A DNA stretch of 64,000 nt from Candidatus Aldehydirespirator sp. (GCA_965221215.1 OZ244872.1:3288862-3352861); one strand, 5' to 3'; shown: positions 1 to 64,000, counted from the first letter of the stretch. Numbers and translations: made by a program. The notes: a model not told the origin generated them from the sequence alone.

Positions 1-2817
1 AGCCATCATTGGCGGAGGGGGCGTGGGCTCAAACGTCAGCGTGATCGGATCGACCCCGGCGGGGACAGCACCGGCGTGGAGCGTCCCGGCGAACTCGAAT
101 GTCGCTCGCACGTAGCTCCGGAGCAACTCGTGGGAGGTTGGCGACGTTCCTCCTTCGAGGAAGCGGTCGCGCAGTTCGACGAGCCAACCCGCGAGTGCGC
201 GCTCGAACGGTCCGCCAGGGGCGGGCATCTGGTGGGAGCAGGTGGCACCGAAGGCGGCACCTACGGCGCGCTCAATCACGTACGGATCGTCAACATCGAG
301 CATCCGGGAAGCGATCACGAACGCGCGCTTCGGCTCCGGTCGGCCGTAGCGCTGCAGAGCCTTGGTCGCCAGATCGCGTATCTCCTCGCTTGTGGAGGTG
401 AGTAGCCACGCTGTGGCGAGGGCATTCAGGCCATCTTGGTCGTTGCGGTCGAACTCGCGAGCCCAGTAATCGATCAGCGCCTTCAGATCCTTGAGGATTA
501 GGTCGCTGGTGCGAAGGCGGACCCATTCGGTCCAACGGCGGTCGCGCTCAGGCAATGGCAACCGGCGAAGGACTCGGTCAAGGAAGTCGGCGTTGAGGCG
601 GTGAGTAGGCGAAGCCCGCACCTCCCATAGCCGATCAAACGGGTGCCCTCGGCCCGACTGTGGCCATGTCCCACCGACGATCAGCGTCTCGAGTTCGTCG
701 ACGGTGTGATCGTCAAGGAACTCGGATTCCGAGTGGAGTTCCTGAGCAAGTGCACAGGGTCGGCGCTCATTAGGCGCGAAGCGCCAGAGATGGTGCCCAC
801 GGAATCGGCGGGGAACCAACCCGACCATGTTGACGGCAACGTCGTCCCCGAACGGTCGGCGCTCCTCGCCTAGGAGGGACTCCCATAGCGATGATTCGGA
901 GAGACCCTCCGCCACCTCGGAGTAGAGCATGCGCACCAGCAGGCCGTCAGCGATCAGGTATCCGGCGAAGCGATCGAACAGTATTCCCACCTGAGTGTCG
1001 TCGCTGCCATCAATCTCCTCGCGAAGGAGCACGCCCTCCTCTTCGAGGCGCCGGAACAGGCTTTCGTCCCAGTTCGTCTCGCCGGCGTCCAGTATCGCCC
1101 TCGCTTCATCAGACGGGAGGCGCCGGGTGCCGCGGCTCCACAGCTTCAGAGCCAGCGAAGTGAGCCTGCGTTTGATCTGGTCACTGGGTATCGCCGCACG
1201 AGCAGGATCTTCCGCGAGGCGCTTGGCTACACGATCGAGGTATAACTCGAAGACACCGACCAGCGAAGTCGGCAAGGCCTCGACACCAACTGGATGCTGG
1301 CGTTGCGGGTTTGCTGCCTCACAGTAAATCCGGACGAACAGCGGGTTGTGGAACATTCCGGTCGGTAGCCAGGCACCGGCGGCGTTGATGAGATAGTGCT
1401 CGAAGTAGGCGTCGACGAGGTCGTTGACCTCGGGCCGGTACCACTCGAGTTCGACGGTCGTGGCGGTGGTTGGAACAGCCCTGGTGGCCAGTTCCTCGCG
1501 GAGCGTGATGACCACGACCACGTAGGGGAAGTCGCCAAGCGCTGGTACGAGTTCCTCTAGCAGTCCGCGCCACTCGGAGGGTCGCTCTGCCTCGTTCAGC
1601 CCGTCGATGGCTACCGGGATCCGAGCGCCAGCACGCGCACCTGCCGAGTTGAGCGCCTCAAGGAGGTCGTCGAAACGGTTGACGTTCAGCCCAGGGATCC
1701 GCTGCGCCAAGTCATCGAGGCTGTCCCCGGCTCTCAGGTGCCCGCCCTGGATGAACACCCCGGCTGTCTCCTGATCAAGCGGCGCGGTCAGCTGCGCGGC
1801 TAGGTGTGTCTTGCCCAAGCCAGCAGCGGCAACGACGGCGATCATCCCGGCGTCCGCATCAGCATCTGCCTCCTGCAGCCACCAGACCACGTCACGGATC
1901 TCGGCGGCGATGCCGGTGACAGCTAGGGCGGCCGGCAGTCGCCGCTTCCTCAGCGCCAAGACAAGACTTCGGAGCTTGCGTGTTGAGCAGGCGGGGGGCT
2001 GCTGCTCGGCGATGCGGACACGAGCTTCGGTCGGGCGACGGTTGCGCCCAGCGTCGACTATCGCGCGCAAGTCCGTGACAAACTTGTCCAGGTCATCCGC
2101 TGTGTCCTCGACATCTGCACGGAGCGAGGCGTCGTCGATGTCGCCGAAGGTGTCACGGAGCGTCTCGGTACGATATGCGATGGATGCGGCGCGCTCATCG
2201 AGCCATCCGAACTGCACCGAGCGCAGGAGCGCCCGCTCGAGCTTGTGTTCCACATGGCTTGGCCTGTGCAGTTGCGGCACCCAACGCGCCTTGACCGGCG
2301 CGACGGACCGCTCGTGAGCCCTCTCCAGCACATCCGGGGACAGCACGAGCTCTCCGAAGAACGTGGAACGGAGCTCGTCGAACCCAGAGAGCTCAGCGTC
2401 GAAGTTCTCTGCCGCCCACAGCTTTGTCGAGATGTCCCTGGACGGTCCCAGGCTGTCGATCCACTCCACGTCCCTCTTCGCTGGGCGCTGTGGAAGGCAG
2501 AGCACGAAATCGGTCAGCCCGTCAACGTATTCGATCGCCTTGTCGACCGACTCCTCGATCTGTTTGCGTCGCGAACGAGTGAGCTCGTTGTTCGAGCTGA
2601 GCACGAACCACTTACACGACCACCCCCACACGCGGCCGGGATCCCCGAGCTCACCCGAGTGTTCGACCCGCAGATAGAACTCCACACCAGGCTGCTGGCG
2701 TCGCTCACGAAGGGTACCCAATGCTCCGTAACGGCGCGACACGATCGCCCGCGTCAGAGCTTCGAAGTTCGTGTCAGGGGCGCCAGCCAGACCAGCCAAC
2801 TGAGTCAGGTCCAACAT
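1..2817 (-). CDS. NACHT/STAND-type P-loop NTPase, >939 aa, C-terminus lies beyond the window start
   Basis: Own minus-strand translation; the ORF has no stop inside the window, so it is missing from the track. ATG at 2817, in-frame upstream stop at 2869-2871, open to nt 1. Walker A MIAVVAAAGLGKTHLA (about 1800-1845). NACHT-like Walker B RIPVAIDGLNEAE. C-terminal HEAT-like repeats (EEIRDLATKALQRYG, DDPYVIERAVGAAFG). An unassigned N-terminal domain of about 320 aa precedes the P-loop. Confidence 0.75.
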   Translation of the reverse strand, partial: MLDLTQLAGLAGAPDTNFEALTRAIVSRRYGALGTLRERRQQPGVEFYLRVEHSGELGDPGRVWGWSCKWFVLSSNNELTRSRRKQIEESVDKAIEYVDGLTDFVLCLPQRPAKRDVEWIDSLGPSRDISTKLWAAENFDAELSGFDELRSTFFGELVLSPDVLERAHERSVAPVKARWVPQLHRPSHVEHKLERALLRSVQFGWLDERAASIAYRTETLRDTFGDIDDASLRADVEDTADDLDKFVTDLRAIVDAGRNRRPTEARVRIAEQQPPACSTRKLRSLVLALRKRRLPAALAVTGIAAEIRDVVWWLQEADADADAGMIAVVAAAGLGKTHLAAQLTAPLDQETAGVFIQGGHLRAGDSLDDLAQRIPGLNVNRFDDLLEALNSAGARAGARIPVAIDGLNEAERPSEWRGLLEELVPALGDFPYVVVVITLREELATRAVPTTATTVELEWYRPEVNDLVDAYFEHYLINAAGAWLPTGMFHNPLFVRIYCEAANPQRQHPVGVEALPTSLVGVFELYLDRVAKRLAEDPARAAIPSDQIKRRLTSLALKLWSRGTRRLPSDEARAILDAGETNWDESLFRRLEEEGVLLREEIDGSDDTQVGILFDRFAGYLIADGLLVRMLYSEVAEGLSESSLWESLLGEERRPFGDDVAVNMVGLVPRRFRGHHLWRFAPNERRPCALAQELHSESEFLDDHTVDELETLIVGGTWPQSGRGHPFDRLWEVRASPTHRLNADFLDRVLRRLPLPERDRRWTEWVRLRTSDLILKDLKALIDYWAREFDRNDQDGLNALATAWLLTSTSEEIRDLATKALQRYGRPEPKRAFVIASRMLDVDDPYVIERAVGAAFGATCSHQMPAPGGPFERALAGWLVELRDRFLEGGTSPTSHELLRSYVRATFEFAGTLHAGAVPAGVDPITLTFEPTPPPPMMA

Positions 2818-2825
2818 TGCCTGCT

Positions 2826-3239
2826 TCAGCAATCTTCGGCAGTTCTCGGCGTTCCGTCCTCGTTCCAGTCATGGCGGGAGAACACCTCGACTCGCGCTCC
2901 GAGGTGGATGAGTACCTTGAGGAAGCCTTGGACCTCGGACTCCTCGGTCTGGACTCGGACGGTCGAGTCCCTTCGTTCGACCGTGTGCTCGAAGGCGTAG
3001 ATGTCGACGTCGGATCTGCCCATGTCGTAGAGCTTGAGCTCGCGCAGACCATCCATGAGCGAGCCGGGCATGCGCTCCTCGCGGAATCTCCAGTCGTCGT
3101 CGGACCACTCGGACTCGGCGAGGATCCTCAGCGCCTCCATCTTCTCAATCGCCGCTTCTGCACCGGTGACTGTCTCGAACGTCCCGACAAGCAAGAGGTC
3201 CATCGAGTGTTCGGACCCGTAGCTGTACCAGATCCTCAC
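2826..3239 (-). CDS. hypothetical acidic 137-aa protein, translationally coupled to the radical-SAM gene
   Basis: Track ORF. The GTG start overlaps the rSAM stop (GTGA at 3236-3239), with AAGGAGG just upstream. Coding-like codon usage, no TM segment. The only Cys is the last residue. No family recognised. Confidence 0.6.
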   Translation of the reverse strand: MRIWYSYGSEHSMDLLLVGTFETVTGAEAAIEKMEALRILAESEWSDDDWRFREERMPGSLMDGLRELKLYDMGRSDVDIYAFEHTVERRDSTVRVQTEESEVQGFLKVLIHLGARVEVFSRHDWNEDGTPRTAEDC

Positions 3240-4135
3240 ACCGCCTCCTTCAACGCTCCCACGGCATCGAGGATGGAGTCCCCGACGAGCGTTCCCACCA
3301 GCGAGTACGCGTTCGGGCGAAGGATGCCGGTCGCGTCAACATGCAGGTGCGCGTCCAGAGAGGACTCATCCGCTATGGGCTCGGCGACCGGTACGGAGGC
3401 CTCAAGGCCGGAACGGGAGATCGCGAGCCGCACCGGCGGCTTGGCGGCACGCACCCAGCGCACGAGTCGCTCAGCGTCAGTGTCAGAGATCCCAGGTCTG
3501 GCCACGGTCGGCTGCTCGGGCAGGAGGAGGAGTTCGGACGCGCCGACTTCGGCGGCGAACTCAGCGAGTTGATCCAGCTCGGCGACAGTGTCGGCGTTGA
3601 CGACCGCGTTGATGCCGATCGGAGCTACCGAACGCAACATGGTGGCAGCGTCGACTACTGCCGCGAACGGCCGGTGCCGGAGACGCTCGTAGGTGGATCC
3701 GACACCGTCGACGGATAGGCGTGCGAAGTGAACAGACCCTCGCAGCGAGTCTGTGAGTTCAGGGCTGAGCCGATGGCCGTGTGTGGTGAAGCTCACCGCC
3801 ATCGACGTCGACTCGGTGATCTGAGCGCAGAGCTGGGCGAACCGGGGATGAGTGGTCGGTTCCCCACCTCCAAACCCAATACCGAGACAACCAGCGCGGT
3901 CGAACTCCACTGCCCAGGCAACCACGCGGTCCGCGTCGAGTGCCGCCGCATGCTTGGGAGCGTAACAGTAGGCGCAGCGAAGCTCGCAGGCGTTCGTCAG
4001 CGCGATCGACAGATAACGGGGAGCCAGCGACTGCTGCTCTGGGGGCACGTCGACCTCGTCCAGCAGGACGTTCAGCCCGGACACGCGGTCGAATAGGTGA
4101 ATGCCTGCTTCGCACCAACGGATCTTGTGTGTCAT
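3236..4135 (-). CDS. radical SAM protein (SPASM-maturase-like N-terminus, Cys-less C-terminal half)
   Basis: 299-aa ORF. Cluster motif TNACELRCAYCYAP (C50-x3-C54-x2-C57). GGGEP SAM-binding motif. No Cys after residue 103. Confidence 0.85.
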   Translation of the reverse strand: MTHKIRWCEAGIHLFDRVSGLNVLLDEVDVPPEQQSLAPRYLSIALTNACELRCAYCYAPKHAAALDADRVVAWAVEFDRAGCLGIGFGGGEPTTHPRFAQLCAQITESTSMAVSFTTHGHRLSPELTDSLRGSVHFARLSVDGVGSTYERLRHRPFAAVVDAATMLRSVAPIGINAVVNADTVAELDQLAEFAAEVGASELLLLPEQPTVARPGISDTDAERLVRWVRAAKPPVRLAISRSGLEASVPVAEPIADESSLDAHLHVDATGILRPNAYSLVGTLVGDSILDAVGALKEAV

Positions 4136-4241
4136 CGCACCATGCTGCCACCGCTAGTTGTGCTCCGCGGGAAGGTTGTCCTCGAGTAGCTGGTTGCGTG
4201 TGTGAAATCGGGGCAGCGGCAAGCGGCATTCGGCGAATAGG

Positions 4242-5225
4242 GTGAGTTTCGTGGTGCGGCCTGCTTTCAACGTTATGGCCCATGGATCGGTCCGGCGGGC
4301 GGTGGAACTGGCCCGGCTGGCCGAGAGCCTCGGCTACGAGCGGGGCTGGGTGTACGACGAGGGGCTGGCGGCCAGCGACGTGTACGTCACGCTCACCGCC
4401 ATCGCCGCGGCCACCGAGTCGCTCACCGTCGGTCCCGGCATCACCAACCCCTACACCCGCCACGCCGGCGTCACCGCCGCGGCCATCGCCTCCCTGGACG
4501 AGCTGTCGGGCGGGAGGGCCTTCCTGGGCATCGGCGCGGGCGGCAGCCTCACCCTCGATCCGCTCGCCATCGCCCACAGGCGGCCCCTGACCGCGGTGCG
4601 CGAGACCATCGACGCCTGCCGCCGCCTGTTCGCCGGCGACACCGTCAGCGTCGAGGGCGCCCATGTGCGGCTCAGCGAGGCGTCGCTGCTGAACGTCCGG
4701 GCCGGAACCGAGATCTGGCTGGCCGGGCGGGGCCCGAGGATGCTCGAGCTTGGCGGCGCGGCTTGCGACGGCGTGCTGGTGGACTTCATCTACAGGCCGC
4801 ACCTGGGCGCGGCGGTGGATCGGATCCGGGCCGCGGGCCGGGCGGCGGGCAACGACCCCCGCATCGCCTACTCCACCATGCTGGTCACCGACGACGACGA
4901 CATGGCCGCCATCAAGCCCCACTTGACCTACCGGCTGGTCGACTCGCCCGCCGAGGTGCAGGAGGCCATCGGACTCAGCGACGCCGACGCGGCCCGGATC
5001 AGGACGGCGCTGGCCGACGGCTTGGAGGCCGCGGCCGAGCATGTGCGCGACGAGTGGGCTCTGGCCTTCGTGATCGCGGGCACTCCCCGAGAGTGCAGCC
5101 GCCAGTTGCAGAGCCTCGCCGAAGAGCACGGGGTCGAGTCCTTCGTCGTGCCGCTGCTCGACGACGAGCCGGCCGAGAAGCTGCTGCACGCCGGAGCGAA
5201 AATCATAGAAATGATCAAAAAATAA
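4242..5225 (+). CDS. LLM-class (luciferase-like) F420-dependent oxidoreductase
   Basis: 327 aa. Motifs VGPGITNPYTRH and FLGIGAGGS are typical of the luciferase-like monooxygenase / methylene-H4MPT reductase-like family. A paralog lies at 37589-38548. Confidence 0.8.
   Translation: MSFVVRPAFNVMAHGSVRRAVELARLAESLGYERGWVYDEGLAASDVYVTLTAIAAATESLTVGPGITNPYTRHAGVTAAAIASLDELSGGRAFLGIGAGGSLTLDPLAIAHRRPLTAVRETIDACRRLFAGDTVSVEGAHVRLSEASLLNVRAGTEIWLAGRGPRMLELGGAACDGVLVDFIYRPHLGAAVDRIRAAGRAAGNDPRIAYSTMLVTDDDDMAAIKPHLTYRLVDSPAEVQEAIGLSDADAARIRTALADGLEAAAEHVRDEWALAFVIAGTPRECSRQLQSLAEEHGVESFVVPLLDDEPAEKLLHAGAKIIEMIKK
5198..5225 (+). promoter_or_regulatory. AT-rich box GAAAATCATAGAAATGATCAAAAAATAA upstream of Tad locus 1; a similar box lies upstream of Tad-like locus 2
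   Basis: Strikingly AT-rich in a GC-rich genome. Aligns with the reverse complement of 49679-49704 (TCAaAGAAAT-ATCAcAAAAAA..GTTGcAC versus TCAtAGAAATgATCA-AAAAAAtaaGTTGaAC). Confidence 0.4.
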
Positions 5226-5226
5226 G

Positions 5227-5255
5227 TTGAACATGTCGTAGCCCTTCTGTAGGGT
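5227..5255 (+). promoter_or_regulatory. putative sigma-70-type promoter for Tad locus 1 (-35 TTGAAC, 17-nt spacer, -10 TAGGGT)
   Basis: TTGAAC at 5227-5232 and TAGGGT at 5250-5255. Same architecture as the locus-2 promoter candidate. Confidence 0.35.
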
Positions 5256-5377
5256 GCCGCCGCTGGCCCGGTTCGCTGGATGCCGGGCCGGCCGTCAGAG
5301 CGGCTCAGCCGTGATCTGTGAGAGCTCCGGCTCCCCGAGTCCCGCCGTCATTGGAACTCGATGTGCGGGAGGCGTTG

Positions 5378-6103
5378 ATGATTGTCTGGTACTGGTCTGT
5401 GAAGGGCGGCGTCGGCACGTCGGTGGTGGCGGCCGCAACCGCCATCCGCCTCGCTTCGGATGACCGCGAGGCCACGCTGGTGGACCTCACCGGCGACCAG
5501 CCCGCCCTGTTGGGCATGGTCGCCGGCGCCGCGCCGTCGGAGCCCGGCATCGGCGACTGGGTGGCCGCCGGCGACGGTGTGGCGGCCGACGCCATCGGCA
5601 GGCTGCTCGAGGACGTGGCCCCCGGCCTGAGACTGCTCCGACAGGGCACTCAGCCCGCGCTGGCGGCCCGCGCCGAGGTCCGCTCCAGCCCGCCTCCCAC
5701 GGTCGAGTCGAGCCCTGAACGCGGACCCCAGCCGGCGCTCGGGCGGCGCAGGCTGGTGCTGGCCCTCGAAGTGCTGGCCCGGATTGGTCCGGTGGTGGTG
5801 GACGCGGGGCTCGACCCGTTCGAGATGCGGTCCGATCTCGGCTCGCAGCACCGGCCGGTGTGCGTGCTGCGGTCCTGCTATCTCGCCCTCACCCGGGCCC
5901 AGCAGGTGCGGGGACCCTACGACCGGGTGGTTCTTGTGGAAGAGCCGGGCCGGGCCCTGCGATGCCGCGATGTGGCCTCCGCAGTGGGCGCCTCCACCGT
6001 TGAGCGGGTGGCCTGGGATCCCCGCGTGGCCCGGTCCGTCGACGCAGGGACCATCGTGAGCATGCTCCCGCCGCCGCTGCGGCGCTTCGAGCTTCCGGCA
6101 TGA
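5378..6103 (+). CDS. CpaE/TadZ/Ssd-like ParA-family protein of the Tad locus
   Basis: MIVWYWSVKGGVGTSVVAAA is a deviant Walker A. GGGAGG lies 6 nt before the ATG at 5378. The stop overlaps the tadA start. The track ORF starts earlier, at GTG 5318. Confidence 0.7.
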   Translation: MIVWYWSVKGGVGTSVVAAATAIRLASDDREATLVDLTGDQPALLGMVAGAAPSEPGIGDWVAAGDGVAADAIGRLLEDVAPGLRLLRQGTQPALAARAEVRSSPPPTVESSPERGPQPALGRRRLVLALEVLARIGPVVVDAGLDPFEMRSDLGSQHRPVCVLRSCYLALTRAQQVRGPYDRVVLVEEPGRALRCRDVASAVGASTVERVAWDPRVARSVDAGTIVSMLPPPLRRFELPA

Positions 6104-7218
6104 CCGCCGCCGCGCTGGTCGAGGCCGTGCACCGCAGGGTGATCGACACCATGGCCGAGGTCCCGATGCCGGCGGTGGACATCGCCGGCATCGTTCGCGC
6201 CCTGGCCCCGCTCGCCCCGACCGACGAGGTGGACGACGTGGTGGCCCGGGTGGCAGCCCGCGTTCACGGCCTGGGTCCGTTGGAGCCGCTGCTCGCCGAT
6301 GCGTCGGTGAGCGAGGTGATGGTCAACGGTCCGGGGCCGGTGTGGGTGGAGCGGGGCGGGGCCGTGAGTCCCAGCGAGGTGTCGCTGGACCGGGCCGCAG
6401 TCGATCTGGTCATCGAGCGGATCGTCGCTCCGCTGGGCCGTCGGGTTGATCAGCTGACCCCCTGCGTGGACGGTCGCCTGCCCGACGGCTCCCGGGTGCA
6501 TGTAGCGGTGCCGCCGGTGGCGGTGGACGGTCCCTATGTGACGATCCGCCGCTTCGTGGTTCTCGAGGTGGCGCTCGACATGTTCGCCGGCCCGCCGGTG
6601 GTGGCCCTGCTGGAGCAGCTGGTCGACCGGGGGGCCAACCTCGTGGTGAGCGGCGGCACGGGGGCGGGCAAGACCACCCTGCTTAACGCCTTGGCCGGCC
6701 GGGTGAGCCACCGGCAGCGGGTGATCACCATTGAAGATGCCGCCGAGTTGCAGCTTGACCACCCCCATGTGGTGAGGCTGGAGGCTCGGCCCGAGTCGCG
6801 CGAGGGCGGAGGGGCGGTGACGATCCGAGATCTTGTGCGCAACGCGCTGCGGATGCGCCCCGACCGGTTGGTAGTGGGAGAGGTGCGCGGCCCGGAGGCT
6901 CTCGACTTGTTGCATGCGCTCAATACCGGCCACGCCGGGTGCTTGTCCACGGTTCACGCCAACGGCCCCGTCGACGCGCTGCGCCGGCTGGCCGCGCTGG
7001 CCACCGCCGCGGACGAGCGCCTGGGCGTGGAGGCGGTGCGGGATCATGTAGCGGCCGCCATCGATGCCGTCGTTCACCTGGGACGATCCCCCGACGGCAC
7101 CCGGCGGCTCGCCGCAGTGGCCGAGGTGACCGGCCACGACCAAGTGCGCCGGCTGGCCGACGACTCCGAGGTCTGCTCGCCCCCGGCCCGGCCCGCCCGC
7201 CTGGAGTTTGGGCCATGA
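6100..7218 (+). CDS. tadA: Tad pilus secretion ATPase (CpaF/TadA, type II/IV secretion NTPase family)
   Basis: 372 aa. Walker A GGTGAGKTTLLNAL, Walker B/Asp box LVVGEVRGPEALDLL, His box NTGHAGCLSTVHAN. Confidence 0.9.
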   Translation: MTAAALVEAVHRRVIDTMAEVPMPAVDIAGIVRALAPLAPTDEVDDVVARVAARVHGLGPLEPLLADASVSEVMVNGPGPVWVERGGAVSPSEVSLDRAAVDLVIERIVAPLGRRVDQLTPCVDGRLPDGSRVHVAVPPVAVDGPYVTIRRFVVLEVALDMFAGPPVVALLEQLVDRGANLVVSGGTGAGKTTLLNALAGRVSHRQRVITIEDAAELQLDHPHVVRLEARPESREGGGAVTIRDLVRNALRMRPDRLVVGEVRGPEALDLLHALNTGHAGCLSTVHANGPVDALRRLAALATAADERLGVEAVRDHVAAAIDAVVHLGRSPDGTRRLAAVAEVTGHDQVRRLADDSEVCSPPARPARLEFGP

Positions 7219-7296
7219 CTGCGGTCGTGCCGGAGGCGGTTGGGCTGTGACTGCGGTGTTCGATGCTGAGAGGGTCGGGCTGTGACTGCGGTGCTG
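7209..7296 (+). repeat. imperfect tandem triplication of the tadA/tadB junction (GGGCCATGACTGCGGTCGTG, then GGGCTGTGACTGCGGTG twice)
   Basis: Units at 7210-7229, 7242-7258 and 7277-7293. Units 2 and 3 are identical 17-mers. They create two mini-ORFs (7215-7250 and 7247-7285) chained by ATGA/GTGA overlaps. Confidence 0.85.
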
Positions 7297-7965
7297 GTGG
7301 CTGGGCTCGTGTTTATGGCGCTGATGCCTGATCTGCCCATGGCGCGGCCCCGGGGGCGCGCTGCGAGCCGGACCTGGCTGCGGCGCGCCGTGCCGGCTCG
7401 GCTGCTGGCCGCGGTGTGGCGCTGGGCGGGCCGCTCCGAACAGGCCGACGCGGTGCCCCAAGCCCTTGAACTGACGGCTCGGGCGCTGCGCTCGGGCGCC
7501 TCGGTGTTGACCGCGGTTGACAGCGCCGCGTCCGAGCTGCCCGCGACCGGCCTGCGCCAGGTGGTGCGCCGGGTGCGGGGAGGGTTGAGCCTCGCCGAGG
7601 CTCTCGATCACTGGGTCGGCGGCGCATCCGAGCGCCAGACCGCTGCCGCCCTGCTGGTGCTGGGACACGCCTCCGGCGCGGCGATGGCCGCCAGCCTCGA
7701 CCGCGCCGCTGCGTCGTTGCGCCAGCGTCGGGCCCTCGACGACGAGATCCGTGCCCTCACCGCCCAGACCCGCACCTCCGCGGTGGTCGTGGCGGCCGCC
7801 CCGGCCGGATTCGCGGTGATCGTCACCCTCATCGACCGCGACGCCCTCAGCGGGCTGGTATCCACGCCGATAGGACTCGTGTCGCTGGGCCTCGGACTGG
7901 TGTTGGAAGGCCTGGGCCTCTGGTGGATGGCCCGCCTGTGCCGGGGGGTGGGCCAATGGGCGTGA
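7282..7965 (+). CDS. tadB: TadB-like platform protein (T2SS F-domain family)
   Basis: 227 aa, polytopic and Ala/Leu-rich. Its position directly after tadA matches the actinobacterial tad locus. Confidence 0.7.
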   Translation: MTAVLVAGLVFMALMPDLPMARPRGRAASRTWLRRAVPARLLAAVWRWAGRSEQADAVPQALELTARALRSGASVLTAVDSAASELPATGLRQVVRRVRGGLSLAEALDHWVGGASERQTAAALLVLGHASGAAMAASLDRAAASLRQRRALDDEIRALTAQTRTSAVVVAAAPAGFAVIVTLIDRDALSGLVSTPIGLVSLGLGLVLEGLGLWWMARLCRGVGQWA

Positions 7966-8735
7966 GCCTCGCCGCGGCTGCCGCGGCCGTGCTGGTGCTA
8001 GCCGTGCTCGACGTGACCGCGGCCTCAAGCCGCAGCGTGCGCCGCAGGCTGCGCCGCGCCGACCGACCCACTCGCCGCGTTCTCACAAGTGCGCTGTCGA
8101 GGTTGGGCCGCTGGCTGTCGAGAGGCACCGCAGATCCCGAGGACGAGGCTCTCGGCGGCATCGCAGCCCTTGCCGTCGTGATCGCGGCGGCAACGCTGGG
8201 TGCGGTGGCAGGCATCGCCGCGTTGTTGGCGGCGGCGGGCACGATCGTCGCCCGCCGCCGATCCCGACAGCGCCAGCGCGTCATGAGGATCGACCGTCAC
8301 CTGCCCGAGGTGATCGATCTGCTGGGCCTGGTGGTCGGAGCGGGCCGGCCCACGGTGTCGGCTCTGGCCGACGTCGGTCCCCGAGTGGCCGAGCCGTTCC
8401 GGTCCGAGCTGTTGGCGGTGGTGCGGCGCACCGCCGCCGGGGAGCCGTTCGTCGACGCGGTGCGGAGGCTGCGAGACAGCCTCGGCCCCAGCGTGTCGCC
8501 GGTGGTGCATGCCGTCACCGCGGCCGAGATCGACGGCACGCCGCTGCGGCCGGCCCTACAGCGGGCCGCCGACGAGGCCCATCGGCGGCGCCACATGCGG
8601 GCCCAGGAGGCCGCCCGGCGAGTTCCGGTGCTGATGCTGTTCCCGCTGGTGTTCTGCGTGCTGCCCGCCTTCTGTCTGCTGACGGTGGTCCCGCTGCTGG
8701 TGGGAACCGTCTCCGAGCTGAGCTTCCCGCCATGA
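7956..8735 (+). CDS. tadC: TadC-like platform protein (T2SS F-domain family)
   Basis: Pattern LPEVIDLLGLVVGAGRP...LRPALQRAADE... is typical of T2SSF domains. C-terminal TM segments. The start is ATG 7956 or GTG 7962, the latter overlapping the tadB stop. Confidence 0.7.
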   Translation: MGVSLAAAAAAVLVLAVLDVTAASSRSVRRRLRRADRPTRRVLTSALSRLGRWLSRGTADPEDEALGGIAALAVVIAAATLGAVAGIAALLAAAGTIVARRRSRQRQRVMRIDRHLPEVIDLLGLVVGAGRPTVSALADVGPRVAEPFRSELLAVVRRTAAGEPFVDAVRRLRDSLGPSVSPVVHAVTAAEIDGTPLRPALQRAADEAHRRRHMRAQEAARRVPVLMLFPLVFCVLPAFCLLTVVPLLVGTVSELSFPP

Positions 8736-8784
8736 CTGGCGCCAGCCGATGCCTGTCAGCCGATTGCATACGAAAGGAGAGATC

Positions 8785-8997
8785 ATGTTCCTGCGCATTT
8801 TCACGGTGCTGGTGACGCGCGGCAGCTTGGCGCGCCGCCGGCTCGACGAGCGGGGCCAGACCACCGCCGAGTACGCCCTGGTGCTGGTGGGCGCGGCCGC
8901 AGTGGCAGTGCTGTTGCTGACCTGGGCCACCGGCTCGGGCCGGATCGCCTGGCTGCTCGACAAGATGGTCGACACCATCGCCAACATGGTCAACTGA
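8785..8997 (+). CDS. Flp-type pilin (DUF4244-like)
   Basis: 70 aa. AAGGAGAG RBS before ATG 8785. Prepilin site G/QTTAEY followed by the hydrophobic helix ALVLVGAAAVAVLLL. Confidence 0.7.
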   Translation: MFLRIFTVLVTRGSLARRRLDERGQTTAEYALVLVGAAAVAVLLLTWATGSGRIAWLLDKMVDTIANMVN

Positions 8998-9000
8998 CCG

Positions 9001-9429
9001 GTGGGTGCCGCTCGGCCCTTGCTCCGCGCGCGGCCACACCCGACCGGAGGACCTGCCGGCGTCGGGCCGCGGCGGTCGAGGCAGGCGGGACAGGCGACGG
9101 TTGAGTTCGCTCTGGTGATGCCGTTCTTCGCGCTGCTGCTGCTGGCCGTCGTGCAGGTGGGTCTGCTGGTGCGGACTCGGGTGCTGGTCACCCACTCGGC
9201 CCGGGAGGCGGCCCGGGTGGCCGCGGTCGGCGCCAACGACGGCGAGGTGCGCTCGGCCGCAGTGGCGGCGGCCGATCTTCACCCTGGGCGCCTGGTGGTG
9301 GAGGTGCGACGAGCCGACGGCAAGGCGACGGTCCGGCTGCGCTACACCGATCCCACCGACGTGCCGCTGGTGGGGCCTCTGGTGGGGGACGCAGTGTTCG
9401 AGGCCCGAGCCACCATGCGCCTCGAGTAG
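9001..9429 (+). CDS. TadE-like pseudopilin
   Basis: G/QATVEF ALVMPFFALLLLAVVQV is the TadE N-terminal motif. It starts 3 nt after the flp stop. Confidence 0.7.
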   Translation: MGAARPLLRARPHPTGGPAGVGPRRSRQAGQATVEFALVMPFFALLLLAVVQVGLLVRTRVLVTHSAREAARVAAVGANDGEVRSAAVAAADLHPGRLVVEVRRADGKATVRLRYTDPTDVPLVGPLVGDAVFEARATMRLE

Positions 9430-9489
9430 CGGCTCGCGCCACCTCGAGTAGCGCCGAGTCGATCCTCTCAGGCGGTACCGTCTTGTCTT

Positions 9490-9861
9490 GTGTCCGTCAC
9501 GATCCGGCGCTGCGAGAAGCCGCCTTGGACCGTGCTGAGCGTCGGCGGCGACCTCGATGTCGTCGGGGCCCCGGACCTGCGCCAGGCGGTGGTGGCCGCG
9601 GTAGCCGAGGGCGCCCGCCTGCTGGCCCTCGACCTGTCGAGCCTGGACTTCGTCGACTCGTTCGGCATCGGCGCGGTGGTCGGCGCGCTCAAACGGCTGC
9701 GCCAGCGGGGCGGCGACCTGGCGGTGGTGTGCCCGACGCCGCGCATCCGCCGGGTGTTCGAGATCTGCGACCTCGACAAGATCCTGGCCCTTCACGACTC
9801 CATCGACCGCGTCGGCTCGATCGAGCCGACCGGAAGCAAGGCCGAGTCGAGACGGCCATGA
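9490..9861 (+). CDS. STAS-domain anti-sigma-factor antagonist (SpoIIAA/RsbV family)
   Basis: 123 aa. Motifs LDLSSLDFVDSFGIGAVVGALKR and FEICDLDKILAL. Confidence 0.85.
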   Translation: MSVTIRRCEKPPWTVLSVGGDLDVVGAPDLRQAVVAAVAEGARLLALDLSSLDFVDSFGIGAVVGALKRLRQRGGDLAVVCPTPRIRRVFEICDLDKILALHDSIDRVGSIEPTGSKAESRRP

Positions 9862-10295
9862 GCGGCCGCGTCGAAATCGAGATCCCGGCCCGGGCCGACT
9901 ACGTGTCGCTGGTGCGGCTCGTGGTGGCCGCCGCCGCCGAGCTGGAGTCCGGCCTGGATCCGCCTCGGGTCGACGATCTGCGGGTGGCCGTGTCGGAGGC
10001 CACCACCAACGCCATACAGGCCCACATCCGCTCGGGATGCACCCATCCCGTGAGGGTGTGCTGCCAGTGTGCCGATCAGGCGGTGTCGGTGACGGTCAGC
10101 GACTGTGGACCCGGCTTCGATGTGGAGGCACTGCCGGAGATGCCGCCGCCAGACTCCCCGGCCCGGCTCGGCCGCGAGTCCGGGATGGGGATCTCGATCA
10201 TCCGGGCCCTGTCCGACAGTGTGGACATCAGATCCGGCCCCCAGGGAACCGAGCTGCACCTCGTGCTGGGTCAGCGCCAGCCCGCCGACACCTGA
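9858..10295 (+). CDS. anti-sigma-factor serine kinase-like protein (RsbW/SpoIIAB HATPase_c)
   Basis: ATG 9858 overlaps the STAS stop (ATGA). Motifs VAVSEATTNAIQH (N-box-like) and DCGPGF...GMGISII (G-boxes). Confidence 0.8.
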   Translation: MSGRVEIEIPARADYVSLVRLVVAAAAELESGLDPPRVDDLRVAVSEATTNAIQAHIRSGCTHPVRVCCQCADQAVSVTVSDCGPGFDVEALPEMPPPDSPARLGRESGMGISIIRALSDSVDIRSGPQGTELHLVLGQRQPADT

Positions 10296-10296
10296 C

Positions 10297-10316
10297 GGAG
10301 GCAGATCGAATAGGCG
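10297..10316 (-). repeat. partial copy of the CGCCTATTCG-containing repeat family
   Basis: The reverse complement CGCCTATTCGATCTGCCTCC matches 16 of 20 nt of the 3' end of the repeats at 36.6 and 37.5 kb. It lies between convergent gene ends. Confidence 0.4.
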
Positions 10317-10346
10317 CGCAGCCGAGCCGCGCCGCTGGCGTGGACG

Positions 10347-10670
10347 TCAGGCACCGTGCTGCTCGTCGGCGCCCAGGTCGTCTTGGGCTAAGTGGTCGAT
10401 TCTGTCGGTGCGATGCACGGCTCGCAGCAGCAGGTGGGCCACGATCGGCAGCGTGAGGATCATGGCGCCCGCCGCGATGGCCAGGTAGGCGAACCCGCGC
10501 CAGCCGAGCAGGGGAGCGGCCCCGACCGACATCAGCAGCAGCGACACCGGGCTGGCCTTGCCGGCGGCCTGGATCCGGGCGAACGGCGTCGAGAATCGCA
10601 GCAGCCCGATGCCGGCCAGCACGGCGATGGCCGCACCGGCCACCATCACCAGTTCGGCGACGACCCTCAT
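10347..10670 (-). CDS. mnhG: Na+/H+ antiporter Mrp subunit G
   Basis: 107 aa with 3 TM segments. AVLAGIGLLRF...ARIQAAGKA is an MnhG/PhaG signature. Last gene of the mnhA-G operon. Confidence 0.8.
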   Translation of the reverse strand: MRVVAELVMVAGAAIAVLAGIGLLRFSTPFARIQAAGKASPVSLLLMSVGAAPLLGWRGFAYLAIAAGAMILTLPIVAHLLLRAVHRTDRIDHLAQDDLGADEQHGA

Positions 10671-10942
10671 GGCGCAGCCCTGTCGTTCGCGCCGTCGGCG
10701 TCGCGCTCCAGGAAGCGGCTGGCCGCGAACGTCCCCGCCAGCCCGACCAGGGCGATCACGGTGATGATCGGCAGAAGGGCGAGGCTGTCGCGGGCGGTGG
10801 CGTCGATGACGATGCCCCCGGCCAGAGAGACCAGGGCCACCTCCACGCCGATCACCCGGTCGGCCAGGCTCGGGCCGCGCAGCACCCGGTAGAGAGCGCA
10901 GAGCCCCGAAGCCGCGAATCCGGCCGCGGCCAGCGCGATCAT
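10667..10942 (-). CDS. mnhF: Mrp antiporter subunit F
   Basis: 91-aa C-terminal part of the track ORF, starting at MIALAAAGF. YRVLRGPSLADRVIG is an MnhF signature. It overlaps the mnhG start. Confidence 0.75.
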   Translation of the reverse strand: MIALAAAGFAASGLCALYRVLRGPSLADRVIGVEVALVSLAGGIVIDATARDSLALLPIITVIALVGLAGTFAASRFLERDADGANDRAAP

Positions 10943-11006
10943 CTTGCGCCCCCCGCGGCGACCGGCATGCTGTGGGGGCCTCGGGCCAATCCAGCGACTA
11001 CAGCCA

Positions 11007-11555
11007 TCATCTCGCCCCCATGGGATTGGAGGTTGGCAGGGCCGCGCAGGCCAGCCTGGCCAGCTCGTGGGCGTGGGCCACCGTCTCGGCGCGCAGGCGA
11101 CCGTGTAGGAGGTGTATGTAGTAGCGGCCCACCGATCGGTCGACGTCCACCACCGCCGTCCCCGGACTGAGGGTGATCGACGCCGACAGCAGCAGCATGT
11201 GCTCGCTGCCGGTGGCGGGCAGGTCGACCGCGACGATGACCTCCTCGGTGCCGTCGTTGGGGGTGGCGATCTCGATGGCCACATTGATGGTGGAGCGGGC
11301 GAGGTCGCCCAAGACCAGCCAAGCAAACTTGAGCAGGGGCCGAAAGCGGATCACCCGACGGGCCGTCGGCGCCCTGTCGGTGGCCAGCACCACCACCGAC
11401 AGGGCCAGACCGGATGCCAGGTTGGCGATCGACACCGATCCCCACAGGCCGCACCACACCATAACGAGGCCGGCCGTGGTCGCGGCCCGCCGGGGCATCC
11501 CAGGGAATCGCCTCATGACTGGACCGCCGCGATGCAAGAAGCCGTCGGCGTCCAC
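11007..11555 (-). CDS. mnhE: Mrp antiporter subunit E
   Basis: LVMVWCGLWGSVSIANLASG...LKFAWLVLGDLARSTINVA is MnhE-like. The start could instead be ATG 11516. Confidence 0.7.
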   Translation of the reverse strand: MDADGFLHRGGPVMRRFPGMPRRAATTAGLVMVWCGLWGSVSIANLASGLALSVVVLATDRAPTARRVIRFRPLLKFAWLVLGDLARSTINVAIEIATPNDGTEEVIVAVDLPATGSEHMLLLSASITLSPGTAVVDVDRSVGRYYIHLLHGRLRAETVAHAHELARLACAALPTSNPMGAR

Positions 11556-11583
11556 CAGGGGTGCAGCCCTCCGGAGTGGCGCC

Positions 11584-13065
11584 TCACGACCGGACCGCCG
11601 CGATGTAGGCCTCGGGATTGCGCAGGTCCTCGGCTGCCTCGGTGGAGAGGTCCAGCAGCGTTCCCGCGAACAGCGACACGGTCAGGGTGCCCGCCACCGC
11701 CAGCGCGGTGGCGGCATGCATGGTGTGCCTGCCCCGGCGCGGCGCGGGGCTGGGGCGGGGACCGTCGGCGGGCCTGCCCCAGAAGACCTCGTTCCAGATC
11801 TTGGCCATCGACATCAGGGTCAGGCCCCCGGCCACCAGCGCGGCCACCACGACCACGGTCTCGGCCTGGTCGATGGCGGCTGACACCACCGCCAGTTTGG
11901 CCACGAAGCCCGAGAAGGGCGGGATCCCGGCCAGGCTCAGAGCCGGTATTGCGAACATCACCGCCACCAGCGGCTCACGGCCGGCCAGACCGCCGGAGCG
12001 GTCCAGCGAGCTTGAGCCCTCATGGTTCTCGATCAGGCCGCCCACCAGGAACAGCACGGCCTTGACCGGCATGTGGTGGATCAAGAACAGGATGGCGCCG
12101 GCGGTGCCCGCCACGGTGAAGAGGCTGAGGCCCATGAACATGTAGCCGATCTGGCTGATGACGTGGAACGACAGGATGCGCTTCACGTCGGACTGGGCCA
12201 GCGCCCCGAGAACGCCGACCACCATGGTGAGGGCGGCCACCAGCAGCATGATCGGCCCCAGGTCGTCCATCCCCATCAGATTGTGGAACCGGATCATCGA
12301 GTAGATCCCGACCTTGGTCAGCAAGCCGGCGAACACGGCGGTGATGGTGGTGGGGGCGGTGGGATACGAGTCCGGCAGCCAGCTGAACAGCGGGAACACC
12401 GCGGCCTTGGTGCCGAACACCACCAGGAACCAGGCGCCGATACCGAGCCGGACCCCGTCCTCCAGCTGCGGGATCCGCTCGGCCAGCAGCGCCATGTTCA
12501 CCGTGCCGGTGGCTGCGTACACGAAGGCCACGCCGAACAGGAACAGCGTCGAGGCCAGCAGGTTCATCACCACGTAGGTCATGCCGGCGCGGACCTGGCT
12601 GCGGTTGCCCTGATGGGTGAGCAGCACGTAGCTGGAGACCAGGATCAGCTCGAAGGCGACGAAGAGGGTGAACAGGTCGCCGGTGAGAAAGGCCAGCGAC
12701 ACCCCGGAGGTGAGCACGCACAGCAACGGCCCGCTCGAGGTGGGATTGGCGGCCCACACCGTGCGGCGCTGGCCGATGGCGAAGATCTCCACCACGAAGA
12801 TGATGGTCAGCGCCACCGGAAGGATCAGTGCCGCGAACAGGTCGGCCACCAAGACGATGCCGAGTTCGGGCGCCCATCCGCCGACCGCCACGGTATGGGT
12901 GCCGTCGCGGGCAACGGTCGCCAGCATGATGAGCGAGGCCAGCGCGGCCGAGCCCAGGCCGGCAAGCACGGCTATGTCGCGCCCGATGGGGATCGAGCGC
13001 ACCGCCAGGCTGCAGGCCGCCGCCAGCAGCGGCGCCACGATGGCGATGGAGATCAACGCTGTCAT
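11584..13065 (-). CDS. mnhD: Mrp antiporter subunit D (NuoN/NuoM-like)
   Basis: 493 aa, polytopic, proton-conducting membrane transporter family pattern (WLPDSYPTAPTTITAVFAGLLTKVG). Confidence 0.9.
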   Translation of the reverse strand: MTALISIAIVAPLLAAACSLAVRSIPIGRDIAVLAGLGSAALASLIMLATVARDGTHTVAVGGWAPELGIVLVADLFAALILPVALTIIFVVEIFAIGQRRTVWAANPTSSGPLLCVLTSGVSLAFLTGDLFTLFVAFELILVSSYVLLTHQGNRSQVRAGMTYVVMNLLASTLFLFGVAFVYAATGTVNMALLAERIPQLEDGVRLGIGAWFLVVFGTKAAVFPLFSWLPDSYPTAPTTITAVFAGLLTKVGIYSMIRFHNLMGMDDLGPIMLLVAALTMVVGVLGALAQSDVKRILSFHVISQIGYMFMGLSLFTVAGTAGAILFLIHHMPVKAVLFLVGGLIENHEGSSSLDRSGGLAGREPLVAVMFAIPALSLAGIPPFSGFVAKLAVVSAAIDQAETVVVVAALVAGGLTLMSMAKIWNEVFWGRPADGPRPSPAPRRGRHTMHAATALAVAGTLTVSLFAGTLLDLSTEAAEDLRNPEAYIAAVRS

Positions 13066-13436
13066 CGCGCCCCGGCCTCCCCGGCCCCCTCGGCGGCGGC
13101 GATGCGGCGGTCCTCGAGGTCGTCCTCCACCAGATCGTCGCCCGAGAGGGTCCGCTGGCGCCGGGCCAGCGCCAGCAGGAACAGCGTCAAGCCGAACGAG
13201 ATCACGATGGCGGTCAGGGTCAGAGCCTGCGGCAGCGGGTTGGCCATGTCTTCCGGCGCGCCGCCGCCGGCGATGGGGGCCCGGCCGGCCCGGCCCCCGG
13301 CGGTGATCAGCGCCACCACGGTGGCGTGCCCCAGCAGGGAGTAGCCGAGGACGATCCGGCTCAGCGACCGCCCGGTCAACAGGTACAGCCCGACCGCGGT
13401 CAAACCGCCGACGGCCAGCAGCAGAGCGGCGTTCAC
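13062..13436 (-). CDS. mnhC: Mrp antiporter subunit C (NuoK-like)
   Basis: GTG 13436 overlaps the mnhB stop (GTGA). VNAALLLAVGGLTAVGLYLL...LTAIVISFG is NuoK/MnhC-like. The track ORF N-terminus is over-extended. Confidence 0.8.
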   Translation of the reverse strand: MNAALLLAVGGLTAVGLYLLTGRSLSRIVLGYSLLGHATVVALITAGGRAGRAPIAGGGAPEDMANPLPQALTLTAIVISFGLTLFLLALARRQRTLSGDDLVEDDLEDRRIAAAEGAGEAGAR

Positions 13437-13876
13437 TGCTGCTCCGCGGGGGTCTGCGGTTCGGCGGCGAACTCGGCCGCGCCCAGCCCGTCGAGCGCCG
13501 CTATCACGGTCCCGACGACGATGGCCGCCACGCCGAGGTCGAACGGCAGCGCGGAGCCGGTCTTCACCGTGCCCAGCAGCGGAACCTCCAGCGAGACCAC
13601 CTGCTGGTCGAACAGCACGCCGCCCCACAACAGCGGCATCAAGGCCACTGCGGCCACAACGAAGACGCCGGCCGCCACCAGCGTGATGCCGTAGGTGGGC
13701 CGGTGGAACCCGGCGACGGTCCGCAGTGCCAGCACCGCGCCGAACACCAGTCCCGCCGCGAACCCGCCGCCGGGGTTGTTGTGGCCCGCGAACAGCAGGT
13801 AGCAGCCGACGACGGTGGCGAACGGGCTGGCGGCCCGGATGCCGAGCCGGATCATGGAAGCAGCCCCGTCGGTCAT
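13433..13876 (-). CDS. mnhB: Mrp antiporter subunit B
   Basis: 147 aa. YLLFAGHNNPGGGFAAGLV is an MnhB-domain signature. Confidence 0.8.
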   Translation of the reverse strand: MTDGAASMIRLGIRAASPFATVVGCYLLFAGHNNPGGGFAAGLVFGAVLALRTVAGFHRPTYGITLVAAGVFVVAAVALMPLLWGGVLFDQQVVSLEVPLLGTVKTGSALPFDLGVAAIVVGTVIAALDGLGAAEFAAEPQTPAEQQ

Positions 13877-16224
13877 GCCGGCTCGCTGGCCGTGTCGGCG
13901 GATTGCTCGCTCAAAGTGTCGGAGGACTCAGAGCCGGAGGATGCCCGGGCGAGGGCCACCACACCGAGGGCGACGGTGGCCAGCACCAGGACCTCGCCCA
14001 GGGTGTCGAGGCCCCGTATGTCGGTGAGGATGACGTTGACGATGTTGCTGCCGCCTCCCTCGTTCACCGCGGCAGCGGCCATTTCAGCCACCGGCGACGT
14101 TCCGCTGGGGTTGGCGGACGCGGCCCCGAGCCCGATCATCACCGCCGCTCCGCCGAGCCCGGCAATGGCCATTCGCACCGCCCGCCACCGCAGGCCGGTG
14201 AGCGGGAAGCTGCGGGAGAGGTGGCCGAAGGCGAGCACGAAGCCGACCACGATGGTGGCCTCGACCAGCAGCTGGGTGAGGGCCAGGTCGGGGGCGCCGT
14301 GGATCACGAAGACAGCCGAGACCGCGATTCCGGCGCCTCCCAGCGCCAGCCCCGCGCCCAGGCGAGTGCCGACGAAGCACAGCGCGACGGCCGCCCCGAT
14401 GACGGCCGCGGCCAGCAACACCTGCAGCGGCCGGTGCCACACCACCAGGTGATCAACGCTGGCATCGGCCAGGAACGGGGTGGCGGCGAGGGCTGCGACC
14501 GAGGTCATGGTCACCAGATACACCGGCAGCGAGCCGTGCTGGACCCGGGCGCAGACGGCCCGGCCGAAGGCCACGGTCCCGTCGAGGGAGGCGTCGGTCC
14601 AGCGGCCGGCGAGATCCGCAGGCACCGGTACGGGCCGTCGGGCCACCGCCACACCCGCCAGCGCGCCGGCGGCCAGAACGACCGCCGAGATCCCCAGCTC
14701 CAGCGTGAGGCCGGGCCAGCGGTGCAGATGGCCGACCGCGGCGCCGCTCAGCCGGGCTGCGGCCTCCCCGACCAGATCGTCGACCACCCCAAGGGCCGCG
14801 TAGCCGGCCACCCCGGCCACCGCCAGGATCGCAGACGGTGCGGCCAACGCGGCGCGGCGCGGGGCCAGCGGCGTCGCCGGGCCAGCGCCGAACACCGCGA
14901 TCAGGAAGCGCACGGTGTAGGCCACCGTAAGCACCGAGCCGCCGATCACGCCGAAGCCGAAGATCCACGCTTCTGGACCCTCCAGGTCCAGCGCCGCCGC
15001 GATGGCGGTCTCCTTGGCCACGAACCCCAGCAGCGGCGGTGCCCCCGCCATCGACAGCCCGGCCAGCACCGCGGCGGCACAGGCACCCGGCATGGATCGG
15101 GCCAGGCCGCCCAACTCGTCGATGTTGCGGGTGCCGGCCCGCACGTCGATCTCCCCGACGATCAGGAACAGCGCCCCCTTGAACAGCGCATGGGCCACCA
15201 GCAGCGCCACCGCGGCCAGCACCGCGTAGGCCGTTCCCACGCTGAACAGGGTGATCATCATGCCCAGCTGCGAGACGGTGCCCCAGGCCAGGATCAGCTT
15301 GGCGTCGCGGTGGCGCAGCGCCCCGAGCGCCCCCCAGAAGATCGACGCGATACCGAAGGCGAGGCCCAGCGCCTTCCAGGCCGCCAGCGAGCCGAGGGCG
15401 GGGCCGGCCACCGCCACCAGCACCACCCCGGCCTTCACCATGGTGGCCGAGTGGAGGTAGGCGCTCACCGGGGTGGGGGCGACCATCGCCCCCGGCAGCC
15501 AGGCGTGGAAGGGAACCTGGGCCGATTTGGTGGCCGCCGCCACCATCACCAGCACCGCGCCCACCACCGCCGAGGTGCCCTGCACCGGGCCCAGATCGCT
15601 GAGCAGGGTGGCGTCGGCGGCCCGGGTCACCAGCAGCAGTCCGGCCAGCAGGGCGAGGCCGCCTCCGCCGGTGACCATCAGCGCCCGCCGGGCCGCGGCG
15701 AGCACGCCGGCGTCGGTGCTCTTGTGGCCGACCAGCAGGAAAGACGTCACCGACGTCAGCTCCCAGAATACGAACAGCGACCACACCGAGTCCGACCAGA
15801 CCAGGCCCAGCATCGCCGCCGAGAAGGCCAGCAGAGTGGTGGCGAACCGCCCCACCGCGGGGTCGGCGACCGAGAAGTATCCGAAGGCGTACACGAAAAC
15901 GGCGACCCCGATCCCCGACACGATCAGGGTCATGATCTCGGCGAAGGCGTCCACCCGGAAGGTCATGGCCAGATCGAGGCCGTCCACCCAGCTCACATGG
16001 GCCACCGCCGGCTCTTCGCCGCCGAGCCGGGTCACGCCCCACACCGTGGCGGCCGCGGGGGGCACGGCGGCCACCAGCAGGCTGCCGCGGCCCAGACGGC
16101 GCCCGGCCGCGGCCAGCACCAAGCACACCGCCGCGTGCGATAGGAGCAGTCCGCCGATCACAGCAGTCCGCCGGCGCTCGGTGGCATGAGGCAGTTTAGG
16201 GGCCGAGCGAATTGGCAGGGGCAA
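13873..16224 (-). CDS. mnhA: Mrp antiporter subunit A (NuoL-like with C-terminal MnhB-like extension)
   Basis: 783 aa, polytopic, NuoL-type motifs (SAYLHSATMVKAGVVL). An alternative GTG start lies at 16161. Confidence 0.9.
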   Translation of the reverse strand: MPLPIRSAPKLPHATERRRTAVIGGLLLSHAAVCLVLAAAGRRLGRGSLLVAAVPPAAATVWGVTRLGGEEPAVAHVSWVDGLDLAMTFRVDAFAEIMTLIVSGIGVAVFVYAFGYFSVADPAVGRFATTLLAFSAAMLGLVWSDSVWSLFVFWELTSVTSFLLVGHKSTDAGVLAAARRALMVTGGGGLALLAGLLLVTRAADATLLSDLGPVQGTSAVVGAVLVMVAAATKSAQVPFHAWLPGAMVAPTPVSAYLHSATMVKAGVVLVAVAGPALGSLAAWKALGLAFGIASIFWGALGALRHRDAKLILAWGTVSQLGMMITLFSVGTAYAVLAAVALLVAHALFKGALFLIVGEIDVRAGTRNIDELGGLARSMPGACAAAVLAGLSMAGAPPLLGFVAKETAIAAALDLEGPEAWIFGFGVIGGSVLTVAYTVRFLIAVFGAGPATPLAPRRAALAAPSAILAVAGVAGYAALGVVDDLVGEAAARLSGAAVGHLHRWPGLTLELGISAVVLAAGALAGVAVARRPVPVPADLAGRWTDASLDGTVAFGRAVCARVQHGSLPVYLVTMTSVAALAATPFLADASVDHLVVWHRPLQVLLAAAVIGAAVALCFVGTRLGAGLALGGAGIAVSAVFVIHGAPDLALTQLLVEATIVVGFVLAFGHLSRSFPLTGLRWRAVRMAIAGLGGAAVMIGLGAASANPSGTSPVAEMAAAAVNEGGGSNIVNVILTDIRGLDTLGEVLVLATVALGVVALARASSGSESSDTLSEQSADTASEPA

Positions 16225-16316
16225 GCGGTGGGGCGCTGCGGTCGCCGCTGCCGACCGGCGAGCGAGGCGCCAAGAGAGCGCGGCGGACCGTTCGCATTAC
16301 GGTATGGCTCGATCCG

Positions 16317-17666
16317 ATGGCCTCCGAGGACACAGACCGCACGGACGCCTATGAGCCGTCCCCGCTGACCTGGATCGGCAGCGACCGCCGACTGGCCCGG
16401 CGGATCGGCAGGCCGATGCTGCGCTTCTTCCACTATCAGGCCGGCGGCGGCATCGTGATGCTGGTGGCGGCGGCGGTGGCGCTGGTGTGGGCCAACTCCC
16501 CCTGGCGGGACTCCTACCACGCCCTGCTCGACAGCCACGCCCGGCTGGAGATCGGCAGCCTGCTGGTGATCGACGAGCCCCTCGAGGAGTGGATCAACAA
16601 CGCGCTGATGGTGGTGTTCTTCTTCGTGGTCGGCCTCGAGATCAAACGCGAGCTGGTGGTGGGCGAGCTGCGCAGGCCCGCGGCCGCCGCGCTGCCCGCC
16701 GTCGCCGCCCTGGGCGGGATGGTGGTGCCCGCGGCGATCTACGCCGCCTTCAACGCGGGCGGCGCCGGCGCCGACGGCTGGGGGATCCCGATGGCCACCG
16801 ACATCGCCTTCGCGGTGGGGGTGGTCACCCTGCTCGGCAATCGGGTGTCGAGCTCGCTGAAGGTGTTCCTGCTCACCCTGGCCATCGTGGACGACATCGG
16901 GGCCATCGCGGTGATCGCCATCTTCTACACCAGCGACATCTCGTTCGGCTGGCTGGCGGTGTCGGCCGGGATCGTGCTGCTGCTGGTGCTGATGCGGCTG
17001 GCCCGCCTCTGGTACACGCCGGTCTACTTCGTGGTGGGGACGGCGTTCTGGCTGGCGCTGTTCGAGTCGGGGATCCACGCCACCATCGTCGGGGTGGCGA
17101 TGGGCATGTTCGCCCCGGCGCGCCCGCTGATGGGCCGGACCTGGCTCAACCCGCTGGCCCCGGAGGACTCGGTCGACGCGGCTGCGGCTCGGCGGACCCT
17201 GTTCGAGGTGCGCGAGCGGGTGGCGGTCACCGACCGGCTCGGCGACATACTGCGCCCCTGGACCAGCTTCGTGATCGTGCCCGTGTTCGCGCTGGCCAAC
17301 GCCGGAGTGGAGCTGTCGTCGGACGCGCTCAGCGCCGCGGTGCGGTCGCCGGTCACGATCGGCATCGTGGTGGGCCTGGTGGTGGGCAAGCTGGCCGGGG
17401 TGGCCTCGTTCACCTGGCTGGCGGTGCGCCTCGGGCTGTGCGAGCTGCCCACCGGAGCCACCTGGCCCAAGATCGTCGGCCTCGGCGGCGTGGCGGGCAT
17501 CGGCTTCACCGTGTCGCTGTTCATCACCAACCTGGCCTTCGAGTCGGCCGCCATCATCGACGATGCCAAGATCGGCATCCTGGGCGCGTCCACCATCGCG
17601 GCTCTGATCGGCGCCGCTATCCTCCGCAGCTCTCGACCGGCGGGTTTGGATGGAACAGGCCGCTAG
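16317..17666 (+). CDS. nhaA: Na+/H+ antiporter NhaA
   Basis: EWINNALMVVFFFVVGLEIKRELVVGEL and IPMATDIAFAVGV are the NhaA hallmark. ATG 16317 chosen inside track ORF 16212-17666. Confidence 0.9.
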   Translation: MASEDTDRTDAYEPSPLTWIGSDRRLARRIGRPMLRFFHYQAGGGIVMLVAAAVALVWANSPWRDSYHALLDSHARLEIGSLLVIDEPLEEWINNALMVVFFFVVGLEIKRELVVGELRRPAAAALPAVAALGGMVVPAAIYAAFNAGGAGADGWGIPMATDIAFAVGVVTLLGNRVSSSLKVFLLTLAIVDDIGAIAVIAIFYTSDISFGWLAVSAGIVLLLVLMRLARLWYTPVYFVVGTAFWLALFESGIHATIVGVAMGMFAPARPLMGRTWLNPLAPEDSVDAAAARRTLFEVRERVAVTDRLGDILRPWTSFVIVPVFALANAGVELSSDALSAAVRSPVTIGIVVGLVVGKLAGVASFTWLAVRLGLCELPTGATWPKIVGLGGVAGIGFTVSLFITNLAFESAAIIDDAKIGILGASTIAALIGAAILRSSRPAGLDGTGR

Positions 17667-17762
17667 CCTCCCGGCCCGTGCGGCGGGCGAGTCCTCCCCT
17701 CCGCTGCCGACCCCTGCTTATCCTGTCTGATTGACGGGCGCCCGCCCCGTCGGATCGGTGCG

Positions 17763-20363
17763 ATGTCCATGGCCAATGCCCTAGTAATCGTTGAGTCGCC
17801 TGCCAAGGCGAAGACGATCTCCGGCTATCTGGGCGACGGCTACGTGGTGGAGTCGTCCATCGGCCACATCCGCGACCTGCCCAGCCGGGCGGCCGAGGTG
17901 CCCAAGGCCTACAAGTCCGAGCCGTGGGCCCGCCTCGGGATCGACGTGGACAACGGGTTCAAGCCGCTGTACGTGGTCAACGGCGACAAGCGCCAGCAGG
18001 TCCGCAAGCTCAAAGACCTATTGGCCGGCGCCGACGAGCTCTACCTGGCCACCGACGAGGACCGCGAGGGCGAGGCCATCGCCTGGCACCTGCTGGAGGT
18101 CCTGAATCCTCGGGTGCCGGTGAAGCGCATGGTCTTCCACGAGATCACCAGGCCTGCCATCGCGGCTGCGGTCGCCTCCCCCCGCGAGCTCGACCGGCGC
18201 CTGGTGGACGCCCAGGAGGCCCGGCGGATGCTCGACCGGCTCTACGGCTACGAGGTGTCGCCCGTGCTGTGGAAGAAGGTCATGCCGCAGCTGTCGGCGG
18301 GGCGGGTGCAGAGCGTGGCGGTGCGCATCGTGGTGGAGCGCGAGCGCGAGCGGATGGACTTCGTGAGCGCCGGCTTCTGGGGGCTCACCGGCAGCTTCGC
18401 CGCCGCCGAGGGCACGTCTGCCTTCGGCGCCGACCTGGTCCAGCTCGACGGGACGCGGGTGGCCACGGCACGCGACTTTGGCCCCGACGGCCGCCCCGCC
18501 CGAGACGATGTGGTCGTGCTCGACGAGGCCGCGGCCACATCGCTCGCCGCGGACTTGGAGGAGGTGGCCTTCACCGTGCGGGCCCGCACCTCCAAGCCGT
18601 ACCGGCGCCGGCCGGCTGCGCCGTTCATCACCTCGACCCTCCAGCAGGAGGCGGCCCGCAAGCTTCACATGACCTCCGCCGCGACCATGCGCACCGCCCA
18701 GTCGCTGTATGAGAAGGGCTACATCACATACATGCGCACCGACAGCACGTCGCTGTCGTCGGCCGCGGTGGCCGCGGCCCGGTCCGAGATCGCCCACCGC
18801 TACGGAGCGGACCGGCTGCCGTCCGAGCCGAGGGTGTACGCCGGCAAGGTGAAGAACGCCCAGGAGGCCCACGAGGCCATCCGGCCGGCGGGCGACGCCT
18901 TCACCGACCCCGCCAGGGTGGCCGGCGAGCTGCCCCGCAGCGAGGCCCGGCTCTATGAGCTTGTGTGGCAGCGGACGCTGGCCAGCCAGATGACCGACTG
19001 CACCGGCGAGACGGTGCAGCTTCGGGTGGGCGCCCTCAGCGCGGCGGGCCGCGATGCCGAGTTCTCGGCCAGCGGCACGGTGATCGGCCACCTGGGGTTC
19101 CGCGAGGTCTACACCGAGGGCACCGACACCCCCGACGCCGGCGAGGCCGACGACGAGCGCCGCCTGCCGCCGCTGAACGAGGGCGACGAGGCCCGCTGCG
19201 AGGAATTGGAGGCCAACGGGCGCAACACGCAGCCCCCGGCCCGCTACACCGAGGCGTCGCTGATCCGGCGCCTGGAGCAGCTCGGCGTGGGCCGGCCCTC
19301 CACCTACTCGTCGATCATGGGGACCATCACCGACCGGGGCTACGTCTGGAAGAAGGGCTCGGCGCTGGTGCCGTCGTTCACCGCCTTCTCGGTGGTCAAC
19401 CTGCTGGAGCGCCACTTCCCGAAGCTGGTCGACTATGCCTTCACCGCCGAGATGGAGGACGATCTCGACCGGATCGCGGCCGGTGCCCAGGAGCAGGTTC
19501 CGTGGCTGCGGCGGTTCTATTTCGGCGGCGACGACGATCCGGGCCTCAAGGAGAAGGTGTCGAGCCGCCTCGGCGACATCGACGCCCGGCGGATCAACTC
19601 GATCCCGCTGGGCACCGACGACGAGGGCGTCGAGCTGGAGGTGCGGGTCGGTCGCTACGGGCCGACCGTGCAGCGGGGCGACGACTCGGCCTCTGTGCCC
19701 GACGGCACCGCTCCCGACGAGCTCACCGGCGAGCGGGTGCTGGAGCTCTTGGCCGCCGGGCGCAACGGGCGCGAGCTCGGCGCCGATCCGGCCACCGGGC
19801 TGACCGTGGTGGCCAAGTCGGGCCGGTTCGGACCCTACGTGCAGCTCGGGCTGGCCGAGGAGGTGCCCGACAAGCCGAAGTTCGCGTCGCTGTTCAAGAC
19901 CATGGCGCTCGACACCGTCACCCTGGAGCAGGCGCTGCTGTTGCTGTCGCTGCCCCGCACGGTCGGCGCCGACCCCGCCGACGGAATGGAGATCACGGTG
20001 CAGAACGGCCGCTACGGCCCGTTCGTGCGCAAGGGCTCAGAGAGCCGCAGTCTGGCCGGCGAGGAGCAGCTGTTCACCGTCACCCTCGACGAGTGCCTCG
20101 CACTGCTGGCCCAGCCGGCCAGACGGGGCCGGGCCGCTGCGGCTGCGCCGCTGCGGGAGCTGGGGGAGGATCCCGACACCGGTCGGGCCGTGGTGTTGCG
20201 CGACGGCCGCTACGGCCACTACGTCACCGACGGCGAGACCAACGCGTCGCTGCGCACGGGTGACACCGTGGAGGGGTTGACCCTGGAGCGCGCCTGCGAG
20301 CTGCTGGCCGACAGACGGGCCAAGGGCCCGGCCAAGAAGCGCCCCCGCCGCAAGCGAAGCTGA
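17763..20363 (+). CDS. topA: DNA topoisomerase I
   Basis: 866 aa. Toprim LVIVESPAKAKTI, active-site region GYITYMRTDS, and a repeated Lys/Arg-rich C-terminal domain as in actinobacterial TopA. Confidence 0.97.
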   Translation: MSMANALVIVESPAKAKTISGYLGDGYVVESSIGHIRDLPSRAAEVPKAYKSEPWARLGIDVDNGFKPLYVVNGDKRQQVRKLKDLLAGADELYLATDEDREGEAIAWHLLEVLNPRVPVKRMVFHEITRPAIAAAVASPRELDRRLVDAQEARRMLDRLYGYEVSPVLWKKVMPQLSAGRVQSVAVRIVVERERERMDFVSAGFWGLTGSFAAAEGTSAFGADLVQLDGTRVATARDFGPDGRPARDDVVVLDEAAATSLAADLEEVAFTVRARTSKPYRRRPAAPFITSTLQQEAARKLHMTSAATMRTAQSLYEKGYITYMRTDSTSLSSAAVAAARSEIAHRYGADRLPSEPRVYAGKVKNAQEAHEAIRPAGDAFTDPARVAGELPRSEARLYELVWQRTLASQMTDCTGETVQLRVGALSAAGRDAEFSASGTVIGHLGFREVYTEGTDTPDAGEADDERRLPPLNEGDEARCEELEANGRNTQPPARYTEASLIRRLEQLGVGRPSTYSSIMGTITDRGYVWKKGSALVPSFTAFSVVNLLERHFPKLVDYAFTAEMEDDLDRIAAGAQEQVPWLRRFYFGGDDDPGLKEKVSSRLGDIDARRINSIPLGTDDEGVELEVRVGRYGPTVQRGDDSASVPDGTAPDELTGERVLELLAAGRNGRELGADPATGLTVVAKSGRFGPYVQLGLAEEVPDKPKFASLFKTMALDTVTLEQALLLLSLPRTVGADPADGMEITVQNGRYGPFVRKGSESRSLAGEEQLFTVTLDECLALLAQPARRGRAAAAAPLRELGEDPDTGRAVVLRDGRYGHYVTDGETNASLRTGDTVEGLTLERACELLADRRAKGPAKKRPRRKRS

Positions 20364-20382
20364 CCCAGTGGCGGTCTCTCAA

Positions 20383-20416
20383 CTATTCGCTCGGCCTCTG
20401 GGCCGGGCGGGGCAGG
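20383..20416 (+). repeat. partial copy (3' part) of the intergenic repeat family
   Basis: CTATTCGCTCGGCCTCTGGGCCGGGCGGGG matches the 3' end of copies B and C. It encodes the last residues and stop of holB on the other strand. Confidence 0.6.
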
Positions 20417-21504
20417 TCGAGCAGCAGGGCTTGAAGGGCGAGGGACTCGTTCGGTGAGCGGATCAGGCTCTCCGCGGTGGCTCGCAGCCGGTCTATGGCC
20501 CGTCCGGCTGCCGCGGCCTGTCGGGCCGCGGCCGGGTCGTCGTCGGGCGATGAGGCGATCTGGTCGCGGTAGCGCGCGGTGAGGGTGGCCAGGCCGAAGC
20601 GGATCTCGTCGGTGCGGAACTGGCGGTGCTCGCGCTTGTGCTGGGCCTCGATGGCGGCCCGGCCCGACCCCCGAACCCCGAACTGCTCCTCCCGCTGCTC
20701 CAGCGCGGTGGCCTCGGCCCGGTGACGGTCACCGACGGCGCCGGCTGCGTCGTCGATCATGGTCCGCAACTCGGCGGTGAGCTGTGCCACCGCGGCCCCG
20801 GTTCCGTCGAGGCGGTCGGGCACGCTCCACCAGGCCTCGCGGCGGGCCGCCACCCGCTCGTCGGTGGCCAGCACCCGGGCCCGGTGCAGGTTGCCCGCCG
20901 CCGCTTCGGCCGCCAGAGCGGCCCGCTCGGCGCCAACCAGACCCTCGGACAGGAGCACGGCCGCGATCTCGTCGGCAGCCACGGGACCGAAGTCCACCCG
21001 GGTGCAGCGCGACGCGATGGTGACGTGCTCGGGCAGCACCTGCTCGGCCAGCAGCACCCACACGATCGGCTCAGCCGGCTCCTCCACCGGCTTGAGCAGC
21101 GCCGCCGCCGCGGCCGGAGTGGCGGTGTGGAACCGGTCGACGACCAGCACCTTGCGGCTGCCCTCCACCGGCGTGCGGCTCGCCTCGACGATGAGCTGGG
21201 ACACCTCCTCGGCGATGCGCAGGCTGTTGCCGGCCGGGCTCAGCACGAACACGTCGGGGTGCTCTTCGCGTTGTGCCAGCCGGCGGTGCCGCCCGGCCCG
21301 GTCGGGTTGCCCGTCGGCGGCCACCAGCAACTCGCCCGCGAAGGCGGCCGCCGCGGCCCGCTTGCCGGCGCCCCGCGGCCCCACCAGCAGATAGGCGTGC
21401 ATAGGCGCGGCCGCCGCCGCGGCCAGCGCGGCCACCGCGGTCGGCTGTCCCACAACCGCCGACCACGGATCGTCCAAATCCGCATCCGCGTCGCAGCGAT
21501 TCAT
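20383..21504 (-). CDS. holB: DNA polymerase III subunit delta'
   Basis: 373 aa. HAYLLVGPRGAGKRAAA is a degenerate AAA+ Walker A; also VLVVDRFH and SRCTRVDF. Synteny with tmk and topA. Confidence 0.85.
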   Translation of the reverse strand: MNRCDADADLDDPWSAVVGQPTAVAALAAAAAAPMHAYLLVGPRGAGKRAAAAAFAGELLVAADGQPDRAGRHRRLAQREEHPDVFVLSPAGNSLRIAEEVSQLIVEASRTPVEGSRKVLVVDRFHTATPAAAAALLKPVEEPAEPIVWVLLAEQVLPEHVTIASRCTRVDFGPVAADEIAAVLLSEGLVGAERAALAAEAAAGNLHRARVLATDERVAARREAWWSVPDRLDGTGAAVAQLTAELRTMIDDAAGAVGDRHRAEATALEQREEQFGVRGSGRAAIEAQHKREHRQFRTDEIRFGLATLTARYRDQIASSPDDDPAAARQAAAAGRAIDRLRATAESLIRSPNESLALQALLLDLPRPAQRPSE

Positions 21505-22202
21505 TCCCGCTCTTGTTCGCTTCGCTCGCTGGCCGCCCGAACCCCAGCGACACAGCCCACGGCCTCGCCCGTATGGGCCGGACTCGCTCGCTCACCCGCT
21601 CGGCCTCTGAGACGATCTCGCACCGCGGCCAGCACTCGGGCCGACACCTCGTCCGCCGGAGCTTCGGCGTCGACCACCGCCCAGCGGGCCGGGTCGGCCT
21701 CGGCCAGGGCCAGGTAGCCGCCCCGGACTCGTTCGAGGAAGTCGCGGCCCGCGCCCTCGAAGCGGTCCACCGACGACCCCAGCCGCTCCACCGCCACCTC
21801 GGCACTCACGTCGAGCAGCAAGTTCAGGTCGGGCTCGATCCCAGAGGTGGCGAAGCGCATCATCGCCGCAAGCTCCGCCAGGTCGAGGCCGCGTCCGTAG
21901 CCCTGGTAGGCCAGCGTCGAGGCGGTGAAGCGGTCCGACACCACGTCTCGTCCCGAGCGCAGGGCCGGGCCCACGATCTCGGCCACATGCTGGGCCTTGT
22001 CGGCGATGATCAGCAGGGCCTCGGCCCGGTCGTCCAGCGAATCGTTGGCCGGATCGAGCAGGACCCCCCTGACGACCTGGCCCACGCCGGTGGCTCCGAA
22101 CTGGAACGTTAGCTCCGCCCCCAGCGAATCGGCCAGCAGCCGAGCCTGGGTGGACTTGCCCGAGGCGTCCACCCCCTCAACCGCGACCAGCCGCCCGGTC
22201 AT
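21501..22202 (-). CDS. tmk: thymidylate kinase
   Basis: MTGRLVAVEGVDASGKSTQ is the P-loop; also DRFTASTLAYQG. ATG 22202 overlaps the MFS stop. The track ORF N-terminus is over-extended. Confidence 0.9.
   Translation of the reverse strand: MTGRLVAVEGVDASGKSTQARLLADSLGAELTFQFGATGVGQVVRGVLLDPANDSLDDRAEALLIIADKAQHVAEIVGPALRSGRDVVSDRFTASTLAYQGYGRGLDLAELAAMMRFATSGIEPDLNLLLDVSAEVAVERLGSSVDRFEGAGRDFLERVRGGYLALAEADPARWAVVDAEAPADEVSARVLAAVRDRLRGRAGERASPAHTGEAVGCVAGVRAASERSEQERE
21505..21608 (+). repeat. intergenic-type repeat copy A (about 100 nt), embedded in the tmk 3' tail immediately upstream of holB
   Basis: The 58-nt core CACAGCCCACGGCCTCGCCCGTATGGGCCGGACTCGCTCGCTCACCCGCTCGGCCTCT (21551-21608) plus about 45 nt upstream aligns with 37464-37558. 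Confidence 0.75.
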
Positions 22203-23650
22203 GACGCCGGATCCAGGCTCTCGGAAGCCGCGGTGGATGCGTCGCGGGCGCCGGAGCGCAGGCTCCAAGTGGCCAGCGCGCCCGCCACCACGATGATCAG
22301 CCCGGCCAGCCACATCGTCAGGCGCACGCCGGGCAGCTCCACCCGGGCCCCCAGCACCGACACCGACCCGTCCCACCAGCGCTGCGACAGGCCGTCGAGC
22401 AGGTCGGCCAGCACGCCGCCCACCGCCAGCGCGATCAGCACACACAGCCGCACCAGCACCAGCAGGGCCGAGAACACCCGGCCCCGGACCTCGTTGTCCA
22501 CATTCTCATGCAACAGGGTGAAGCCGAGCACATACGACGGCCCGGCCAGCATCCCCAGCAGCACCACCAGCGGGATCATCAGCGACAGCCGGTCCACCGA
22601 AGCGGCCGCCAGAAGCACCGTGCCCGCGCCGATCAGCGCCGAGGTGAAGCCGCGGGTGCGGTTGATGCGGTTCTGCAGCGCCGAGGCCGACCCGACGCCG
22701 ACGGCCATGCCCACCCCGAGCGAGAACAGCACGGCGTGGAAGTCGGCCTCGCGCCCCACGATCACCTCGTCCACGAACCGGGCCCCCAGCAGGAACACCA
22801 TGCCCGCACCCATGACCGCGGTGGCCAGCCCCACGTTCACCGACCGCACGATCGGGTTCTTGCCCACCAGCCGCCAGCCCTCGCGCAGCTCGCGGATGGC
22901 GCCGCCGAGATCGAGGCTGCCCCGCTTGCCGGCCCGACGCTCGTCGCGGCTGCGGGTCGGGATGGCGATGCGCCAGATGATCAGCGCGGTGACCAGGAAC
23001 GACAGCCCGTCCACGTAGAAGGCCAGGCCCTCCTCGTTGAGCCGCAGGGTGGTCACCCAGCCCTCGTCCGACATCGCCTCGGCCGCTTTGGCCAGCAGCG
23101 CGGCCAGGCCGGCGGCCACCGGGAACATGCCGTAGGCGGCGGCCACGTTGAGCGAGTTGGCCGCGGTGAGCTTGTCGCGGGGCACGAGGTTGGGGACCGT
23201 GGCCTCCTTGGCCGGCTGCCACATCATGGTGAGCAGCTCGAGCAGGACGCTGGCGATCACCAGCCCGACCAGGGTGTCGACGAACGGCAGCGACACCAGC
23301 ACCGCGGCCCGGCCCAGATCGCAGGCCACCATCACCCGCTTGCGGTTGAGCCGGTCGACGATCACGCCCACCGCGGTGGCCAAGAAGAAGCCGGGCGCCA
23401 CTCGGGTGGCCAGCACGATGGCGATGGCGGTGCTGCGCGATCCTTCTGGGGCGAGCTGGTCGGCCAGCGCGATGGTGGCGAACAGGCCGAGCCAGTCTCC
23501 GGTGGCCGACACCACCTGGGCGATCCACAGCCGGAAGAAGTCCCGGGTGCCGAAAATCCGCTCCAGGCGGCCCGCGGGCCGGGCAGCCTCGAACGCCTCG
23601 TCGAGCCGGAGGCCGGCGGAGGTGCGCGGGTTCGCCTCGTCCACGGCCAC
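22199..23650 (-). CDS. MFS transporter
   Basis: 483 aa with about 12 TM segments. FFRLWIAQVVSATGDWLGLFA is MFS_3/EntS-like. Confidence 0.85.
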   Translation of the reverse strand: MAVDEANPRTSAGLRLDEAFEAARPAGRLERIFGTRDFFRLWIAQVVSATGDWLGLFATIALADQLAPEGSRSTAIAIVLATRVAPGFFLATAVGVIVDRLNRKRVMVACDLGRAAVLVSLPFVDTLVGLVIASVLLELLTMMWQPAKEATVPNLVPRDKLTAANSLNVAAAYGMFPVAAGLAALLAKAAEAMSDEGWVTTLRLNEEGLAFYVDGLSFLVTALIIWRIAIPTRSRDERRAGKRGSLDLGGAIRELREGWRLVGKNPIVRSVNVGLATAVMGAGMVFLLGARFVDEVIVGREADFHAVLFSLGVGMAVGVGSASALQNRINRTRGFTSALIGAGTVLLAAASVDRLSLMIPLVVLLGMLAGPSYVLGFTLLHENVDNEVRGRVFSALLVLVRLCVLIALAVGGVLADLLDGLSQRWWDGSVSVLGARVELPGVRLTMWLAGLIIVVAGALATWSLRSGARDASTAASESLDPAS

Positions 23651-23730
23651 GAGGCTACGGCAGCCACGGTCGCCGCGATGAGTCTTCGGCGTCCGCCCCG
23701 TCGGGTGAGCGATAGTCTTGGCGGGCGCAG

Positions 23731-23803
23731 GCCCGAATAGCTCAGCCGGTAGAGCGACGCTCTCGTAAAGCGTAGGTCAGGGGTTCAAATCCCCTTTCGG
23801 GCT
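23731..23803 (+). tRNA. tRNA-Thr (anticodon CGT)
   Basis: Manual cloverleaf: acceptor GCCCGAA/TTCGGGC, D arm GCTC-AGCCGGTA-GAGC, anticodon arm ACGCT-CTCGTAA-AGCGT, T arm AGGGG-TTCAAAT-CCCCT. Confidence 0.9.
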
Positions 23804-23817
23804 CCCATGACACCTTC

Positions 23818-24012
23818 ATGGCCGAGCCATCTACACTGCGGCTCCATGATCCTCGTTGGACCGGCGCACAGGGGGCGGCGATGATCGTTGCGGGCGTGGT
23901 ATGGCACTTCTGGATCGCCGTGCCGCTCGCCGTGGTCGCCATCGTGTCGATAGTGGCGACCATCGCCGGCTACCTCCAGAAGGTCACCTACAAGCGGTAC
24001 CCGAGGGACTGA
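23818..24012 (+). CDS. possible small membrane protein (64 aa)
   Basis: Track ORF with hydrophobic segments (MIVAGVVWHFWIAVPLAVVAIVSIVATIAGY). It ends 8 nt before the next gene. No clear RBS. Confidence 0.35.
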   Translation: MAEPSTLRLHDPRWTGAQGAAMIVAGVVWHFWIAVPLAVVAIVSIVATIAGYLQKVTYKRYPRD

Positions 24013-24020
24013 GCCCCCGC

Positions 24021-25172
24021 ATGGGAACCTGCGCCGAGGGTCCCGCCGATCTTGACGACCCCATCGACCTTGACGACTCCGTCGACCCTGACGGTTCTGC
24101 CGACGCTTATGACCCCATCGACTGGGAGCTGGCCCGGCGGGTGGCGCTGCGCACCGCCCGGCGCGAGCCCTACGCCGCGCCGCAATGGCGCCACGGTCTG
24201 GCCGAGGACTTCGCCGGCTGCACCGAGCGGGCCGAGGCGCTGGTGGCCGACTGCACCGGCCTGCGGTCGCGGTCGGGACCGGCCCGGGGCCGGGTCACCG
24301 ACCGGGTCGGCTGGATCGACGCCAATCTGGCCTCGTTCCAGCGTCTGCTGAGGCCCCTGGCGGCCAAGCTCGGCAGCGACTCCGAGTCGAGGCTGGCCCC
24401 GATCACCCGGCGGGCGGCCGGCGCCGAACTGGGCGTCATGCTGGGCTGGATGTCCACCCGGGTGCTGGGCCAGTACGACCTGCTCGTCATCGAGGACGAC
24501 AAGCCCGAGGACCAGGACATCGTCTACTACGTGGCCCCCAACGTGCTGGCGCTGGAGAACCGGTACGCCTTCGACCCCGCGCAGTTCCGGCTCTGGCTGG
24601 CGATCCACGAGGTGACCCACCGGGCCCAGTTCACCGGCGTGGAGTGGATGCGGCCCCACTTCATCGGCCTGGTCGAGGCGGTGCTCGACTCGGTGGATCC
24701 CGACCCGAAGCGGATCGCGGCCGCCGCCCGGCGGGTGGTGGAGGCCCGCCGCCGGGGCGAGGACCCGCTGGCCGCCGGGGGCCTGATGGCCCTGTTCGCC
24801 TCGGAGGCGCAGGTTGAGACCCTGGAGCAGCTGTCGGGGCTGATGAGCCTGCTCGAGGGCCACGGCGATGTGACCATGGACCGCGCCGGCGAGGGGCTGG
24901 TCCCCTCCGCCCCCCGGTTCGGGCGGGTCATGCGCAGGCGCCGGGAGTCGGTGCGGGGCTTCGCCAAGGTCTTCCAGCGGCTGATCGGCCTCGACGCCAA
25001 GATCAAGCAGTACGCCGAGGGCGAGCACTTCATCGAGTCGGTTGAGGCGGCGGGGGGCGCCGCCCTGCTCGACCGGGTGTGGGAGGCCCCCGAGAACCTC
25101 CCGGGAATCGCCGAGATCCGCAGCCCCCAAGACTGGGTGACCCGCATGGGCAAGGTCGCCGCCGCGGCGTGA
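24021..25172 (+). CDS. zinc-dependent metalloprotease (DUF2342 / F420-biosynthesis-associated hydrolase family)
   Basis: HEXXH motif in WLAIHEVTHRAQF. Its position upstream of tilS matches other actinobacteria. ATG 24021 chosen inside the longer track ORF. Confidence 0.75.
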   Translation: MGTCAEGPADLDDPIDLDDSVDPDGSADAYDPIDWELARRVALRTARREPYAAPQWRHGLAEDFAGCTERAEALVADCTGLRSRSGPARGRVTDRVGWIDANLASFQRLLRPLAAKLGSDSESRLAPITRRAAGAELGVMLGWMSTRVLGQYDLLVIEDDKPEDQDIVYYVAPNVLALENRYAFDPAQFRLWLAIHEVTHRAQFTGVEWMRPHFIGLVEAVLDSVDPDPKRIAAAARRVVEARRRGEDPLAAGGLMALFASEAQVETLEQLSGLMSLLEGHGDVTMDRAGEGLVPSAPRFGRVMRRRRESVRGFAKVFQRLIGLDAKIKQYAEGEHFIESVEAAGGAALLDRVWEAPENLPGIAEIRSPQDWVTRMGKVAAAA

Positions 25173-26065
25173 GTGGGGCGGCGTCGGGCGTCTGCGTCGA
25201 TTCGCTGCTGGCTCGCTGCACCTTCCCCGCGGCCGGCTCGGCGGTGGCCTGCGGGCTGTCGGGCGGCCCCGACTCGGCCGCGCTGGTCGCCCTGGCCCGC
25301 GCCGCCGGGCTGGAGGTGACCGTCTGGCATGTGAACCACGGCCTGCGCCCTTCGGCCGACGCTGACGCCGAAGCGGCTCGAGCCATCGCGGCCCGTCTCG
25401 AGGCGGGCTTCGAGGTGCGCCGGGTGCGGGTCGATCCCGGCCCCAACCTGGAGGCGAGGGCGCGCTCCGCCCGCTACGAGGCCCTGCCCGACGACGTGCT
25501 GGTGGGCCACACCGCCGATGACCGGGCCGAGACCGTGCTGTTCAACATCGGCCGGGGCTCAGGCCTGGCCGGCGCAGCGGCCCCCCACGCCGGGGTCGGC
25601 CGCCCCCTGCTGGGCCTGCGCCGCTACGAGACCCGCGCCCTGTGCGAGCAACTCGGCCTGGCCACCGCCCACGACCCCATGAACGACGACCCGTCCTTCG
25701 CCCGGGTGGCCATACGCAATGAGGTGATGCCCGCACTGGCCCGAGCGCTGGACCGAGACCCCGTGCCGCTGCTCAATCGCCACGCCGATCTGGCCGCCGA
25801 GGCACTGGAGGTGATCGCGGCGCTGGCCTCCGAGCTAGACCCCGCCAGCACCGCCGCCCTGGTGGCCGCGCCGAGGGCGGTGGCCTCCGAAGCCCTGCGC
25901 ACCTGGACCGCCGAGGCCACAGGCACTGTCCCCACAGCCGCCTCCATCGACCGCGTGCTCGAAGTGGCCGCTGGCCGCAGCATCGCCACCGAGATCACCG
26001 GAGGCCACCGAGTAGCCCGCACCGCCGGCCGCCTCCGCATAGAACCCCACCCAACCAGACTCTGA
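25169..26065 (+). CDS. tilS: tRNA(Ile)-lysidine synthase
   Basis: PP-loop VACGLSGGPDSAAL. GTG 25169 overlaps the upstream stop (GTGA). Confidence 0.85.
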   Translation: MSGAASGVCVDSLLARCTFPAAGSAVACGLSGGPDSAALVALARAAGLEVTVWHVNHGLRPSADADAEAARAIAARLEAGFEVRRVRVDPGPNLEARARSARYEALPDDVLVGHTADDRAETVLFNIGRGSGLAGAAAPHAGVGRPLLGLRRYETRALCEQLGLATAHDPMNDDPSFARVAIRNEVMPALARALDRDPVPLLNRHADLAAEALEVIAALASELDPASTAALVAAPRAVASEALRTWTAEATGTVPTAASIDRVLEVAAGRSIATEITGGHRVARTAGRLRIEPHPTRL

Positions 26066-26127
26066 CCACAGACCCGATTCGTCCAGAGCCCCGGCGCGGG
26101 TGTATGCAGATCTGCTAACGTTAGTGC

Positions 26128-26322
26128 ATGCAGTCGACGAGTGTTCGGATTTCCGCCTCTACCCACCGGGAACTCAAGCAGCTTGCGTCGGAGTTGGGGG
26201 CAACGGTGGGCGACACCGTCGCGCTTGCGGTGCGCCGGCTGCGCCAGGAGCGGATCGGCGCCGACCTGCGGACTGAACTCAGCGAAGCCGACAAGGCATG
26301 GCTTGATGCTGACCTCGGGTGA
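26128..26322 (+). CDS. type II antitoxin (ribbon-helix-helix-like)
   Basis: 64 aa. MQSTSVRISASTHRELKQLASELG has an RHH-like beta-strand/helix start. It overlaps the toxin start by 17 nt. Confidence 0.65.
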   Translation: MQSTSVRISASTHRELKQLASELGATVGDTVALAVRRLRQERIGADLRTELSEADKAWLDADLG

Positions 26323-26647
26323 TGTCGTCACGCTCGATCTAGGCATGCCGGCGGGACGAGAAGCCGGCTTGTTCCGGCTGGCTGTCGTCGTCACTGCTCA
26401 GCGAGTGATCGACGCGGGCGCCGCCGTCGTGCATGTGGTGCCGCTGACATCTCAGCTGCGGGGGTTCGCCTCCGACGTCGAGATCAGCGCCGACTCCTCC
26501 AACGGCCTCGATCGCCGTTCGGCGGCTCAGTGCCAGCACATCCGCGCGGTCTCCACCAGCCGCGTCGAGGATCGGCTCGGCAACGTTGGCGCAGTCGTGC
26601 TGGCGCAGATCCGAGAAATCTTGGGTCTGATCCTCGATACCGTCTGA
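26306..26647 (+). CDS. mazF: MazF/PemK-family endoribonuclease toxin
   Basis: 113 aa. GDVVTLDLG..P.GREAG..RLAVVV and VVPLTSQ...SDVEI...RSAAQCQHIRAVS fit the PemK/MazF pattern. Confidence 0.75.
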   Translation: MLTSGDVVTLDLGMPAGREAGLFRLAVVVTAQRVIDAGAAVVHVVPLTSQLRGFASDVEISADSSNGLDRRSAAQCQHIRAVSTSRVEDRLGNVGAVVLAQIREILGLILDTV

Positions 26648-26698
26648 GCCGGCGGGAACGATACGGGGACGCTCAGTCAGTCCCGGTATGGTGCGGGG

Positions 26699-27277
26699 GT
26701 GGGCCTAGAGGCCGAGCAGCCAGAGGCCGAGCAGACGGTGACCCCGCCGGGGTCGGTCGGACGGGCCATCATCGGTGCCGACGAGCTGAGGGCTCGGGTG
26801 GAGGCGATCGGCGCTGAGATCACCGCCGACTATCAGGGGCGGCGCCCCCTGCTGGTGGGGGTTCTCAAGGGGGCCTTCGTGTTCATGAGCGACCTGGCCC
26901 GGGCCATCGACCTGCCGGTGGAGATCGACTTCATGGCGGTGTCGTCCTACGGGCTCAGCACGGAGTCGAGCGGCGTGGTCCGCATCATCAAGGACCTCGA
27001 CACCGATGTGCGCGACCGCCACATCGTGCTGGTGGAGGACATCGTCGACTCCGGCCTCACCACCGACTACCTGGCCGAACTGCTGCAGGCCCGCCGTCCG
27101 GCCAGTTTCGAGATGTGCGCCCTGCTCGTGCGGGAGGACGCCCGCACCGAGGGCATCCGCTACGTCGGGTTCTCGGTGCCCGCCGACTGGCTGGTGGGCT
27201 ACGGCCTAGACGTGGGGGAGCGCTACCGCGAGCTGCCCTCGGTGCATCTCTACGACCAAGAGGCGAGCGGGCCGTGA
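26699..27277 (+). CDS. hpt: hypoxanthine phosphoribosyltransferase
   Basis: Motifs LLVGVLKGAFVFMSDL and HIVLVEDIVDSGLT (PRPP-binding motif). Confidence 0.9.
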   Translation: MGLEAEQPEAEQTVTPPGSVGRAIIGADELRARVEAIGAEITADYQGRRPLLVGVLKGAFVFMSDLARAIDLPVEIDFMAVSSYGLSTESSGVVRIIKDLDTDVRDRHIVLVEDIVDSGLTTDYLAELLQARRPASFEMCALLVREDARTEGIRYVGFSVPADWLVGYGLDVGERYRELPSVHLYDQEASGP

Positions 27278-27774
27278 GCAACAAGTGGTCTGAGGGGATC
27301 GAGCCTCGGGGCTTCCGATGGATCATCACCGACCGCTTCGGCGTGTGTGAGCGTCCCGGCGGCTACGGCGCGGGCCACCGGCGGGTGCGGCGCCTCGAGG
27401 AGATCATCTGGCTGAGCCGCAACGAGATCGGCCTGATCGTGAGCATCACGTCGATCCCCTACAACCTCCACGACTACGACGAGCACGGGCTGGCCTACGC
27501 CCACCTGCCCTTCTCCGATCCCAGCGACGGCCCGGAGCGCCTCGAAGAGATCCTCACCACCATCTCCGAACACGACCGGGTGGTGCTCCACCACGACTCG
27601 ATCGGCGATCGGGTGTCGGGGGTTGTGGCCGGCTACCTGCTGTGGTCCGGTCTGGTCGACGCCGGACCCGAGGCCATCACCATCGCCGAGCGACTCCTCG
27701 AACGCGAGCTCGGACCCCTGGCCCGCGAGCTCGTGTCGATGGCTCAACGGCTCAGACCCAGTGCAGATTCGTGA
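27274..27774 (+). CDS. dual-specificity-phosphatase-like protein lacking the catalytic Cys (likely pseudo-phosphatase)
   Basis: GTGA overlaps at both ends (with hpt and panC). VVLHHDSIGDRVSGVVAGYLL aligns with the DSP P-loop VHCxxGxxRS..AYLM, but with His at the Cys position. Confidence 0.55.
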   Translation: MSNKWSEGIEPRGFRWIITDRFGVCERPGGYGAGHRRVRRLEEIIWLSRNEIGLIVSITSIPYNLHDYDEHGLAYAHLPFSDPSDGPERLEEILTTISEHDRVVLHHDSIGDRVSGVVAGYLLWSGLVDAGPEAITIAERLLERELGPLARELVSMAQRLRPSADS

Positions 27775-28628
27775 GCACTCTGGTGCTGGAGGCCGCGATC
27801 GGCGGCCTGCGGAGCCGGCTTGCTGAGGCCCGGTCGGCCGGTGGCGCCGTCGGGTTCGTGCCGACCATGGGGTTCCTGCACGCCGGCCACCGCAGCTTGA
27901 TCGAGCGGGCCCGCGGCGAGAACGACGCGGTGGTGGTGTCGATCTTCGTCAACCCGCTGCAGTTCAATCCAGGGGAGGACTTCGACTCATATCCCCGCGA
28001 TCTCGAACGCGATCTCGAACTGTGCGCCACCGCCGGCGCCGACATCGTGTTCGCCCCCGACCGGAGCGAGATGTATCCCGAGCCGCCGGCCACCACAGTG
28101 CGCGTGGGCGCTCTCGCCGATGTGCTGTGCGGCGCCTCCCGTCCCGGTCACTTCGACGGGGTGGCCACGGTGGTGGCCAAGCTGCTCTCCATCGTGGGGG
28201 AGTGCTCGGCCTACTTCGGCGAGAAGGACTTCCAGCAACTCGCCATCATCGGCCGGATGGCGGCGGACCTGTCTCTGCCGGTGAGGGTGGTGGGCTGCCC
28301 CACCGTGCGCGAGCCCGACGGGCTGGCCCTGTCGAGCCGCAACGCCTACCTGAGCGACGCCGAGCGCAGCCAGGCGCCGGTGCTGCGGCGGGCTCTTCAG
28401 GCCGGAGCGGCCCTGGTGCAGTCGGGCGAGACCAGTGCGGCCGCGGTCGAGGCCGAGATGGCCGCAGCCATTGCCGCCGCGCCGCTGGCGCAGCTCGACT
28501 ACACCGCCGCGGTGCCGGCGTCCACCCTGATCGCGGAGGAACCATTGCAGGGCGAGGTGCGGCTGCTGGCCGCCGCCCGGTTCGGCCAGGCCCGCCTGAT
28601 CGACAACCTCGGTTGCCGCGCCGGCTGA
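27771..28628 (+). CDS. panC: pantoate--beta-alanine ligase
   Basis: Motifs VPTMGFLHAGHRSLI and VVSIFVNPLQFNP. Confidence 0.9.
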   Translation: MSTLVLEAAIGGLRSRLAEARSAGGAVGFVPTMGFLHAGHRSLIERARGENDAVVVSIFVNPLQFNPGEDFDSYPRDLERDLELCATAGADIVFAPDRSEMYPEPPATTVRVGALADVLCGASRPGHFDGVATVVAKLLSIVGECSAYFGEKDFQQLAIIGRMAADLSLPVRVVGCPTVREPDGLALSSRNAYLSDAERSQAPVLRRALQAGAALVQSGETSAAAVEAEMAAAIAAAPLAQLDYTAAVPASTLIAEEPLQGEVRLLAAARFGQARLIDNLGCRAG

Positions 28629-28784
28629 TCGGCCGCGGCCCCGGCTGATCCGTCGTAGACGGCCGCGGCTGTGCTGGCGGACTGCCCGCAACCGCTGGTC
28701 CGCCTCAGCGACGGCATCGGCTGCCGCGCCGGCTGACTCGCACTGCGGCCCCGGCTGATCCGCACTGCGGCCCCGGCTGATCCG
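28614..28784 (+). repeat. duplication of the panC 3' end plus a perfect 22-bp tandem repeat
   Basis: TGCCGCGCCGGCTGA..GCGGCCCCGGCTGATCCG at 28614-28652 recurs at 28722-28762. CACTGCGGCCCCGGCTGATCCG occurs at 28741-28762 and again at 28763-28784. Confidence 0.85.
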
Positions 28785-28799
28785 CCGTATCCTGCGGCG

Positions 28800-29597
28800 G
28801 TGCTGCTTGCTATCGACGTCGGCAACACGCAGACCGTCGTCGGCGCCTACGACCTCGGTGCGGTCCACGGCTCCGATCCCGCCGACGGTCTGATCGAGCA
28901 CTGGAGGCTCTCCACCGACCCGTTGCGCACCGCCGACGAACTCGGCGTCGTGATCAGATCGCTGCTCGGCATGATCGACCTCGACTTCGAGTCCGACATC
29001 GGTGGCGTGTCGATCTGCTCGGGCGTGCCCCGCCTTCTCGCCGGGCTGCGGGAGATGGTGCGCCGCCAGCTCGGATTCGCGCCGGTGGTGGTGGGGCCGG
29101 GGGTCAAGACCGGCATGCCGATCCACTACGACAACCCCAAGGAAGTGGGCGCCGACCGGATCGCCAACGCGGTGGCGGCCTACGACCTCTACGGCGGACC
29201 CACCGTGGTGGTGGACTTCGGCACCGGCAACAACTTCGACGTGATCTCCGCCGACGGCGCCTTCATGGGCGGCGCTATCGCGCCCGGCATCGAGATCAGC
29301 CTCGACGCGCTGGTGGGCCGGGCCGCGGCCCTCGGCGCGGTCGAGCTGACCGAGCCCCGCAGCGTGATCGGCAAGACCACGGTCGAGTCGATCCAGTCCG
29401 GCGCGCTGTACGGGTTCACCGCCATGATCGACGGCATGAACGCCCGTTTCCTGGCCGAGCTGGGCGAGGCCAACGTGGTGGCCACCGGCGGTCTGGCCCA
29501 TGTGATCGCCCCCATCTCGCAGACCATCGAGCACGTCGAGCCGTTCCTCACCCTGCACGGCCTCCGCATCGTCTACGAGCGCAACCAGGACCGATGA
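28800..29597 (+). CDS. coaX: type III pantothenate kinase
   Basis: MLLAIDVGNTQTVVG and VVVDFGTGNNFDV are CoaX motifs. Confidence 0.9.
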   Translation: MLLAIDVGNTQTVVGAYDLGAVHGSDPADGLIEHWRLSTDPLRTADELGVVIRSLLGMIDLDFESDIGGVSICSGVPRLLAGLREMVRRQLGFAPVVVGPGVKTGMPIHYDNPKEVGADRIANAVAAYDLYGGPTVVVDFGTGNNFDVISADGAFMGGAIAPGIEISLDALVGRAAALGAVELTEPRSVIGKTTVESIQSGALYGFTAMIDGMNARFLAELGEANVVATGGLAHVIAPISQTIEHVEPFLTLHGLRIVYERNQDR

Positions 29598-29691
29598 GCG
29601 GCGCAGAGCCCCGATCCGGCGACGGTCCGCCCCGCCCGATCCGCCGGCAGCCCGCTGAGCGGCCCGACCGGCCGAATCCGGATGCGGACCG

Positions 29692-31146
29692 ATGAGCGGC
29701 GACGCCCAGCCCGACTTGCCGCCTGGGACGGAGACTCGCGGCGACGTTCCGTACCGCTTCGAGCGCAGCCATTCCGCAGGCGAGGTAGTCGAGGCCTTCG
29801 CAGGGCTCGAGGCCGGCGTCGAGACCGACACGGTGGTGTCGGTGGCTGGGCGTCTCATGCTGCGCCGACACCAGGGCCGCCTCGCCTTCGGGACCCTCCA
29901 AGACGCCACCGGCCGCATCCAGCTGTTCGCCACTGCGGTGGCCACCCCGCGCTTCGAGCAGTTCACCGCCCTGTCGATCGGCGACTGGGTGGGCGTGAGG
30001 GGCGCGGTCATGGCCACCCGCCGGGGCGAGCTGTCGGTGCGGGTCGACGAATGGTCGGTGCTGGCCCGCGCCCGCCGCCCGTTCCCCGACAAGTGGCACG
30101 GCCTCACCGACCCCGACACCCGCTACCGGCAGCGCTACGTGGACCTGTGGGTGAGCGACGAGGCGAGGGCCGCGTTCGCCCGCCGATCCGAGATCGTGGC
30201 ATCGCTGCGCCGCCGCCTCGCCGAGCGGGGCTTCGTAGAGGTCGAGACCCCGATGCTGCACCCGATACCGGGTGGAGCGGCGGCCCGACCCTTCGTCACC
30301 CACCACGAGGCTCTTAGCGCGGACCTGTATCTGCGGATCGCCCCCGAGCTGTACCTCAAGCGGCTGGTGGTGGGGGGCATGGAGCGGGTGTACGAGATCG
30401 GCCGGGTGTTCCGCAACGAGGGCGTCTCCACCCGCCACAACCCCGAATTCACCATGCTGGAGCTGTACTGGGCCTACGCTGACCACGCCGACATCATGGA
30501 GCTGACCGAGAGCCTGGTGGCCGGCGTGGCCGCGGAGGTGTGCGGCTCCACCACGGTCGCCTACGACGGACGCGAGGTGGACCTGTCGACTCCGTGGCGC
30601 AGGGCCACCATGGAGGAGGTGATCGCCGAGCATGCCGGGATCGAGGCGAGCCTCGACTCGGGCCTGGCCGAGCTGAGGGCCTGCTGCGAGCGCCTCCAGA
30701 TCCTGGTCGAGGCCGGCTGGGGGCCGGGCAAGCTGCTGCTGGAGATCTATGAGAAGGCGGCCGAGCCCCAGCTCTGGGGTCCGGTGTTCGTGACCGACTA
30801 TCCGGCCGAGGTGTCGCCGTTGTCGCGGCGCCATCGCAGCCGGCCCGGCTACGCCGAGCGCTTCGAGGGGATCGTGGCCGGCCGGGAGCTGTGCAACGCC
30901 TTCACCGAACTGGTCGATCCCGACGAGCAGCGGTCCCGCTTCGAGGCCCAGGCCGAGCTGCGGGCCGCGGGCGACGACGAGGCCATGCTGGTCGACGAGG
31001 ACTATCTGCGGGCTCTGGAGTACGGGCTGCCCCCCACCGGCGGCCTCGGCATCGGCGTGGACCGCCTGGTGATGCTGCTCACCGACACCCAGGCCATCCG
31101 CGACGCGGTCCTGTTCCCCACCCTGCGCCCGCGCCAGCGGCTGTAA
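29692..31146 (+). CDS. lysS: lysine--tRNA ligase (class II)
   Basis: 484 aa. Motifs [21 protein letters not shown] and [13 protein letters not shown]. Confidence 0.95.
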
Positions 31147-31155
31147 CCGCCGGCG

Positions 31156-32268
31156 CTAGCCGACAGTGAGGGTGGGGTTGTCGACCAGGCGGTCGGCGGC
31201 TAGGCGCAGCACCGCGGCGGCGGGTGTTTCGGGCAGCCGCGACAGTGCAGACTGGGCCCTGGCCGCCCACTGGCGGGCCGTGTCGCGGGCCTCGTCCACC
31301 CCGTTGGTGGACCGCACCAACTCGGCGGCGCGGTCGCGGGCCGAGCCGTCGATGGGCCGGCCCAGGATGGACCGCAGTTCGTCGCCGGCCACCGGATCGG
31401 CCAGCGCCCGGATGACCGGCAGCGTGTAGGTGCCCTCGGCCAAGTCGTTGCCGGCCGGCTTGCCCAGCTGCGACTCGGTGGCCACCAGATCCAAGATGTC
31501 GTCCACGATCTGGAAGGCCATGCCGTAGGCCAGGCCGAACTCTCCGAGCGCGCCGGCGGCATCGGTGGGCACTCCGCCGACCGCGGCTCCGATCCGGCAC
31601 GAGATCGACAGCAGCGACGCGGTCTTGCCCGACACGGCCCGCTCGTAGCGCTGCTCGCTGCGATCGATGTCGTAGGTGGCCTCGAGCTCGATGATCTGGC
31701 CCTCGCAGACCCCGGTGATGGCCTCGGCCAGCAGCACCGCCACCTCGGCGCCGAGCGAGGCTGCGATGGCCGAGGCCCGGCCCAGCAGGTAGTCGCCGGC
31801 CAGGATGGCCCGCAGATTGCCCCATTGAGCGTTGACACTGGCCACCGAGCGGCGGGTGATGGCATCGTCCATCACGTCGTCGTGGTAGAGCGAGCCGACG
31901 TGGATCAACTCGACCGAGGCCCCGCCCCGCACCGCGTCGTCCGACGACCTGGTAGGGGCCGCCTCGCAAACCAGCGCGGAGGACAGACAGAAGCCGGGCC
32001 GGACCAGCTTGCCGCCCGCGGTGACCAAGTGGCGGACCAGTTCGGTGACGAATCGGTCACCGGTGGAAGCCTGCCGCAGCAGCTCCTCCTCCACTCGCCT
32101 GAGATCGTCGGCGAGGCACGGCAGCAGCGCGAAGGGGGAGGCGTGGTCCACGCCGCGAGGGTAATGGGCGCCCCGCCGGGAGTGTCTGCCGACAGCCGCC
32201 ACATGCTCCGCCGCGATGTGGCGTTGGCCCCGTCGGCCGGGCCGCACTCGGCGTTTGCCGGCAGTCAA
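31156..32268 (-). CDS. polyprenyl diphosphate synthase (trans-IPPS)
   Basis: First and second Asp-rich motifs LYHDDVMDD and FQIVDDILD. The true start is probably downstream of 32268. Confidence 0.85.
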
Positions 32269-32358
32269 GTGTCACATGCCGGGGCGCGACTCATGTCGCG
32301 GCGCGGGGTTACACTCTGGCCGAGCGAAGGCAGCCCGCCTGGCCGGGAGGTGTATGCG

Positions 32359-34884
<2,526 letters not shown>

Positions 34885-34915
34885 GCGCCCCCTCCTTCGG
34901 GGGCGACTGACGGCC

Positions 34916-36520
34916 ATGGCTGCTCAGCGCCGGGCCAGGCGGCTGCCACAGCGCAGGCGCGCCAGGCTGGGTTGCGGGATAGGCGTTCGGCGCGCCGCGG
35001 CTGTTCTTCGCGCGGTGGTGCTGGCCGTGGGGCTGGCGCTGCTGATGGCGGCTTGCCGGGTGGACACGGCGGTGCATGTGGACGTCGAGGAGGCCGGCTC
35101 GGGCACGGTGACGGTGGTGTTCAACGCCGACGCGGTGGCGGTGGGCCGGGTGCCGGAACTGGCCGGGGGGCTGCGCCTCGATGATGCTCGGGCTGCGGGC
35201 TGGGCGGTGGAGGGTCCGCTGTTCCGCGCCGACGGCGGTGTGCAGATCCGAGCGGTCAAGCGGTTCGAGTCGGCCGGGCAGCTGCCGCAGGTCCTCGAGG
35301 AGCTGGCCGGCCCCGATGTGATCTTCACCGATGTGGTGCTCGAGCAGACGCGCTCCTTTGCTGAAACCTCCTACCGCTTCAGCGCCCGCATCGATCCGGC
35401 CCCGCCGCTGGACGCCTTCAGCGACGGCGCCCTGGCCCAGATCTTCGAGGGCCAGCCCTTCGGGCGCCCGTTGGCGGAGTTGATCGCGGAGGCCGGAGCC
35501 CCCACCGATTCGCTGGGCTTCGAGTTCCTGCTGACGCTGCTCGACTCCGACGGGGCCTTCAGCGCCTCCTCGTCCGGCCTCGACGCAGCAGGCGATCCCG
35601 CCGGTGGGGCCGCGGCGCCCGCGGTCGACGGCTCCACCGCGGCGTGGCGGTTCCCCTACGGCGACCAGCCCGTGGTGGTCGGCGCCTCCACCCTGGTCGA
35701 GGACACGGTGGCCCCGCTGTGGCTCAACATCGCCCGGGTGGCCGGCCTCGCCTTCGGTGCAGTGCTGCTGGGGGTGATTGTGGCCAGGGTGGTGGTGCTG
35801 GTGCGCACCCCCAAGGGGCGGGGCCGCCGGGCCACCCGCCGCCGCCAGCAGCGGGCCGCGGCCCGCGAGGCCGAGGCCAGCCGTCCCCGCAAGCGGCTGT
35901 TGAGGCTGCTGGTGGTGGACGTGCACGGGGTGATCGTGCGCCCCACCGACCCGCGGGGCGGCCTGCTGCTGCCGGTGATCCTGAGCGAGAACCCCGACCT
36001 CGACCCGGAGCTGATCCGCGACCGGCACCGCATGCTGGTGCTGGGCCGCCTCACCGCCGAGGAGTTCTGGAGCGATCTCGGGCTCGGGCCTATCGGCCGG
36101 CAGGTGGAGACCCGCTACCTGTCGTCGTTCAAGCTGGTGCCGGGCCTGCACCCGTTCCTCGACCGGGTGGCCAGCCGGGGCCTGCCGGTGGCCGCCATCG
36201 GCAACCAGCCCCGAGAATGGGGTCAGCGCCTGCGGCGCATGGCCCAATTGGAGGACTCGGTGTCGTCGTGGCTGGTCAGCGGCGAGGTGGGCGCGGTGCT
36301 GCCCGAGCGCCCGCTGTTCGAGGCGACCCGCCGGGTGATGTCGGTGGACCTCTACGACTGCCTCTACCTGTCGAGCGTGCCCGAGTATCTAGACGCCGCC
36401 TCCGACATGGGAATGGCCACCGGCTACTTCGCGGCCAGCCCCGAAGACGTCCAAGAGACCGAGCACACCCTCATCCGAGGCTTCGACGACATTCTCAAAG
36501 GTCGCTCCCCCACCCCCTGA
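34916..36520 (+). CDS. putative lipoprotein (LppM/DUF3153-like ectodomain) fused via a TM segment to a HAD-like hydrolase domain
   Basis: Lipobox-like LLMAAC. Internal TM LAFGAVLLGVIVARVVVLV. HAD motif I-like LLVVDVHGVIV. The C-terminal half has HAD-like organisation. Confidence 0.6.
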   Translation: MAAQRRARRLPQRRRARLGCGIGVRRAAAVLRAVVLAVGLALLMAACRVDTAVHVDVEEAGSGTVTVVFNADAVAVGRVPELAGGLRLDDARAAGWAVEGPLFRADGGVQIRAVKRFESAGQLPQVLEELAGPDVIFTDVVLEQTRSFAETSYRFSARIDPAPPLDAFSDGALAQIFEGQPFGRPLAELIAEAGAPTDSLGFEFLLTLLDSDGAFSASSSGLDAAGDPAGGAAAPAVDGSTAAWRFPYGDQPVVVGASTLVEDTVAPLWLNIARVAGLAFGAVLLGVIVARVVVLVRTPKGRGRRATRRRQQRAAAREAEASRPRKRLLRLLVVDVHGVIVRPTDPRGGLLLPVILSENPDLDPELIRDRHRMLVLGRLTAEEFWSDLGLGPIGRQVETRYLSSFKLVPGLHPFLDRVASRGLPVAAIGNQPREWGQRLRRMAQLEDSVSSWLVSGEVGAVLPERPLFEATRRVMSVDLYDCLYLSSVPEYLDAASDMGMATGYFAASPEDVQETEHTLIRGFDDILKGRSPTP

Positions 36521-36547
36521 CCCGTCCCGCAGGCAGCCGAAGCATAA

Positions 36548-36631
36548 GCCCGCCGGGTCCCGGCCTCACCCGTATGGGCCGGTTTCGCTCGCCTATTCGC
36601 TCGGCCTCTAGGCCCGCCGGGTCCCGGCCTC
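36548..36631 (+). repeat. repeat copy B: 44-nt core flanked by perfect 20-bp direct repeats
   Basis: GCCCGCCGGGTCCCGGCCTC at 36548-36567 and 36612-36631. Core ACCCGTATGGGCCGGTTTCGCTCGCCTATTCGCTCGGCCTCTAG. It lies between convergent gene ends. Confidence 0.85.
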
Positions 36632-37396
36632 TCAGCCGGCGGTGTCAGTGAAGCGGTCTCGGACGTGGCCGTACTGCTCGCCGCCGTCGACGGTCAGGCA
36701 GGCGCCGGTCGCCGCCTCGGCCTTGAGGAGGTAGCGCACCGCCCGCCCAGCCTCGGCGCCGCCGCTCCAGCGGCCCAGCAGCGTGCGGTGGCGCAGTCTC
36801 TCAACCTGTTCGGGCCCGAACTTGGCGGGCTGGATGGTCGGGCCGAGCGCCACCGCGTTGCAGCGCACCGTTGGGGCCAACTCCACCGCCAACTGGCGGG
36901 TGAGGGCGAGCAGGGCGGCCTTGGCCACGCTGTGGGCGCCTCGGCCGGGCCAGGGCTGCCAAGCAGACAGGTCGACGATGTTCACGATCGCTCCGCCGCC
37001 CCGGTCGAGCATCGACGGAGCGACCGCGTTGCAAAGGTGGAACGGCCCGTGGACCACCACGTCGAAGGTCTGGTACCAGACGCCGGTGTCGTCGCAGGGA
37101 AACTCGTCTCGCGCGAACCACGACGCGCTGTTGACCAGGGCATCGATGGGTCCGAGCCGGCCAGCGACGGCTTCGGCCAACTCCGAGGCCTCGGCGGGGT
37201 CGGCCAGGTCGGCGCGGAACGCGTCGGCCTCAACACCGCAGCGCTTCAGCTCCTCCACCGTCTCGGCTGCTTCGGCTGCGGACCGGTGGTAGGCGACGGC
37301 CACGCTGGCGCCGGCGGCGCCCAGCGTAAGCGCGATGGCTCGCCCCACTCGATGGGCGCCGCCGGTCACCAGGGCAACCCGTCCCGCCAATTCCAC
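36632..37396 (-). CDS. SDR-family oxidoreductase
   Basis: Rossmann motif VALVTGGAHRVGRAI. Catalytic-region pattern SVAKAALLALTRQLA, with Ser (S146) at the expected catalytic Tyr position. Confidence 0.85.
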   Translation of the reverse strand: MELAGRVALVTGGAHRVGRAIALTLGAAGASVAVAYHRSAAEAAETVEELKRCGVEADAFRADLADPAEASELAEAVAGRLGPIDALVNSASWFARDEFPCDDTGVWYQTFDVVVHGPFHLCNAVAPSMLDRGGGAIVNIVDLSAWQPWPGRGAHSVAKAALLALTRQLAVELAPTVRCNAVALGPTIQPAKFGPEQVERLRHRTLLGRWSGGAEAGRAVRYLLKAEAATGACLTVDGGEQYGHVRDRFTDTAG

Positions 37397-37463
37397 TCGT
37401 CGCCCCCGATCCGCCCGGCGTCTAGCCGCGAGCGTAGAGTCCGTCGCGTTGAAGCGCTGTATT

Positions 37464-37558
37464 CCCGGTCTCGTTCACTGCACTAACGAGCCGCCCAAAC
37501 CACAGTCCACGGCCTGCCCTGTATGGGCCGAACGCACTCGCCTATTCGCTCGGCCTCT
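37464..37558 (+). repeat. repeat copy C (about 95 nt) upstream of the second LLM oxidoreductase
   Basis: CACAGTCCACGGCCTGCCCTGTATGGGCCGAACGCACTCGCCTATTCGCTCGGCCTCT (37501-37558) plus upstream TCCCGGTCTCGTTCAC...GCCGCCCAAAC aligns with copy A. Confidence 0.75.
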
Positions 37559-37588
37559 ATTGTCGGTGCCGTGGTGGAGTTGGCTTGC

Positions 37589-38548
37589 ATGGTTATGCCC
37601 GAGGGGCCGGTCGGGCAGGTGGTTGAGGCGGCGGCGGCGGCCGAGAGGCTCGGGTGCCGCCGGGTCTGGATCCCCGACGAGGGGCTGGCCGCCCGGGAGT
37701 GCTGGGTGACGCTGGGCGCGGCGGCGGCGGCCACCAACTCGGTGGAGTTGGGCACCGGCATCACCAACGCCTATACCCGCCATCCGGGCATGACCGCCGC
37801 GGCGGTGGCCACCCTGGACGAGGCCTCGGGCGGTCGGGCCGCGCTGGGCATCGGCGCGGGCGGGGCCCTCACCCTCACCTCGCTGGCCATCGAGCGCCGA
37901 TCGCCGATCGCGGCCATGCGCGAGCTGGCCACCACCAGCCGGGCGCTGTGGTCGGGCCGGGTCGTCGATCACGACGGGGTGGCGGGCGGGTTCCGCGGGG
38001 CACGCCTCGGCTACGGCCGGCCCGACATTCCGGTGTGGCTGGCCGGGCGGGGTCCCAGGGTCATGGCGCTGGCGGGGGAGTTGGCCGACGGCTTCATCAT
38101 GTCGTTCGTCCACAAGGAGCTGATCGGCGACCATGTTGCTGCCATCCGCAGCGCCGCCGACGAGCACGACCGCCGGTACCCCAGGCTGTGCTACATGACC
38201 ATCCTGGCTATCACCGAGCAGGACCGGGAGAGCGCCCGGGCCGCGCTCACCTTCCGCCTGGTCGATTCCCCCGAGGAGGTGAAGGCCCGCATCGGCCTGG
38301 ACACCCGAGCCGAGGCCTCCATCCGCCAAGCTCTCTCCGAGGGCGGCCCCGCAGCCGCGGCCCGATTCGTGCGCGACGACTGGGTCGAAGCCTTCGTGAT
38401 ATGCGGAACGCCAGCCGAGTGCCGCGCCGAGTTGGCCGCGCTGGTGGCGGCCAACGGCATCGACGAGTTCCAGGTATCGATCAACAACCTCCAAACCGCA
38501 GCCCAAGACCTGGTCCAAGCCGCCGAGATAGTCGCCCCGCAGAACTGA
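37589..38548 (+). CDS. LLM-class F420-dependent oxidoreductase (paralog of 4242-5225)
   Basis: Motifs LGTGITNAYTRHPG and ALGIGAGGA. The start is ATG 37589; GTG 37571 is also possible. Confidence 0.8.
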   Translation: MVMPEGPVGQVVEAAAAAERLGCRRVWIPDEGLAARECWVTLGAAAAATNSVELGTGITNAYTRHPGMTAAAVATLDEASGGRAALGIGAGGALTLTSLAIERRSPIAAMRELATTSRALWSGRVVDHDGVAGGFRGARLGYGRPDIPVWLAGRGPRVMALAGELADGFIMSFVHKELIGDHVAAIRSAADEHDRRYPRLCYMTILAITEQDRESARAALTFRLVDSPEEVKARIGLDTRAEASIRQALSEGGPAAAARFVRDDWVEAFVICGTPAECRAELAALVAANGIDEFQVSINNLQTAAQDLVQAAEIVAPQN

Positions 38549-38575
38549 ATCAACTCCTCGTACCCGGGCTGGCCC

Positions 38576-40345
38576 TCACCCCGCGTCCGGCCGTTGCGGC
38601 GGGTTGACGTGGACGGTGACGATCTCGAGTTCGTGGTACTGCTGGTGGACCACGGAAGTGGCGAAGTGTCGCAGGAGCCGCAGCGATACGTCGCGCTCCA
38701 CCGGTCTGGCGGGGGCCGGCTCGTCGAGCAGGGCCAGGCGATCCTCGATGTTCTCACCTCGGGCCGCGGCCACGAACTCGAGCACGGCCCGCCCGTCCTG
38801 CTTGCTGGCCGTGATGCGCAGCGAACGCCCGACATCGTCTCTGTCAGGATCCTCAGAGTCGAGCAGCGTCAGCAGCGTCTCCTCGGCGACTGCGTTCAGC
38901 CGCAGCGACATCGGCATCCCCCAGCCGTGGCTGGTCGCGACCCCGTCCAGGAACTCGCGGATGCGAGGCAGTTCCGCGATGGCCAGATCGGCTCGCAGCC
39001 GCTGGCGCCGGGGCTGGGTTAGCTCCATGAACAGCGTCAGCACGATCGCCGCTAGGCCGCCCGCGGTCATGCCGTTCTCTAGGAGTCCGCCCGCGAACCC
39101 CTCCAGATACTCGGGGAAGATCACGCCGTTCTGGAAGCCGACGCCGATCCAGAACGAGACTCCCGCGATCAGGCCCTTGCGGTAGTCGGAGGCTTCCTCG
39201 ACGACGATCCTCATGCCGACCACGAAGAGCATGGCCATCAGCACCGTCACGTAGGCGGCGACCACCGCGTCGGGCACGGCCAGTACCAGGGCCAGGAACT
39301 TGGGCACCAGTGCCATCGCGATGAACGAGGTGCCTATGGCGACGCCGACGCGGCGGGAGGCGACGCCGGTCAACTCGGTGATGGACACGCTGTTGGAATA
39401 GGTCGTGTTGGGAACGGTGCCGGCCAGCCCCGACAGCAGGTTGCCGGCGCCGTCGGCGGCCACCGCCCCCTGCACGACGCGATAGTCCACCGCCCGGGGG
39501 TTCCGCCACGACACCCGCTGGATGGCCACCGAGTCGCCGAGGGTCTCGATGGCGCCGATGAGGGTGACCAGGATGAAGGCGGGCAGCAGGCTCCAGAATG
39601 TCGAGCCGAACGAGAGGTCGAGGCCGGGCCAACCCTCATCGGGCAGGCCGATCCAGGGTGCTTCGGCCACCCGATCGATGTCGTACAGCCCGAAGAGGGC
39701 AGCGGTGATCGAGCCGGCCACGACGCCGATGACCGGAGCCCACATGCGCAGGCTGCCCGAGGACTTCAGCGCGATGGCGACAATCACGATCAAGGTGGCC
39801 AGCGTGCTGGTCGGCCCGCTCCATTCGGAACTGCCTTCGGGCGAGGCCGCCACCATGTCGAACACGAGCGGCATGACCGTCACTGCGATCAGCATCAGCA
39901 CCGTGCCCGCCACCGTGGGTGTCAGCAGTCGCCGGAACAGCGACAGCCTGGCGGCTAGAAGGAACTGGAACAGCGAAGACGCCACCACGAGCGTGGCCAG
40001 CAGTCCGGGGCCTCCCTGCACCAGCGCGGTCACGCACACTGCGATGAACGCGCCCGAAGTTCCCATCAGCAGCACGTATCCCGCGCCGATGCGCCCGAAC
40101 CGCACTGCCTGCATGATCGTGCTGACACCGCTGACCGCGGCAGCCGCGAACACCGCCCACATCAGGTACGAGTCGCTCCCGCCTGCCGCTCGGATGATGA
40201 TCGCCGGGGTCAAGACGATGCCCGCGATGGTCAGGATCGCGAACTGCAGGCCCATGCCCGCGGTCAGCGCGAGCGGCGGCCGGTCGTCGGGCTCGAAGCG
40301 GACATGCCGCGACCCGGCGGATGAGTCGTGTTTCACGTCAAGCAT
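38576..40345 (-). CDS. NCS2-family nucleobase/solute permease with an extra cytoplasmic C-terminal domain of about 150 aa
   Basis: About 12 TM segments with an xanthine/uracil-permease-like pattern. The C-terminal soluble domain includes SLRLNAVAEETLLTLL. ATG 40345 chosen; the track start is 40429. Confidence 0.75.
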   Translation of the reverse strand: MLDVKHDSSAGSRHVRFEPDDRPPLALTAGMGLQFAILTIAGIVLTPAIIIRAAGGSDSYLMWAVFAAAAVSGVSTIMQAVRFGRIGAGYVLLMGTSGAFIAVCVTALVQGGPGLLATLVVASSLFQFLLAARLSLFRRLLTPTVAGTVLMLIAVTVMPLVFDMVAASPEGSSEWSGPTSTLATLIVIVAIALKSSGSLRMWAPVIGVVAGSITAALFGLYDIDRVAEAPWIGLPDEGWPGLDLSFGSTFWSLLPAFILVTLIGAIETLGDSVAIQRVSWRNPRAVDYRVVQGAVAADGAGNLLSGLAGTVPNTTYSNSVSITELTGVASRRVGVAIGTSFIAMALVPKFLALVLAVPDAVVAAYVTVLMAMLFVVGMRIVVEEASDYRKGLIAGVSFWIGVGFQNGVIFPEYLEGFAGGLLENGMTAGGLAAIVLTLFMELTQPRRQRLRADLAIAELPRIREFLDGVATSHGWGMPMSLRLNAVAEETLLTLLDSEDPDRDDVGRSLRITASKQDGRAVLEFVAAARGENIEDRLALLDEPAPARPVERDVSLRLLRHFATSVVHQQYHELEIVTVHVNPPQRPDAG

Positions 40346-40603
40346 GATCACCCACAGCGACCGCCACCACAAGCAACACGAGCCCACCACTCGACGTACT
40401 CCCACGCCGAGAAGCGATTCCGCGGCCACGAGCCTCGTTCCCGTTCATCGAGATCGGCCTGGAGTCGTTGGCTCCGGCGACAACACGACCGGCGGCCACA
40501 GACCCTCACGCTGCAATGCGCCCAGCAGCGCGGCGGTCCGCCGATTGCGACTCGCCAGGAAGGACACAGCACCCCAGTCGAGCGAACAGATAGTTCGCTG
40601 GTG

Positions 40604-40677
<74 letters not shown>

Positions 40678-40770
40678 GGGTTGCCGGAATGGGTTCGTCC
40701 GCCATGGTACTTGGGCTCGGCTGGCGTTGCGGGTGCGGCTGCTCGTGGTGCGGGCGTTGGTGAACTGGGG

Positions 40771-41130
40771 TCAGCAGGGGGGTATGGCGGCCGCGGCTCG
40801 GGTCTTGAGGCCGCGGCCGAGGCCTTCGTCGTAGGCGACTACCCGGTCTGCGGTGGCCGGGGTCAGGCTCTTCCACAGGACTGGGCTCCACGCCACCTGC
40901 GCCGATACGACTACACCGGCGTCGGCTTCGGCGCAGGCCTCGACGCCCTCGGTCTCGGGCGGCGCGCACCCCTCGTGAGTGATGCAACTGGCCACGAAGT
41001 TGGTTGCGGCGTGCTCGGCCCGGATCTCGGCCAGGTCGGCGGCCGCGGCGTGAGCCGCGTGGTCGCGCAGCGAGACCGCCATGGCGGTGACCATGGCGGC
41101 CAGCATCAACACCAGCACCGGGACAGTCAT
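40771..41130 (-). CDS. TadE-like/pseudopilin-like protein 3 of Tad-like locus 2
   Basis: 119 aa. N-terminal hydrophobic helix MTVPVLVLMLAAMVTAMAV, then a small Cys-containing domain. Last gene of the operon. Confidence 0.5.
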   Translation of the reverse strand: MTVPVLVLMLAAMVTAMAVSLRDHAAHAAAADLAEIRAEHAATNFVASCITHEGCAPPETEGVEACAEADAGVVVSAQVAWSPVLWKSLTPATADRVVAYDEGLGRGLKTRAAAAIPPC

Positions 41131-41140
41131 CGGAGTCTCA

Positions 41141-41506
41141 TTACGACGCGGGGCAGGCGACCCGCGCGTTTGCTGAAGCGGCCGGCCGGGCCTGGGCGTA
41201 GCCGGTGAAGCACACCCGGTTGCCCGACACGTCGCACTCCACGGTTACCGTTGCCGACTGGCCCGCGCTGATCACGTCGATGTCCGAGTTGGTTTCGTTG
41301 CAGGCGGAGAGCGTCGCTCCAAGAGCGATCCGTTCGCCGGTGTCGGCTGCTTCGAGACCGGTTGCCTGCGAGGCTGCCTGGGCGGCCAGCTCGGCCGCGA
41401 CCGCGGTGCGGGCCTGGCCGTTGGAGAAGCCGCCCACAAGGGCCACCGCCCACAGCGCCAGCGCCACCACAGGAGATGCCAACACCAGCGCCACTGCCTC
41501 ATCCAT
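41141..41506 (-). CDS. TadE-like/pseudopilin-like protein 2
   Basis: Start at MDEAVALVLASPVVALALWAVALVGG, followed by a Cys-containing beta-rich tail. The track ORF is longer (to 41590). Confidence 0.5.
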   Translation of the reverse strand: MDEAVALVLASPVVALALWAVALVGGFSNGQARTAVAAELAAQAASQATGLEAADTGERIALGATLSACNETNSDIDVISAGQSATVTVECDVSGNRVCFTGYAQARPAASANARVACPAS

Positions 41507-41653
41507 CGTGCCGACCCTCCAGACAAGGCCAGACGACCGCGGAACGACCTGCCTGCGCCCGGGTGCGATCATTCTGTGAGCGCAGAGCACAGCCCGAGCG
41601 GCCCGCGAGCGGCGAGGACATTGCCGTCACCGCAAGGGCCTCGCGCCTTTTGA

Positions 41654-42070
41654 TCAGCATGGTGGTGCTAGGGCCCAGCCGGTGGCGTAGGCGGCCCGCG
41701 ACGGCCGGCACGCCACCGCGGTGGCTTCCAGCCAGCGGTGGGCGCCCGCCGCGCCGACGGTGACGGTGGCCACCACCGTGCACGACGGCTCGGCGGTGAG
41801 CGTGTAGCCCGTCGCGGTGGCGGCCGAGCGGGCCCCGGCGCGGGAGGCCGCGGCCTGAGCCGCGGCCTCCTCGGCATCGGCCCAGCCGGTGTGGGTGTCG
41901 GTGCAGTCCCAGCCAGCTCCGTCGAGCACCTGAGCCGCGGCGGTGGCTGCGGCCACTGCCGCGGTGGATGCGGTGATGCGGGCCACCTGATGGAGGTATA
42001 CGCCGAAGCTGACCGCCACCACCACGAAGATCATCGCGGTGGTCCGCAGCGCCCCGAAGGCTGTGTCCAT
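41654..42070 (-). CDS. TadE-like/pseudopilin-like protein 1
   Basis: 138 aa. N-terminal helix TTAMIFVVVAVSFGVYL. Ala/Thr-rich domain with 3 Cys. Confidence 0.5.
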   Translation of the reverse strand: MDTAFGALRTTAMIFVVVAVSFGVYLHQVARITASTAAVAAATAAAQVLDGAGWDCTDTHTGWADAEEAAAQAAASRAGARSAATATGYTLTAEPSCTVVATVTVGAAGAHRWLEATAVACRPSRAAYATGWALAPPC

Positions 42071-42118
42071 CGCCGGTGTGCCCCCGACCGCTCAGCGACT
42101 CGACTGGAGTCGAACCGG

Positions 42119-42325
42119 CTAGCTGCACGTCTTGGAGCTGGCCGACCAAGTGCCCCCGACGGCCTTGCACAGGTTCTCGTGCTTGATCTGCGACCGGTCG
42201 GTGTCGGGATTGCGCTTGGTGTCGGGCGTGTTGTTGCCGACAATCTGCCAGGTGAACAGCACAACCGCGGCTGTGATGGCAATCGTGGCGGCGAGCATGA
42301 TGATCTTGGCAACTGGTGAGTCCAT
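42119..42325 (-). CDS. small pilin-like protein (68 aa, non-Flp)
   Basis: Strong RBS GAAGGAGG 9 nt upstream. N-terminal helix AKIIMLAATIAITAAVVLFTW. C-terminal Cys pair (C53, C67). No G/xxxxEY site. A 6-bp hairpin at 42096-42112 follows the stop. Confidence 0.55.
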   Translation of the reverse strand: MDSPVAKIIMLAATIAITAAVVLFTWQIVGNNTPDTKRNPDTDRSQIKHENLCKAVGGTWSASSKTCS

Positions 42326-42382
42326 GGGAGATGCCTCCTTCGTGGTGTTCGTTGGAATGTTGGGAGCGGCGAAGAGCGGTGC

Positions 42383-43105
42383 TCACACGCCGATTTGGAT
42401 GCTGGCCAGCAGCGCGATCACAACGACCGCGCTGGCGGCTATCGCCGCGAGGGTGCCGGTGCCGGCCACCGAGCGGCCCAGGGCCTCAATGCGCACCCGC
42501 CGATGGTCTTCGAGGGCGTGCACGGCCTGGGCAATGAGCCGGTCGATCAGACCGGAGGCTGCGGCCCCGCCCCGCTCGGCCGCGGCCAGCGTGCTGACCA
42601 GCGTCTCGGCCGCAGAGCCGGAGAAGTGAGCCGACGCGGCTCCCAAGGGATCGGTCCCCGAGGCCAGGGCGAGGTTGATGCTGGTGGCGGCGGGAGCGAA
42701 GGCGGGTGCCTCCACCCGCTCGGCGGCCTCGACCGCGGCGTCGTTGATGGGACGGCCCGCGGCCACGTACAGGCGGATGCGGCGCAGCCACTCCAGCATG
42801 GCGGCGTCGCGGCGGGCCCGATAGCCCGACAAGACCACGCCGCGCAGTAGCGGCGAGACGGCCACCGGAACCCACCAGACCACCGCCACCGCGGCCAGGG
42901 CCCCGATTCGGTAGCCCGCCATGACCGTCCCGGCGGCCAGCACCACAGCTGCCGCCACACCGCCAGCCGCGGCCGAGGCGGCCCGCAGCCGGTGCGGCGG
43001 CCATCCCGCGGCCGCAAGCTCGACGGTGTTGGCTCGCCGGGGCGGGTCGGTTAGCACCATCCGCAGCGCTGCCGCCGCACCCGACAACGCAGTGAGCCAC
43101 ATCAT
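42383..43105 (-). CDS. TadC-like platform protein (T2SSF-like)
   Basis: 240 aa with TM segments at both ends. The central soluble repeat pattern LEWLRRIRLYVAAGRPINDAAVEAA...AETLVSTLAAAERGG is typical of T2SSF. Confidence 0.6.
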   Translation of the reverse strand: MMWLTALSGAAAALRMVLTDPPRRANTVELAAAGWPPHRLRAASAAAGGVAAAVVLAAGTVMAGYRIGALAAVAVVWWVPVAVSPLLRGVVLSGYRARRDAAMLEWLRRIRLYVAAGRPINDAAVEAAERVEAPAFAPAATSINLALASGTDPLGAASAHFSGSAAETLVSTLAAAERGGAAASGLIDRLIAQAVHALEDHRRVRIEALGRSVAGTGTLAAIAASAVVVIALLASIQIGV

Positions 43106-43169
43106 CTCGAGCCTCTCAAGATCCCAGCCGCGGCGAGTCTCCGTCGCGGGCGCTGACCCGGAGCCGGGC

Positions 43170-43982
43170 TCATTGCAGACCTCCGTAGCGCGACGCTGCC
43201 CGGGCGGGCAGCAGGACGCGGGCGCTCAGGGCCGCGACGACTGCGGCGCCGGCCATCAACAAGGCGGCGCCCCGGCCGCCAGCCAGCCACGCGCCCACAT
43301 CGGCGGCGACCTGTCCCGCTCCGGCCACCAGTCCGGCACCCAACAGCACAACCAGGGCCACGGTGGGCATGGCCACCGCCACCCGAGCGTGGAACAGCCG
43401 GGCGGTGGCTGCGGTCTGGGAGGCCTCGGCTTCGAGCACGGCCACGGTCTCGGCCCAGCGACCGCCGCCCTCGGCTGAGATGGAGATTAAGTCGGCCAGG
43501 GAGCGGGCCACAGCCGAGGGCACCCGGGCCGCGAACCGCTCGGCGGCGACATCCACCCCGACGTTCTCGCAGTCGGCAGCCATCGCCACCGCGGCCGCGC
43601 CGACCGGTCCGCTCACCAGCGGGGCTGCCCTGGCCACCGCGTCGGAGGCGGTCACCGCCACTGCGGCCTGGTTGGTCAGCACGCTCGCGAATCGAGCCAC
43701 TCCCTCGGCGATCGCGACCCTTCGCCTCGACACCACCAGCACCTTCACCGCGGCCGTGCAAACGACTGCACAGATCGCGGCCGCGGCCGCGTGGCCCGCC
43801 GATAGGCCCAGCACGATCAAGGCGGTGCCGCTCGCGGCGGCAGCCGGCAACTCCGCGGGGACTCGAGTCCGGCGACGGCCTTCCCTTGACCGCAGCGACC
43901 AGCGAGTCCCGCTCGCGGGCCACAACATGATGGCCACCCCGATAGCGCCGCCCGCAACGATGATCCATCCCGAGGCGCTCAT
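43170..43982 (-). CDS. TadB-like platform protein (T2SSF-like)
   Basis: ATG 43982 overlaps the ATPase stop (ATGA). N- and C-terminal TM segments. Central pattern VARFASVLTNQAAVAVTASDAV...LADLISISAEGGG. Confidence 0.6.
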   Translation of the reverse strand: MSASGWIIVAGGAIGVAIMLWPASGTRWSLRSREGRRRTRVPAELPAAAASGTALIVLGLSAGHAAAAAICAVVCTAAVKVLVVSRRRVAIAEGVARFASVLTNQAAVAVTASDAVARAAPLVSGPVGAAAVAMAADCENVGVDVAAERFAARVPSAVARSLADLISISAEGGGRWAETVAVLEAEASQTAATARLFHARVAVAMPTVALVVLLGAGLVAGAGQVAADVGAWLAGGRGAALLMAGAAVVAALSARVLLPARAASRYGGLQ

Positions 43983-45616
43983 TGCGGAGCTCCGTTGCGG
44001 TCTGCGGCGCTCGAGTCGCCGCCCACCAGCTGCAGGGCGGTCCGGCGGGGCTCGGCCTGTGGGGCAGGGCAGTGAACGGTTACGGCTGCCGACCGGTAGA
44101 CGTCGGCCATCCGGCCCACGGGCTGCTCTACCGGCGCGGCCCACCGCTCCCCGGGCTGCAGCCGCCACAGGCCGCGGGTCGAGATCGCGCCGTCGGCGCC
44201 GGTTCCGATGATCTGGGTCACATCCGCGATCACCCGCTCGCCGGCGTGGTTGCGGCCCATCCACACCAGCAGATGCACCGCGATGGCTATCGACCGGCGG
44301 GCCAGGCTCTCATCGGCGCCCTCGGAGGTGGCGTAGGCGGTGAGCTTCTCCATCACTCCGTCGCCGGGCGGGGAGTGCAGCGTGACGATGCAGCCGTCGA
44401 GCCCCGACGACATGGCGTCGAGCAGGGCCATCGTGCCCTCTCCCCGCACCTCGCCCACCACCAGCTTGGAGCTGTTGGCCCGCTTGGCGTCGCGTACATG
44501 GTCGGCCATCGAGTGCTTGCCCACGCCGTCGTTGTTGGCATCGCGGGTGAGCCGCTCGTAGGCGTTGGGATGGATGCCGTACTCGCGCAGCCGCAGCTCG
44601 GGGGTGTCCTCGATGGTGTCGACCCGCTCCTCGGGCGGAACCCTCGCCAGCAGCGCCTGGCACAGGGTGGTCTTGCCGCCTCCCATCGCCGCCGCCACCA
44701 CCACATTGGCCCGCACATCGCCGGCGATGGCCTCCACCAGCACGTCGGCCAACTGCTCGCTGCACAGTCCCAGCTCGGCGAGGCTGCGCTGGCCGCCCAG
44801 GTTGCTCCGCAGCACCAGCGTCGGCGGCGAGCAGACGAAGGCCTCGGCGTGCAGTCGCCACCGATCGCCGACGCGGGTGTCGAGGCGGGGATCCAACTCG
44901 TCGAAGCGCTGCGGGCGCTCGCCGGAGTAGGCGGCCAGGAACCGGCACGCTCCGATGAGCTCGTCGTCGCTCGAGAACGGGGACGGGCGACTCTGCCGCT
45001 CGCCGTTGGAGAACTCGACCACCATCGACTCGCCGCCCCGGATCTGGAACTCCTCCACGTCGTCCTCGTCGAGCATCTCCCGCAGCCGCCGGGCGGCCGC
45101 CGCCGAAGCGGACTCGCGCCGCACGGCCCGGTCGGTGCTGTCCATCCGCTGCGGCGCGGCGGCTAGCGAGCCCAGCGAGCGACCCAGACGGCGCAGCGCC
45201 CGCTCCGAGCGCCGCGTGGGCATCGGCGTCACTGCTCGCACCACTTGGGCGCCGGCCAGCAGCCGTACCTCGGCGGCGTCCACCACCTGGTCTGCCATCA
45301 CAACCAGGGCCAACGGCACTCGGGCTGCGGATCCGGTGCTCAGGTGCAGCCTGCCCCGCAGCCCGCGCCCGGTGCCGACAGTGACCCACAGCACTCCGGC
45401 CGCCGCCGACGCGGTGGAGCGCAGCACGCTGTCGTCGGCGAAGGCGTCGACGCTGACCACGGTGGCCCGGTGCGCGGCGGTTGCCACAGCCCGGTCGGCC
45501 AGCGACTCGCCCACCACAACGTCGGCAACCGACGATCGCACCCCGTCGATAACCGTGCGCACCACCCAGCCGGCGGCGTGCGGGTCGAGAGTGCGGTCAG
45601 CCGAGATCATCAACAC
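43979..45616 (-). CDS. CpaF/TadA/VirB11-family secretion ATPase with an N-terminal extension of about 190 aa
   Basis: 545 aa. Walker A AAAMGGGKTTLCQAL, Walker B/Asp box KLVVGEVRGEGTMALLDAM, His box GCIVTLHS. RBS GGGGAG before the GTG. Confidence 0.85.
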   Translation of the reverse strand: MLMISADRTLDPHAAGWVVRTVIDGVRSSVADVVVGESLADRAVATAAHRATVVSVDAFADDSVLRSTASAAAGVLWVTVGTGRGLRGRLHLSTGSAARVPLALVVMADQVVDAAEVRLLAGAQVVRAVTPMPTRRSERALRRLGRSLGSLAAAPQRMDSTDRAVRRESASAAAARRLREMLDEDDVEEFQIRGGESMVVEFSNGERQSRPSPFSSDDELIGACRFLAAYSGERPQRFDELDPRLDTRVGDRWRLHAEAFVCSPPTLVLRSNLGGQRSLAELGLCSEQLADVLVEAIAGDVRANVVVAAAMGGGKTTLCQALLARVPPEERVDTIEDTPELRLREYGIHPNAYERLTRDANNDGVGKHSMADHVRDAKRANSSKLVVGEVRGEGTMALLDAMSSGLDGCIVTLHSPPGDGVMEKLTAYATSEGADESLARRSIAIAVHLLVWMGRNHAGERVIADVTQIIGTGADGAISTRGLWRLQPGERWAAPVEQPVGRMADVYRSAAVTVHCPAPQAEPRRTALQLVGGDSSAADRNGAPQ

Positions 45617-46214
45617 GGTCGGGCTCCCCTTCGTTGGGCGGCGCGGGCGGACATCCTGGCCAGCCCGCGGCGGGCGATTCCCATATCCACCACACCGTCG
45701 GACCCAGCACTGCGGCCAGTTGCGGCCCGGCCTCGACTACCACGGTGCCCTCGCCCACCAGCACCACCGGCAGCACCGCCGCGGCGCAGCCGCCCGGCTT
45801 GGCGGCCAACACTGCAGCATCGCCGGCTCTGGGTCCCGGCTCGGGCCACAGCGACGGGTCGACCGCCACGGCCAGCAGGGCAGCCGACAGATCCGAGGCT
45901 GCGGGCACAGCCGAATCGGCCATCAGGGCTGCAGACACCACTGTGCCGGCCGGAACGGCCACTGCCGGCACCCGGTCGGCCAACTGGTCGGGGGTCACGA
46001 ACAGAGCGGCCGACTCCTCGGGCAACTCCACCATCACGTATTCGCCCGGCTCGCGTCCTGGGGACCAGTCCTCGGCTGTGGCCACGACCTGCACCGTCGT
46101 CTCGGGCTCGGTGCGTCCGAACAGCAACACCGACAGCACAACCACCACAACGATCACGGCAGCGGCGGTGAACCGCCGGGCTTGGCCCGACATCTGGGAG
46201 GGGTTGGTGCCCAT
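45597..46214 (-). CDS. CpaB/RcpC-like pilus assembly protein (TM + SAF-like domain)
   Basis: 205 aa. N-terminal TM RRFTAAAVIVVVVVLSVLLFG. SAF-like VQVVATAEDWSPGREPGEYVMVELPEE...VPAGTVVSAALM. AGGAG RBS. The track ORF is over-extended. Confidence 0.55.
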   Translation of the reverse strand: MGTNPSQMSGQARRFTAAAVIVVVVVLSVLLFGRTEPETTVQVVATAEDWSPGREPGEYVMVELPEESAALFVTPDQLADRVPAVAVPAGTVVSAALMADSAVPAASDLSAALLAVAVDPSLWPEPGPRAGDAAVLAAKPGGCAAAVLPVVLVGEGTVVVEAGPQLAAVLGPTVWWIWESPAAGWPGCPPAPPNEGEPDRVDDLG

Positions 46215-46222
46215 CGCTGCTC

Positions 46223-48190
46223 CTAAGCCGCCGGCACCGGCGTCGCGGTGCCTTGTTGGAGGGTGATGCCGGACGTGTAGTCGACGATCTCCAGGAACCA
46301 TTCGACGCCGCTGGCGAGGGTGACGCATTGGTGGAAGGTTTTGTCGTTCCCGATGCCCTCGAAGCAGGCACGGGCCTGCCAGGACCAAACCCCCGGCGCC
46401 GGCAGCTCCCAGCGGCAGTCGTCGTAGGAGTGCGCCGACGCCTTGGCCGTCTCGATGCCGCATGAGGCCTTCACGTTCCGGCTGGTGTGGTGCTGTTGGG
46501 CCTGGGTCTGCTGGGCCGCGCTCAGGTTGTCCCAGCGGCGCAGGTAGGTGGCCAAGTCCGCGTCGGGCCGGGCCGAATCGGCGTTTTCGATGGTGGCGCG
46601 GTGCCCCGCACGCCACGGCAGCAGCTGGGTGAGGCGGGTCTCGACGCTGACAACCTCCCACAGGCAGCCGTCGTGGCTGTCGACGTACCAGACTCCCTGT
46701 GGATCGGCTACCGGCCACACCGGCGACCCCGACACCACCAGGTGCTGGGCGCCGCCGGGCACGTTGGGATGCGGTGGCCAGGGTCTCCCCGACTCGCCCT
46801 GCGGCTCGATGCCCACCAGCGTCGCCCACTGCAGCTGCGACACGAGCAGCGAACGCTCACTCGTCGACAGCGACAGACCGGTGGTACACGGCGCTGCATC
46901 CTCGTCCGGGGGGTTGGGATCATCAGGCCTGCGAGGATCGCCCGGTTTGCGAGGGTCGTCCGGTTTGCGGGGATCAGCCGGCTTGCGAGGAGTGGGACCG
47001 TCTTCGTCGTCATCCTCGGGGAGGATCCGAGCCAGGAAGGCGGCGAGCTGCTCGTTGTCCATCGTCGAGTCGGGGTCGGCGTCGGGCCGTGTGTAGGGGT
47101 TGGCCACCCCGTCGCCGTCGCGGTCGTGACCCTTCAGAATCCCCAGATCGGCCAACTCGTCGGCCACCTCGAACGGGTCGTCGTCCGGGTCGAACTCGAT
47201 GCCGAGCCCGGCCGCAATAGCGATCAACATTTGCCCTCGCGTGACAAGTCCCTCGGCCGGCAGGGTTTTCGTGGCCGAGTCCGCGTCGAAGTCGGGGTTG
47301 TGCTCCCCGAAGGCCTTGAGGATCTTCACCAGGTCGACGGCTTCGCTCTCCTCTTCGGGGTCGTAGTCCTCAGGCAAGTAGCCGTTGTCGATGCCGGATT
47401 CGATTTCATCGCACGCCCAGTCGGCGGTGCACCCTTGATCCTCATTGTCCGGGACTTGGGTCGTGGTGGTGGCGGGCGGAGCGGTTGTGGTGGGCGTCGG
47501 ACGTCGAGTGGTGGTAGTGACGGGCCTCCTGGTGGTTGGCACGGGTCGGGCCGTCGTGGTGGGCGGCGGCCGTCGGACAGTTGTGGTGGGCACTGGCCGT
47601 CGGGTGGTGGTGGGTCTTTGGGTTGTTGTTGTGGGGCGTCGGGTCGTGGTTGGTGGCGGTTGAAAGCAGTGGTTGGGTGGGCTGCAGATGGGTGGCCTGG
47701 TGGTAGTCGGCCTCCTGGTGGTGGTTGGTGGCGGTTGAAAGCACTGGTTGGGTGGGCTGCAGATCGGGAGCCGGGTTGTGGTGGGTCGTCGGACAGTTGT
47801 GGTGGGCACCGGCCGTCGGGTGGTGGTGGGTCTTTGGGTTGTTGTCGTGGGGCGTCGGGTCGTGGTTGGTGGCGGTTGAAAGCAGTGGTTGGGTGGGCTG
47901 CAGATGGGTGGCCGGGTGGTGGTCGGGCGTCGGGTCGTGGTTGGTGGCGGTTGAAAGCAGTGGTTGGGTGGGCTGCAGATGGGTGGCCGGGTGGTCGGGG
48001 GCCGCGTGGTGGATGTTCTGTGGGTGTGGCCTCGGAAGAGCGGGTGAGCTGACGCCGACTTGGTGCCCAGGCCCAAGTCGGAGCGCTGGTGGGCAATCAC
48101 CCCGCCCAGCACCAAGGCGGCGGCGAGGGCGATGATCACCAGCGCGTTGCGGCCTGGAGACGGTCGGGACGGTTGTGGCGATGCAAACAT
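46223..48190 (-). CDS. secreted or anchored surface protein: signal/anchor + Pro/Thr-rich CSPPN(H/Q)C repeats + acidic SLH-like/Ca-binding-like segment + Cys/Trp-rich C-terminal domain
   Basis: 655 aa from ATG 48190 (AAGGAG RBS). N-terminal helix ALVIIALAAALVLGGVI. Four copies of PICSPPN(H/Q)CFQPPPTTTRRPTTT. SLH-like motifs VTRGQMLIAIAAGLG and EQLAAFLARIL. DRDGDG. Confidence 0.8.
   Translation of the reverse strand: MFASPQPSRPSPGRNALVIIALAAALVLGGVIAHQRSDLGLGTKSASAHPLFRGHTHRTSTTRPPTTRPPICSPPNHCFQPPPTTTRRPTTTRPPICSPPNHCFQPPPTTTRRPTTTTQRPTTTRRPVPTTTVRRPTTTRLPICSPPNQCFQPPPTTTRRPTTTRPPICSPPNHCFQPPPTTTRRPTTTTQRPTTTRRPVPTTTVRRPPPTTTARPVPTTRRPVTTTTRRPTPTTTAPPATTTTQVPDNEDQGCTADWACDEIESGIDNGYLPEDYDPEEESEAVDLVKILKAFGEHNPDFDADSATKTLPAEGLVTRGQMLIAIAAGLGIEFDPDDDPFEVADELADLGILKGHDRDGDGVANPYTRPDADPDSTMDNEQLAAFLARILPEDDDEDGPTPRKPADPRKPDDPRKPGDPRRPDDPNPPDEDAAPCTTGLSLSTSERSLLVSQLQWATLVGIEPQGESGRPWPPHPNVPGGAQHLVVSGSPVWPVADPQGVWYVDSHDGCLWEVVSVETRLTQLLPWRAGHRATIENADSARPDADLATYLRRWDNLSAAQQTQAQQHHTSRNVKASCGIETAKASAHSYDDCRWELPAPGVWSWQARACFEGIGNDKTFHQCVTLASGVEWFLEIVDYTSGITLQQGTATPVPAA
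47453..48016 (-). repeat. in-frame tandem repeats (75-bp unit nested in a roughly 225-bp duplicated block) encoding the PT/Cys repeats
   Basis: Protein residues 59-246. The block PPICSPPNHCFQPPPTTTRRPTTTR-PPICSPPNHCFQPPPTTTRRPTTTTQRPTTTRRPVPTTTVRRP occurs twice almost identically. Confidence 0.9.
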
Positions 48191-48210
48191 GGCAGCAGCT
48201 CCTTTGAGGG

Positions 48211-49641
48211 TCAGCAGGTGGTGGGGAAGTGCCGTTCGGGGGTGGCGTGGTGGTGCTCCATCCACTCCTCGGCGAGACGGGCTGAGCGCCAGCAGTCCCT
48301 TCTGTCCAGGCCGAAGATGTCTTGCTCGACCCACTCACTCCAGGCGGCGCAATCGTTGCCGAAGCGCTCCGGCTCAATGTGGGGCCACCCGGTTCTGGTC
48401 TCAAGCTCCACGTCGGCGGGAAGCACGGTGCGGCACCGTTCGGCCAGCGTCATGGTGGCCGACAACATCAGGCCGGCATCGTTGGTCCGGCCTGCGGGGG
48501 TATCGGCGACTAGAGGGTCAATGACGGTGGCGCAGTGGTGCCACCCGTGGCGGTTCATGGCGGTGGCGCCCCTGAGCCCGGCGGCGTAGGCGTCGGCACG
48601 GTCCTGGTATTCGTTGAGCACGCACCACGGATGTGCACCCAGGTAGTCCATCGCCCACTTCATCTGGGTGAGCAGCCACCTGCAGTTGCCGCGGGGCTGA
48701 TCGAAGCACCAACTCGTCCAGCGGGCCACATCGCTGGTCCAGCGGGGAATCTCGTCGGGCCTCCCCGAAGCGCAGATGCCTCCTACGCCCTGGTCGGGGT
48801 ACGGGCTGGGACAGCCCGTCAGATCCTGGGGCGTCTCCCACTCTGACGGCGGGTGACAGTCGGAGGGCCACGGCGGACCCGGGTCGCAGATCGGGTAGTC
48901 CCAATAGGGATGTTCACGGGGGATCATTCCCAACTCGGGGGCGGGCGGATGGCCGCCCTCGGGCGCAGGACTCGTCCCCGCCACCGTGACCGGAATCGTG
49001 GTGGTCGCAGGCGGAGCGGTCGTCGTGGGTGGCGGCGGTGTCGTCGTGGTGGTCGTCGTGGTTGTAGTGGCCGGCGGGGCGGTGGTTGCGGGTGGGGCGG
49101 TGGTTGGCGGTGTCGTTGTGGGCGGCGGGCTGGTGGTTGTGGGCGGCGGAGCGGTCGATGTGGCTGGGGCCAAGAAAGTCGGTGTGGTCGCGGCGCTCGT
49201 GTTGTCGGGTGGTGCGTCTTCGTCGCCGGGTACGGAGGCGGAGGCCTCGGTCGTTGCGACTGCTGTCGTGGGAGTGATGGCGCCGATCATTTGCGGGGCC
49301 GGGTCGGCGGGGACCTCGACGTTCTCGGCGGGGAGATCTTCGAACAGCAGCTTGGGCGGCCACTCGATTGCCGGTTCATCGGCTGGCGGGAGGCTCGGAT
49401 CGGTGGCGTCGTTGTCCCGGTCAGCCTCTGCGCCGCTGGGTTCAGGCGGGTCGGAGTCGGCGGTGGCCAAGACCGGCTCGGGGTTGTCGGCGGTCCCACA
49501 GCTGGCCGCGAACACGCCGAGGGCGACCACCAACGTGATCGCCACCCGGAGTGCGCAAGGTCTGGGGATGGTCTTCGAGACTCCGCCAGATGAAGCTGTG
49601 GGGCGGTGGTTGGCAATGGATTCAAAATGACAGAAATGCAT
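48211..49641 (-). CDS. putative lipoprotein with acidic region, poly-Pro/Thr linker and Cys/Trp/His-rich C-terminal domain
   Basis: 476 aa from ATG 49641. Lipobox-like LGVFAASC (Cys48). PT linker at residues 148-217 (48991-49200). C-terminal domain with 10 Cys. The track ORF extends artefactually to 49914. Confidence 0.65.
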   Translation of the reverse strand: MHFCHFESIANHRPTASSGGVSKTIPRPCALRVAITLVVALGVFAASCGTADNPEPVLATADSDPPEPSGAEADRDNDATDPSLPPADEPAIEWPPKLLFEDLPAENVEVPADPAPQMIGAITPTTAVATTEASASVPGDEDAPPDNTSAATTPTFLAPATSTAPPPTTTSPPPTTTPPTTAPPATTAPPATTTTTTTTTTPPPPTTTAPPATTTIPVTVAGTSPAPEGGHPPAPELGMIPREHPYWDYPICDPGPPWPSDCHPPSEWETPQDLTGCPSPYPDQGVGGICASGRPDEIPRWTSDVARWTSWCFDQPRGNCRWLLTQMKWAMDYLGAHPWCVLNEYQDRADAYAAGLRGATAMNRHGWHHCATVIDPLVADTPAGRTNDAGLMLSATMTLAERCRTVLPADVELETRTGWPHIEPERFGNDCAAWSEWVEQDIFGLDRRDCWRSARLAEEWMEHHHATPERHFPTTC

Positions 49642-49648
49642 GGGGGAA

Positions 49649-49677
49649 CACTTAGCGCACTCAAAGGCAATGTGCAA
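49649..49677 (-). promoter_or_regulatory. putative promoter of Tad-like locus 2 (-35 TTGCAC, 17-nt spacer, -10 TAAGTG); would give a leaderless or near-leaderless mRNA
   Basis: On the minus strand the -35 is at 49677-49672 and the -10 at 49654-49649, 7 nt before ATG 49641. It sits in the only AT-rich gap of the region, divergent from hpnC. Confidence 0.35.
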
Positions 49678-49678
49678 C

Positions 49679-49704
49679 TTTTTTGTGATATTTCTTTGAA
49701 AATC
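49679..49704 (-). promoter_or_regulatory. AT-rich box GATTTTCAAAGAAATATCACAAAAAA (minus strand), homologous to 5198-5225
   Basis: See the alignment given for feature 5198-5225. Same position, directly 5' of the -35 element. Confidence 0.4.
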
Positions 49705-49789
49705 AGCGTTGACCTGGGCATTTGAGTCTCTGAACGACCGCCCGGTCGTCGCCGGTGGTAGCTTCGAGCCGGTGGGAGGGGAGCCAGTA

Positions 49790-50671
49790 GTGGACGGCGC
49801 TACGCAAAACGACCCTTCGGAGCACGCCGCCGCTGAGCGCCATGTGGGGCTCGACGCGGTGATGGCCCGGGCATCCTCTGAGAATTTCCCGGTGGCGCTG
49901 CAGCTCCTGCCCACCGCGGTGCGGCAGCACCTGCGGGCCGTCTACGGCTACGCGCGGCTCGTCGACAACCTCGGCGACGAGTACCCCGGCGACCGTCCGG
50001 CCGCCCTGGACTGGGTGGAGGCCCAGATCGACAGCCTGTTCGCAGGAGCCCCCCGCCACGAGGTCTTCGTTCGGCTGGCTCCCACGGTGGCGCGCTTCGG
50101 GCTGGACCGCAGGCCTTTCGACCGGCTTCTGGCCGCCAACCGGCTCGACCAGCACAAGCACCGCTACGCCGACTTCGACGAGCTGATGAAGTACTGCGAG
50201 CTGTCGGCCGACCCCGTCGGCCACCTGGTGCTGGCCGTGTTCGAGGCGGCTACCCCCGAGCGTCTGGCCGCCTCCGACCAGGTCTGCCGCGGCCTGCAGG
50301 TGCTGGAGCACCTCCAAGATGTGGGCGAGGACGCCGCTCAGGGGCGCGTCTACCTCCCCGCCGACGACATGGAGCGCTTCGGCGTGTCCGTCGAAGACCT
50401 CCGCGCTCCGGCGGCGTCGGCGGGCCTGCGAGGTCTGGTGGCCTACGAGGCGGCCCGGGCCCGGACCATGATTGGTGAGGGGCGGGGGCTGGTGGCATCG
50501 CTTCGCGGCCCGGCCCGCCTGGCCGTGGCCGGGTTCGTGGCCGGGGGGCTGGCCGGTCTCGATGCCATCGAGGCGGCCCGCTTCGAGGTGCTGGGCGGCC
50601 TTCGCAAGGCCGGACCGGCCCGAGTGGCGGCCCGCTTCGCAAGTGTGTACCTGGGAGCAGGCAACCCGTGA
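49790..50671 (+). CDS. hpnC: hydroxysqualene synthase (squalene/phytoene synthase family, HpnC-like)
   Basis: ENFPVALQLLP...RAVYGYARLVDNLGDE is an HpnC-type N-terminus. The GTG 49790 start is uncertain (track TTG at 49709; ATG at 49861 also possible). Confidence 0.75.
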   Translation: MDGATQNDPSEHAAAERHVGLDAVMARASSENFPVALQLLPTAVRQHLRAVYGYARLVDNLGDEYPGDRPAALDWVEAQIDSLFAGAPRHEVFVRLAPTVARFGLDRRPFDRLLAANRLDQHKHRYADFDELMKYCELSADPVGHLVLAVFEAATPERLAASDQVCRGLQVLEHLQDVGEDAAQGRVYLPADDMERFGVSVEDLRAPAASAGLRGLVAYEAARARTMIGEGRGLVASLRGPARLAVAGFVAGGLAGLDAIEAARFEVLGGLRKAGPARVAARFASVYLGAGNP

Positions 50672-51576
50672 TCTCGGCCGAGGCTGCCTACCGGTGCTGC
50701 GAGGAGATCACCTGGTCGCAGGCGCGCAACTTCGCCTACGGGATCCGTCTGCTGCCGCCGCCCAAGCGCCGGGCTATGGCTGCGCTCTACGCCATGGCCC
50801 GCCGCATCGACGACGTGGGCGACGGCGACTGGTCCCAGGACCGCAAGCTCGCCGCCCTCGACGAGCTCCACCAGTCCATCGACGCGCTGGCGGCGGGCAA
50901 GATCGCCGATGCCTCGGATCCGGTGCTGGTGGGCTTGGGCCACGCCGCCGACCGCTACCCCATCCCGGTGGCCGCGCTCCACGAGATCGTGGAGGGCAGC
51001 GAACTCGACGTGCGAGGCGCCAGCTACGCCACCATGGACGACACCGTGCGCTACTGCCGGCTGGTGGCCGGCTCGGTGGGCCGGCTGTCGCTGGGCGTGT
51101 TCGGCGCCAAGCCCGCTCGGGCCGTGGCCGCGGGCCCGAACAGCAGCCGAGCCGGCACCGCTGAGGCGGCCCAGTCCCCAGAGGAACTGGCCGACGACCT
51201 CGGCGTGGCCCTCCAGCTCACCAACATGCTGCGAGACATTGTCGAGGACCACCGCATGGGGCGCATCTACCTGCCCGAGCAGGACCGGGACCGCTTCGGG
51301 ATCGTTCCCGGCCAGTGGTCGCCGCCCGAGAACGCCGCCGCGCTGGTGCAGTTCGTGGCCGGTCAGGCGGTGATGTGGTTCGAGCACGGCCTGGTGCTGC
51401 TCGATCACCTCGATCATCGCAGCCGGGCCTGCACTGCAGCCATGGCTGGGATCTACCGGCGGCTGCTGAGCCGCATGCTGGCCCGGCCGGAGACTCCGCT
51501 ACAGGGGCGGGTCAGCCTTGCCGCCCACCAGAAAGCCCTGGTGGCGGCCCGCAGCCTGTCCGGGCTGAGGCCGTGA
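50668..51576 (+). CDS. hpnD: presqualene diphosphate synthase (HpnD-like)
   Basis: AYRCCEEITWSQARNFAYGIRLLPPPKRRAMAALYAMARRIDDVGD, then LQLTNMLRDIVED. It overlaps the hpnC stop. Confidence 0.8.
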   Translation: MISAEAAYRCCEEITWSQARNFAYGIRLLPPPKRRAMAALYAMARRIDDVGDGDWSQDRKLAALDELHQSIDALAAGKIADASDPVLVGLGHAADRYPIPVAALHEIVEGSELDVRGASYATMDDTVRYCRLVAGSVGRLSLGVFGAKPARAVAAGPNSSRAGTAEAAQSPEELADDLGVALQLTNMLRDIVEDHRMGRIYLPEQDRDRFGIVPGQWSPPENAAALVQFVAGQAVMWFEHGLVLLDHLDHRSRACTAAMAGIYRRLLSRMLARPETPLQGRVSLAAHQKALVAARSLSGLRP

Positions 51577-51660
51577 GCCCGCGGATGGTGGTCGGCGGCG
51601 GACAGCCTGGGTTGAGGCGGTGAGTCCTCAGGCCGCGGCCGGTGACGGTTTGGCCGGGCC

Positions 51661-53025
51661 ATGGCCGTGAACGCCGGACCGCGGGTGGTTGTGGTCGGCG
51701 GCGGCTTGGCCGGGCTGTCGGCTGCGGTGGAGGCGGCCGACGGCGGTGCGTCGGTCACCCTGCTCGAGCGTCGCCCCCGCCTCGGCGGCGCCACCTGGTC
51801 ATTCGAACGCAACGGCATCTGGTTCGACAACGGCCAGCACGTATTCATGCGCTGCTGTACCGCCTACCGGGCTTTCCTGGAGCGGATCGGCTCGGCCGAC
51901 GGCGTGTGGATGCAGCGCCGCCTCGACGTTCCCGTGTTGGCGCCGGGCGGTCCGGTCGGGTCTATCAAGCGAACGCCCGGCCCGGCTCCCCTGCACCTGG
52001 CGCCCGCGCTGTTGACCTATCCCCATCTGAGCCTGCGCCAGAGGCTGGCCGTGCTGCGGGCCGGACTGGCGCTGAGGCGGCTCGATCCCGACGACCCGGA
52101 TCTCGACCGCATGGCCTTCGGAGACTGGCTGTCGGCGCACGGCCAGGACGCCGCCGCGGTCGAGACCTTCTGGAACCTGATCGTGCTGCCGACGGTCAAC
52201 GTGGGAGCGGCCGAAGCCTCCCTCAAGCTCGCTGCCCGGGTCTTCGTGACCGGGCTGCTAACCGAGGCCGCCGCGGCCGACATCGGCTGGGCCCGGATGC
52301 CGCTGTCGGCTCTGCACGGCGACGCCGCCCGCCGGGCGTTGGAGGCCGCCGGAGGCGAAGTCCGCCCGCGCCTCGCGGCCACCGCGGTGCGAGCGGGCGC
52401 CGCCGGCCTGGAGGTACACGCCGACGGGCAGGTCATCGCGACCGACTCGGTGGTGGTGGCCGTGCCCCACGACGCGGCAGCCGCACTGCTGCCCACCGGC
52501 ACGGTGGCGGCGCAGGACCGGCTCGTCGAACTGGGCACCTCCCCGATCGTCAACGTCCACCTGGTGTACGACCGCCCGGTCACCGATCGGGCCCTCTTCG
52601 CCACCGTTGGCAGCGACGCCCAGTTCGTGTTCGACCGCACCGCCGGGGCCGGCCTCGACGACGGCCGCCAATGCCTGGCCGTGTCTCTGTCGGCCGCCGA
52701 GTCGTACATCGGCACGGCCTCGGCCGATCTTGTGGCCCACTTCACCGCCGAGTTGGCCCGCCTGTTGCCCGCGGCCGCCACCGCGGTCGTTACCGAGTCG
52801 ATCGTCACCCGCGAGCATTCGGCCACCTTCAATGGCGTGCCCGGCACCGACTCGCTGCGGGCCGGCCCCGAGTGCGGCCTGGCCGGTGTGTACCTGGCCG
52901 GCGCCTGGACCGACACCGGATGGCCGGCCACGATGGAGGGAGCGGTCCGCAGCGGAACCGAGGCCGGCCGGCTCGCGGCCCGCTTCGCATCCCGATCTGC
53001 CACCACCCGAGCGGATCGCGAGTGA
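51661..53025 (+). CDS. hpnE: hydroxysqualene dehydroxylase (FAD-dependent amine-oxidase fold, HpnE-like)
   Basis: Dinucleotide-binding motif VVVVGGGLAGLSAAVEAADGG. Its position after hpnC/hpnD fits. Confidence 0.8.
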   Translation: MAVNAGPRVVVVGGGLAGLSAAVEAADGGASVTLLERRPRLGGATWSFERNGIWFDNGQHVFMRCCTAYRAFLERIGSADGVWMQRRLDVPVLAPGGPVGSIKRTPGPAPLHLAPALLTYPHLSLRQRLAVLRAGLALRRLDPDDPDLDRMAFGDWLSAHGQDAAAVETFWNLIVLPTVNVGAAEASLKLAARVFVTGLLTEAAAADIGWARMPLSALHGDAARRALEAAGGEVRPRLAATAVRAGAAGLEVHADGQVIATDSVVVAVPHDAAAALLPTGTVAAQDRLVELGTSPIVNVHLVYDRPVTDRALFATVGSDAQFVFDRTAGAGLDDGRQCLAVSLSAAESYIGTASADLVAHFTAELARLLPAAATAVVTESIVTREHSATFNGVPGTDSLRAGPECGLAGVYLAGAWTDTGWPATMEGAVRSGTEAGRLAARFASRSATTRADRE

Positions 53026-53113
53026 GAGCGCGAGAGGGGCCGTGGCACCTCGCGCCGGATCAGGCTGTCGCCGGTGCGAGATATGACCGAAGTCACCGGC
53101 TAAGGTTCGCGCC

Positions 53114-53728
53114 ATGACTCCCCAGCACGGTCAATCTTCGGGAGGCGGCTCGGCAGGGCGGGCCATCGTGCTAGTGGTCGTGGCGGTTGCGCTGGGCGTG
53201 TTCTTGCTGTCGCGCGGCTTCGACGACCCCGACGACACCACCGATGCCTCCCCCAGCGGAACGGCTGAAGCGACGACCAGCGGCGACTCCGACGACGACG
53301 TCCAGGCCAACGGCACGACGTCCACCACAACCAGCTCTACCACTTCCACGACAGCGCCGCCGGTGGTCACCCATCCCCCCGGCGAGGTCAAGGTGGCCGT
53401 GATGAACGGCACCGGCGCCCGCGGCCGGGCCGGCCGCACCGCCGACAGGCTCAACGCCGCAGGGTTCGTGACCGCAGCCAAGAACACTCAGCAGGACAGG
53501 GTCGAGGCCTCGGTCATCTACTACCGGTCCGAGTATGGCGACGATGCCAAGGCAGTGGCGTCTGTGCTGGGCGCGCCCCCCGACATCATCACGCCCGCTC
53601 CGGCCACGATCATGACCCTGATCAGGAACCCGGAGTCGCCGGAGGGCTTGGAGGACTTCAACATCTTTGCGGTGGTCGGCACCGACAACGTGATCCTCGA
53701 CCCCGATCCACCCGCCGACTCCGAATAG
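53114..53728 (+). CDS. LytR_C-domain membrane protein
   Basis: N-terminal TM. Ser/Thr-rich linker. VKVAVMNGTGARGRAGRTADRLNAAGF is the LytR C-terminal domain. Confidence 0.8.
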   Translation: MTPQHGQSSGGGSAGRAIVLVVVAVALGVFLLSRGFDDPDDTTDASPSGTAEATTSGDSDDDVQANGTTSTTTSSTTSTTAPPVVTHPPGEVKVAVMNGTGARGRAGRTADRLNAAGFVTAAKNTQQDRVEASVIYYRSEYGDDAKAVASVLGAPPDIITPAPATIMTLIRNPESPEGLEDFNIFAVVGTDNVILDPDPPADSE

Positions 53729-53767
53729 CCCCCGGCTGACCGCACACCCGGCCTCGGTGCCGCGAGA

Positions 53768-54748
53768 ATGTCGGATGTGCGCGTGCTGGCAGCGCCCGAC
53801 AAGTTCCGGGGCACGGCCTCGGCCCAGGAGATAGCCGAGGCCATAGCCGCCGTCTCGGCCTCCTGTGATCGGGCACCCATGGCCGACGGCGGCGAGGGAA
53901 CCCTCGACGCGCTGGGCGGCCCCAACCGGTCGTCGGTGGTGACCGGGCCGCTGGGCGAGCCGGTTGCCGCATCCTGGCGCCTCAGCCGCGGCGTGGCCGT
54001 CATCGAGATGGCCCTCGCCTCGGGCCTGTCCGCAGCCGGGGGTGCGGCGGGCAACGACCCCGTCAACGCCACCACCGCGGGCACCGGCGAGCTGATCGGC
54101 GAGGCGGTCGCCGCGGGGGCGAGGCGGGTGCTGGTGGCGGTGGGCGGATCGGCCACCACTGACGGCGGTCTCGGCGCGGTGGAGGCGATGCCGTCTCCGG
54201 CCCGGATGACGGGGGTGGAGGTGATCGTGGCCTGCGACGTGCGCACCGCCTTCGTGGACGCGGCCCGCGTCTACGGTCCCCAGAAGGGGGCCTCACCCGC
54301 CCAGGTCGAGCTGCTGAGCAGGCGCCTGCAGAGGCTGGCCCAGATCTACGAGCGCGACTTCGGGGTGGACGTGGCGCCGCTGGTCGGCGGCGGAGCGGCC
54401 GGGGGCCTCGCCGGCGGTCTCGCGGCCCGGGGCGCCAGCCTGGTCAACGGCTTCGAGGTGGTCGCCGAAGAGATCGGGCTGGTCGAGCGGATCCTGGATG
54501 CCACCGTCGTCGTCACCGGCGAGGGCCGCTACGACGCAACGTCGCTGCAGGGAAAGGTGGTCGGGGGTGTGGCCGAGATCGCGGCCCGGTCCGGAACCCG
54601 GGCGCTGGCCGTGGTCGGCAGTGCGGACGACGGCGCCGGAGTGCCCGACGGCTTGGAGCTTCTCGACCTGACTGCCCGGTTCGGACCCCAGCGAGCCCAC
54701 GCCGACCCCTGCGGATGTGTGAGAGAGGCCCTCGCCGACGCCCTCTAG
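53768..54748 (+). CDS. glycerate kinase
   Basis: Motifs VLAAPDKFRGTASAQEIAEAI and PMADGGEGTLDAL. Confidence 0.85.
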   Translation: MSDVRVLAAPDKFRGTASAQEIAEAIAAVSASCDRAPMADGGEGTLDALGGPNRSSVVTGPLGEPVAASWRLSRGVAVIEMALASGLSAAGGAAGNDPVNATTAGTGELIGEAVAAGARRVLVAVGGSATTDGGLGAVEAMPSPARMTGVEVIVACDVRTAFVDAARVYGPQKGASPAQVELLSRRLQRLAQIYERDFGVDVAPLVGGGAAGGLAGGLAARGASLVNGFEVVAEEIGLVERILDATVVVTGEGRYDATSLQGKVVGGVAEIAARSGTRALAVVGSADDGAGVPDGLELLDLTARFGPQRAHADPCGCVREALADAL

Positions 54749-54775
54749 AGCGTGCGGGGGCAGGTGCGGGAGTAG

Positions 54776-54997
54776 CTAGCGGCGGTGCTTGCCGGTCAAG
54801 ACCAGGGCGGCCAAGCCGACCAGCACCACCAGGATGGCCAGCAGGGTGACCAGCCAGGCGAAGATGGTCACCACCCACTTCACCACGGTGACCGCCCCCA
54901 CTACGGCCAGCGCCCCCACAATCATCTGGGCCGGCCAGGGCATGCCGCCCAGCCTCTCCACCGCGCCGCCCGACTCTCTCTCCATGGGTGCTGTCAC
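54776..54997 (-). CDS. possible small membrane protein (73 aa)
   Basis: Two hydrophobic helices (MIVGALAVVGAVTVV, IFAWLVTLLAILVVLVGLAALVL). No family recognised. Confidence 0.4.
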   Translation of the reverse strand: MTAPMERESGGAVERLGGMPWPAQMIVGALAVVGAVTVVKWVVTIFAWLVTLLAILVVLVGLAALVLTGKHRR

Positions 54998-55072
54998 GGG
55001 CCGATCCTAACTCCGGTCCCGTTACCATGACCCGGCCCTTGTCGCCGGATCAGCGATACAGCGAGGAACGCT

Positions 55073-55354
55073 ATGGCCGTCACCGTCAGAGTGCCCACCA
55101 CCCTGAGAGCCCTCACCGCCGGCGCGTCGGAGGTGGCGGTCGACGGCGCCACCCTCGCCGAGGTGCTCGACTCGCTGGAGTCGACGCATCCGGGCTTCCG
55201 CGACCGGATCCTCGACGAGTCGGGCGAGCTTCGGCGTTTCGTCAACGTGTTCGTCAGCGATGACGACGTCCGCTTCCTCGACGGGCTCGGCACCCTGGTC
55301 GACGACGGCGCCACCGTGAGCATCGTGCCCGCGGTCGCCGGCGGTCGCGGCTGA
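55073..55354 (+). CDS. MoaD/ThiS/CysO-family sulfur-carrier protein
   Basis: 93 aa. MAVTVRVPTTLRALT...FVNVFV...VSIVPAVAGGRG has the beta-grasp carrier pattern, with the GG followed by 2 extra residues. Confidence 0.75.
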   Translation: MAVTVRVPTTLRALTAGASEVAVDGATLAEVLDSLESTHPGFRDRILDESGELRRFVNVFVSDDDVRFLDGLGTLVDDGATVSIVPAVAGGRG

Positions 55355-55440
55355 ATCACTGCGGGCTGCGCAGCGAGCCTGCGCGGCGGGCCATATTCGC
55401 CGGTTGGGCGGGTTGTCATCGCGGACCGGCTCCGGTTGAC

Positions 55441-55467
55441 TTGGCACTCGTGGCACGAGAGTGCCAA
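55441..55467 (+). promoter_or_regulatory. CIRCE operator (HrcA binding site) upstream of groEL
   Basis: TTGGCACTC-N9-GAGTGCCAA versus consensus TTAGCACTC-N9-GAGTGCTAA. It lies 54 nt before the groEL ATG. Confidence 0.9.
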
Positions 55468-55487
55468 CCCAGGCAATCAAGACATAG

Positions 55488-57143
<1,656 letters not shown>

Positions 57144-57161
57144 TTCCAGTCCCCCCAAAGA

Positions 57162-57198
57162 CAACAGCCCGGCCCGCCCCCTCGGCGCCGGGCTGTTG
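57162..57198 (+). terminator. GC-rich hairpin after groEL (12-bp stem, no U-tract)
   Basis: CAACAGCCCGGC-13 nt-GCCGGGCTGTTG, starting 19 nt after the stop codon. Confidence 0.6.
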
Positions 57199-57220
57199 CG
57201 CGCCCGGCTAGCTTGCAGGC

Positions 57221-57718
57221 ATGGCTGAGCTGCATCCGTTGTGCGGGCCGCTCGCGCCCCTGCTCGGGACGTGGCGGGGCACGGGTAGGGGCAGTTACCC
57301 GACCATCGACGACTTCGACTACACCGAGGAGCTGGTCTTCGGCCATGTGGGCAAGCCGTTCCTGTCCATGGTCCAGCGCAGCCGCGACCTCTTGACGGGC
57401 GAGCCGCTGCACGGCGAGGCCGGGTTCCTGCGGGCTCTGCCCGACGGCGCCGTCGAGCTCACGGTGGCGCAGCCGTCAGGAGTCGTCGAAGTCGACTCGG
57501 GCTCTGTGACCGGGACCTCCGACGGCCTAGTCGTCGAACTGGAGTCCGCCGAGGTCGGCCTCACGTCCACGGCCAAGTCGGTGACCGCCGTGCGGCGGCG
57601 GCTGGAGGTAGTCGGCTCGACCCTGACCTCGGAGCTGTGGATGGCCGCGGTGGGTGAGACCGACCTGATCCACCACGTGCGGGCAGAACTACGGCAGTGG
57701 GACCGGACCAGTGGTTGA
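57221..57718 (+). CDS. nitrobindin/THAP4-like heme-binding beta-barrel protein (DUF1794)
   Basis: LAPLLGTWRGTGRGSYPTIDDFDYTEELVFGHVGKPFL is the characteristic N-terminal motif. Confidence 0.8.
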   Translation: MAELHPLCGPLAPLLGTWRGTGRGSYPTIDDFDYTEELVFGHVGKPFLSMVQRSRDLLTGEPLHGEAGFLRALPDGAVELTVAQPSGVVEVDSGSVTGTSDGLVVELESAEVGLTSTAKSVTAVRRRLEVVGSTLTSELWMAAVGETDLIHHVRAELRQWDRTSG

Positions 57719-57998
57719 GGTGCCCACGACCGATGGATGACCAGATCGAGCACGCTGTAGCCATCGGCCGGGAGAACCAGAACCTCATCTCGTCAGGCAA
57801 AGCGTGACCATCAGCCTTGATTGCGTGTCAGCCCTCAACATGGTCGAGTCGCCCGTCTCCTATGGGTGCGGTTTCTCGCGAACTCTAGTCACAGACCATC
57901 CTGAGGGTTCTCTGGCAGATTCCGTTGCTGTACTTCGTGGACCACTGCCTACTGCCGCCCTTCGACCCGGTTGCGCCTGGGTACCGTAGCCTCTAGCC

Positions 57999-58796
57999 AT
58001 GGCCACCAAGTCGAGGAGCCAGCAACGGCTGGTGCGGCCCTGGACGGGCGACGAGGCCGCGGACAACCGCAGGGCCGACCGGCTCGCCTCCGAGGAGCCT
58101 ATGGCCATCGAACTGGACGACGTGCGGGTGGCCACCACCATGCGCACCCCGGGCAACGATTTCGAGCTTGCCGTGGGCTTCTGCTTTGCCGAAGGGCTGC
58201 TCGACGGCCACGGGGTGACCCAGGTCAAGTACTGCGCCAAGGGCTCGGCCGCGGCCACTGACTTCAACGTGGTGTCGGTCTCCACCGGGGGCAAGGCCCC
58301 GCTGCCCCGGCCCCGGCTAACCACCACCACCTCGTCTTGCGGCTTCTGCGGCACGAGCGAGATCGACGAGCTCGTCTCCAAGCTTGATGCAGTGACCGGC
58401 GAGCCGATGCGGTGGGAGGCGCTGGCTTCCGCTCCCGACCAGTTGCGACCCGGACAGGAGTTGTTCGATGCCACTGGCGCGGTTCATGCGGCCGGCGTGG
58501 TGGCTGCCAATGGTTCGGTCTCGCTGGTCCGCGAGGACGTGGGCCGCCACAACGCGGTCGACAAGCTCATCGGCCGGCTGTTCCTCGACGGTCGCCTGCC
58601 TGCCACCGGGCAGGGACTGGTGGTCAGCGGCCGGGCCAGCTTCGAGCTTGTCCACAAAGCTTGGGCCGGAGGGTTTCGGGCTCTGGTGGCCGTGAGCGCC
58701 CCCACCGCGCTGGCCGCGGCCACCGCAGAGGCCGCCGGGATGCAGCTGGCTGGCTTCGCCCGCAACGGCGCCATGACCGTCTACGTTGGCACCTGA
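57999..58796 (+). CDS. fdhD: formate dehydrogenase accessory sulfurtransferase FdhD
   Basis: Motifs TMRTPGNDFELAVGFCFAEGLL, SSCGFCG and GAVHAAG. Confidence 0.9.
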   Translation: MATKSRSQQRLVRPWTGDEAADNRRADRLASEEPMAIELDDVRVATTMRTPGNDFELAVGFCFAEGLLDGHGVTQVKYCAKGSAAATDFNVVSVSTGGKAPLPRPRLTTTTSSCGFCGTSEIDELVSKLDAVTGEPMRWEALASAPDQLRPGQELFDATGAVHAAGVVAANGSVSLVREDVGRHNAVDKLIGRLFLDGRLPATGQGLVVSGRASFELVHKAWAGGFRALVAVSAPTALAAATAEAAGMQLAGFARNGAMTVYVGT

Positions 58797-58823
58797 TCCC
58801 GAGTCTGACCCGAGAGGAGGATC

Positions 58824-59639
58824 GTGACCGACCAACCCGACCAACATCCAAGTCCGCAGGCTCTGGTTCTTGACGCGTTTCGGATTGCGGCAAGACAGGG
58901 CAGACCCGAGTGGCATCGCATGGCAGGAGCTGTTCTGAAGAACCGTCTCTTGGATCTCACCGAGCGGTCGTTCGATGAGGCCGCCTATGGCGCAGATCGG
59001 TTCGTCGACCTCGTCGAACAGCTTGACGATCTGCTTACTGTGGACCACTCGGCCAAGCCCTTTGTTATAGAGTTGCAGGAGCCGTACCGCTCTGAGATCG
59101 AGCAGTCGGATGCCGTTAGCGCCTCGTCGAGTGGGAAGACGATCCGGTCGGATCTCTGGCACGCGGTCGTCGATTACAGCCATGACCAGAGATGGGTTCT
59201 GGATCGGGTAACCGGCAAGGCGATCCGTGTGCGAGAAGGGGACGACTCGGGCGGCGGAGTTGATCTTCCCACCTTGGACCGGGCGACCCTGCAGACTTGG
59301 CGAATCGATTTCATCGAAGAATGTTCGGCTACGGTGAGTGACGCAGAGGCGCTTCAACTCAAGGCCTGGGTCGGCGAGGGCCTCGGGACTGCGGCTCTGC
59401 CGAAGAGGCTCCGTGGTCCCTGGACTATTCGGATGCGCGACCGGGTCCATGAGAGGTTGCTCGAGTTCTTCCATTCTCAGGAGCTAGATCCGCCCAAGGA
59501 CTTGCTTGTCCTGCCACGACAGCGCAAGCCTGCCAATGAGCTTCGGTCCTTCATAGTGCGATGCATATCGCTGATGAACGACCGCGAGTTGAAGGAACTC
59601 CAAATTCCGGCGGAAGTTGCCATGCGGGCGCATGGATGA
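58824..59639 (+). CDS. hypothetical protein, possible N-terminal OST-HTH/LOTUS-like domain
   Basis: 271 aa. GAGGAGGA RBS before the GTG. Lower-GC codon usage. W..MAGAVLKNRLLDL...FDEAAYGADRFVDLVEQLDDLLTV resembles the OST-HTH pattern (weak, by eye). Confidence 0.6.
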   Translation: MTDQPDQHPSPQALVLDAFRIAARQGRPEWHRMAGAVLKNRLLDLTERSFDEAAYGADRFVDLVEQLDDLLTVDHSAKPFVIELQEPYRSEIEQSDAVSASSSGKTIRSDLWHAVVDYSHDQRWVLDRVTGKAIRVREGDDSGGGVDLPTLDRATLQTWRIDFIEECSATVSDAEALQLKAWVGEGLGTAALPKRLRGPWTIRMRDRVHERLLEFFHSQELDPPKDLLVLPRQRKPANELRSFIVRCISLMNDRELKELQIPAEVAMRAHG

Positions 59640-60436
59640 CGATGGCTCCGGCGGGCGTGTGGCACATCCAAGTACCTGGGTTCCACCCAGTCATTGATGT
59701 CCAAGCTGTAGCAGACTCGCGCGGCTGGGAACTGGCAAGCATCAGGTGTGTTCGTCTCGTGTCCGGCCGCGGCCGGGTCCTTCACGTCGTGCCGCGCGCG
59801 GATGCCGTTCGCCTGTACGAGGAGATGCACCGCCGTCCCGTGGCGGTGGTGTACGAAGGCAAGCCGAGAGTCAGACTTGACCCCGGCAAGAACCTTCGCG
59901 ACGACCGTACCGTGTCGCTCTATCGGTATTGCCGCTACAAGTCCTTCGTAACGAGCCTACGGTCGAACGCGGCTGCTCTCTGGGGCACAGCCTTCGAAGA
60001 CTGGTTGGCACAGATCGACTGTGATGGACCGAACGATCCGCGGATTCTTCCCTTTCACATTTTCACAACGAAGGGCCCCTTCGAGCTAGACGAGACGGCT
60101 GAGCGAAAGCGGTTCCGGCAAGAACACCACAACAAGTCGGCGCTCGTGGACGACCGCAAGCGCCGTTGGGTGTTGGCGTCGCCGGGAGCACGGCATGGGA
60201 GAGAGCCGCAGACCGTCCGCGACTTGCAGTTGCACGACGGCTTTCACTGGGACGTGACGGTCCCACGCGCTTCTGTCGTGGCATCGTCACACACAATGTG
60301 GAGGGTTGGATCTGGCGGATACCTCAACATCTATCCGGACGGCCATGTTCGTCGCGGCAAGCAGTGCAAGCAAACTTGGAGCAAGAGCCAGAGCGAGCAA
60401 GCCGACGCGAATGATCGCAACAGGAGCTGGCCGTGA
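59636..60436 (+). CDS. hypothetical protein (266 aa), translationally coupled to the previous gene
   Basis: ATG 59636 overlaps the upstream stop (ATGA). Lower-GC codon usage. No family recognised. The track ORF start at 59561 is over-extended. Confidence 0.6.
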   Translation: MTMAPAGVWHIQVPGFHPVIDVQAVADSRGWELASIRCVRLVSGRGRVLHVVPRADAVRLYEEMHRRPVAVVYEGKPRVRLDPGKNLRDDRTVSLYRYCRYKSFVTSLRSNAAALWGTAFEDWLAQIDCDGPNDPRILPFHIFTTKGPFELDETAERKRFRQEHHNKSALVDDRKRRWVLASPGARHGREPQTVRDLQLHDGFHWDVTVPRASVVASSHTMWRVGSGGYLNIYPDGHVRRGKQCKQTWSKSQSEQADANDRNRSWP

Positions 60437-60790
60437 ACGCGAATACCCGGCAACAAGGCCGGGAATTCACTGAAATCTATGCGAGGTCTCGGCCATCGAG
60501 AGCGGGTCTCGGTGGTCAGCCGGTTGCGAAATAAGAAGACTAACTAGTCTCGCCTCGCTGATACTGGGCAACCGCTGAGCCCCACCTCCACTCTCACATG
60601 ACTGGCACTCGATGCGGTGCTACCCCAACGAATGCCCTCCTCGTCCTTGAAGGCCTCGGATCGTTCTTGAATGTAGCAGAAGATTGTACGAGCGCGTCGA
60701 ATCGGCAGAATCCGGCACCTGTGGCGTCCATGTGTCGCTCAACTCCGTCACCCAGCCTGCTAGGGGGCTGCGCCGGCTCCATAGACTGCG

Positions 60791-61471
60791 GTGATGCTGG
60801 AATCGGTCGGCGTGGGCCAGGGGCTGGTCGTGGTGCACCTCTTCTGCGCCCGCACGCCCGACACCGGCGACGCCGCCGTGCTCGCTGCGGTCGATGCCGC
60901 CGTCGAGGCGGGGGCGCAAGTGGTGACGGTGGCGGTGCTCGGCCACAAGGCGCAGCTTTGCTTCATGGGCCTGCACGCCGACGCCTGGGCGCTGCGCGAC
61001 CTGCAGACCGCCTTAGTGCGGGCTGGGCTGGAGATCGCCGACAGCTACGTGTCGATCACCGAGCTGTCCGAGTACGCCCTGGGCCTGCCGGCCGAGATGG
61101 CCGACATGCGCCTGAACCCCAAGCTGCCCCCGCCGGACAAGCCGGCCTGGTGCTTCTACCCCATGACCAAGCGGCGCAACCTGGGCCAGAACTGGTATGA
61201 GCTCGGATTCGACGAGCGCAAGGAGCTGATGTACGAGCACGGCGCGTCGGGACGCAAGTTCGCGGGGCGCATCGTGCAGCTGGTGACCGCATCCACCGGG
61301 CTCGACGACTGGGAGTGGGGCGTCACCCTGTTCGGCACCGACATCGCCGCCCTCAAGGAGACGGTCTACACCATGCGCTACGACCGGGCCTCGGCCGCCT
61401 ACGCAGAGTTCGGCCCCTTCGTGACCGGCCTGGTAGGACCGGCCGACGAGATCCTCGCACGAACCCGCTGA
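60791..61471 (+). CDS. hemQ: coproheme decarboxylase / chlorite-dismutase-family protein (HemQ/ChdC)
   Basis: Motifs WCFYPMTKRR, NWYELGFDERKELMYEHG and LDDWEWGVTLF. Confidence 0.85.
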   Translation: MMLESVGVGQGLVVVHLFCARTPDTGDAAVLAAVDAAVEAGAQVVTVAVLGHKAQLCFMGLHADAWALRDLQTALVRAGLEIADSYVSITELSEYALGLPAEMADMRLNPKLPPPDKPAWCFYPMTKRRNLGQNWYELGFDERKELMYEHGASGRKFAGRIVQLVTASTGLDDWEWGVTLFGTDIAALKETVYTMRYDRASAAYAEFGPFVTGLVGPADEILARTR

Positions 61472-61514
61472 CCACACCGATCCGGTCCGAGGAACTAGCC
61501 GGGGTTAGGGTGCC

Positions 61515-62267
61515 GTGATGGCCGAGGATGCCGGGGGCTCGGGGGCGACTGCCGATGATGCTGATTCAGCGCGGCACCCGGCGGGCGAGGCCGACATTCT
61601 CCGCTGGGCCGAGACCCTGGCCGGGATAGCCCAGACTGGTCTGGGCTTCACCGAGAGCCGCTATGAGCAGGAGCGCTTCGAGGAAGTGCTGGCAGTGGCC
61701 GCCGACATCCGGGCTCGCAGCCCGGCGGGGATCGACGCCGGGCGCCAAGTGGAGCAATGGCTCGACGGGGTCGGGGAGGGCATCGCCGGCTACGTCACCC
61801 CCAAGGTCACCGTGGGTGCCATCGTCGGCGACGACGAGGGCCGCATGCTGCTGGTGCAGCGAGCCGACTCCGGTTGGTGGCTGTACCCCACCGGATGGTC
61901 CGACGTGGGCTACTCGCCCTCCGAGGTAGCGGTCAAGGAGGTCCGAGAGGAGACCGGGATCGACTGCGAGGTGCTGCGGCCCATCGCCATCCTCGACGGG
62001 TTGCGCCTCGGCTTCCACCGGGTGCCGCTGGTGTCGATCGTGTTCCATTGCCGCAGCCTCGGCGGGGAGCTGGCAGCCCACCCGCTCGAATGCTCCGATG
62101 TGGGCTTCTTCGCCGAGGGCGAACTGCCCGAGCGCACCGCCCGTCCCGATCTGTGGGCCCCGCACGCCTTCAGCGCCATCCGGGGCGAGCCGGTGGAAGT
62201 GCTCTTCGACCACCCCCGCAACCCACCCTGGCGAGGCCAGCCGGAGGGCCCGAGGGCAGGGGGGTGA
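61515..62267 (+). CDS. NUDIX hydrolase with N-terminal Nudix_N_2-like domain
   Basis: Nudix box GWSDVGYSPSEVAVKEVREETGI. N-terminal ILRWAETLAGIAQTGLGFTESRYEQERF. Confidence 0.85.
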   Translation: MMAEDAGGSGATADDADSARHPAGEADILRWAETLAGIAQTGLGFTESRYEQERFEEVLAVAADIRARSPAGIDAGRQVEQWLDGVGEGIAGYVTPKVTVGAIVGDDEGRMLLVQRADSGWWLYPTGWSDVGYSPSEVAVKEVREETGIDCEVLRPIAILDGLRLGFHRVPLVSIVFHCRSLGGELAAHPLECSDVGFFAEGELPERTARPDLWAPHAFSAIRGEPVEVLFDHPRNPPWRGQPEGPRAGG

Positions 62268-62358
62268 TTCCCCGGCTGAGCCGATAGCCTCGCTCGGGAG
62301 CGGGCCAGGCGACGCGTTTACGCGGCGTTCGCCGCGTCGTACCGATTGGAGCCCGCAA

Positions 62359-63219
62359 ATGATTTCAAGGAAGCTCTCGTTGATTCTGGCCGCAGTGCTT
62401 GTGGTGTGCTTGAGCGCTCCGTGGTCCATCGCCGGCGCGGACGACGGCGCTTCGCCGATCACTCTCGGCGACATCGACGCCGATCCCGTCACCCCCAACA
62501 ACGAGATCTCGTTCTTCTGGGAGGCGAGCACCACCGACGGCGCCGAGCTGCGGCCGACATTCGTGATTCAAGAAGGCACCGACGCGCCGAAGCTGGCTCA
62601 GATCGCGTCGTACAGCTCCGAAGACCACAACCCGATGCCGATGATCGAGCACGGCGAGTACTACGCATGGAACATGGTTGTTGGGATGACTCCCTGCCGG
62701 GAGCATCGGCTCTGGATCGCCCATCTGCCCAAGGACTTGATGGACGACGTGATGTCGAACTTCACGCAGTCGCTGTGGGATCAGATGACCGTGCGTTCGG
62801 TGCCGCTGCGGTTCTGGACCCGCTCGGCCGATGGCTCGGGCTGTGACCTCAACCCGAGCCGCAAGACTGCGTCCGCGCAGGTCGACAACTTGGTTTGGGA
62901 GGGCAAGCCCAAGAAGCGAATCGCCATGATCGAGTGGCAGAACCCTGGTGGCGTTGAGCCGGTCGTGATGGTCAAGCGGCTGGGCCCCGACGAGGGTGCT
63001 GAGCAGCTGGCTTCGCTGCGCAGAGCAGCGAACCCGCTGGCGCCGGGGGCCACCTCAGCCACGATCAAGGGATTGGAGCCCTGCACGCAGTACCGGGTAC
63101 GGGTCTACGAGCGGCATCCCAACTTCGGTTCGGACGCTGATCCCTTGCGAGTCTTCCGCGGCAACCAGGATCGCAAGACCAACTCGGTTACGATCCGCAC
63201 TTCCGGCTGCAACCAGTAG
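62359..63219 (+). CDS. secreted hypothetical protein with a C-terminal fibronectin-III-like domain
   Basis: Signal peptide MISRKLSLILAAVLVVCLSAPWSIAGA. FN3-like ATIKGLEPCTQYRVRVY. Lower-GC codon usage. Confidence 0.65.
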   Translation: MISRKLSLILAAVLVVCLSAPWSIAGADDGASPITLGDIDADPVTPNNEISFFWEASTTDGAELRPTFVIQEGTDAPKLAQIASYSSEDHNPMPMIEHGEYYAWNMVVGMTPCREHRLWIAHLPKDLMDDVMSNFTQSLWDQMTVRSVPLRFWTRSADGSGCDLNPSRKTASAQVDNLVWEGKPKKRIAMIEWQNPGGVEPVVMVKRLGPDEGAEQLASLRRAANPLAPGATSATIKGLEPCTQYRVRVYERHPNFGSDADPLRVFRGNQDRKTNSVTIRTSGCNQ

Positions 63220-63239
63220 CGCTGGGCAGCGGTCGGCTT

Positions 63240-64000
63240 TTAGCTGCCGTCGCGCAGGAACTTCTCTACTTCGGCGACCAGCCGGTCGGGGTCGTCGCTG
63301 AGAGGTGTGTCGTTGTTGTCGGCGTGGCGGTCGCGGTTGTCCCAGGCCGTCTCTAGGCGGGCCACGTACTCGGCGGTCTCCTCGTCCTCGGCCACGATCT
63401 TGGTGATCTCCTGCTCGTAGGTCTGCGCCCGCTGCTCAAGGTCGAGGGTGGGCACCGGCGCCCCCATCAGGGCGCACACCCGGTTGACCAGCGCCAGCGC
63501 AGCCTTGGGCGACGGCGCGGCCGGCATGTACGACGGCACTGCCGACCAGAACGAAGCGGTGCTGTAGCCCGCATCTCGGCAGGCCGACGACAGCACGCCG
63601 ACGATACCGGTGGGCCCCTCATAGGTGGACGGCGTGAGGTCCAGCTCGGCTCGCAACTCCTCGTCGTCGGTGGCGCCGTACACCTCCACGTCGCGGCTGT
63701 GGGGCACCTCGGCGAGCAGCGCGCCCAGGGTGACCACCCGCTCCACACCGAGCAGCCCGGCCACCGAGATCAGCTGGTGGGTGAAGGTCCGCCACCGCAG
63801 CTGGGGCTCGGTGCCGATCAGCACCACCGCGTCGGCGCCGCCGTTGTCGAGGCGGGCCACCCGCACCTCGTTGGCGGGCCAGTCGATGCGCCGGGCCTTG
63901 CTGTCGTCGAGGTGCACCAGCGGTCGGACCGCGGTGAAGTCGAAGAACGGCTCGGGGTCGATCTCCGCCACCGGCACGCATCCCCAGCGACCGGCCAGAT
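63240..64000 (-). CDS. PAC2 (proteasome assembly chaperone 2) family protein, N-terminus beyond the window end
   Basis: IDPEPFFDFTAVRPLV...VVLIGTEPQLRWRTF is PAC2-like. The reading frame stays open upstream of the track start 63977 to nt 64000. Confidence 0.75.
   Translation of the reverse strand, partial: LAGRWGCVPVAEIDPEPFFDFTAVRPLVHLDDSKARRIDWPANEVRVARLDNGGADAVVLIGTEPQLRWRTFTHQLISVAGLLGVERVVTLGALLAEVPHSRDVEVYGATDDEELRAELDLTPSTYEGPTGIVGVLSSACRDAGYSTASFWSAVPSYMPAAPSPKAALALVNRVCALMGAPVPTLDLEQRAQTYEQEITKIVAEDEETAEYVARLETAWDNRDRHADNNDTPLSDDPDRLVAEVEKFLRDGS

What the first reader, a model, noticed from the sequence alone, without database searches (positions are those of the whole stretch)
1..4135. 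Radical-SAM enzyme + 137-aa protein + NACHT/STAND NTPase operon: candidate undescribed defence or signalling system (cut by the window edge)
Three co-directional minus-strand genes are tightly linked. The rSAM gene (3236-4135) carries CELRCAYC = CxxxCxxC and GGGEP. Its stop overlaps the GTG of a 137-aa acidic protein (GTGA overlap, AAGGAGG RBS). Eight nt after that gene's stop, ATG 2817 opens a reading frame of at least 939 codons. This frame has a NACHT-type Walker A (AAAGLGKTHLA), Walker B (VAIDGLNEAE) and HEAT-like C-terminal repeats. It is not in the supplied ORF track because it has no stop inside the window. By eye the segment has lower GC and more A/T-ending codons than the adjacent core genes. 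STAND/NACHT NTPases (Avs, bNACHT) are established antiphage sensors. Radical-SAM enzymes are established in defence only as viperin-like enzymes, and this one does not look viperin-like. I know of no described system combining these three families.
Basis: partly seen in the sequence, partly recalled or inferred. Interest (0 to 1): 0.8.

Follow-up and report, generated by a model that had tools for sequence, protein, structure and literature searches.

The report
Known Avap1–Avap2–Avs2 antiphage operon
The three genes are real and form a true conserved module, but it is an already published antiphage system (the Avs2 sensor-nuclease with its two helper proteins Avap1 and Avap2, described in Klebsiella in 2024); this is a new copy of it in a high-GC actinobacterium, cut by the window edge.

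Summary
On the minus strand lie a 299-aa radical-SAM gene (3236-4135), a 137-aa gene (2826-3239, GTGA overlap, AAGGAGG RBS) and an ORF from ATG 2817 that stays open for 939 codons to the window edge. The segment has lower GC and GC3 than its flanks.

The claim that the system is undescribed is not supported. The 137-aa protein is a full-length PF19902/DUF6375 protein. The large ORF matches PADLOC's Avs2 models (1.7e-89). Béchon et al. 2024 (PMC11564622) described and tested exactly this operon as KpAvs2: Avap1 (radical SAM), Avap2 (DUF6375) and Avs2 (Mrr-like nuclease, STAND NTPase, C-terminal sensor).

In 80 loci fetched through Avap2 homology, from at least 8 phyla, Avs2 lies directly downstream in all 80. 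An Avap1-like rSAM lies directly upstream in 79; the 80th starts at a contig edge. The window's K69 and K336 align with K71 and K337, the residues mutated in KpAvs2. All three genes are under purifying selection (dN/dS 0.17-0.22).

What Avap1 and Avap2 do is still unknown in the literature. My models add leads only: Avap1 is structurally closest to the peptide-modifying rSAM maturases SkfB and SuiB but lacks auxiliary-cluster cysteines, and Avap2 has a ferredoxin-like fold with an invariant, disordered N-terminal tail.

Verdict: a new member of a known kind, of low to moderate interest.

The parts
1..2817 (-). avs2, the first 939 codons. It encodes an Avs2-type STAND NTPase with an N-terminal nuclease effector. 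The C-terminal ~390 codons, which hold most of the sensor tip, lie beyond the window edge.
   Evidence: The frame is open from ATG 2817 to position 1. PADLOC Avs2 PDLC02164 matches at 1.7e-89 over residues 3-913; NCBIfam NF041813 Avs2 matches at 8e-57, below its cutoff. The ~90% identical ortholog in L001 is intact at 1331 aa. PDB 9o4e (EcAvs2) matches residues 327-860 of that ortholog at 5e-33.
2428..2817 (-). Avs2 N-terminal Mrr-like PD-(D/E)xK nuclease effector domain (about residues 1-130). Motifs: G-V-E46 (2680-2682) and W-S-C-K69-W (K69 codon at 2611-2613).
   Evidence: A profile of this domain from 14 diverse loci hits the N-terminal domain of EcAvs4 (PDB 8dgf, residues 1-102) at E 6e-6, with GxE and GWQxK aligned. 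K69 aligns with K71 of the Pectobacterium ortholog, and K71 is the KpAvs2 nuclease mutant position (PMC11564622). No Pfam nuclease family hits directly.
1807..1821 (-). Walker A motif GLGKT (K336) of the STAND NTPase.
   Evidence: It aligns with K337 of the Pectobacterium ortholog, the KpAvs2 K337A position.
1591..1611 (-). Walker B region AIDGLNE (D405).
   Evidence: The motif [ILV]3-DG-[LI]-x-E is present in 72 of 80 related loci.
2826..3239 (-). avap2, a 137-aa DUF6375 protein and Avs2-binding accessory protein. It starts with GTG and is translationally coupled to avap1.
   Evidence: PF19902 matches at 3e-54 over its full length. It is 32% identical (E 7e-25) to a K. pneumoniae DUF6375 protein. 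The AF2 model has pLDDT 82 and a ferredoxin-like fold. Invariant residues are M1, W4, G8, S9, E10, H11, S12, T98, E100, K108, S121 and H123.
3236..4135 (-). avap1, a 299-aa radical-SAM enzyme. It carries CxxxCxxC (3965-3988), GGGEP (3857-3871) and an invariant extra Cys103, and has no SPASM/twitch cysteine cluster.
   Evidence: PF04055 matches at 1.7e-16. Conservation was measured over 74 orthologs. The AF2 model has pLDDT 94.4. Foldseek's best matches are SkfB, DesII and SuiB, followed by viperins.
3244..3250 (-). Shine-Dalgarno AAGGAGG for avap2, lying inside the 3' end of avap1.
4136..4241 (.). 106-bp divergent intergenic region between avap1 and the luciferase-like monooxygenase gene. It is the presumed promoter region of the operon (inferred).
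   Evidence: The sigma-70 consensus scan found nothing here, which is uninformative for this high-GC organism.

Best explanation
This is an actinobacterial (Acidimicrobiales-like) copy of the published three-gene Avap1-Avap2-Avs2 antiphage operon, the KpAvs2 type.

Mechanism as established for relatives, inferred here by homology:
1. The C-terminal helical-repeat sensor of Avs2 binds a phage protein. This is the large terminase, or other small phage proteins in the case of KpAvs2.
2. The STAND NTPase (Walker A K336) drives oligomerisation.
3. Oligomerisation brings the N-terminal Mrr-like nuclease domains (E46, K69) together. They degrade DNA indiscriminately and abort the infection.
4. Avap2 (DUF6375) is a constitutive partner. 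It binds the helical bundle between the nuclease and the NTPase, and it is needed for full defence.
5. Avap1 (radical SAM) widens the range of phages covered, by a chemistry that is still unknown.

My added inference, which is weak: Avap1 descends from twitch/SPASM-type rSAM maturases and may act on a protein or peptide rather than on an NTP.

The cassette sits in a low-GC3 island and was probably acquired horizontally.
For: Family assignments:
- The 137-aa protein is full-length PF19902 at 3e-54.
- The large ORF matches PADLOC Avs2 at 1.7e-89 and NCBIfam Avs2 at 8e-57.
- The rSAM matches PF04055.

Published system:
- PMC11564622 defines the operon as radical SAM (Avap1) + PF19902 (Avap2) + Avs2 (Mrr nuclease, STAND NTPase, C-terminal domain).
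- It shows defence, abortive infection, plasmid DNA degradation, Avap2-Avs2 binding, and a requirement for Avap1 against T2.

Link to KpAvs2:
- The Avap2 family includes K. pneumoniae proteins. The window protein is 32% identical to one of them, E 7e-25.
- The enterobacterial ortholog L072 is 1353 aa, with its nuclease Lys at position 71 and Walker A Lys at 337. These are exactly the KpAvs2 mutant positions, and they align with window K69 and K336.

Conservation of the triad:
- Avs2 lies directly downstream in 80 of 80 loci and the Avap1-like rSAM directly upstream in 79 of 80, in the same order and strand. The loci span Actinomycetota, Pseudomonadota, Cyanobacteria, Verrucomicrobiota, Planctomycetota, Acidobacteriota, Bacteroidota and Bacillota.
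- The triad is also found on cyanobacterial and Vibrio plasmids.

Other support:
- The nuclease domain is homologous to that of EcAvs4 (8dgf).
- Purifying selection acts on all three genes: dN/dS 0.17, 0.18 and 0.22 over 98 pairs.
- Composition suggests horizontal acquisition: GC3 0.75-0.82 against 0.85-0.92 in the flanks.
- In the syntenic ortholog L001, the same low-GC3 island continues into a type II restriction-modification pair.
Against: - No experiment exists for this clade. Its activity, triggers and effector chemistry are inferred from a relative at about 30-45% identity.
- The window lacks the last ~390 codons of Avs2, so the intactness of this particular copy is unproven. Several relatives are frameshifted or hit by an IS element.
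- The nuclease motif reads S-C-K in this clade, not the Q-C-K or Q-C-R of other clades. Catalytic competence is therefore assumed, not shown.
- No Pfam nuclease model hits the N-domain.
- NCBIfam's Avs2 model scores far below its cutoff: 193 bits here and 255 bits for the full ortholog, against 1000.
- The roles of Avap1 and Avap2 are unresolved even in the published system.
Confidence: 0.9

Rival explanations
1. A genuinely undescribed defence or signalling system combining rSAM, a small acidic protein and a NACHT NTPase.
For: PADLOC has no model for the 137-aa protein and calls the rSAM only weakly, as pVip-like. RefSeq annotates the Avs2 of this operon type in E. coli as 'hypothetical protein'. 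A database-only look would therefore not name the triad.
Against: The same three families, in an operon, are described and tested in PMC11564622. Homology to that operon type is shown for all three genes.
Confidence: 0.03
2. A viperin-like system in which Avap1 makes a chain-terminating ddh-nucleotide and the NTPase merely regulates it.
For: PADLOC pVip models hit at 1.3e-15 and NCBIfam viperin at 2.8e-12. Viperins are among the Foldseek matches, with TMq 0.66-0.69.
Against: The hits cover only the generic rSAM core (residues 44-186) and score 46 bits against a cutoff of 180. MoaA, the mycofactocin maturase and SPASM maturases score equally well or better. SkfB and SuiB are the closer structures. 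Béchon et al. found no pVip-type modified nucleotides and no NTP pocket in their Avap1 model.
Confidence: 0.04
3. A RiPP or natural-product cassette. The rSAM matures the small protein as a precursor, and the large ATPase is a pathway regulator (LAL/SARP-like) rather than an immune sensor.
For: Avap1's nearest solved structures are the RiPP maturases SkfB and SuiB. avap1 and avap2 are translationally coupled. Avap2 has an invariant, disordered N-terminal tail.
Against: The large protein is an Avs2 with a nuclease effector domain, not a DNA-binding regulator. There is no transporter, protease or leader-peptide logic. At 137 aa, Avap2 is a folded ferredoxin-like domain. The triad occurs on plasmids and next to a restriction-modification pair. 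The orthologous operon defends against phage.
Confidence: 0.02
4. A decaying, non-functional remnant. The Avs2 ORF merely looks open because the window ends before the lesion.
For: The 3' ~1.2 kb of avs2 is not in the window. Among 80 relatives several are disrupted: L014, L019, L028, L039, L067 and L079. These include an IS3 insertion (also Vibrio plasmids).
Against: The 939 codons hold no stop. All motifs are intact. The ~90% identical syntenic ortholog is complete at 1331 aa. dN/dS between this copy and that ortholog is 0.23 for Avap1 and 0.30 for Avs2.
Confidence: 0.06

Closest known systems
KpAvs2 operon (Avap1-Avap2-Avs2) of Klebsiella pneumoniae S_15PV, Béchon et al. 2024, Nat Commun 15:9860 (PMC11564622)
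   Same: It has the same three families: a radical SAM enzyme, PF19902/DUF6375 and Avs2. Enterobacterial orthologs have the same gene order and tight coupling (L072). Avs2 has the same architecture: an N-terminal Mrr-like nuclease with its Lys at about position 70, Walker A Lys at about 336, and about 1330-1350 aa in total.
   Different: Sequence identity is only about 32% for Avap2. For the other two genes, identity to proteobacterial orthologs is about 42-53% for Avap1 and about 29-37% for Avs2. The host is a high-GC actinobacterium. The nuclease motif reads S-C-K instead of Q-C-K. The phage triggers are unknown, and this clade is untested experimentally.
EcAvs2 (single-gene AVAST type 2; PDB 9O4E, PMC13601566)
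   Same: It shares the STAND NTPase and the proximal helical sensor. PDB 9o4e matches residues 327-860 of the ortholog at 5e-33. Terminase sensing and tetramerisation are the presumed common logic.
   Different: EcAvs2 has a different N-terminal effector of unknown function and no Avap1 or Avap2 partners. The distal sensor region does not align.
EcAvs4 / SeAvs3 nuclease-type Avs proteins (PDB 8DGF)
   Same: The N-terminal Mrr-like nuclease effector is homologous (E 6e-6; the GxE...GWQxK motif aligns).
   Different: They belong to a different Avs family with a different sensor (portal for Avs4), and they are single-gene systems.
Prokaryotic viperins (pVips)
   Same: They share the radical-SAM core and act in antiphage defence.
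   Different: Avap1 fails the viperin family thresholds. It lacks the viperin C-terminal match. The published system made no ddh-nucleotide products.
Twitch/SPASM peptide-modifying rSAM maturases (SkfB, SuiB, PqqE)
   Same: They are the best sequence and structure matches for Avap1: 6efn at E 4e-15 by profile and 2.5e-15 by Foldseek with TMq 0.75; SuiB at TMq 0.75.
   Different: Avap1 has no auxiliary Fe-S cysteines in its C-terminal region; only C103 is invariant outside CxxxCxxC. No RRE or PqqD domain was detected. All NCBIfam maturase models score far below their cutoffs.

Membership tests
Avap1-Avap2-Avs2 operon (KpAvs2 type) | A small accessory protein of family PF19902/DUF6375 (Avap2) | tested here: met
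   PF19902 matches at 3e-54 and 183.7 bits (cutoff 27.5), covering 1-132 of 132 profile positions. The protein is homologous to K. pneumoniae DUF6375 proteins.
Avap1-Avap2-Avs2 operon (KpAvs2 type) | An adjacent radical-SAM protein (PF04055) with CxxxCxxC (Avap1) | tested here: met
   PF04055 matches at 1.7e-16. C50, C54, C57 and GGGEP are present. Identity to the Avap1 of 45 other triads is 41-76%.
Avap1-Avap2-Avs2 operon (KpAvs2 type) | An Avs2-clade STAND NTPase with intact Walker A and B motifs | tested here: met
   PADLOC Avs2 PDLC02164 matches at 1.7e-89. GLGKT (K336) and AIDGLNE are present. K336 aligns with K337 of the enterobacterial ortholog. The NCBIfam Avs2 equivalog cutoff is not reached (193 bits against 1000), as is also the case for the full-length ortholog.
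Avap1-Avap2-Avs2 operon (KpAvs2 type) | An N-terminal Mrr-like PD-(D/E)xK nuclease effector with a catalytic Lys (K71 in KpAvs2) | tested here: met
   K69 in W-S-C-K-W aligns with K71. The domain profile hits the EcAvs4 nuclease domain 8dgf at E 6e-6. Caveats: this clade has S67 in place of Q, and there is no direct Pfam hit.
Avap1-Avap2-Avs2 operon (KpAvs2 type) | A long C-terminal sensor domain homologous to Avs2 sensors | tested here: inconclusive
   The window holds only residues up to 939. The PADLOC Avs2 model aligns to residue 913, and 9o4e aligns to residue 860 of the ortholog. The distal ~390 aa lie outside the window. In the ortholog L001 that part is not matched by the best PADLOC Avs2 model (alignment ends at residue 924), by NCBIfam Avs2 (913) or by 9o4e (860).
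Avap1-Avap2-Avs2 operon (KpAvs2 type) | The three genes are co-directional neighbours, conserved as a unit | tested here: met
   The genes overlap by 4 nt and are spaced by 8 nt. The same order is found in 79-80 of 80 loci across at least 8 phyla.
Avap1-Avap2-Avs2 operon (KpAvs2 type) | Confers phage defence by abortive infection; Avap2 binds Avs2 | not testable with these tools
   This is known only for KpAvs2 (PMC11564622).
Prokaryotic viperin (pVip) | Reaches the viperin family model threshold, including the C-terminal substrate-binding part | tested here: not met
   NF038283 scores 46.4 bits against a cutoff of 180. The PADLOC pVip match covers profile positions 4-152 of 257 only.
SPASM/twitch radical-SAM maturases | C-terminal auxiliary Fe-S cluster cysteines (CxxCxxxxxC-type) | tested here: not met
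   No conserved Cys lies beyond residue 103 in 74 orthologs; column 251 is Cys in 43%. All NCBIfam SPASM models score far below their cutoffs.
NACHT NTPase (PF05729) | A match to the NACHT domain model | tested here: not met
   There is no PF05729 hit at E<=0.1; only AAA_22 (6e-4) and AAA_16 (7.5e-3) hit, both below their cutoffs. The protein is a STAND NTPase of the Avs2 clade.

The most novel reading that the evidence does not exclude
Avap1 is a protein-directed radical-SAM enzyme. It would be derived from a twitch/SPASM maturase that has lost its auxiliary cluster. It would post-translationally modify Avap2, for instance on its invariant and intrinsically disordered N-terminal tail M-x-I-W-x-x-Y-G-S-E-H-S, or modify Avs2 itself, and so tune or license the NLR-like sensor against certain phages.

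This would be the first radical-SAM modification found to control a STAND immune receptor.

The evidence is only suggestive:
- SkfB and SuiB are the nearest structures.
- avap1 and avap2 are translationally coupled.
- The most conserved motif of Avap2 is unstructured in the monomer model.
- There is a weak possible Avap1-like/Avap2-like fusion, P0423 and P0440, with hhalign probability of only 31%.
Probability: 0.15. Interest if true: 0.75.

Novelty: new member of a known kind. Interest (0 to 1): 0.22.

Why it matters
As a discovery it matters little. The system is published, and this is one of more than 200 species-level occurrences.

It has some value in three respects:
- It shows that the Avap1-Avap2-Avs2 cassette is invariant in gene order across at least 8 phyla and on plasmids. 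All three genes are under purifying selection, which argues that Avap1 is a core part and not an optional passenger.
- Standard annotation misses the system. PGAP calls the Avs2 'hypothetical protein', and PADLOC has no Avap2 model and matches Avap1 only weakly, to its viperin (pVip) models.
- The biochemical role of a radical-SAM enzyme beside an NLR-like sensor is still an open question. A high-GC actinobacterial ortholog with a variant nuclease motif (S-C-K) could serve as a comparison point.

Tried and rejected
- Completing Avs2 from the source genome failed. An exact look-up of the window's Avap2 returned no contig on record. I used the ~90% identical syntenic ortholog L001 instead.
- The supplementary files of PMC11564622, which hold the KpAvs2 sequences, are not held. 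The link to KpAvs2 was made indirectly, through K. pneumoniae DUF6375 cluster members and matching residue numbers in the Pectobacterium ortholog.
- A profile search with the Avap2 alignment returned only close actinobacterial hits in the 120 rows shown, which wasted one capped search.
- Avap2 has no informative match to solved structures. By sequence nothing in the PDB scored better than E 0.027. Foldseek found only de novo ferredoxin folds, at E>=0.036 and TM<=0.40.
It was redone with hits from the representative library.
- Longer 'fusion' proteins containing Avap1-like domains showed no extra Pfam domains. The Avap2-like segment in P0440 is weak, at hhalign probability 31%, so I treat it as a lead only.
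- Pfam on the Avs2 N-domain gave no nuclease family.
- Promoter and terminator scans found nothing.
- dN/dS of 1.2 for Avap2 between the window and L001 was a small-sample outlier. The median over 98 pairs is 0.18.
- The viperin, RiPP-cluster, housekeeping-rSAM and pseudogene readings were considered and rejected, as set out under the rival explanations.

Full report
**1. What is in the sequence**

The minus strand of window 1-4135 carries three co-directional, tightly packed ORFs.
- A 299-aa ORF at 3236-4135, with CELRCAYC (residues 50-57) and GGGEP (89-93).
- A 137-aa ORF at 2826-3239. Its GTG start overlaps the upstream TGA stop (GTGA) and is preceded by AAGGAGG at 3244-3250.
- After an 8-nt spacer, an ORF from ATG 2817 that stays open for 939 codons until window position 1. 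It carries GLGKT (333-337) and AIDGLNE (403-409).

These genes have GC 0.61-0.65 and GC3 0.75-0.82. The five genes to the right have GC 0.71-0.75 and GC3 0.85-0.92. Those five are a luciferase-like monooxygenase and a Tad-type pilus set: T2SSE, two T2SSF and a ParA-like protein.

**2. Family assignments**

- Pfam places the 299-aa protein in Radical_SAM (1.7e-16).
- The 137-aa protein matches PF19902/DUF6375 over the whole model (3e-54).
- For the large ORF, Pfam gives only weak AAA_22 and AAA_16 hits and no NACHT hit.
- PADLOC assigns the large ORF to Avs2: PDLC02164 at 1.7e-89, aligned from residue 3 to 913, so the alignment includes the N-terminal domain.
- NCBIfam's Avs2 equivalog is the only hit for the large ORF (8e-57), but it is far below its cutoff.
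- The rSAM hits MoaA, the mycofactocin maturase, viperin and many SPASM maturases. All matches are over the core only and far below the family cutoffs. It belongs to none of those named families.

**3. It is a published system**

A full-text search for DUF6375, and one for Avs2 plus radical SAM, both returned a single paper: Béchon et al., Nat Commun 2024 (PMC11564622). The paper reports the following.
- A subset of Avs2 proteins, typified by KpAvs2 of Klebsiella pneumoniae, sits in a three-gene operon with a radical-SAM protein (Avap1) and a PF19902/DUF6375 protein (Avap2).
- About 5% of Avs2 homologs have Avap2, and most of those also have Avap1.
- KpAvs2 consists of an Mrr-like nuclease, a STAND NTPase and a C-terminal sensor.
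- The operon protects E. coli by abortive infection with DNA degradation.
- The K71A (nuclease) and K337A (NTPase) mutations and a C-terminal deletion each abolish defence.
- Avap2 binds a helical bundle between the nuclease and the NTPase, and it is needed for full defence.
- Avap1 is dispensable against SECphi18 but needed against T2.
- No viperin-type nucleotides were found.
- The roles of Avap1 and Avap2 remain unknown.

Later work solved EcAvs2 bound to terminase (9O4E; PMC13601566). It says nothing about the accessory genes. No other paper in the library mentions Avap1 or Avap2 in this sense.

**4. Is the window's triad the same thing?**

- A scan of one genome per species found Avap2 relatives in 224 genomes.
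- In the 80 loci fetched, profile searches found an Avs2 directly downstream in all 80. An Avap1-like rSAM lay directly upstream in 79; the 80th locus starts 150 nt before Avap2. Order and strand were always the same.
- The hosts span Actinomycetota, Pseudomonadota, Cyanobacteria, Verrucomicrobiota, Planctomycetota, Acidobacteriota, Bacteroidota and Bacillota.
- The triad is also on a Synechococcus plasmid and on conjugative Vibrio plasmids.
- The 90%-identity cluster that holds the enterobacterial Avap2 includes proteins named from K. pneumoniae and from E. coli. The window's Avap2 aligns with one of them over its full length (32% identity, E 7e-25).
- In the Pectobacterium ortholog (1353 aa), the nuclease lysine is residue 71 and the Walker A lysine is residue 337. 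These are exactly the positions mutated in KpAvs2, and they align with K69 and K336 of the window protein.
- A profile of the N-terminal 135 residues hits the N-terminal domain of EcAvs4 (8dgf) at 6e-6, with the GxE...GWQxK motif aligned.
- The ortholog's NTPase and proximal sensor match EcAvs2 (9o4e) at 5e-33.

I conclude that the window encodes a member of the KpAvs2-type operon family.

**5. State of this copy**

- The closest genome locus, L001 (an Acidimicrobiales MAG), is syntenic: the same monooxygenase neighbour at 79% identity. It is ~90% identical in all three proteins, and its Avs2 is intact at 1331 aa. The window therefore lacks about 390 C-terminal codons.
- dN/dS between the two copies is 0.23 for Avap1 and 0.30 for Avs2.
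- Over 98 pairs in the actinobacterial clade, the medians are 0.17 (Avap1), 0.18 (Avap2) and 0.22 (Avs2). All three genes are maintained by selection.
- In L001 the low-GC3 island continues past Avs2 into a type II restriction enzyme (PADLOC REase_II, 4.6e-56) and a Dam-family methyltransferase (7.8e-66). This forms a small defence island. Whether the same is true to the left of this window cannot be seen.

**6. What the models add on the unknown parts**

Avap1:
- It forms a discrete small family: 100 representatives at E<=1e-30 among 1.84 billion, and 322 at E<=1e-10.
- Across 74 orthologs the invariant residues are the CxxxCxxC triad, GGGEP, one extra Cys (C103), a TTHGH motif, R139/S141/D143, Y149/E150/R153, N176/N180, E201, P206, E257 and H265. 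There is no second cysteine cluster.
- Its AF2 model is confident, with pLDDT 94.4.
- The best PDB matches are the RiPP maturases SkfB (E 2.5e-15, TMq 0.75) and SuiB (TMq 0.75), together with DesII. Viperins (TMq 0.66-0.69), MoaA, BlsE, PqqE and anSME follow. The sequence-profile ranking is similar.
- This fits descent from twitch/SPASM-type enzymes with loss of the auxiliary cluster. It does not decide between a protein substrate and a small-molecule substrate.

Avap2:
- It models as a ferredoxin-like alpha/beta domain (pLDDT 82) with no significant structural neighbour.
- Its most conserved motif, the N-terminal M-x-I-W-x-x-Y-G-S-E-H-S, is the only part predicted to be disordered.
- Two distant Avap1-like rSAMs (P0423, P0440) are fused to a segment that weakly resembles this motif: hmmsearch 5e-5, but hhalign probability only 31%. 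P0440 is not next to an Avs2.
- I record the idea that Avap1 acts on Avap2 or Avs2 as a lead at about 15% probability, not as a finding.

**7. Differences from the characterised relative**

The actinobacterial clade, 25 of the fetched loci plus the window, has S-C-K where other clades have Q-C-K or Q-C-R in the nuclease motif. Since the clade is under purifying selection, the variant is probably functional, but this is untested. The distal sensor is unmatched by any model and presumably recognises actinophage proteins.

**8. Verdict**

It is not undescribed. It is a new member, in a new host lineage, of the Avap1-Avap2-Avs2 system published in 2024. Interest is low to moderate. The only open question it touches, what the radical-SAM enzyme and DUF6375 do, is already recognised in the literature, and this sequence alone does not make it more tractable.

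Noticed in passing
L004:11001-12268 (Microbispora triticiradicis); also Vibrio plasmids NZ_CP068629.1 and NZ_CP034301.1: The Avs2 gene of this operon type is interrupted by an IS3-family element (HTH_Tnp_1 + rve ORFs) in Microbispora. It is also interrupted by an IS3 transposase in two Vibrio plasmids. Several other loci (L019, L028, L039, L067, L079) have frameshifted or split Avs2 or Avap1. Inactivation of this cassette therefore seems to recur.
   Followed up: partly
L001:14754-16823 (ortholog locus, directly after Avs2): A type II restriction enzyme (DUF7690/DUF7687; PADLOC REase_II 4.6e-56) and a Dam-family N6-adenine methyltransferase lie in the same low-GC3 island as the triad. The equivalent region of the present genome lies just outside the window.
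   Followed up: partly
window 2608-2622 (Avs2 residues 66-70): The nuclease motif reads W-S-C-K-W in this actinobacterial clade (25 related loci). Other clades have W-Q-C-K-W or W-Q-C-R-W. This is a conserved Gln-to-Ser change next to the catalytic lysine.
   Followed up: partly
P0440 (L089:539-2731) and P0423: These are distant Avap1-like radical-SAM proteins of 730 and 833 aa that retain twitch-like cysteines. Each is fused to a segment beginning V-x-V-W-x-x-F-A-x-N-H-S-T-S-Y-T-L-V-G-E-F, which weakly resembles the Avap2 N-terminus. The gene record of a 17,954-bp JGI contig that carries P0440 (no DNA held) lists TerB-domain and vault-like (MVP_shoulder) genes upstream and no Avs2 beside it.
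   Followed up: partly
E. coli RefSeq genomes (e.g. NZ_CP127297.1:1185848-1191264): The same operon is present in full (at least 80% of the query) in 26 of 5426 complete E. coli genomes, and 549 genomes have at least a partial match. PGAP labels the Avs2 gene 'hypothetical protein', so the system is invisible in standard annotation.
   Followed up: partly
window 45700-49900 and 56000-63200: Two further stretches have lower GC (0.64-0.68) than the window mean of 0.70 and few high-GC3 ORFs. The long ORFs there (e.g. 46223-48334 -, 48211-49914 -, 58317-59474 -, 62098-63219 +) have no Pfam or PADLOC hit. They may be other acquired segments.
   Followed up: partly
window 2826-3239 vs L001:10001-10411: Between this genome and its closest relative, Avap2 shows dN/dS of about 1.2 with very low dS (0.039), against 0.16-0.18 in the two flanking genes. 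The counts are small, and the median over 98 pairs in the clade is 0.18. This is probably noise, but a recent local exchange is not excluded.
   Followed up: yes
window 23730-23807 (+) and 40603-40677 (-): Two tRNA-Thr genes (anticodons CGT and TGT) are the only RNA genes that ARAGORN and Rfam detect in the window.
   Followed up: no

Follow-up and report, generated by a model that had tools for sequence, protein, structure and literature searches.

A second, strongly diverged Tad-like locus (locus 2) is present in a stretch of 64,000 nucleotides from Candidatus Aldehydirespirator sp., hereafter the window. We give an even chance to the reading that locus 2 is a working operon, with nine core genes plus G1, for a diverged Tad (type IVc)-like adhesive filament machine in a monoderm sponge symbiont, with kinship to pili of integrative conjugative elements (ICEs). 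An adhesive surface filament is the most likely product, judged from computational evidence only. A more specific account is offered tentatively, with somewhat more doubt than belief: a Tad-derived filament built from subunits made already "mature," with an acidic residue at position 2/3 in place of Glu5, that had a conjugative origin and then became a sponge-symbiont adhesion organelle co-regulated with locus 1, the canonical Tad locus of the window.

The ten open reading frames of locus 2 (G1–G10) all lie on the minus strand, at the coordinates listed below, which are those of the preliminary description. Intergenic gaps from G1 to G10 are 20, 8, -20, -4, 64, 57, 48, 147, and 10 nt, matching the earlier range of -20 to +147 nt. 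The several strong ribosome-binding sites reported earlier correspond to Shine-Dalgarno-like sequences upstream of G2 (AAGGAG), G3 (AGGAG), G4 (AAGGGGAG), G7 (GAAGGAGG, the strongest site of the operon), and G9 (TGGAGGG). GC3 ranges from 0.80 to 0.90 in all ten genes, and dN/dS values of 0.05–0.5 indicate purifying selection on each. Spacing, GC3, and dN/dS together identify the genes as real and selected. Existing annotation names the ATPase only ("CpaF family protein"), and the other genes are listed as hypothetical proteins. Features are as follows:

49663..49700, minus strand: AT-rich promoter box AAAGAAATATCACAAAAAAGTTGCACAT upstream of G1 (sequence read and GC scan)
48211..49641, minus strand: G1, lipoprotein of 476 aa, recognized by its lipobox, with a linker rich in Pro and Thr and 15 Cys in its Cys-rich C-terminal part
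46223..48190, minus strand: G2, 655-aa secreted or anchored protein (hydrophobic segment at residues 12–36, and repeats)
46226-46918, minus strand: G2 C-terminal domain, ~220 aa, the only widely conserved part of G2
45597..46214, minus strand: G3, 205-aa single-pass membrane protein with a putative SAF/CpaB-like ectodomain (alignment and weak profile matches)
43979..45616, minus strand: G4, 545-aa predicted CpaF/TadA-clade secretion ATPase (Pfam T2SSE, TIGR03819, and structure profile matches)
45077-45616, minus strand: G4 N-domain, residues 1–180, predicted flavodoxin/receiver-like (AF2 model, pLDDT 90)
43170..43982, minus strand: G5, 270-aa polytopic membrane protein, TadB-like by position and topology only (hydrophobicity profile)
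42383..43105, minus strand: G6, 240-aa TadC-like platform protein (sub-threshold Pfam T2SSF match and topology)
42119..42325, minus strand: G7, 68-aa leaderless pilin-like subunit (conserved start and motif)
41654..42070, minus strand: G8, 138-aa leaderless TadE-like minor subunit (family alignment)
41141..41506, minus strand: G9, 121-aa leaderless TadE-like minor subunit (weak TIGR03816 match and family alignment)
40771..41130, minus strand: G10, 119-aa leaderless minor subunit (MTVPVLVLML...; 4 Cys; family alignment)
40603..40677, minus strand: tRNA-Thr(UGU), 93 nt downstream of G10 (ARAGORN)
5193..9429, plus strand: locus 1, canonical actinobacterial Rv3654c–Rv3660c-type Tad locus, for comparison only (AT-rich box at 5193–5240)

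Profile comparison places the G4 motor in the CpaF/TadA clade. Its Walker A (GGGKTT), Asp box (TIEDTPEL), Walker B (LVVGEVRG), and His box (TLHS) motifs are intact and do not vary across the family. The match to Pfam T2SSE is over the cut-off (1.5e-13), and the best NCBIfam model is TIGR03819, on which G4 scores 140 bits and the cut-off is 373. The family profile matched the CpaF structures 8rkd and 9e24 in the PDB at ~1e-30 over residues 178–485, and the next matches (archaeal GspE, VirB11, and FlaI) were at 1e-10 or weaker. The CpaF-family ATPase with an N-terminal extension of the preliminary description therefore stands, and the profile answers its question of clade by putting G4 with CpaF over VirB11, FlaI, and GspE. 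G4 and the ATPase of locus 1 are 31% identical. The extra N-terminal region (~180 aa) is kept throughout the ATPase family and is predicted by the AF2 model to be a discrete flavodoxin/receiver-like domain exclusive to this family, a point that had been overlooked earlier. Foldseek of the modeled domain returned generic flavodoxin, CheY, and ParA folds alone, and neither Foldseek nor profile comparison gave a TadZ-specific match. A domain profile found only 21 clusters among 1.84 billion representatives, all of them N-termini of G4-type ATPases or short proteins resembling contig-edge fragments.

The two genes that follow G4 have predicted topologies like those of locus 1 TadB and TadC. Both had been described as T2SSF-like platform proteins, which holds for G6, at a sub-threshold level, and in G5 comes down to topology. 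G6 matches Pfam T2SSF with an E value of 5.9e-5 and 23.5 bits, 1.7 under the gathering cut-off of 25.2, over model positions 1–120 of 125; its orthologue at locus L087 was flagged T2SSF (weak). G5 has hydrophobic segments at 1–25, 52–87, 196–229, and 238–260, with a soluble domain of ~108 aa between, and is present at all 82 related loci identified (described below). T2SSF matches were found in 0 of 22 G5 family members, two members weakly match Spore_III_AB, and hhalign aligned collinear regions of G5 and G6 at E = 0.11. Upstream of the ATPase, G3 is likewise present at 82/82 loci and has two invariant Cys in the family alignment. Its profile had a single PDB match, RcpC (9gzr, E = 0.46). Pfam SAF matched 8 of 10 homologues at the same position (E values of 5e-4 to 0.08), and NCBI labels one homologue "SAF domain-containing." These matches weakly suggest that G3 is SAF/CpaB-like. 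CpaB had been described as absent from locus 1 and present here; no CpaB-like gene was found in locus 1, and its presence in locus 2 is a sub-threshold assignment.

Locus 1 contains a ParA-like gene (5318–6103), an ATPase (TIGR03819, 320 bits), two T2SSF genes, a DUF4244 Flp, and a TadE_Rv3655c, with class III sites in the Flp (RG/QTTAEY) and the TadE (AG/QATVEF). Synteny with TopA and HolB is a property of locus 1, not of locus 2. The AT-rich box reported as common to both loci was recovered by a GC scan and by comparison with shuffled sequence: only two 30-mers with GC of 30% or less occur in the 64-kb window, at 5193 and 49663, each directly upstream of locus 1 or G1, and both boxes contain AGAAAT..AAAAA..GTTGNACAT, a pattern with two matches versus none in shuffles. 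On the 3' side of the G1 box is a -10-like TAAGTG, followed by a conserved CCATGCATTTCT that holds the G1 ATG. Box and ATG context are kept 5' of the first gene in Aldehydirespirator-clade loci, and this layout of box, -10-like element, and ATG suggests a leaderless mRNA.

The small subunits G7–G10 are made without a leader peptide. The start codon immediately precedes the hydrophobic helix in all four families, and a leader is ruled out by in-frame stops within 12 codons upstream of the helix at many loci (10/60 for G7, 42/67 for G8, 38/67 for G9, and 7/48 for G10). The G-x4-E-[YF] site is absent from all four window proteins. Among homologues, G-x4-E occurs in 1 of 60 distinct G7 and in no G8 or G9, and the class III motif overall is found in 0–2 members per family; no glycine is conserved at the N-termini. 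The preliminary description, which had noted the missing prepilin-peptidase site and its presence in locus 1 Flp and TadE, is extended from the window to the family alignments, in which none of the four families has a conserved class III signal peptide.

Pfam and NCBIfam scans found no prepilin-peptidase homologue and no TadZ/ParA homologue among the ten locus 2 genes, as described earlier. Of the genes of locus 1 and the larger ORFs of the window that were scanned, none gave a Peptidase_A24 match. In Actinobacteria, the prepilin peptidase gene is often located away from the tad locus. A peptidase for locus 1 Flp and TadE would have to be encoded somewhere in the genome, and if this TadV cut a very short non-canonical leader (for example, MDTAFG|ALRTT or MSEALG|LLKV), then the subunits would be processed after all. 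Gly is found at position 6 in several mobile-element-borne subunits and in window G8. We regard such processing as highly improbable, as Gly6 is not conserved in the G8 alignment (A, V, L, or S instead), is replaced by A in G9, and is absent in G7 and G10, and there is no Glu at +5.

G7, the presumed major subunit, begins with MDSPVAK, followed by a 22-aa hydrophobic helix and a C-terminal loop closed by two Cys (QIKHENLCKAVGGTW...C); the start position and the motif M[DEQ]S[PA][VI] immediately before the helix are kept in at least 60 distinct homologues. G8 (MDTAFGALRTT, helix, HQVARITASxAAxAAAxAA..WDC; 4 Cys) and G9 (MDEAVAL, then helix; 4 Cys) are related (hhalign probability of 56%, E = 1e-4). 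G10 is present at 77/82 loci and has a dN/dS of 0.10–0.32. The families have in common the N-terminal motif M-[DSE]-[ETS]-[AW]-hydrophobic-[GA]-x-L-[KRQ], and their predicted extracytoplasmic parts contain two to four conserved Cys each, versus none in locus 1 Flp or TadE. G9 matches TIGR03816 (the Rv3654c family of TadE-like proteins) from its first residues (E = 0.0023), its 18 bits falling short of the cut-off of 51, and this is the only model touched by any small subunit. G7 did not match DUF4244 or Flp_Fap in Pfam, G8–G10 did not match PF07811 (TadE), and no pilin model, Flp, DUF4244, and TadE included, was significantly matched by G7, G8, or G10. Pilin identity is argued from the G9 match, gene order, and architecture.

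The lack of significant model matches for G7, G8, and G10 also suits a different reading, in which the small proteins are not pilins but Sec-inserted or signal-peptidase-I-cleaved Cys-rich proteins, and the ATPase and platform have a non-filament job. In G10 and its homologues, the hydrophobic segment is followed by AxA-like motifs (TAMA|VS in G10), and the N-terminal segments of G10, and perhaps G9, might also be taken for Sec signal peptides that have an AxA-like site. We judge this reading very unlikely. The positively charged n-region typical of Sec is missing, the hydrophobic stretch is 22–28 residues long, the N-terminal motif is common to the small families, and the G9 alignment to the Rv3654c model starts at the first residues; moreover, a platform followed by a ~70-aa protein and three ~120–140-aa proteins is the tad gene order.

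The two large proteins at the start of the operon are not equivalent. The lipoprotein nature of G1 is confirmed by its lipobox (VFAAS|C), which has an equivalent in 22/22 distinct homologues, and its PT repeats by repeat analysis. G1 had no match in Pfam or NCBIfam, was detected at 23/82 loci (dN/dS of 0.25–0.40), and is a clade-specific accessory lipoprotein. G2 consists of an N-terminal hydrophobic segment, PT/Cys 25-aa repeats, an acidic middle, and the C-terminal domain. The repeats, already described for this protein, lie at 47571–47995 as 4.9 copies of a 75-nt unit and 2 copies of a 216-nt unit, encoding PPICSPPNHCFQPPPTTTRRPTTTR. Conserved residues of the C-terminal domain are C435, W455, P478, G479, W492, C509, W511, C577, C592, and W594. 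Only 23 homologues of it were found, it has no Pfam match, and its AF2 model (pLDDT 72, moderate confidence) has no fold match in the PDB. G2 was detected at 71/82 loci via this domain only, and the mobile-element versions carry it as well (p519). At seven loci, G3 is the first gene of the operon, and neither G1 nor G2 lies within the stretch examined. Co-conservation of the large proteins with the ATPase module therefore extends to the G2 C-terminal domain and not to G1, and the earlier suggestion that the two proteins together are the cargo or tip is narrowed to that domain, as a conjecture. An adhesin role for G2 is a guess, as its model is moderately confident and has no structural neighbor.

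As the operon opens with genes for large secreted proteins, and the C-terminal domain of G2 is co-conserved with the motor, locus 2 could instead encode a secretion machine, in which G7–G10 act as a short pseudopilus piston of the T2SS type, pushing the Cys-rich G2, and G1 where it occurs, through the cell wall for surface display. One small "major" and three minor subunits would fit T2SS or Com pseudopili, and Rv3654c and Rv3655c of the related Mycobacterium tuberculosis locus have been reported as secreted (PMC2864267). Yet G1 and G2 carry their own lipoprotein and Sec signals and have no obvious need of a dedicated exporter, motor and subunits occur with neither protein in the seven loci above, and the ATPase is assigned to the CpaF clade rather than the GspE clade. 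We consider a secretion machine unlikely and prefer the surface filament.

Locus 2 belongs to a lineage of sponge-associated Acidimicrobiia. The 82 related loci are all from Acidimicrobiia MAGs, many of them in sponge-named genera, and the order of G3–G10 is kept in 77–82 of the 82, with ATPase identity from 98% down to 52%. Conservation in other genomes, which had been left as a check for the whole gene set, is established for G3–G10. Sponge-associated Acidimicrobiia are a major sponge symbiont group; this lineage and the conjugative-element relatives were both overlooked earlier.

Integrative conjugative elements of the T4SS type (L083, L084, L086, and L088) harbor deeper relatives of the module. 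In L086 and L088, genes for a VirB4-like AAA_10 protein, an SLT hydrolase (a lytic transglycosylase), a VirD4 coupling protein, and ArdC are followed by the module and then by an integrase. At L067, p399 closes the module, and an integrase and then tRNA-Arg come next. Basal placement of the mobile-element copies comes from a rough NJ tree whose root is a distant paralogue. The pilus module of T4SS-type conjugative elements in this bacterial group appears to be either the ancestor or the sister of the locus 2 module.

These neighbors raise the alternative that locus 2 is an ICE remnant or satellite, making a mating-pair pilus for DNA transfer or serving DNA uptake, with no role in host attachment. 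The nearest ATPase family is named "TadA family conjugal transfer-associated ATPase" by NCBIfam, and a tRNA gene abuts the module both in the window, where tRNA-Thr may mark an old integration site, and at L067. Flp pili are reported to be required for transformation in the actinobacterium Micrococcus luteus (PMC4322843). The window copy, however, is not on a recognizable mobile element. Its flanks and all larger window ORFs scanned are housekeeping genes, phmmer searches of the window with coupling-protein, ArdC, and integrase seeds returned nothing, and no VirB4 homologue is present there. L063 and L067 carry p244, p399, or integrase homologues; these two apart, the 82 loci lack coupling-protein, VirB4, ArdC, and integrase homologues within 8 kb on each side of the ATPase. 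Purifying selection on all genes across many species argues against decay, and the operon has no ComEA- or ComEC-like gene. We find an ICE remnant or DNA-uptake pilus quite unlikely and retain the adhesive filament.

For such a filament, the following mechanism is proposed. The AT-rich promoter in common with locus 1 would drive a probably leaderless transcript. G4 would dock on the polytopic platform proteins G5 and G6, its N-domain possibly replacing the missing TadZ in localization or regulation, and membrane-anchored G3 would build an extracytoplasmic collar. G7 (major) and G8–G10 (minor) would insert N-in/C-out, with disulfide-stabilized ectodomains, and polymerize into a short surface filament without a prepilin-peptidase step. 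The G2 C-terminal domain may join the variable Pro/Thr/Cys-rich stalk to the apparatus, which would make G2 an adhesin or a surface protein associated with the filament, and G1 would be a lineage-specific lipoprotein accessory. In the window, the module is a fixed chromosomal copy that lacks DNA-transfer genes, and its most likely role at present is attachment to host matrix or other cells.

To our knowledge, all type IV filament assembly is considered to include leader cleavage by a prepilin peptidase. A conserved system with leaderless subunits would, if true, make that step dispensable and provide a minimal model of the leader's purpose. The conjugative-element link would offer a concrete case of a host taking over a mobile-element pilus. 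Kept across several families of unculturable sponge-associated Acidimicrobiia, the module, with its variable G2, is a candidate determinant of host or partner attachment. It also points to an annotation gap, in that locus 2 products beyond the ATPase are currently just hypothetical proteins.

Locus 2 is Tad-like without being a canonical Flp/Tad member. Like the Tad/Flp systems (type IVc) of Caulobacter (cpa), Aggregatibacter (tad), and Bifidobacterium breve (tad), it has a CpaF/TadA-clade ATPase, two separate small genes for putative platform proteins directly after it, a ~70-aa pilin-sized gene followed by TadE-sized genes (~120–140 aa), and, upstream of the ATPase, a gene whose product is weakly CpaB/SAF-like. 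It has no secretin, as in monoderm bacteria, whose Tad systems are expected to lack one (PMC6668835). In contrast to Tad/Flp, locus 2 subunits have neither a class III signal peptide nor a Flp/TadE Pfam domain, TadZ is missing, a flavodoxin-like domain unique to this ATPase occupies its N-terminus, the ectodomains are rich in Cys, and nothing in Tad/Flp systems corresponds to the C-terminal domain of G2. RcpC/CpaB (PDB 9gzr; PMC12307814) resembles G3 in its N-terminal anchor, subsequent SAF-like beta domain, and relative position, but the similarity is non-significant (E = 0.46; SAF scores no higher than the gathering score), a pair of invariant Cys sets G3 apart, and the locus 2 organism has no outer-membrane secretin for docking.

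Accessory type IV pili of conjugative elements, such as the IncI1 R64 thin pilus and the tad locus carried by Cutibacterium acnes plasmids (PMC5696575), find a parallel in the deeper module relatives, which adjoin a complete-looking T4SS set on integrative elements. Those pili differ in having prepilin peptidases and canonical pilins, and the window copy lies off any recognizable mobile element. A variable, repeat-rich G2 would parallel a variable adhesin. Overall gene order is that of the M. tuberculosis Rv3654c–Rv3660c "helicase/secretion neighbourhood" type (TIGR03815, TIGR03816, TIGR03819, DUF4244, and TadE_Rv3655c), but locus 2 scores 140 versus 373 bits (G4 on TIGR03819) and 18 versus 51 bits (G9 on TIGR03816) and lacks an Ssd/CpaE-like gene. 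The DUF4244 pilin and the TadE_Rv3655c/Rv3654c pair with its Gly site were not found in G7–G10, the weak G9 match aside. No named Tad, Com, or actinobacterial model reaches its threshold (140 versus 373 bits for the ATPase), in keeping with the earlier statement that the architecture matches no described Tad subtype. The earlier view of locus 2 as a second, strongly diverged Tad-like machine is supported.

The ten ORFs of locus 2, the Tad-like operon of the window, were recovered with the minus-strand order and spacing of the preliminary description. They code for a lipoprotein (G1), a PT/Cys-repeat surface protein (G2), a SAF/CpaB-like protein (G3), a CpaF-family ATPase with an extra N-terminal domain (G4), two platform proteins (G5, G6), a 68-aa pilin-like subunit (G7), and three TadE-like small subunits (G8–G10). 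The operon and features near it are as follows.

40771-49641, minus strand: ten ORFs of locus 2, with intergenic gaps of 20, 8, -20, -4, 64, 57, 48, 147, and 10 nt
93 nt downstream of G10, the last gene: tRNA-Thr(UGU)
49709-53025, plus strand: two SQS_PSY genes and an amine-oxidase-type gene, HpnC/D/E-like (squalene and hopanoid synthesis), divergent from locus 2
34808-36520, plus strand: 570-aa ORF downstream of ClpC, with high GC3 and no Pfam match at E <= 1e-5

Housekeeping genes flank the operon: at one end a permease and the tRNA-Thr, at the other the hopanoid genes HpnC/D/E. HpnC/D/E-like neighbors are also present in a related locus, L001. GC3 of the ten genes is 0.80–0.90 (window GC, 70%). 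Shine-Dalgarno-like sequences precede most genes, in agreement with the ribosome-binding sites noted earlier for several, and the strongest, GAAGGAGG, lies before G7. Consensus scans of the operon region found no sigma-70 promoter and four terminator-like hairpins versus 2.7 expected by chance. Purifying selection acts on all ten genes (dN/dS 0.05–0.5 against four orthologous loci), with G1 and G2 evolving fastest. On the basis of these values and of conservation, a decaying pseudo-operon was rejected.

The families of all four small subunits start at, or a few residues before, a hydrophobic helix, and their alignments revealed no conservation upstream of these starts. G7 proteins have M[DEQ]S[PA][VI]x[KRQ], the helix, ...NTP..., and a C-terminal loop closed by two Cys; G8 proteins have M[DE]TAxxxLR, the helix, and HQVARITASxAAxAAA..WDC; G9 and G10 proteins open with M[DS][ED]AVxL and MT/SVP, respectively, followed by the helix. 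Among distinct homologs, an in-frame stop occurs no more than 12 codons ahead of the helix in 42/67 for G8, 38/67 for G9, 10/60 for G7, and 7/48 for G10. A class III motif is found in 0–2 members per family, and the claim that these proteins lack a prepilin-peptidase site thus held. Their ectodomains contain two to four Cys each. In contrast, the Flp and TadE proteins of locus 1, the canonical Tad locus of the window, have leaders of 30–37 aa, whose ends read RG/QTTAEY and AG/QATVEF, and contain no Cys. Non-canonical processing of G7–G10 after a very short leader is a highly improbable alternative.

Similarity of the small subunits to known pilins is thin, and the pilin reading therefore rests on a match of G9 to the Rv3654c TadE-like model (E = 0.0023), the order and size of the genes, and a common N-terminal motif that also occurs in mobile-element versions. 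A relationship between G8 and G9 is seen with hhalign. Pairwise hhalign of the families against locus 1 proteins gave no convincing link (G7–Flp, E = 0.01; G9–TadE, E = 0.008), as would be expected if G7–G10 were not pilins at all; set against the G9 match, gene order and size, and the common motif, we regard this as very unlikely.

By profile comparison, G4 is a CpaF/TadA-clade ATPase, as first described. The family profile matched Caulobacter CpaF structures at ~1e-30, and its matches to VirB11, FlaI, and archaeal GspE were no stronger than 1e-10. Its best NCBIfam model was TIGR03819, at 140 bits versus a cut-off of 373; the locus 1 ATPase, to which G4 is 31% identical, scored 320 bits on this model. 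Catalytic motifs are invariant across the family. The N-extension also stood, as an additional 180 residues with a confidently predicted fold (pLDDT 90), a six-stranded alternating beta/alpha domain. This N-domain is a lineage-specific addition, because its profile, run against 1.84 billion representatives, found only 21 clusters, all at the N-terminus of 510–694-aa ATPases or in short proteins resembling contig-edge fragments. A fused TadZ or Ssd domain was not supported: Foldseek returned only generic flavodoxin-like, receiver (CheY, PleD, NarL), and ParA/FlhG folds (best E, 3e-3), and the profile found no stand-alone relatives. Strand 3 does not end in a conserved phospho-acceptor Asp, and pairwise hhalign found no relation of either the N-domain or G3 to the ParA-like protein of locus 1.

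The two genes described as T2SSF-like platform proteins differ in their support. G6 matches T2SSF just under the Pfam threshold, but no member of the G5 family has a detectable T2SSF match in Pfam, and G5 resembles TadB/TadC in layout only (one TM segment at the N-terminus, then a ~110-aa soluble domain, then two TM segments at the C-terminus). PDB profile searches with both produced only chance matches. G3 is anchored at its N-terminus and carries two invariant Cys in its ectodomain, and its description as CpaB/SAF-like is plausible. Weak SAF matches occur at the same position in 8 of 10 homologs (Pfam), and NCBI calls one homolog "SAF domain-containing," but the only PDB match of the profile, RcpC, is not significant (E 0.46). 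The ectodomain module (W..GP.AG..A....GGCA ... W.CP) is tandemly duplicated in several lineages (L083 6047-6946; L084 7144-8001; L085 1007-1846; homologs P0231, P0220, and others; ~285–299 aa).

Pfam and NCBIfam scans gave no match for G1, G2, G3, G5, G7, G8, or G10. Every distinct G1 homolog carries a lipobox, and G1 is therefore a lipoprotein. The N-terminal two thirds of G2 are hypervariable and rich in Pro, Thr, and Cys; the alignable part is restricted to the last ~220 aa, where four Cys are conserved along with several Trp and a PGG motif. This C-terminal domain has 23 homologs and an AF2 model of moderate confidence, and neither a Pfam scan nor structure comparison of the model identified a known domain or structural neighbor.

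Conservation of the gene set was evaluated in 82 fetched loci, which were searched iteratively with an HMM of each protein of the operon. G3–G10 occur in the same order in 77–82 of the 82, with misses mostly on truncated contigs. The proposed co-conservation of the large upstream genes with the ATPase module holds for the C-terminal part of G2 (71/82 loci) but not for G1, which was detected in only 23/82, all from the Aldehydirespirator clade. In seven loci neither was detected, and the promoter box lies directly upstream of G3. An alternative that we find unlikely is that the module exports G2 and G1 in the manner of a pseudopilus. In L043 (8001-15488, Spongiisociaceae) the ATPase match spans 8001-10184, and G5 and G6 start only at 11410 and 13214; these displaced starts suggest insertions, such as IS elements, within the operon. 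A coupling-protein/ArdC cluster (L089) lies apart from the module in this genome.

Close homologs of G4 number in the hundreds; the few that have a name come from Acidimicrobiia MAGs and are labeled "CpaF family protein." An identical-sequence look-up returned no record of the exact ATPase of the window; identity in the ATPase is 98% to an "Acidimicrobiia bacterium" MAG and 89%–90% to Ca. Aldehydirespirator. A pattern scan with one genome per GTDB species yielded 150 loci. The best 80 of these are all from Acidimicrobiia MAGs, many of them in sponge-named genera and families (Ca. Aldehydirespirator, Poriferisocius, Poriferisodalis, Spongiisociaceae) that are spread over several Acidimicrobiales families.

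Loci 1 and 2 have an upstream AT-rich box in common, as was previously proposed.

5318-9429, plus strand: locus 1, canonical actinobacterial Rv3654c-Rv3660c-type, with a ParA-like gene, ATPase, two T2SSF genes, DUF4244 Flp, and TadE_Rv3655c
9490-9861: STAS anti-sigma-factor antagonist, next after locus 1
5193-5240, plus strand: AT-rich box upstream of locus 1
49663-49700, minus strand: AT-rich box upstream of G1
49630-49645, minus strand: CCATG[CT]ATTTCT, ~7 nt after a -10-like element

The two boxes have the same pattern, AGAAAT..AAAAA..GTTGNACAT, and are the sites of the only two 30-mers with GC <= 30% in the 64-kb window. In loci of the Aldehydirespirator clade, a conserved box precedes whichever gene leads the operon and is followed by a -10-like element and then the conserved CCATG[CT]ATTTCT, which contains the start codon and lies upstream of G1 in L001, L006, L023, and others. 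This arrangement suggests that the G1 start codon may be at the transcript 5' end, i.e., a leaderless mRNA, and that loci 1 and 2 may be co-regulated by a common promoter or regulator. Locus 1 is near TopA and HolB (DNA polymerase III delta' subunit), a conserved actinobacterial neighborhood (window 5318-9861 and 17667-21591) that mycobacteria share.

ATPases with the same N-domain but only 43%–49% identity are located in mobile elements.

L086 1-16940 and L088 3369-22115: VirB4-like AAA_10 ATPase, 713-aa protein, SLT lytic transglycosylase, VirD4/TraG coupling protein, ArdC, ORFs p244 and p616, G2-like protein, G3–G10, ORF p399, tyrosine integrase
L067 12726-15468: module, then p399 homolog and tyrosine integrase, abutting tRNA-Arg

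L086 and L088 represent an Acidimicrobiia T4SS-type integrative conjugative element bearing the Tad-like module. ArdC is in two copies in L088, and L083 and L084 additionally have a ParA gene. The end of L067 is a classical island boundary, parallel to the tRNA-Thr beside G10. An alignment-based search of the species collection found coupling-protein relatives only in seemingly sponge-associated genomes, three of them named Acidimicrobiia, Spongiisociaceae, or Poriferisocius. The coupling-protein/ArdC cluster region of L091 (Ca. Poriferisocius, 21.5 kb) has only 50% GC versus 64%–72% in other loci, which suggests recent foreign origin. In a rough neighbor-joining tree of the ATPases, rooted on the locus 1 ATPase and open to long-branch artifacts, mobile-element copies are basal and chromosomal sponge-symbiont copies are nested within them. 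Given these relatives, locus 2 might have inherited a role in DNA transfer or uptake; we consider this quite unlikely, and the window contains no homologs of the coupling protein, ArdC, or integrase.

In the reading with the best support, to which we give about even weight, locus 2 encodes a Tad-derived filament machine with leaderless subunits, probably derived from the pilus module of a conjugative element, now chromosomal, and serving most likely in attachment. Through its C-terminal domain, G2 would connect a variable stalk or adhesin to the machine. The original observation of a divergent machine with subunits free of class III signals was confirmed overall. Literature phrase searches, a weak negative, found no description of this module or of "leaderless pilins"; they also found neither Tad genes described for sponge Actinobacteriota (PMC11706023) nor Tad modules described for actinobacterial ICEs (PMC3218068). 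Denise et al. 2019 (PMC6668835) had observed that many actinobacterial systems stay "generic" owing to unrecognizable components. Locus 2 contains no prepilin peptidase or TadZ, its pilin and TadE features likewise came out negative, and its scores fall well short of the thresholds set for the actinobacterial TIGR038xx models; it matches no described Tad subtype, as first reported, but would function like a Tad system.
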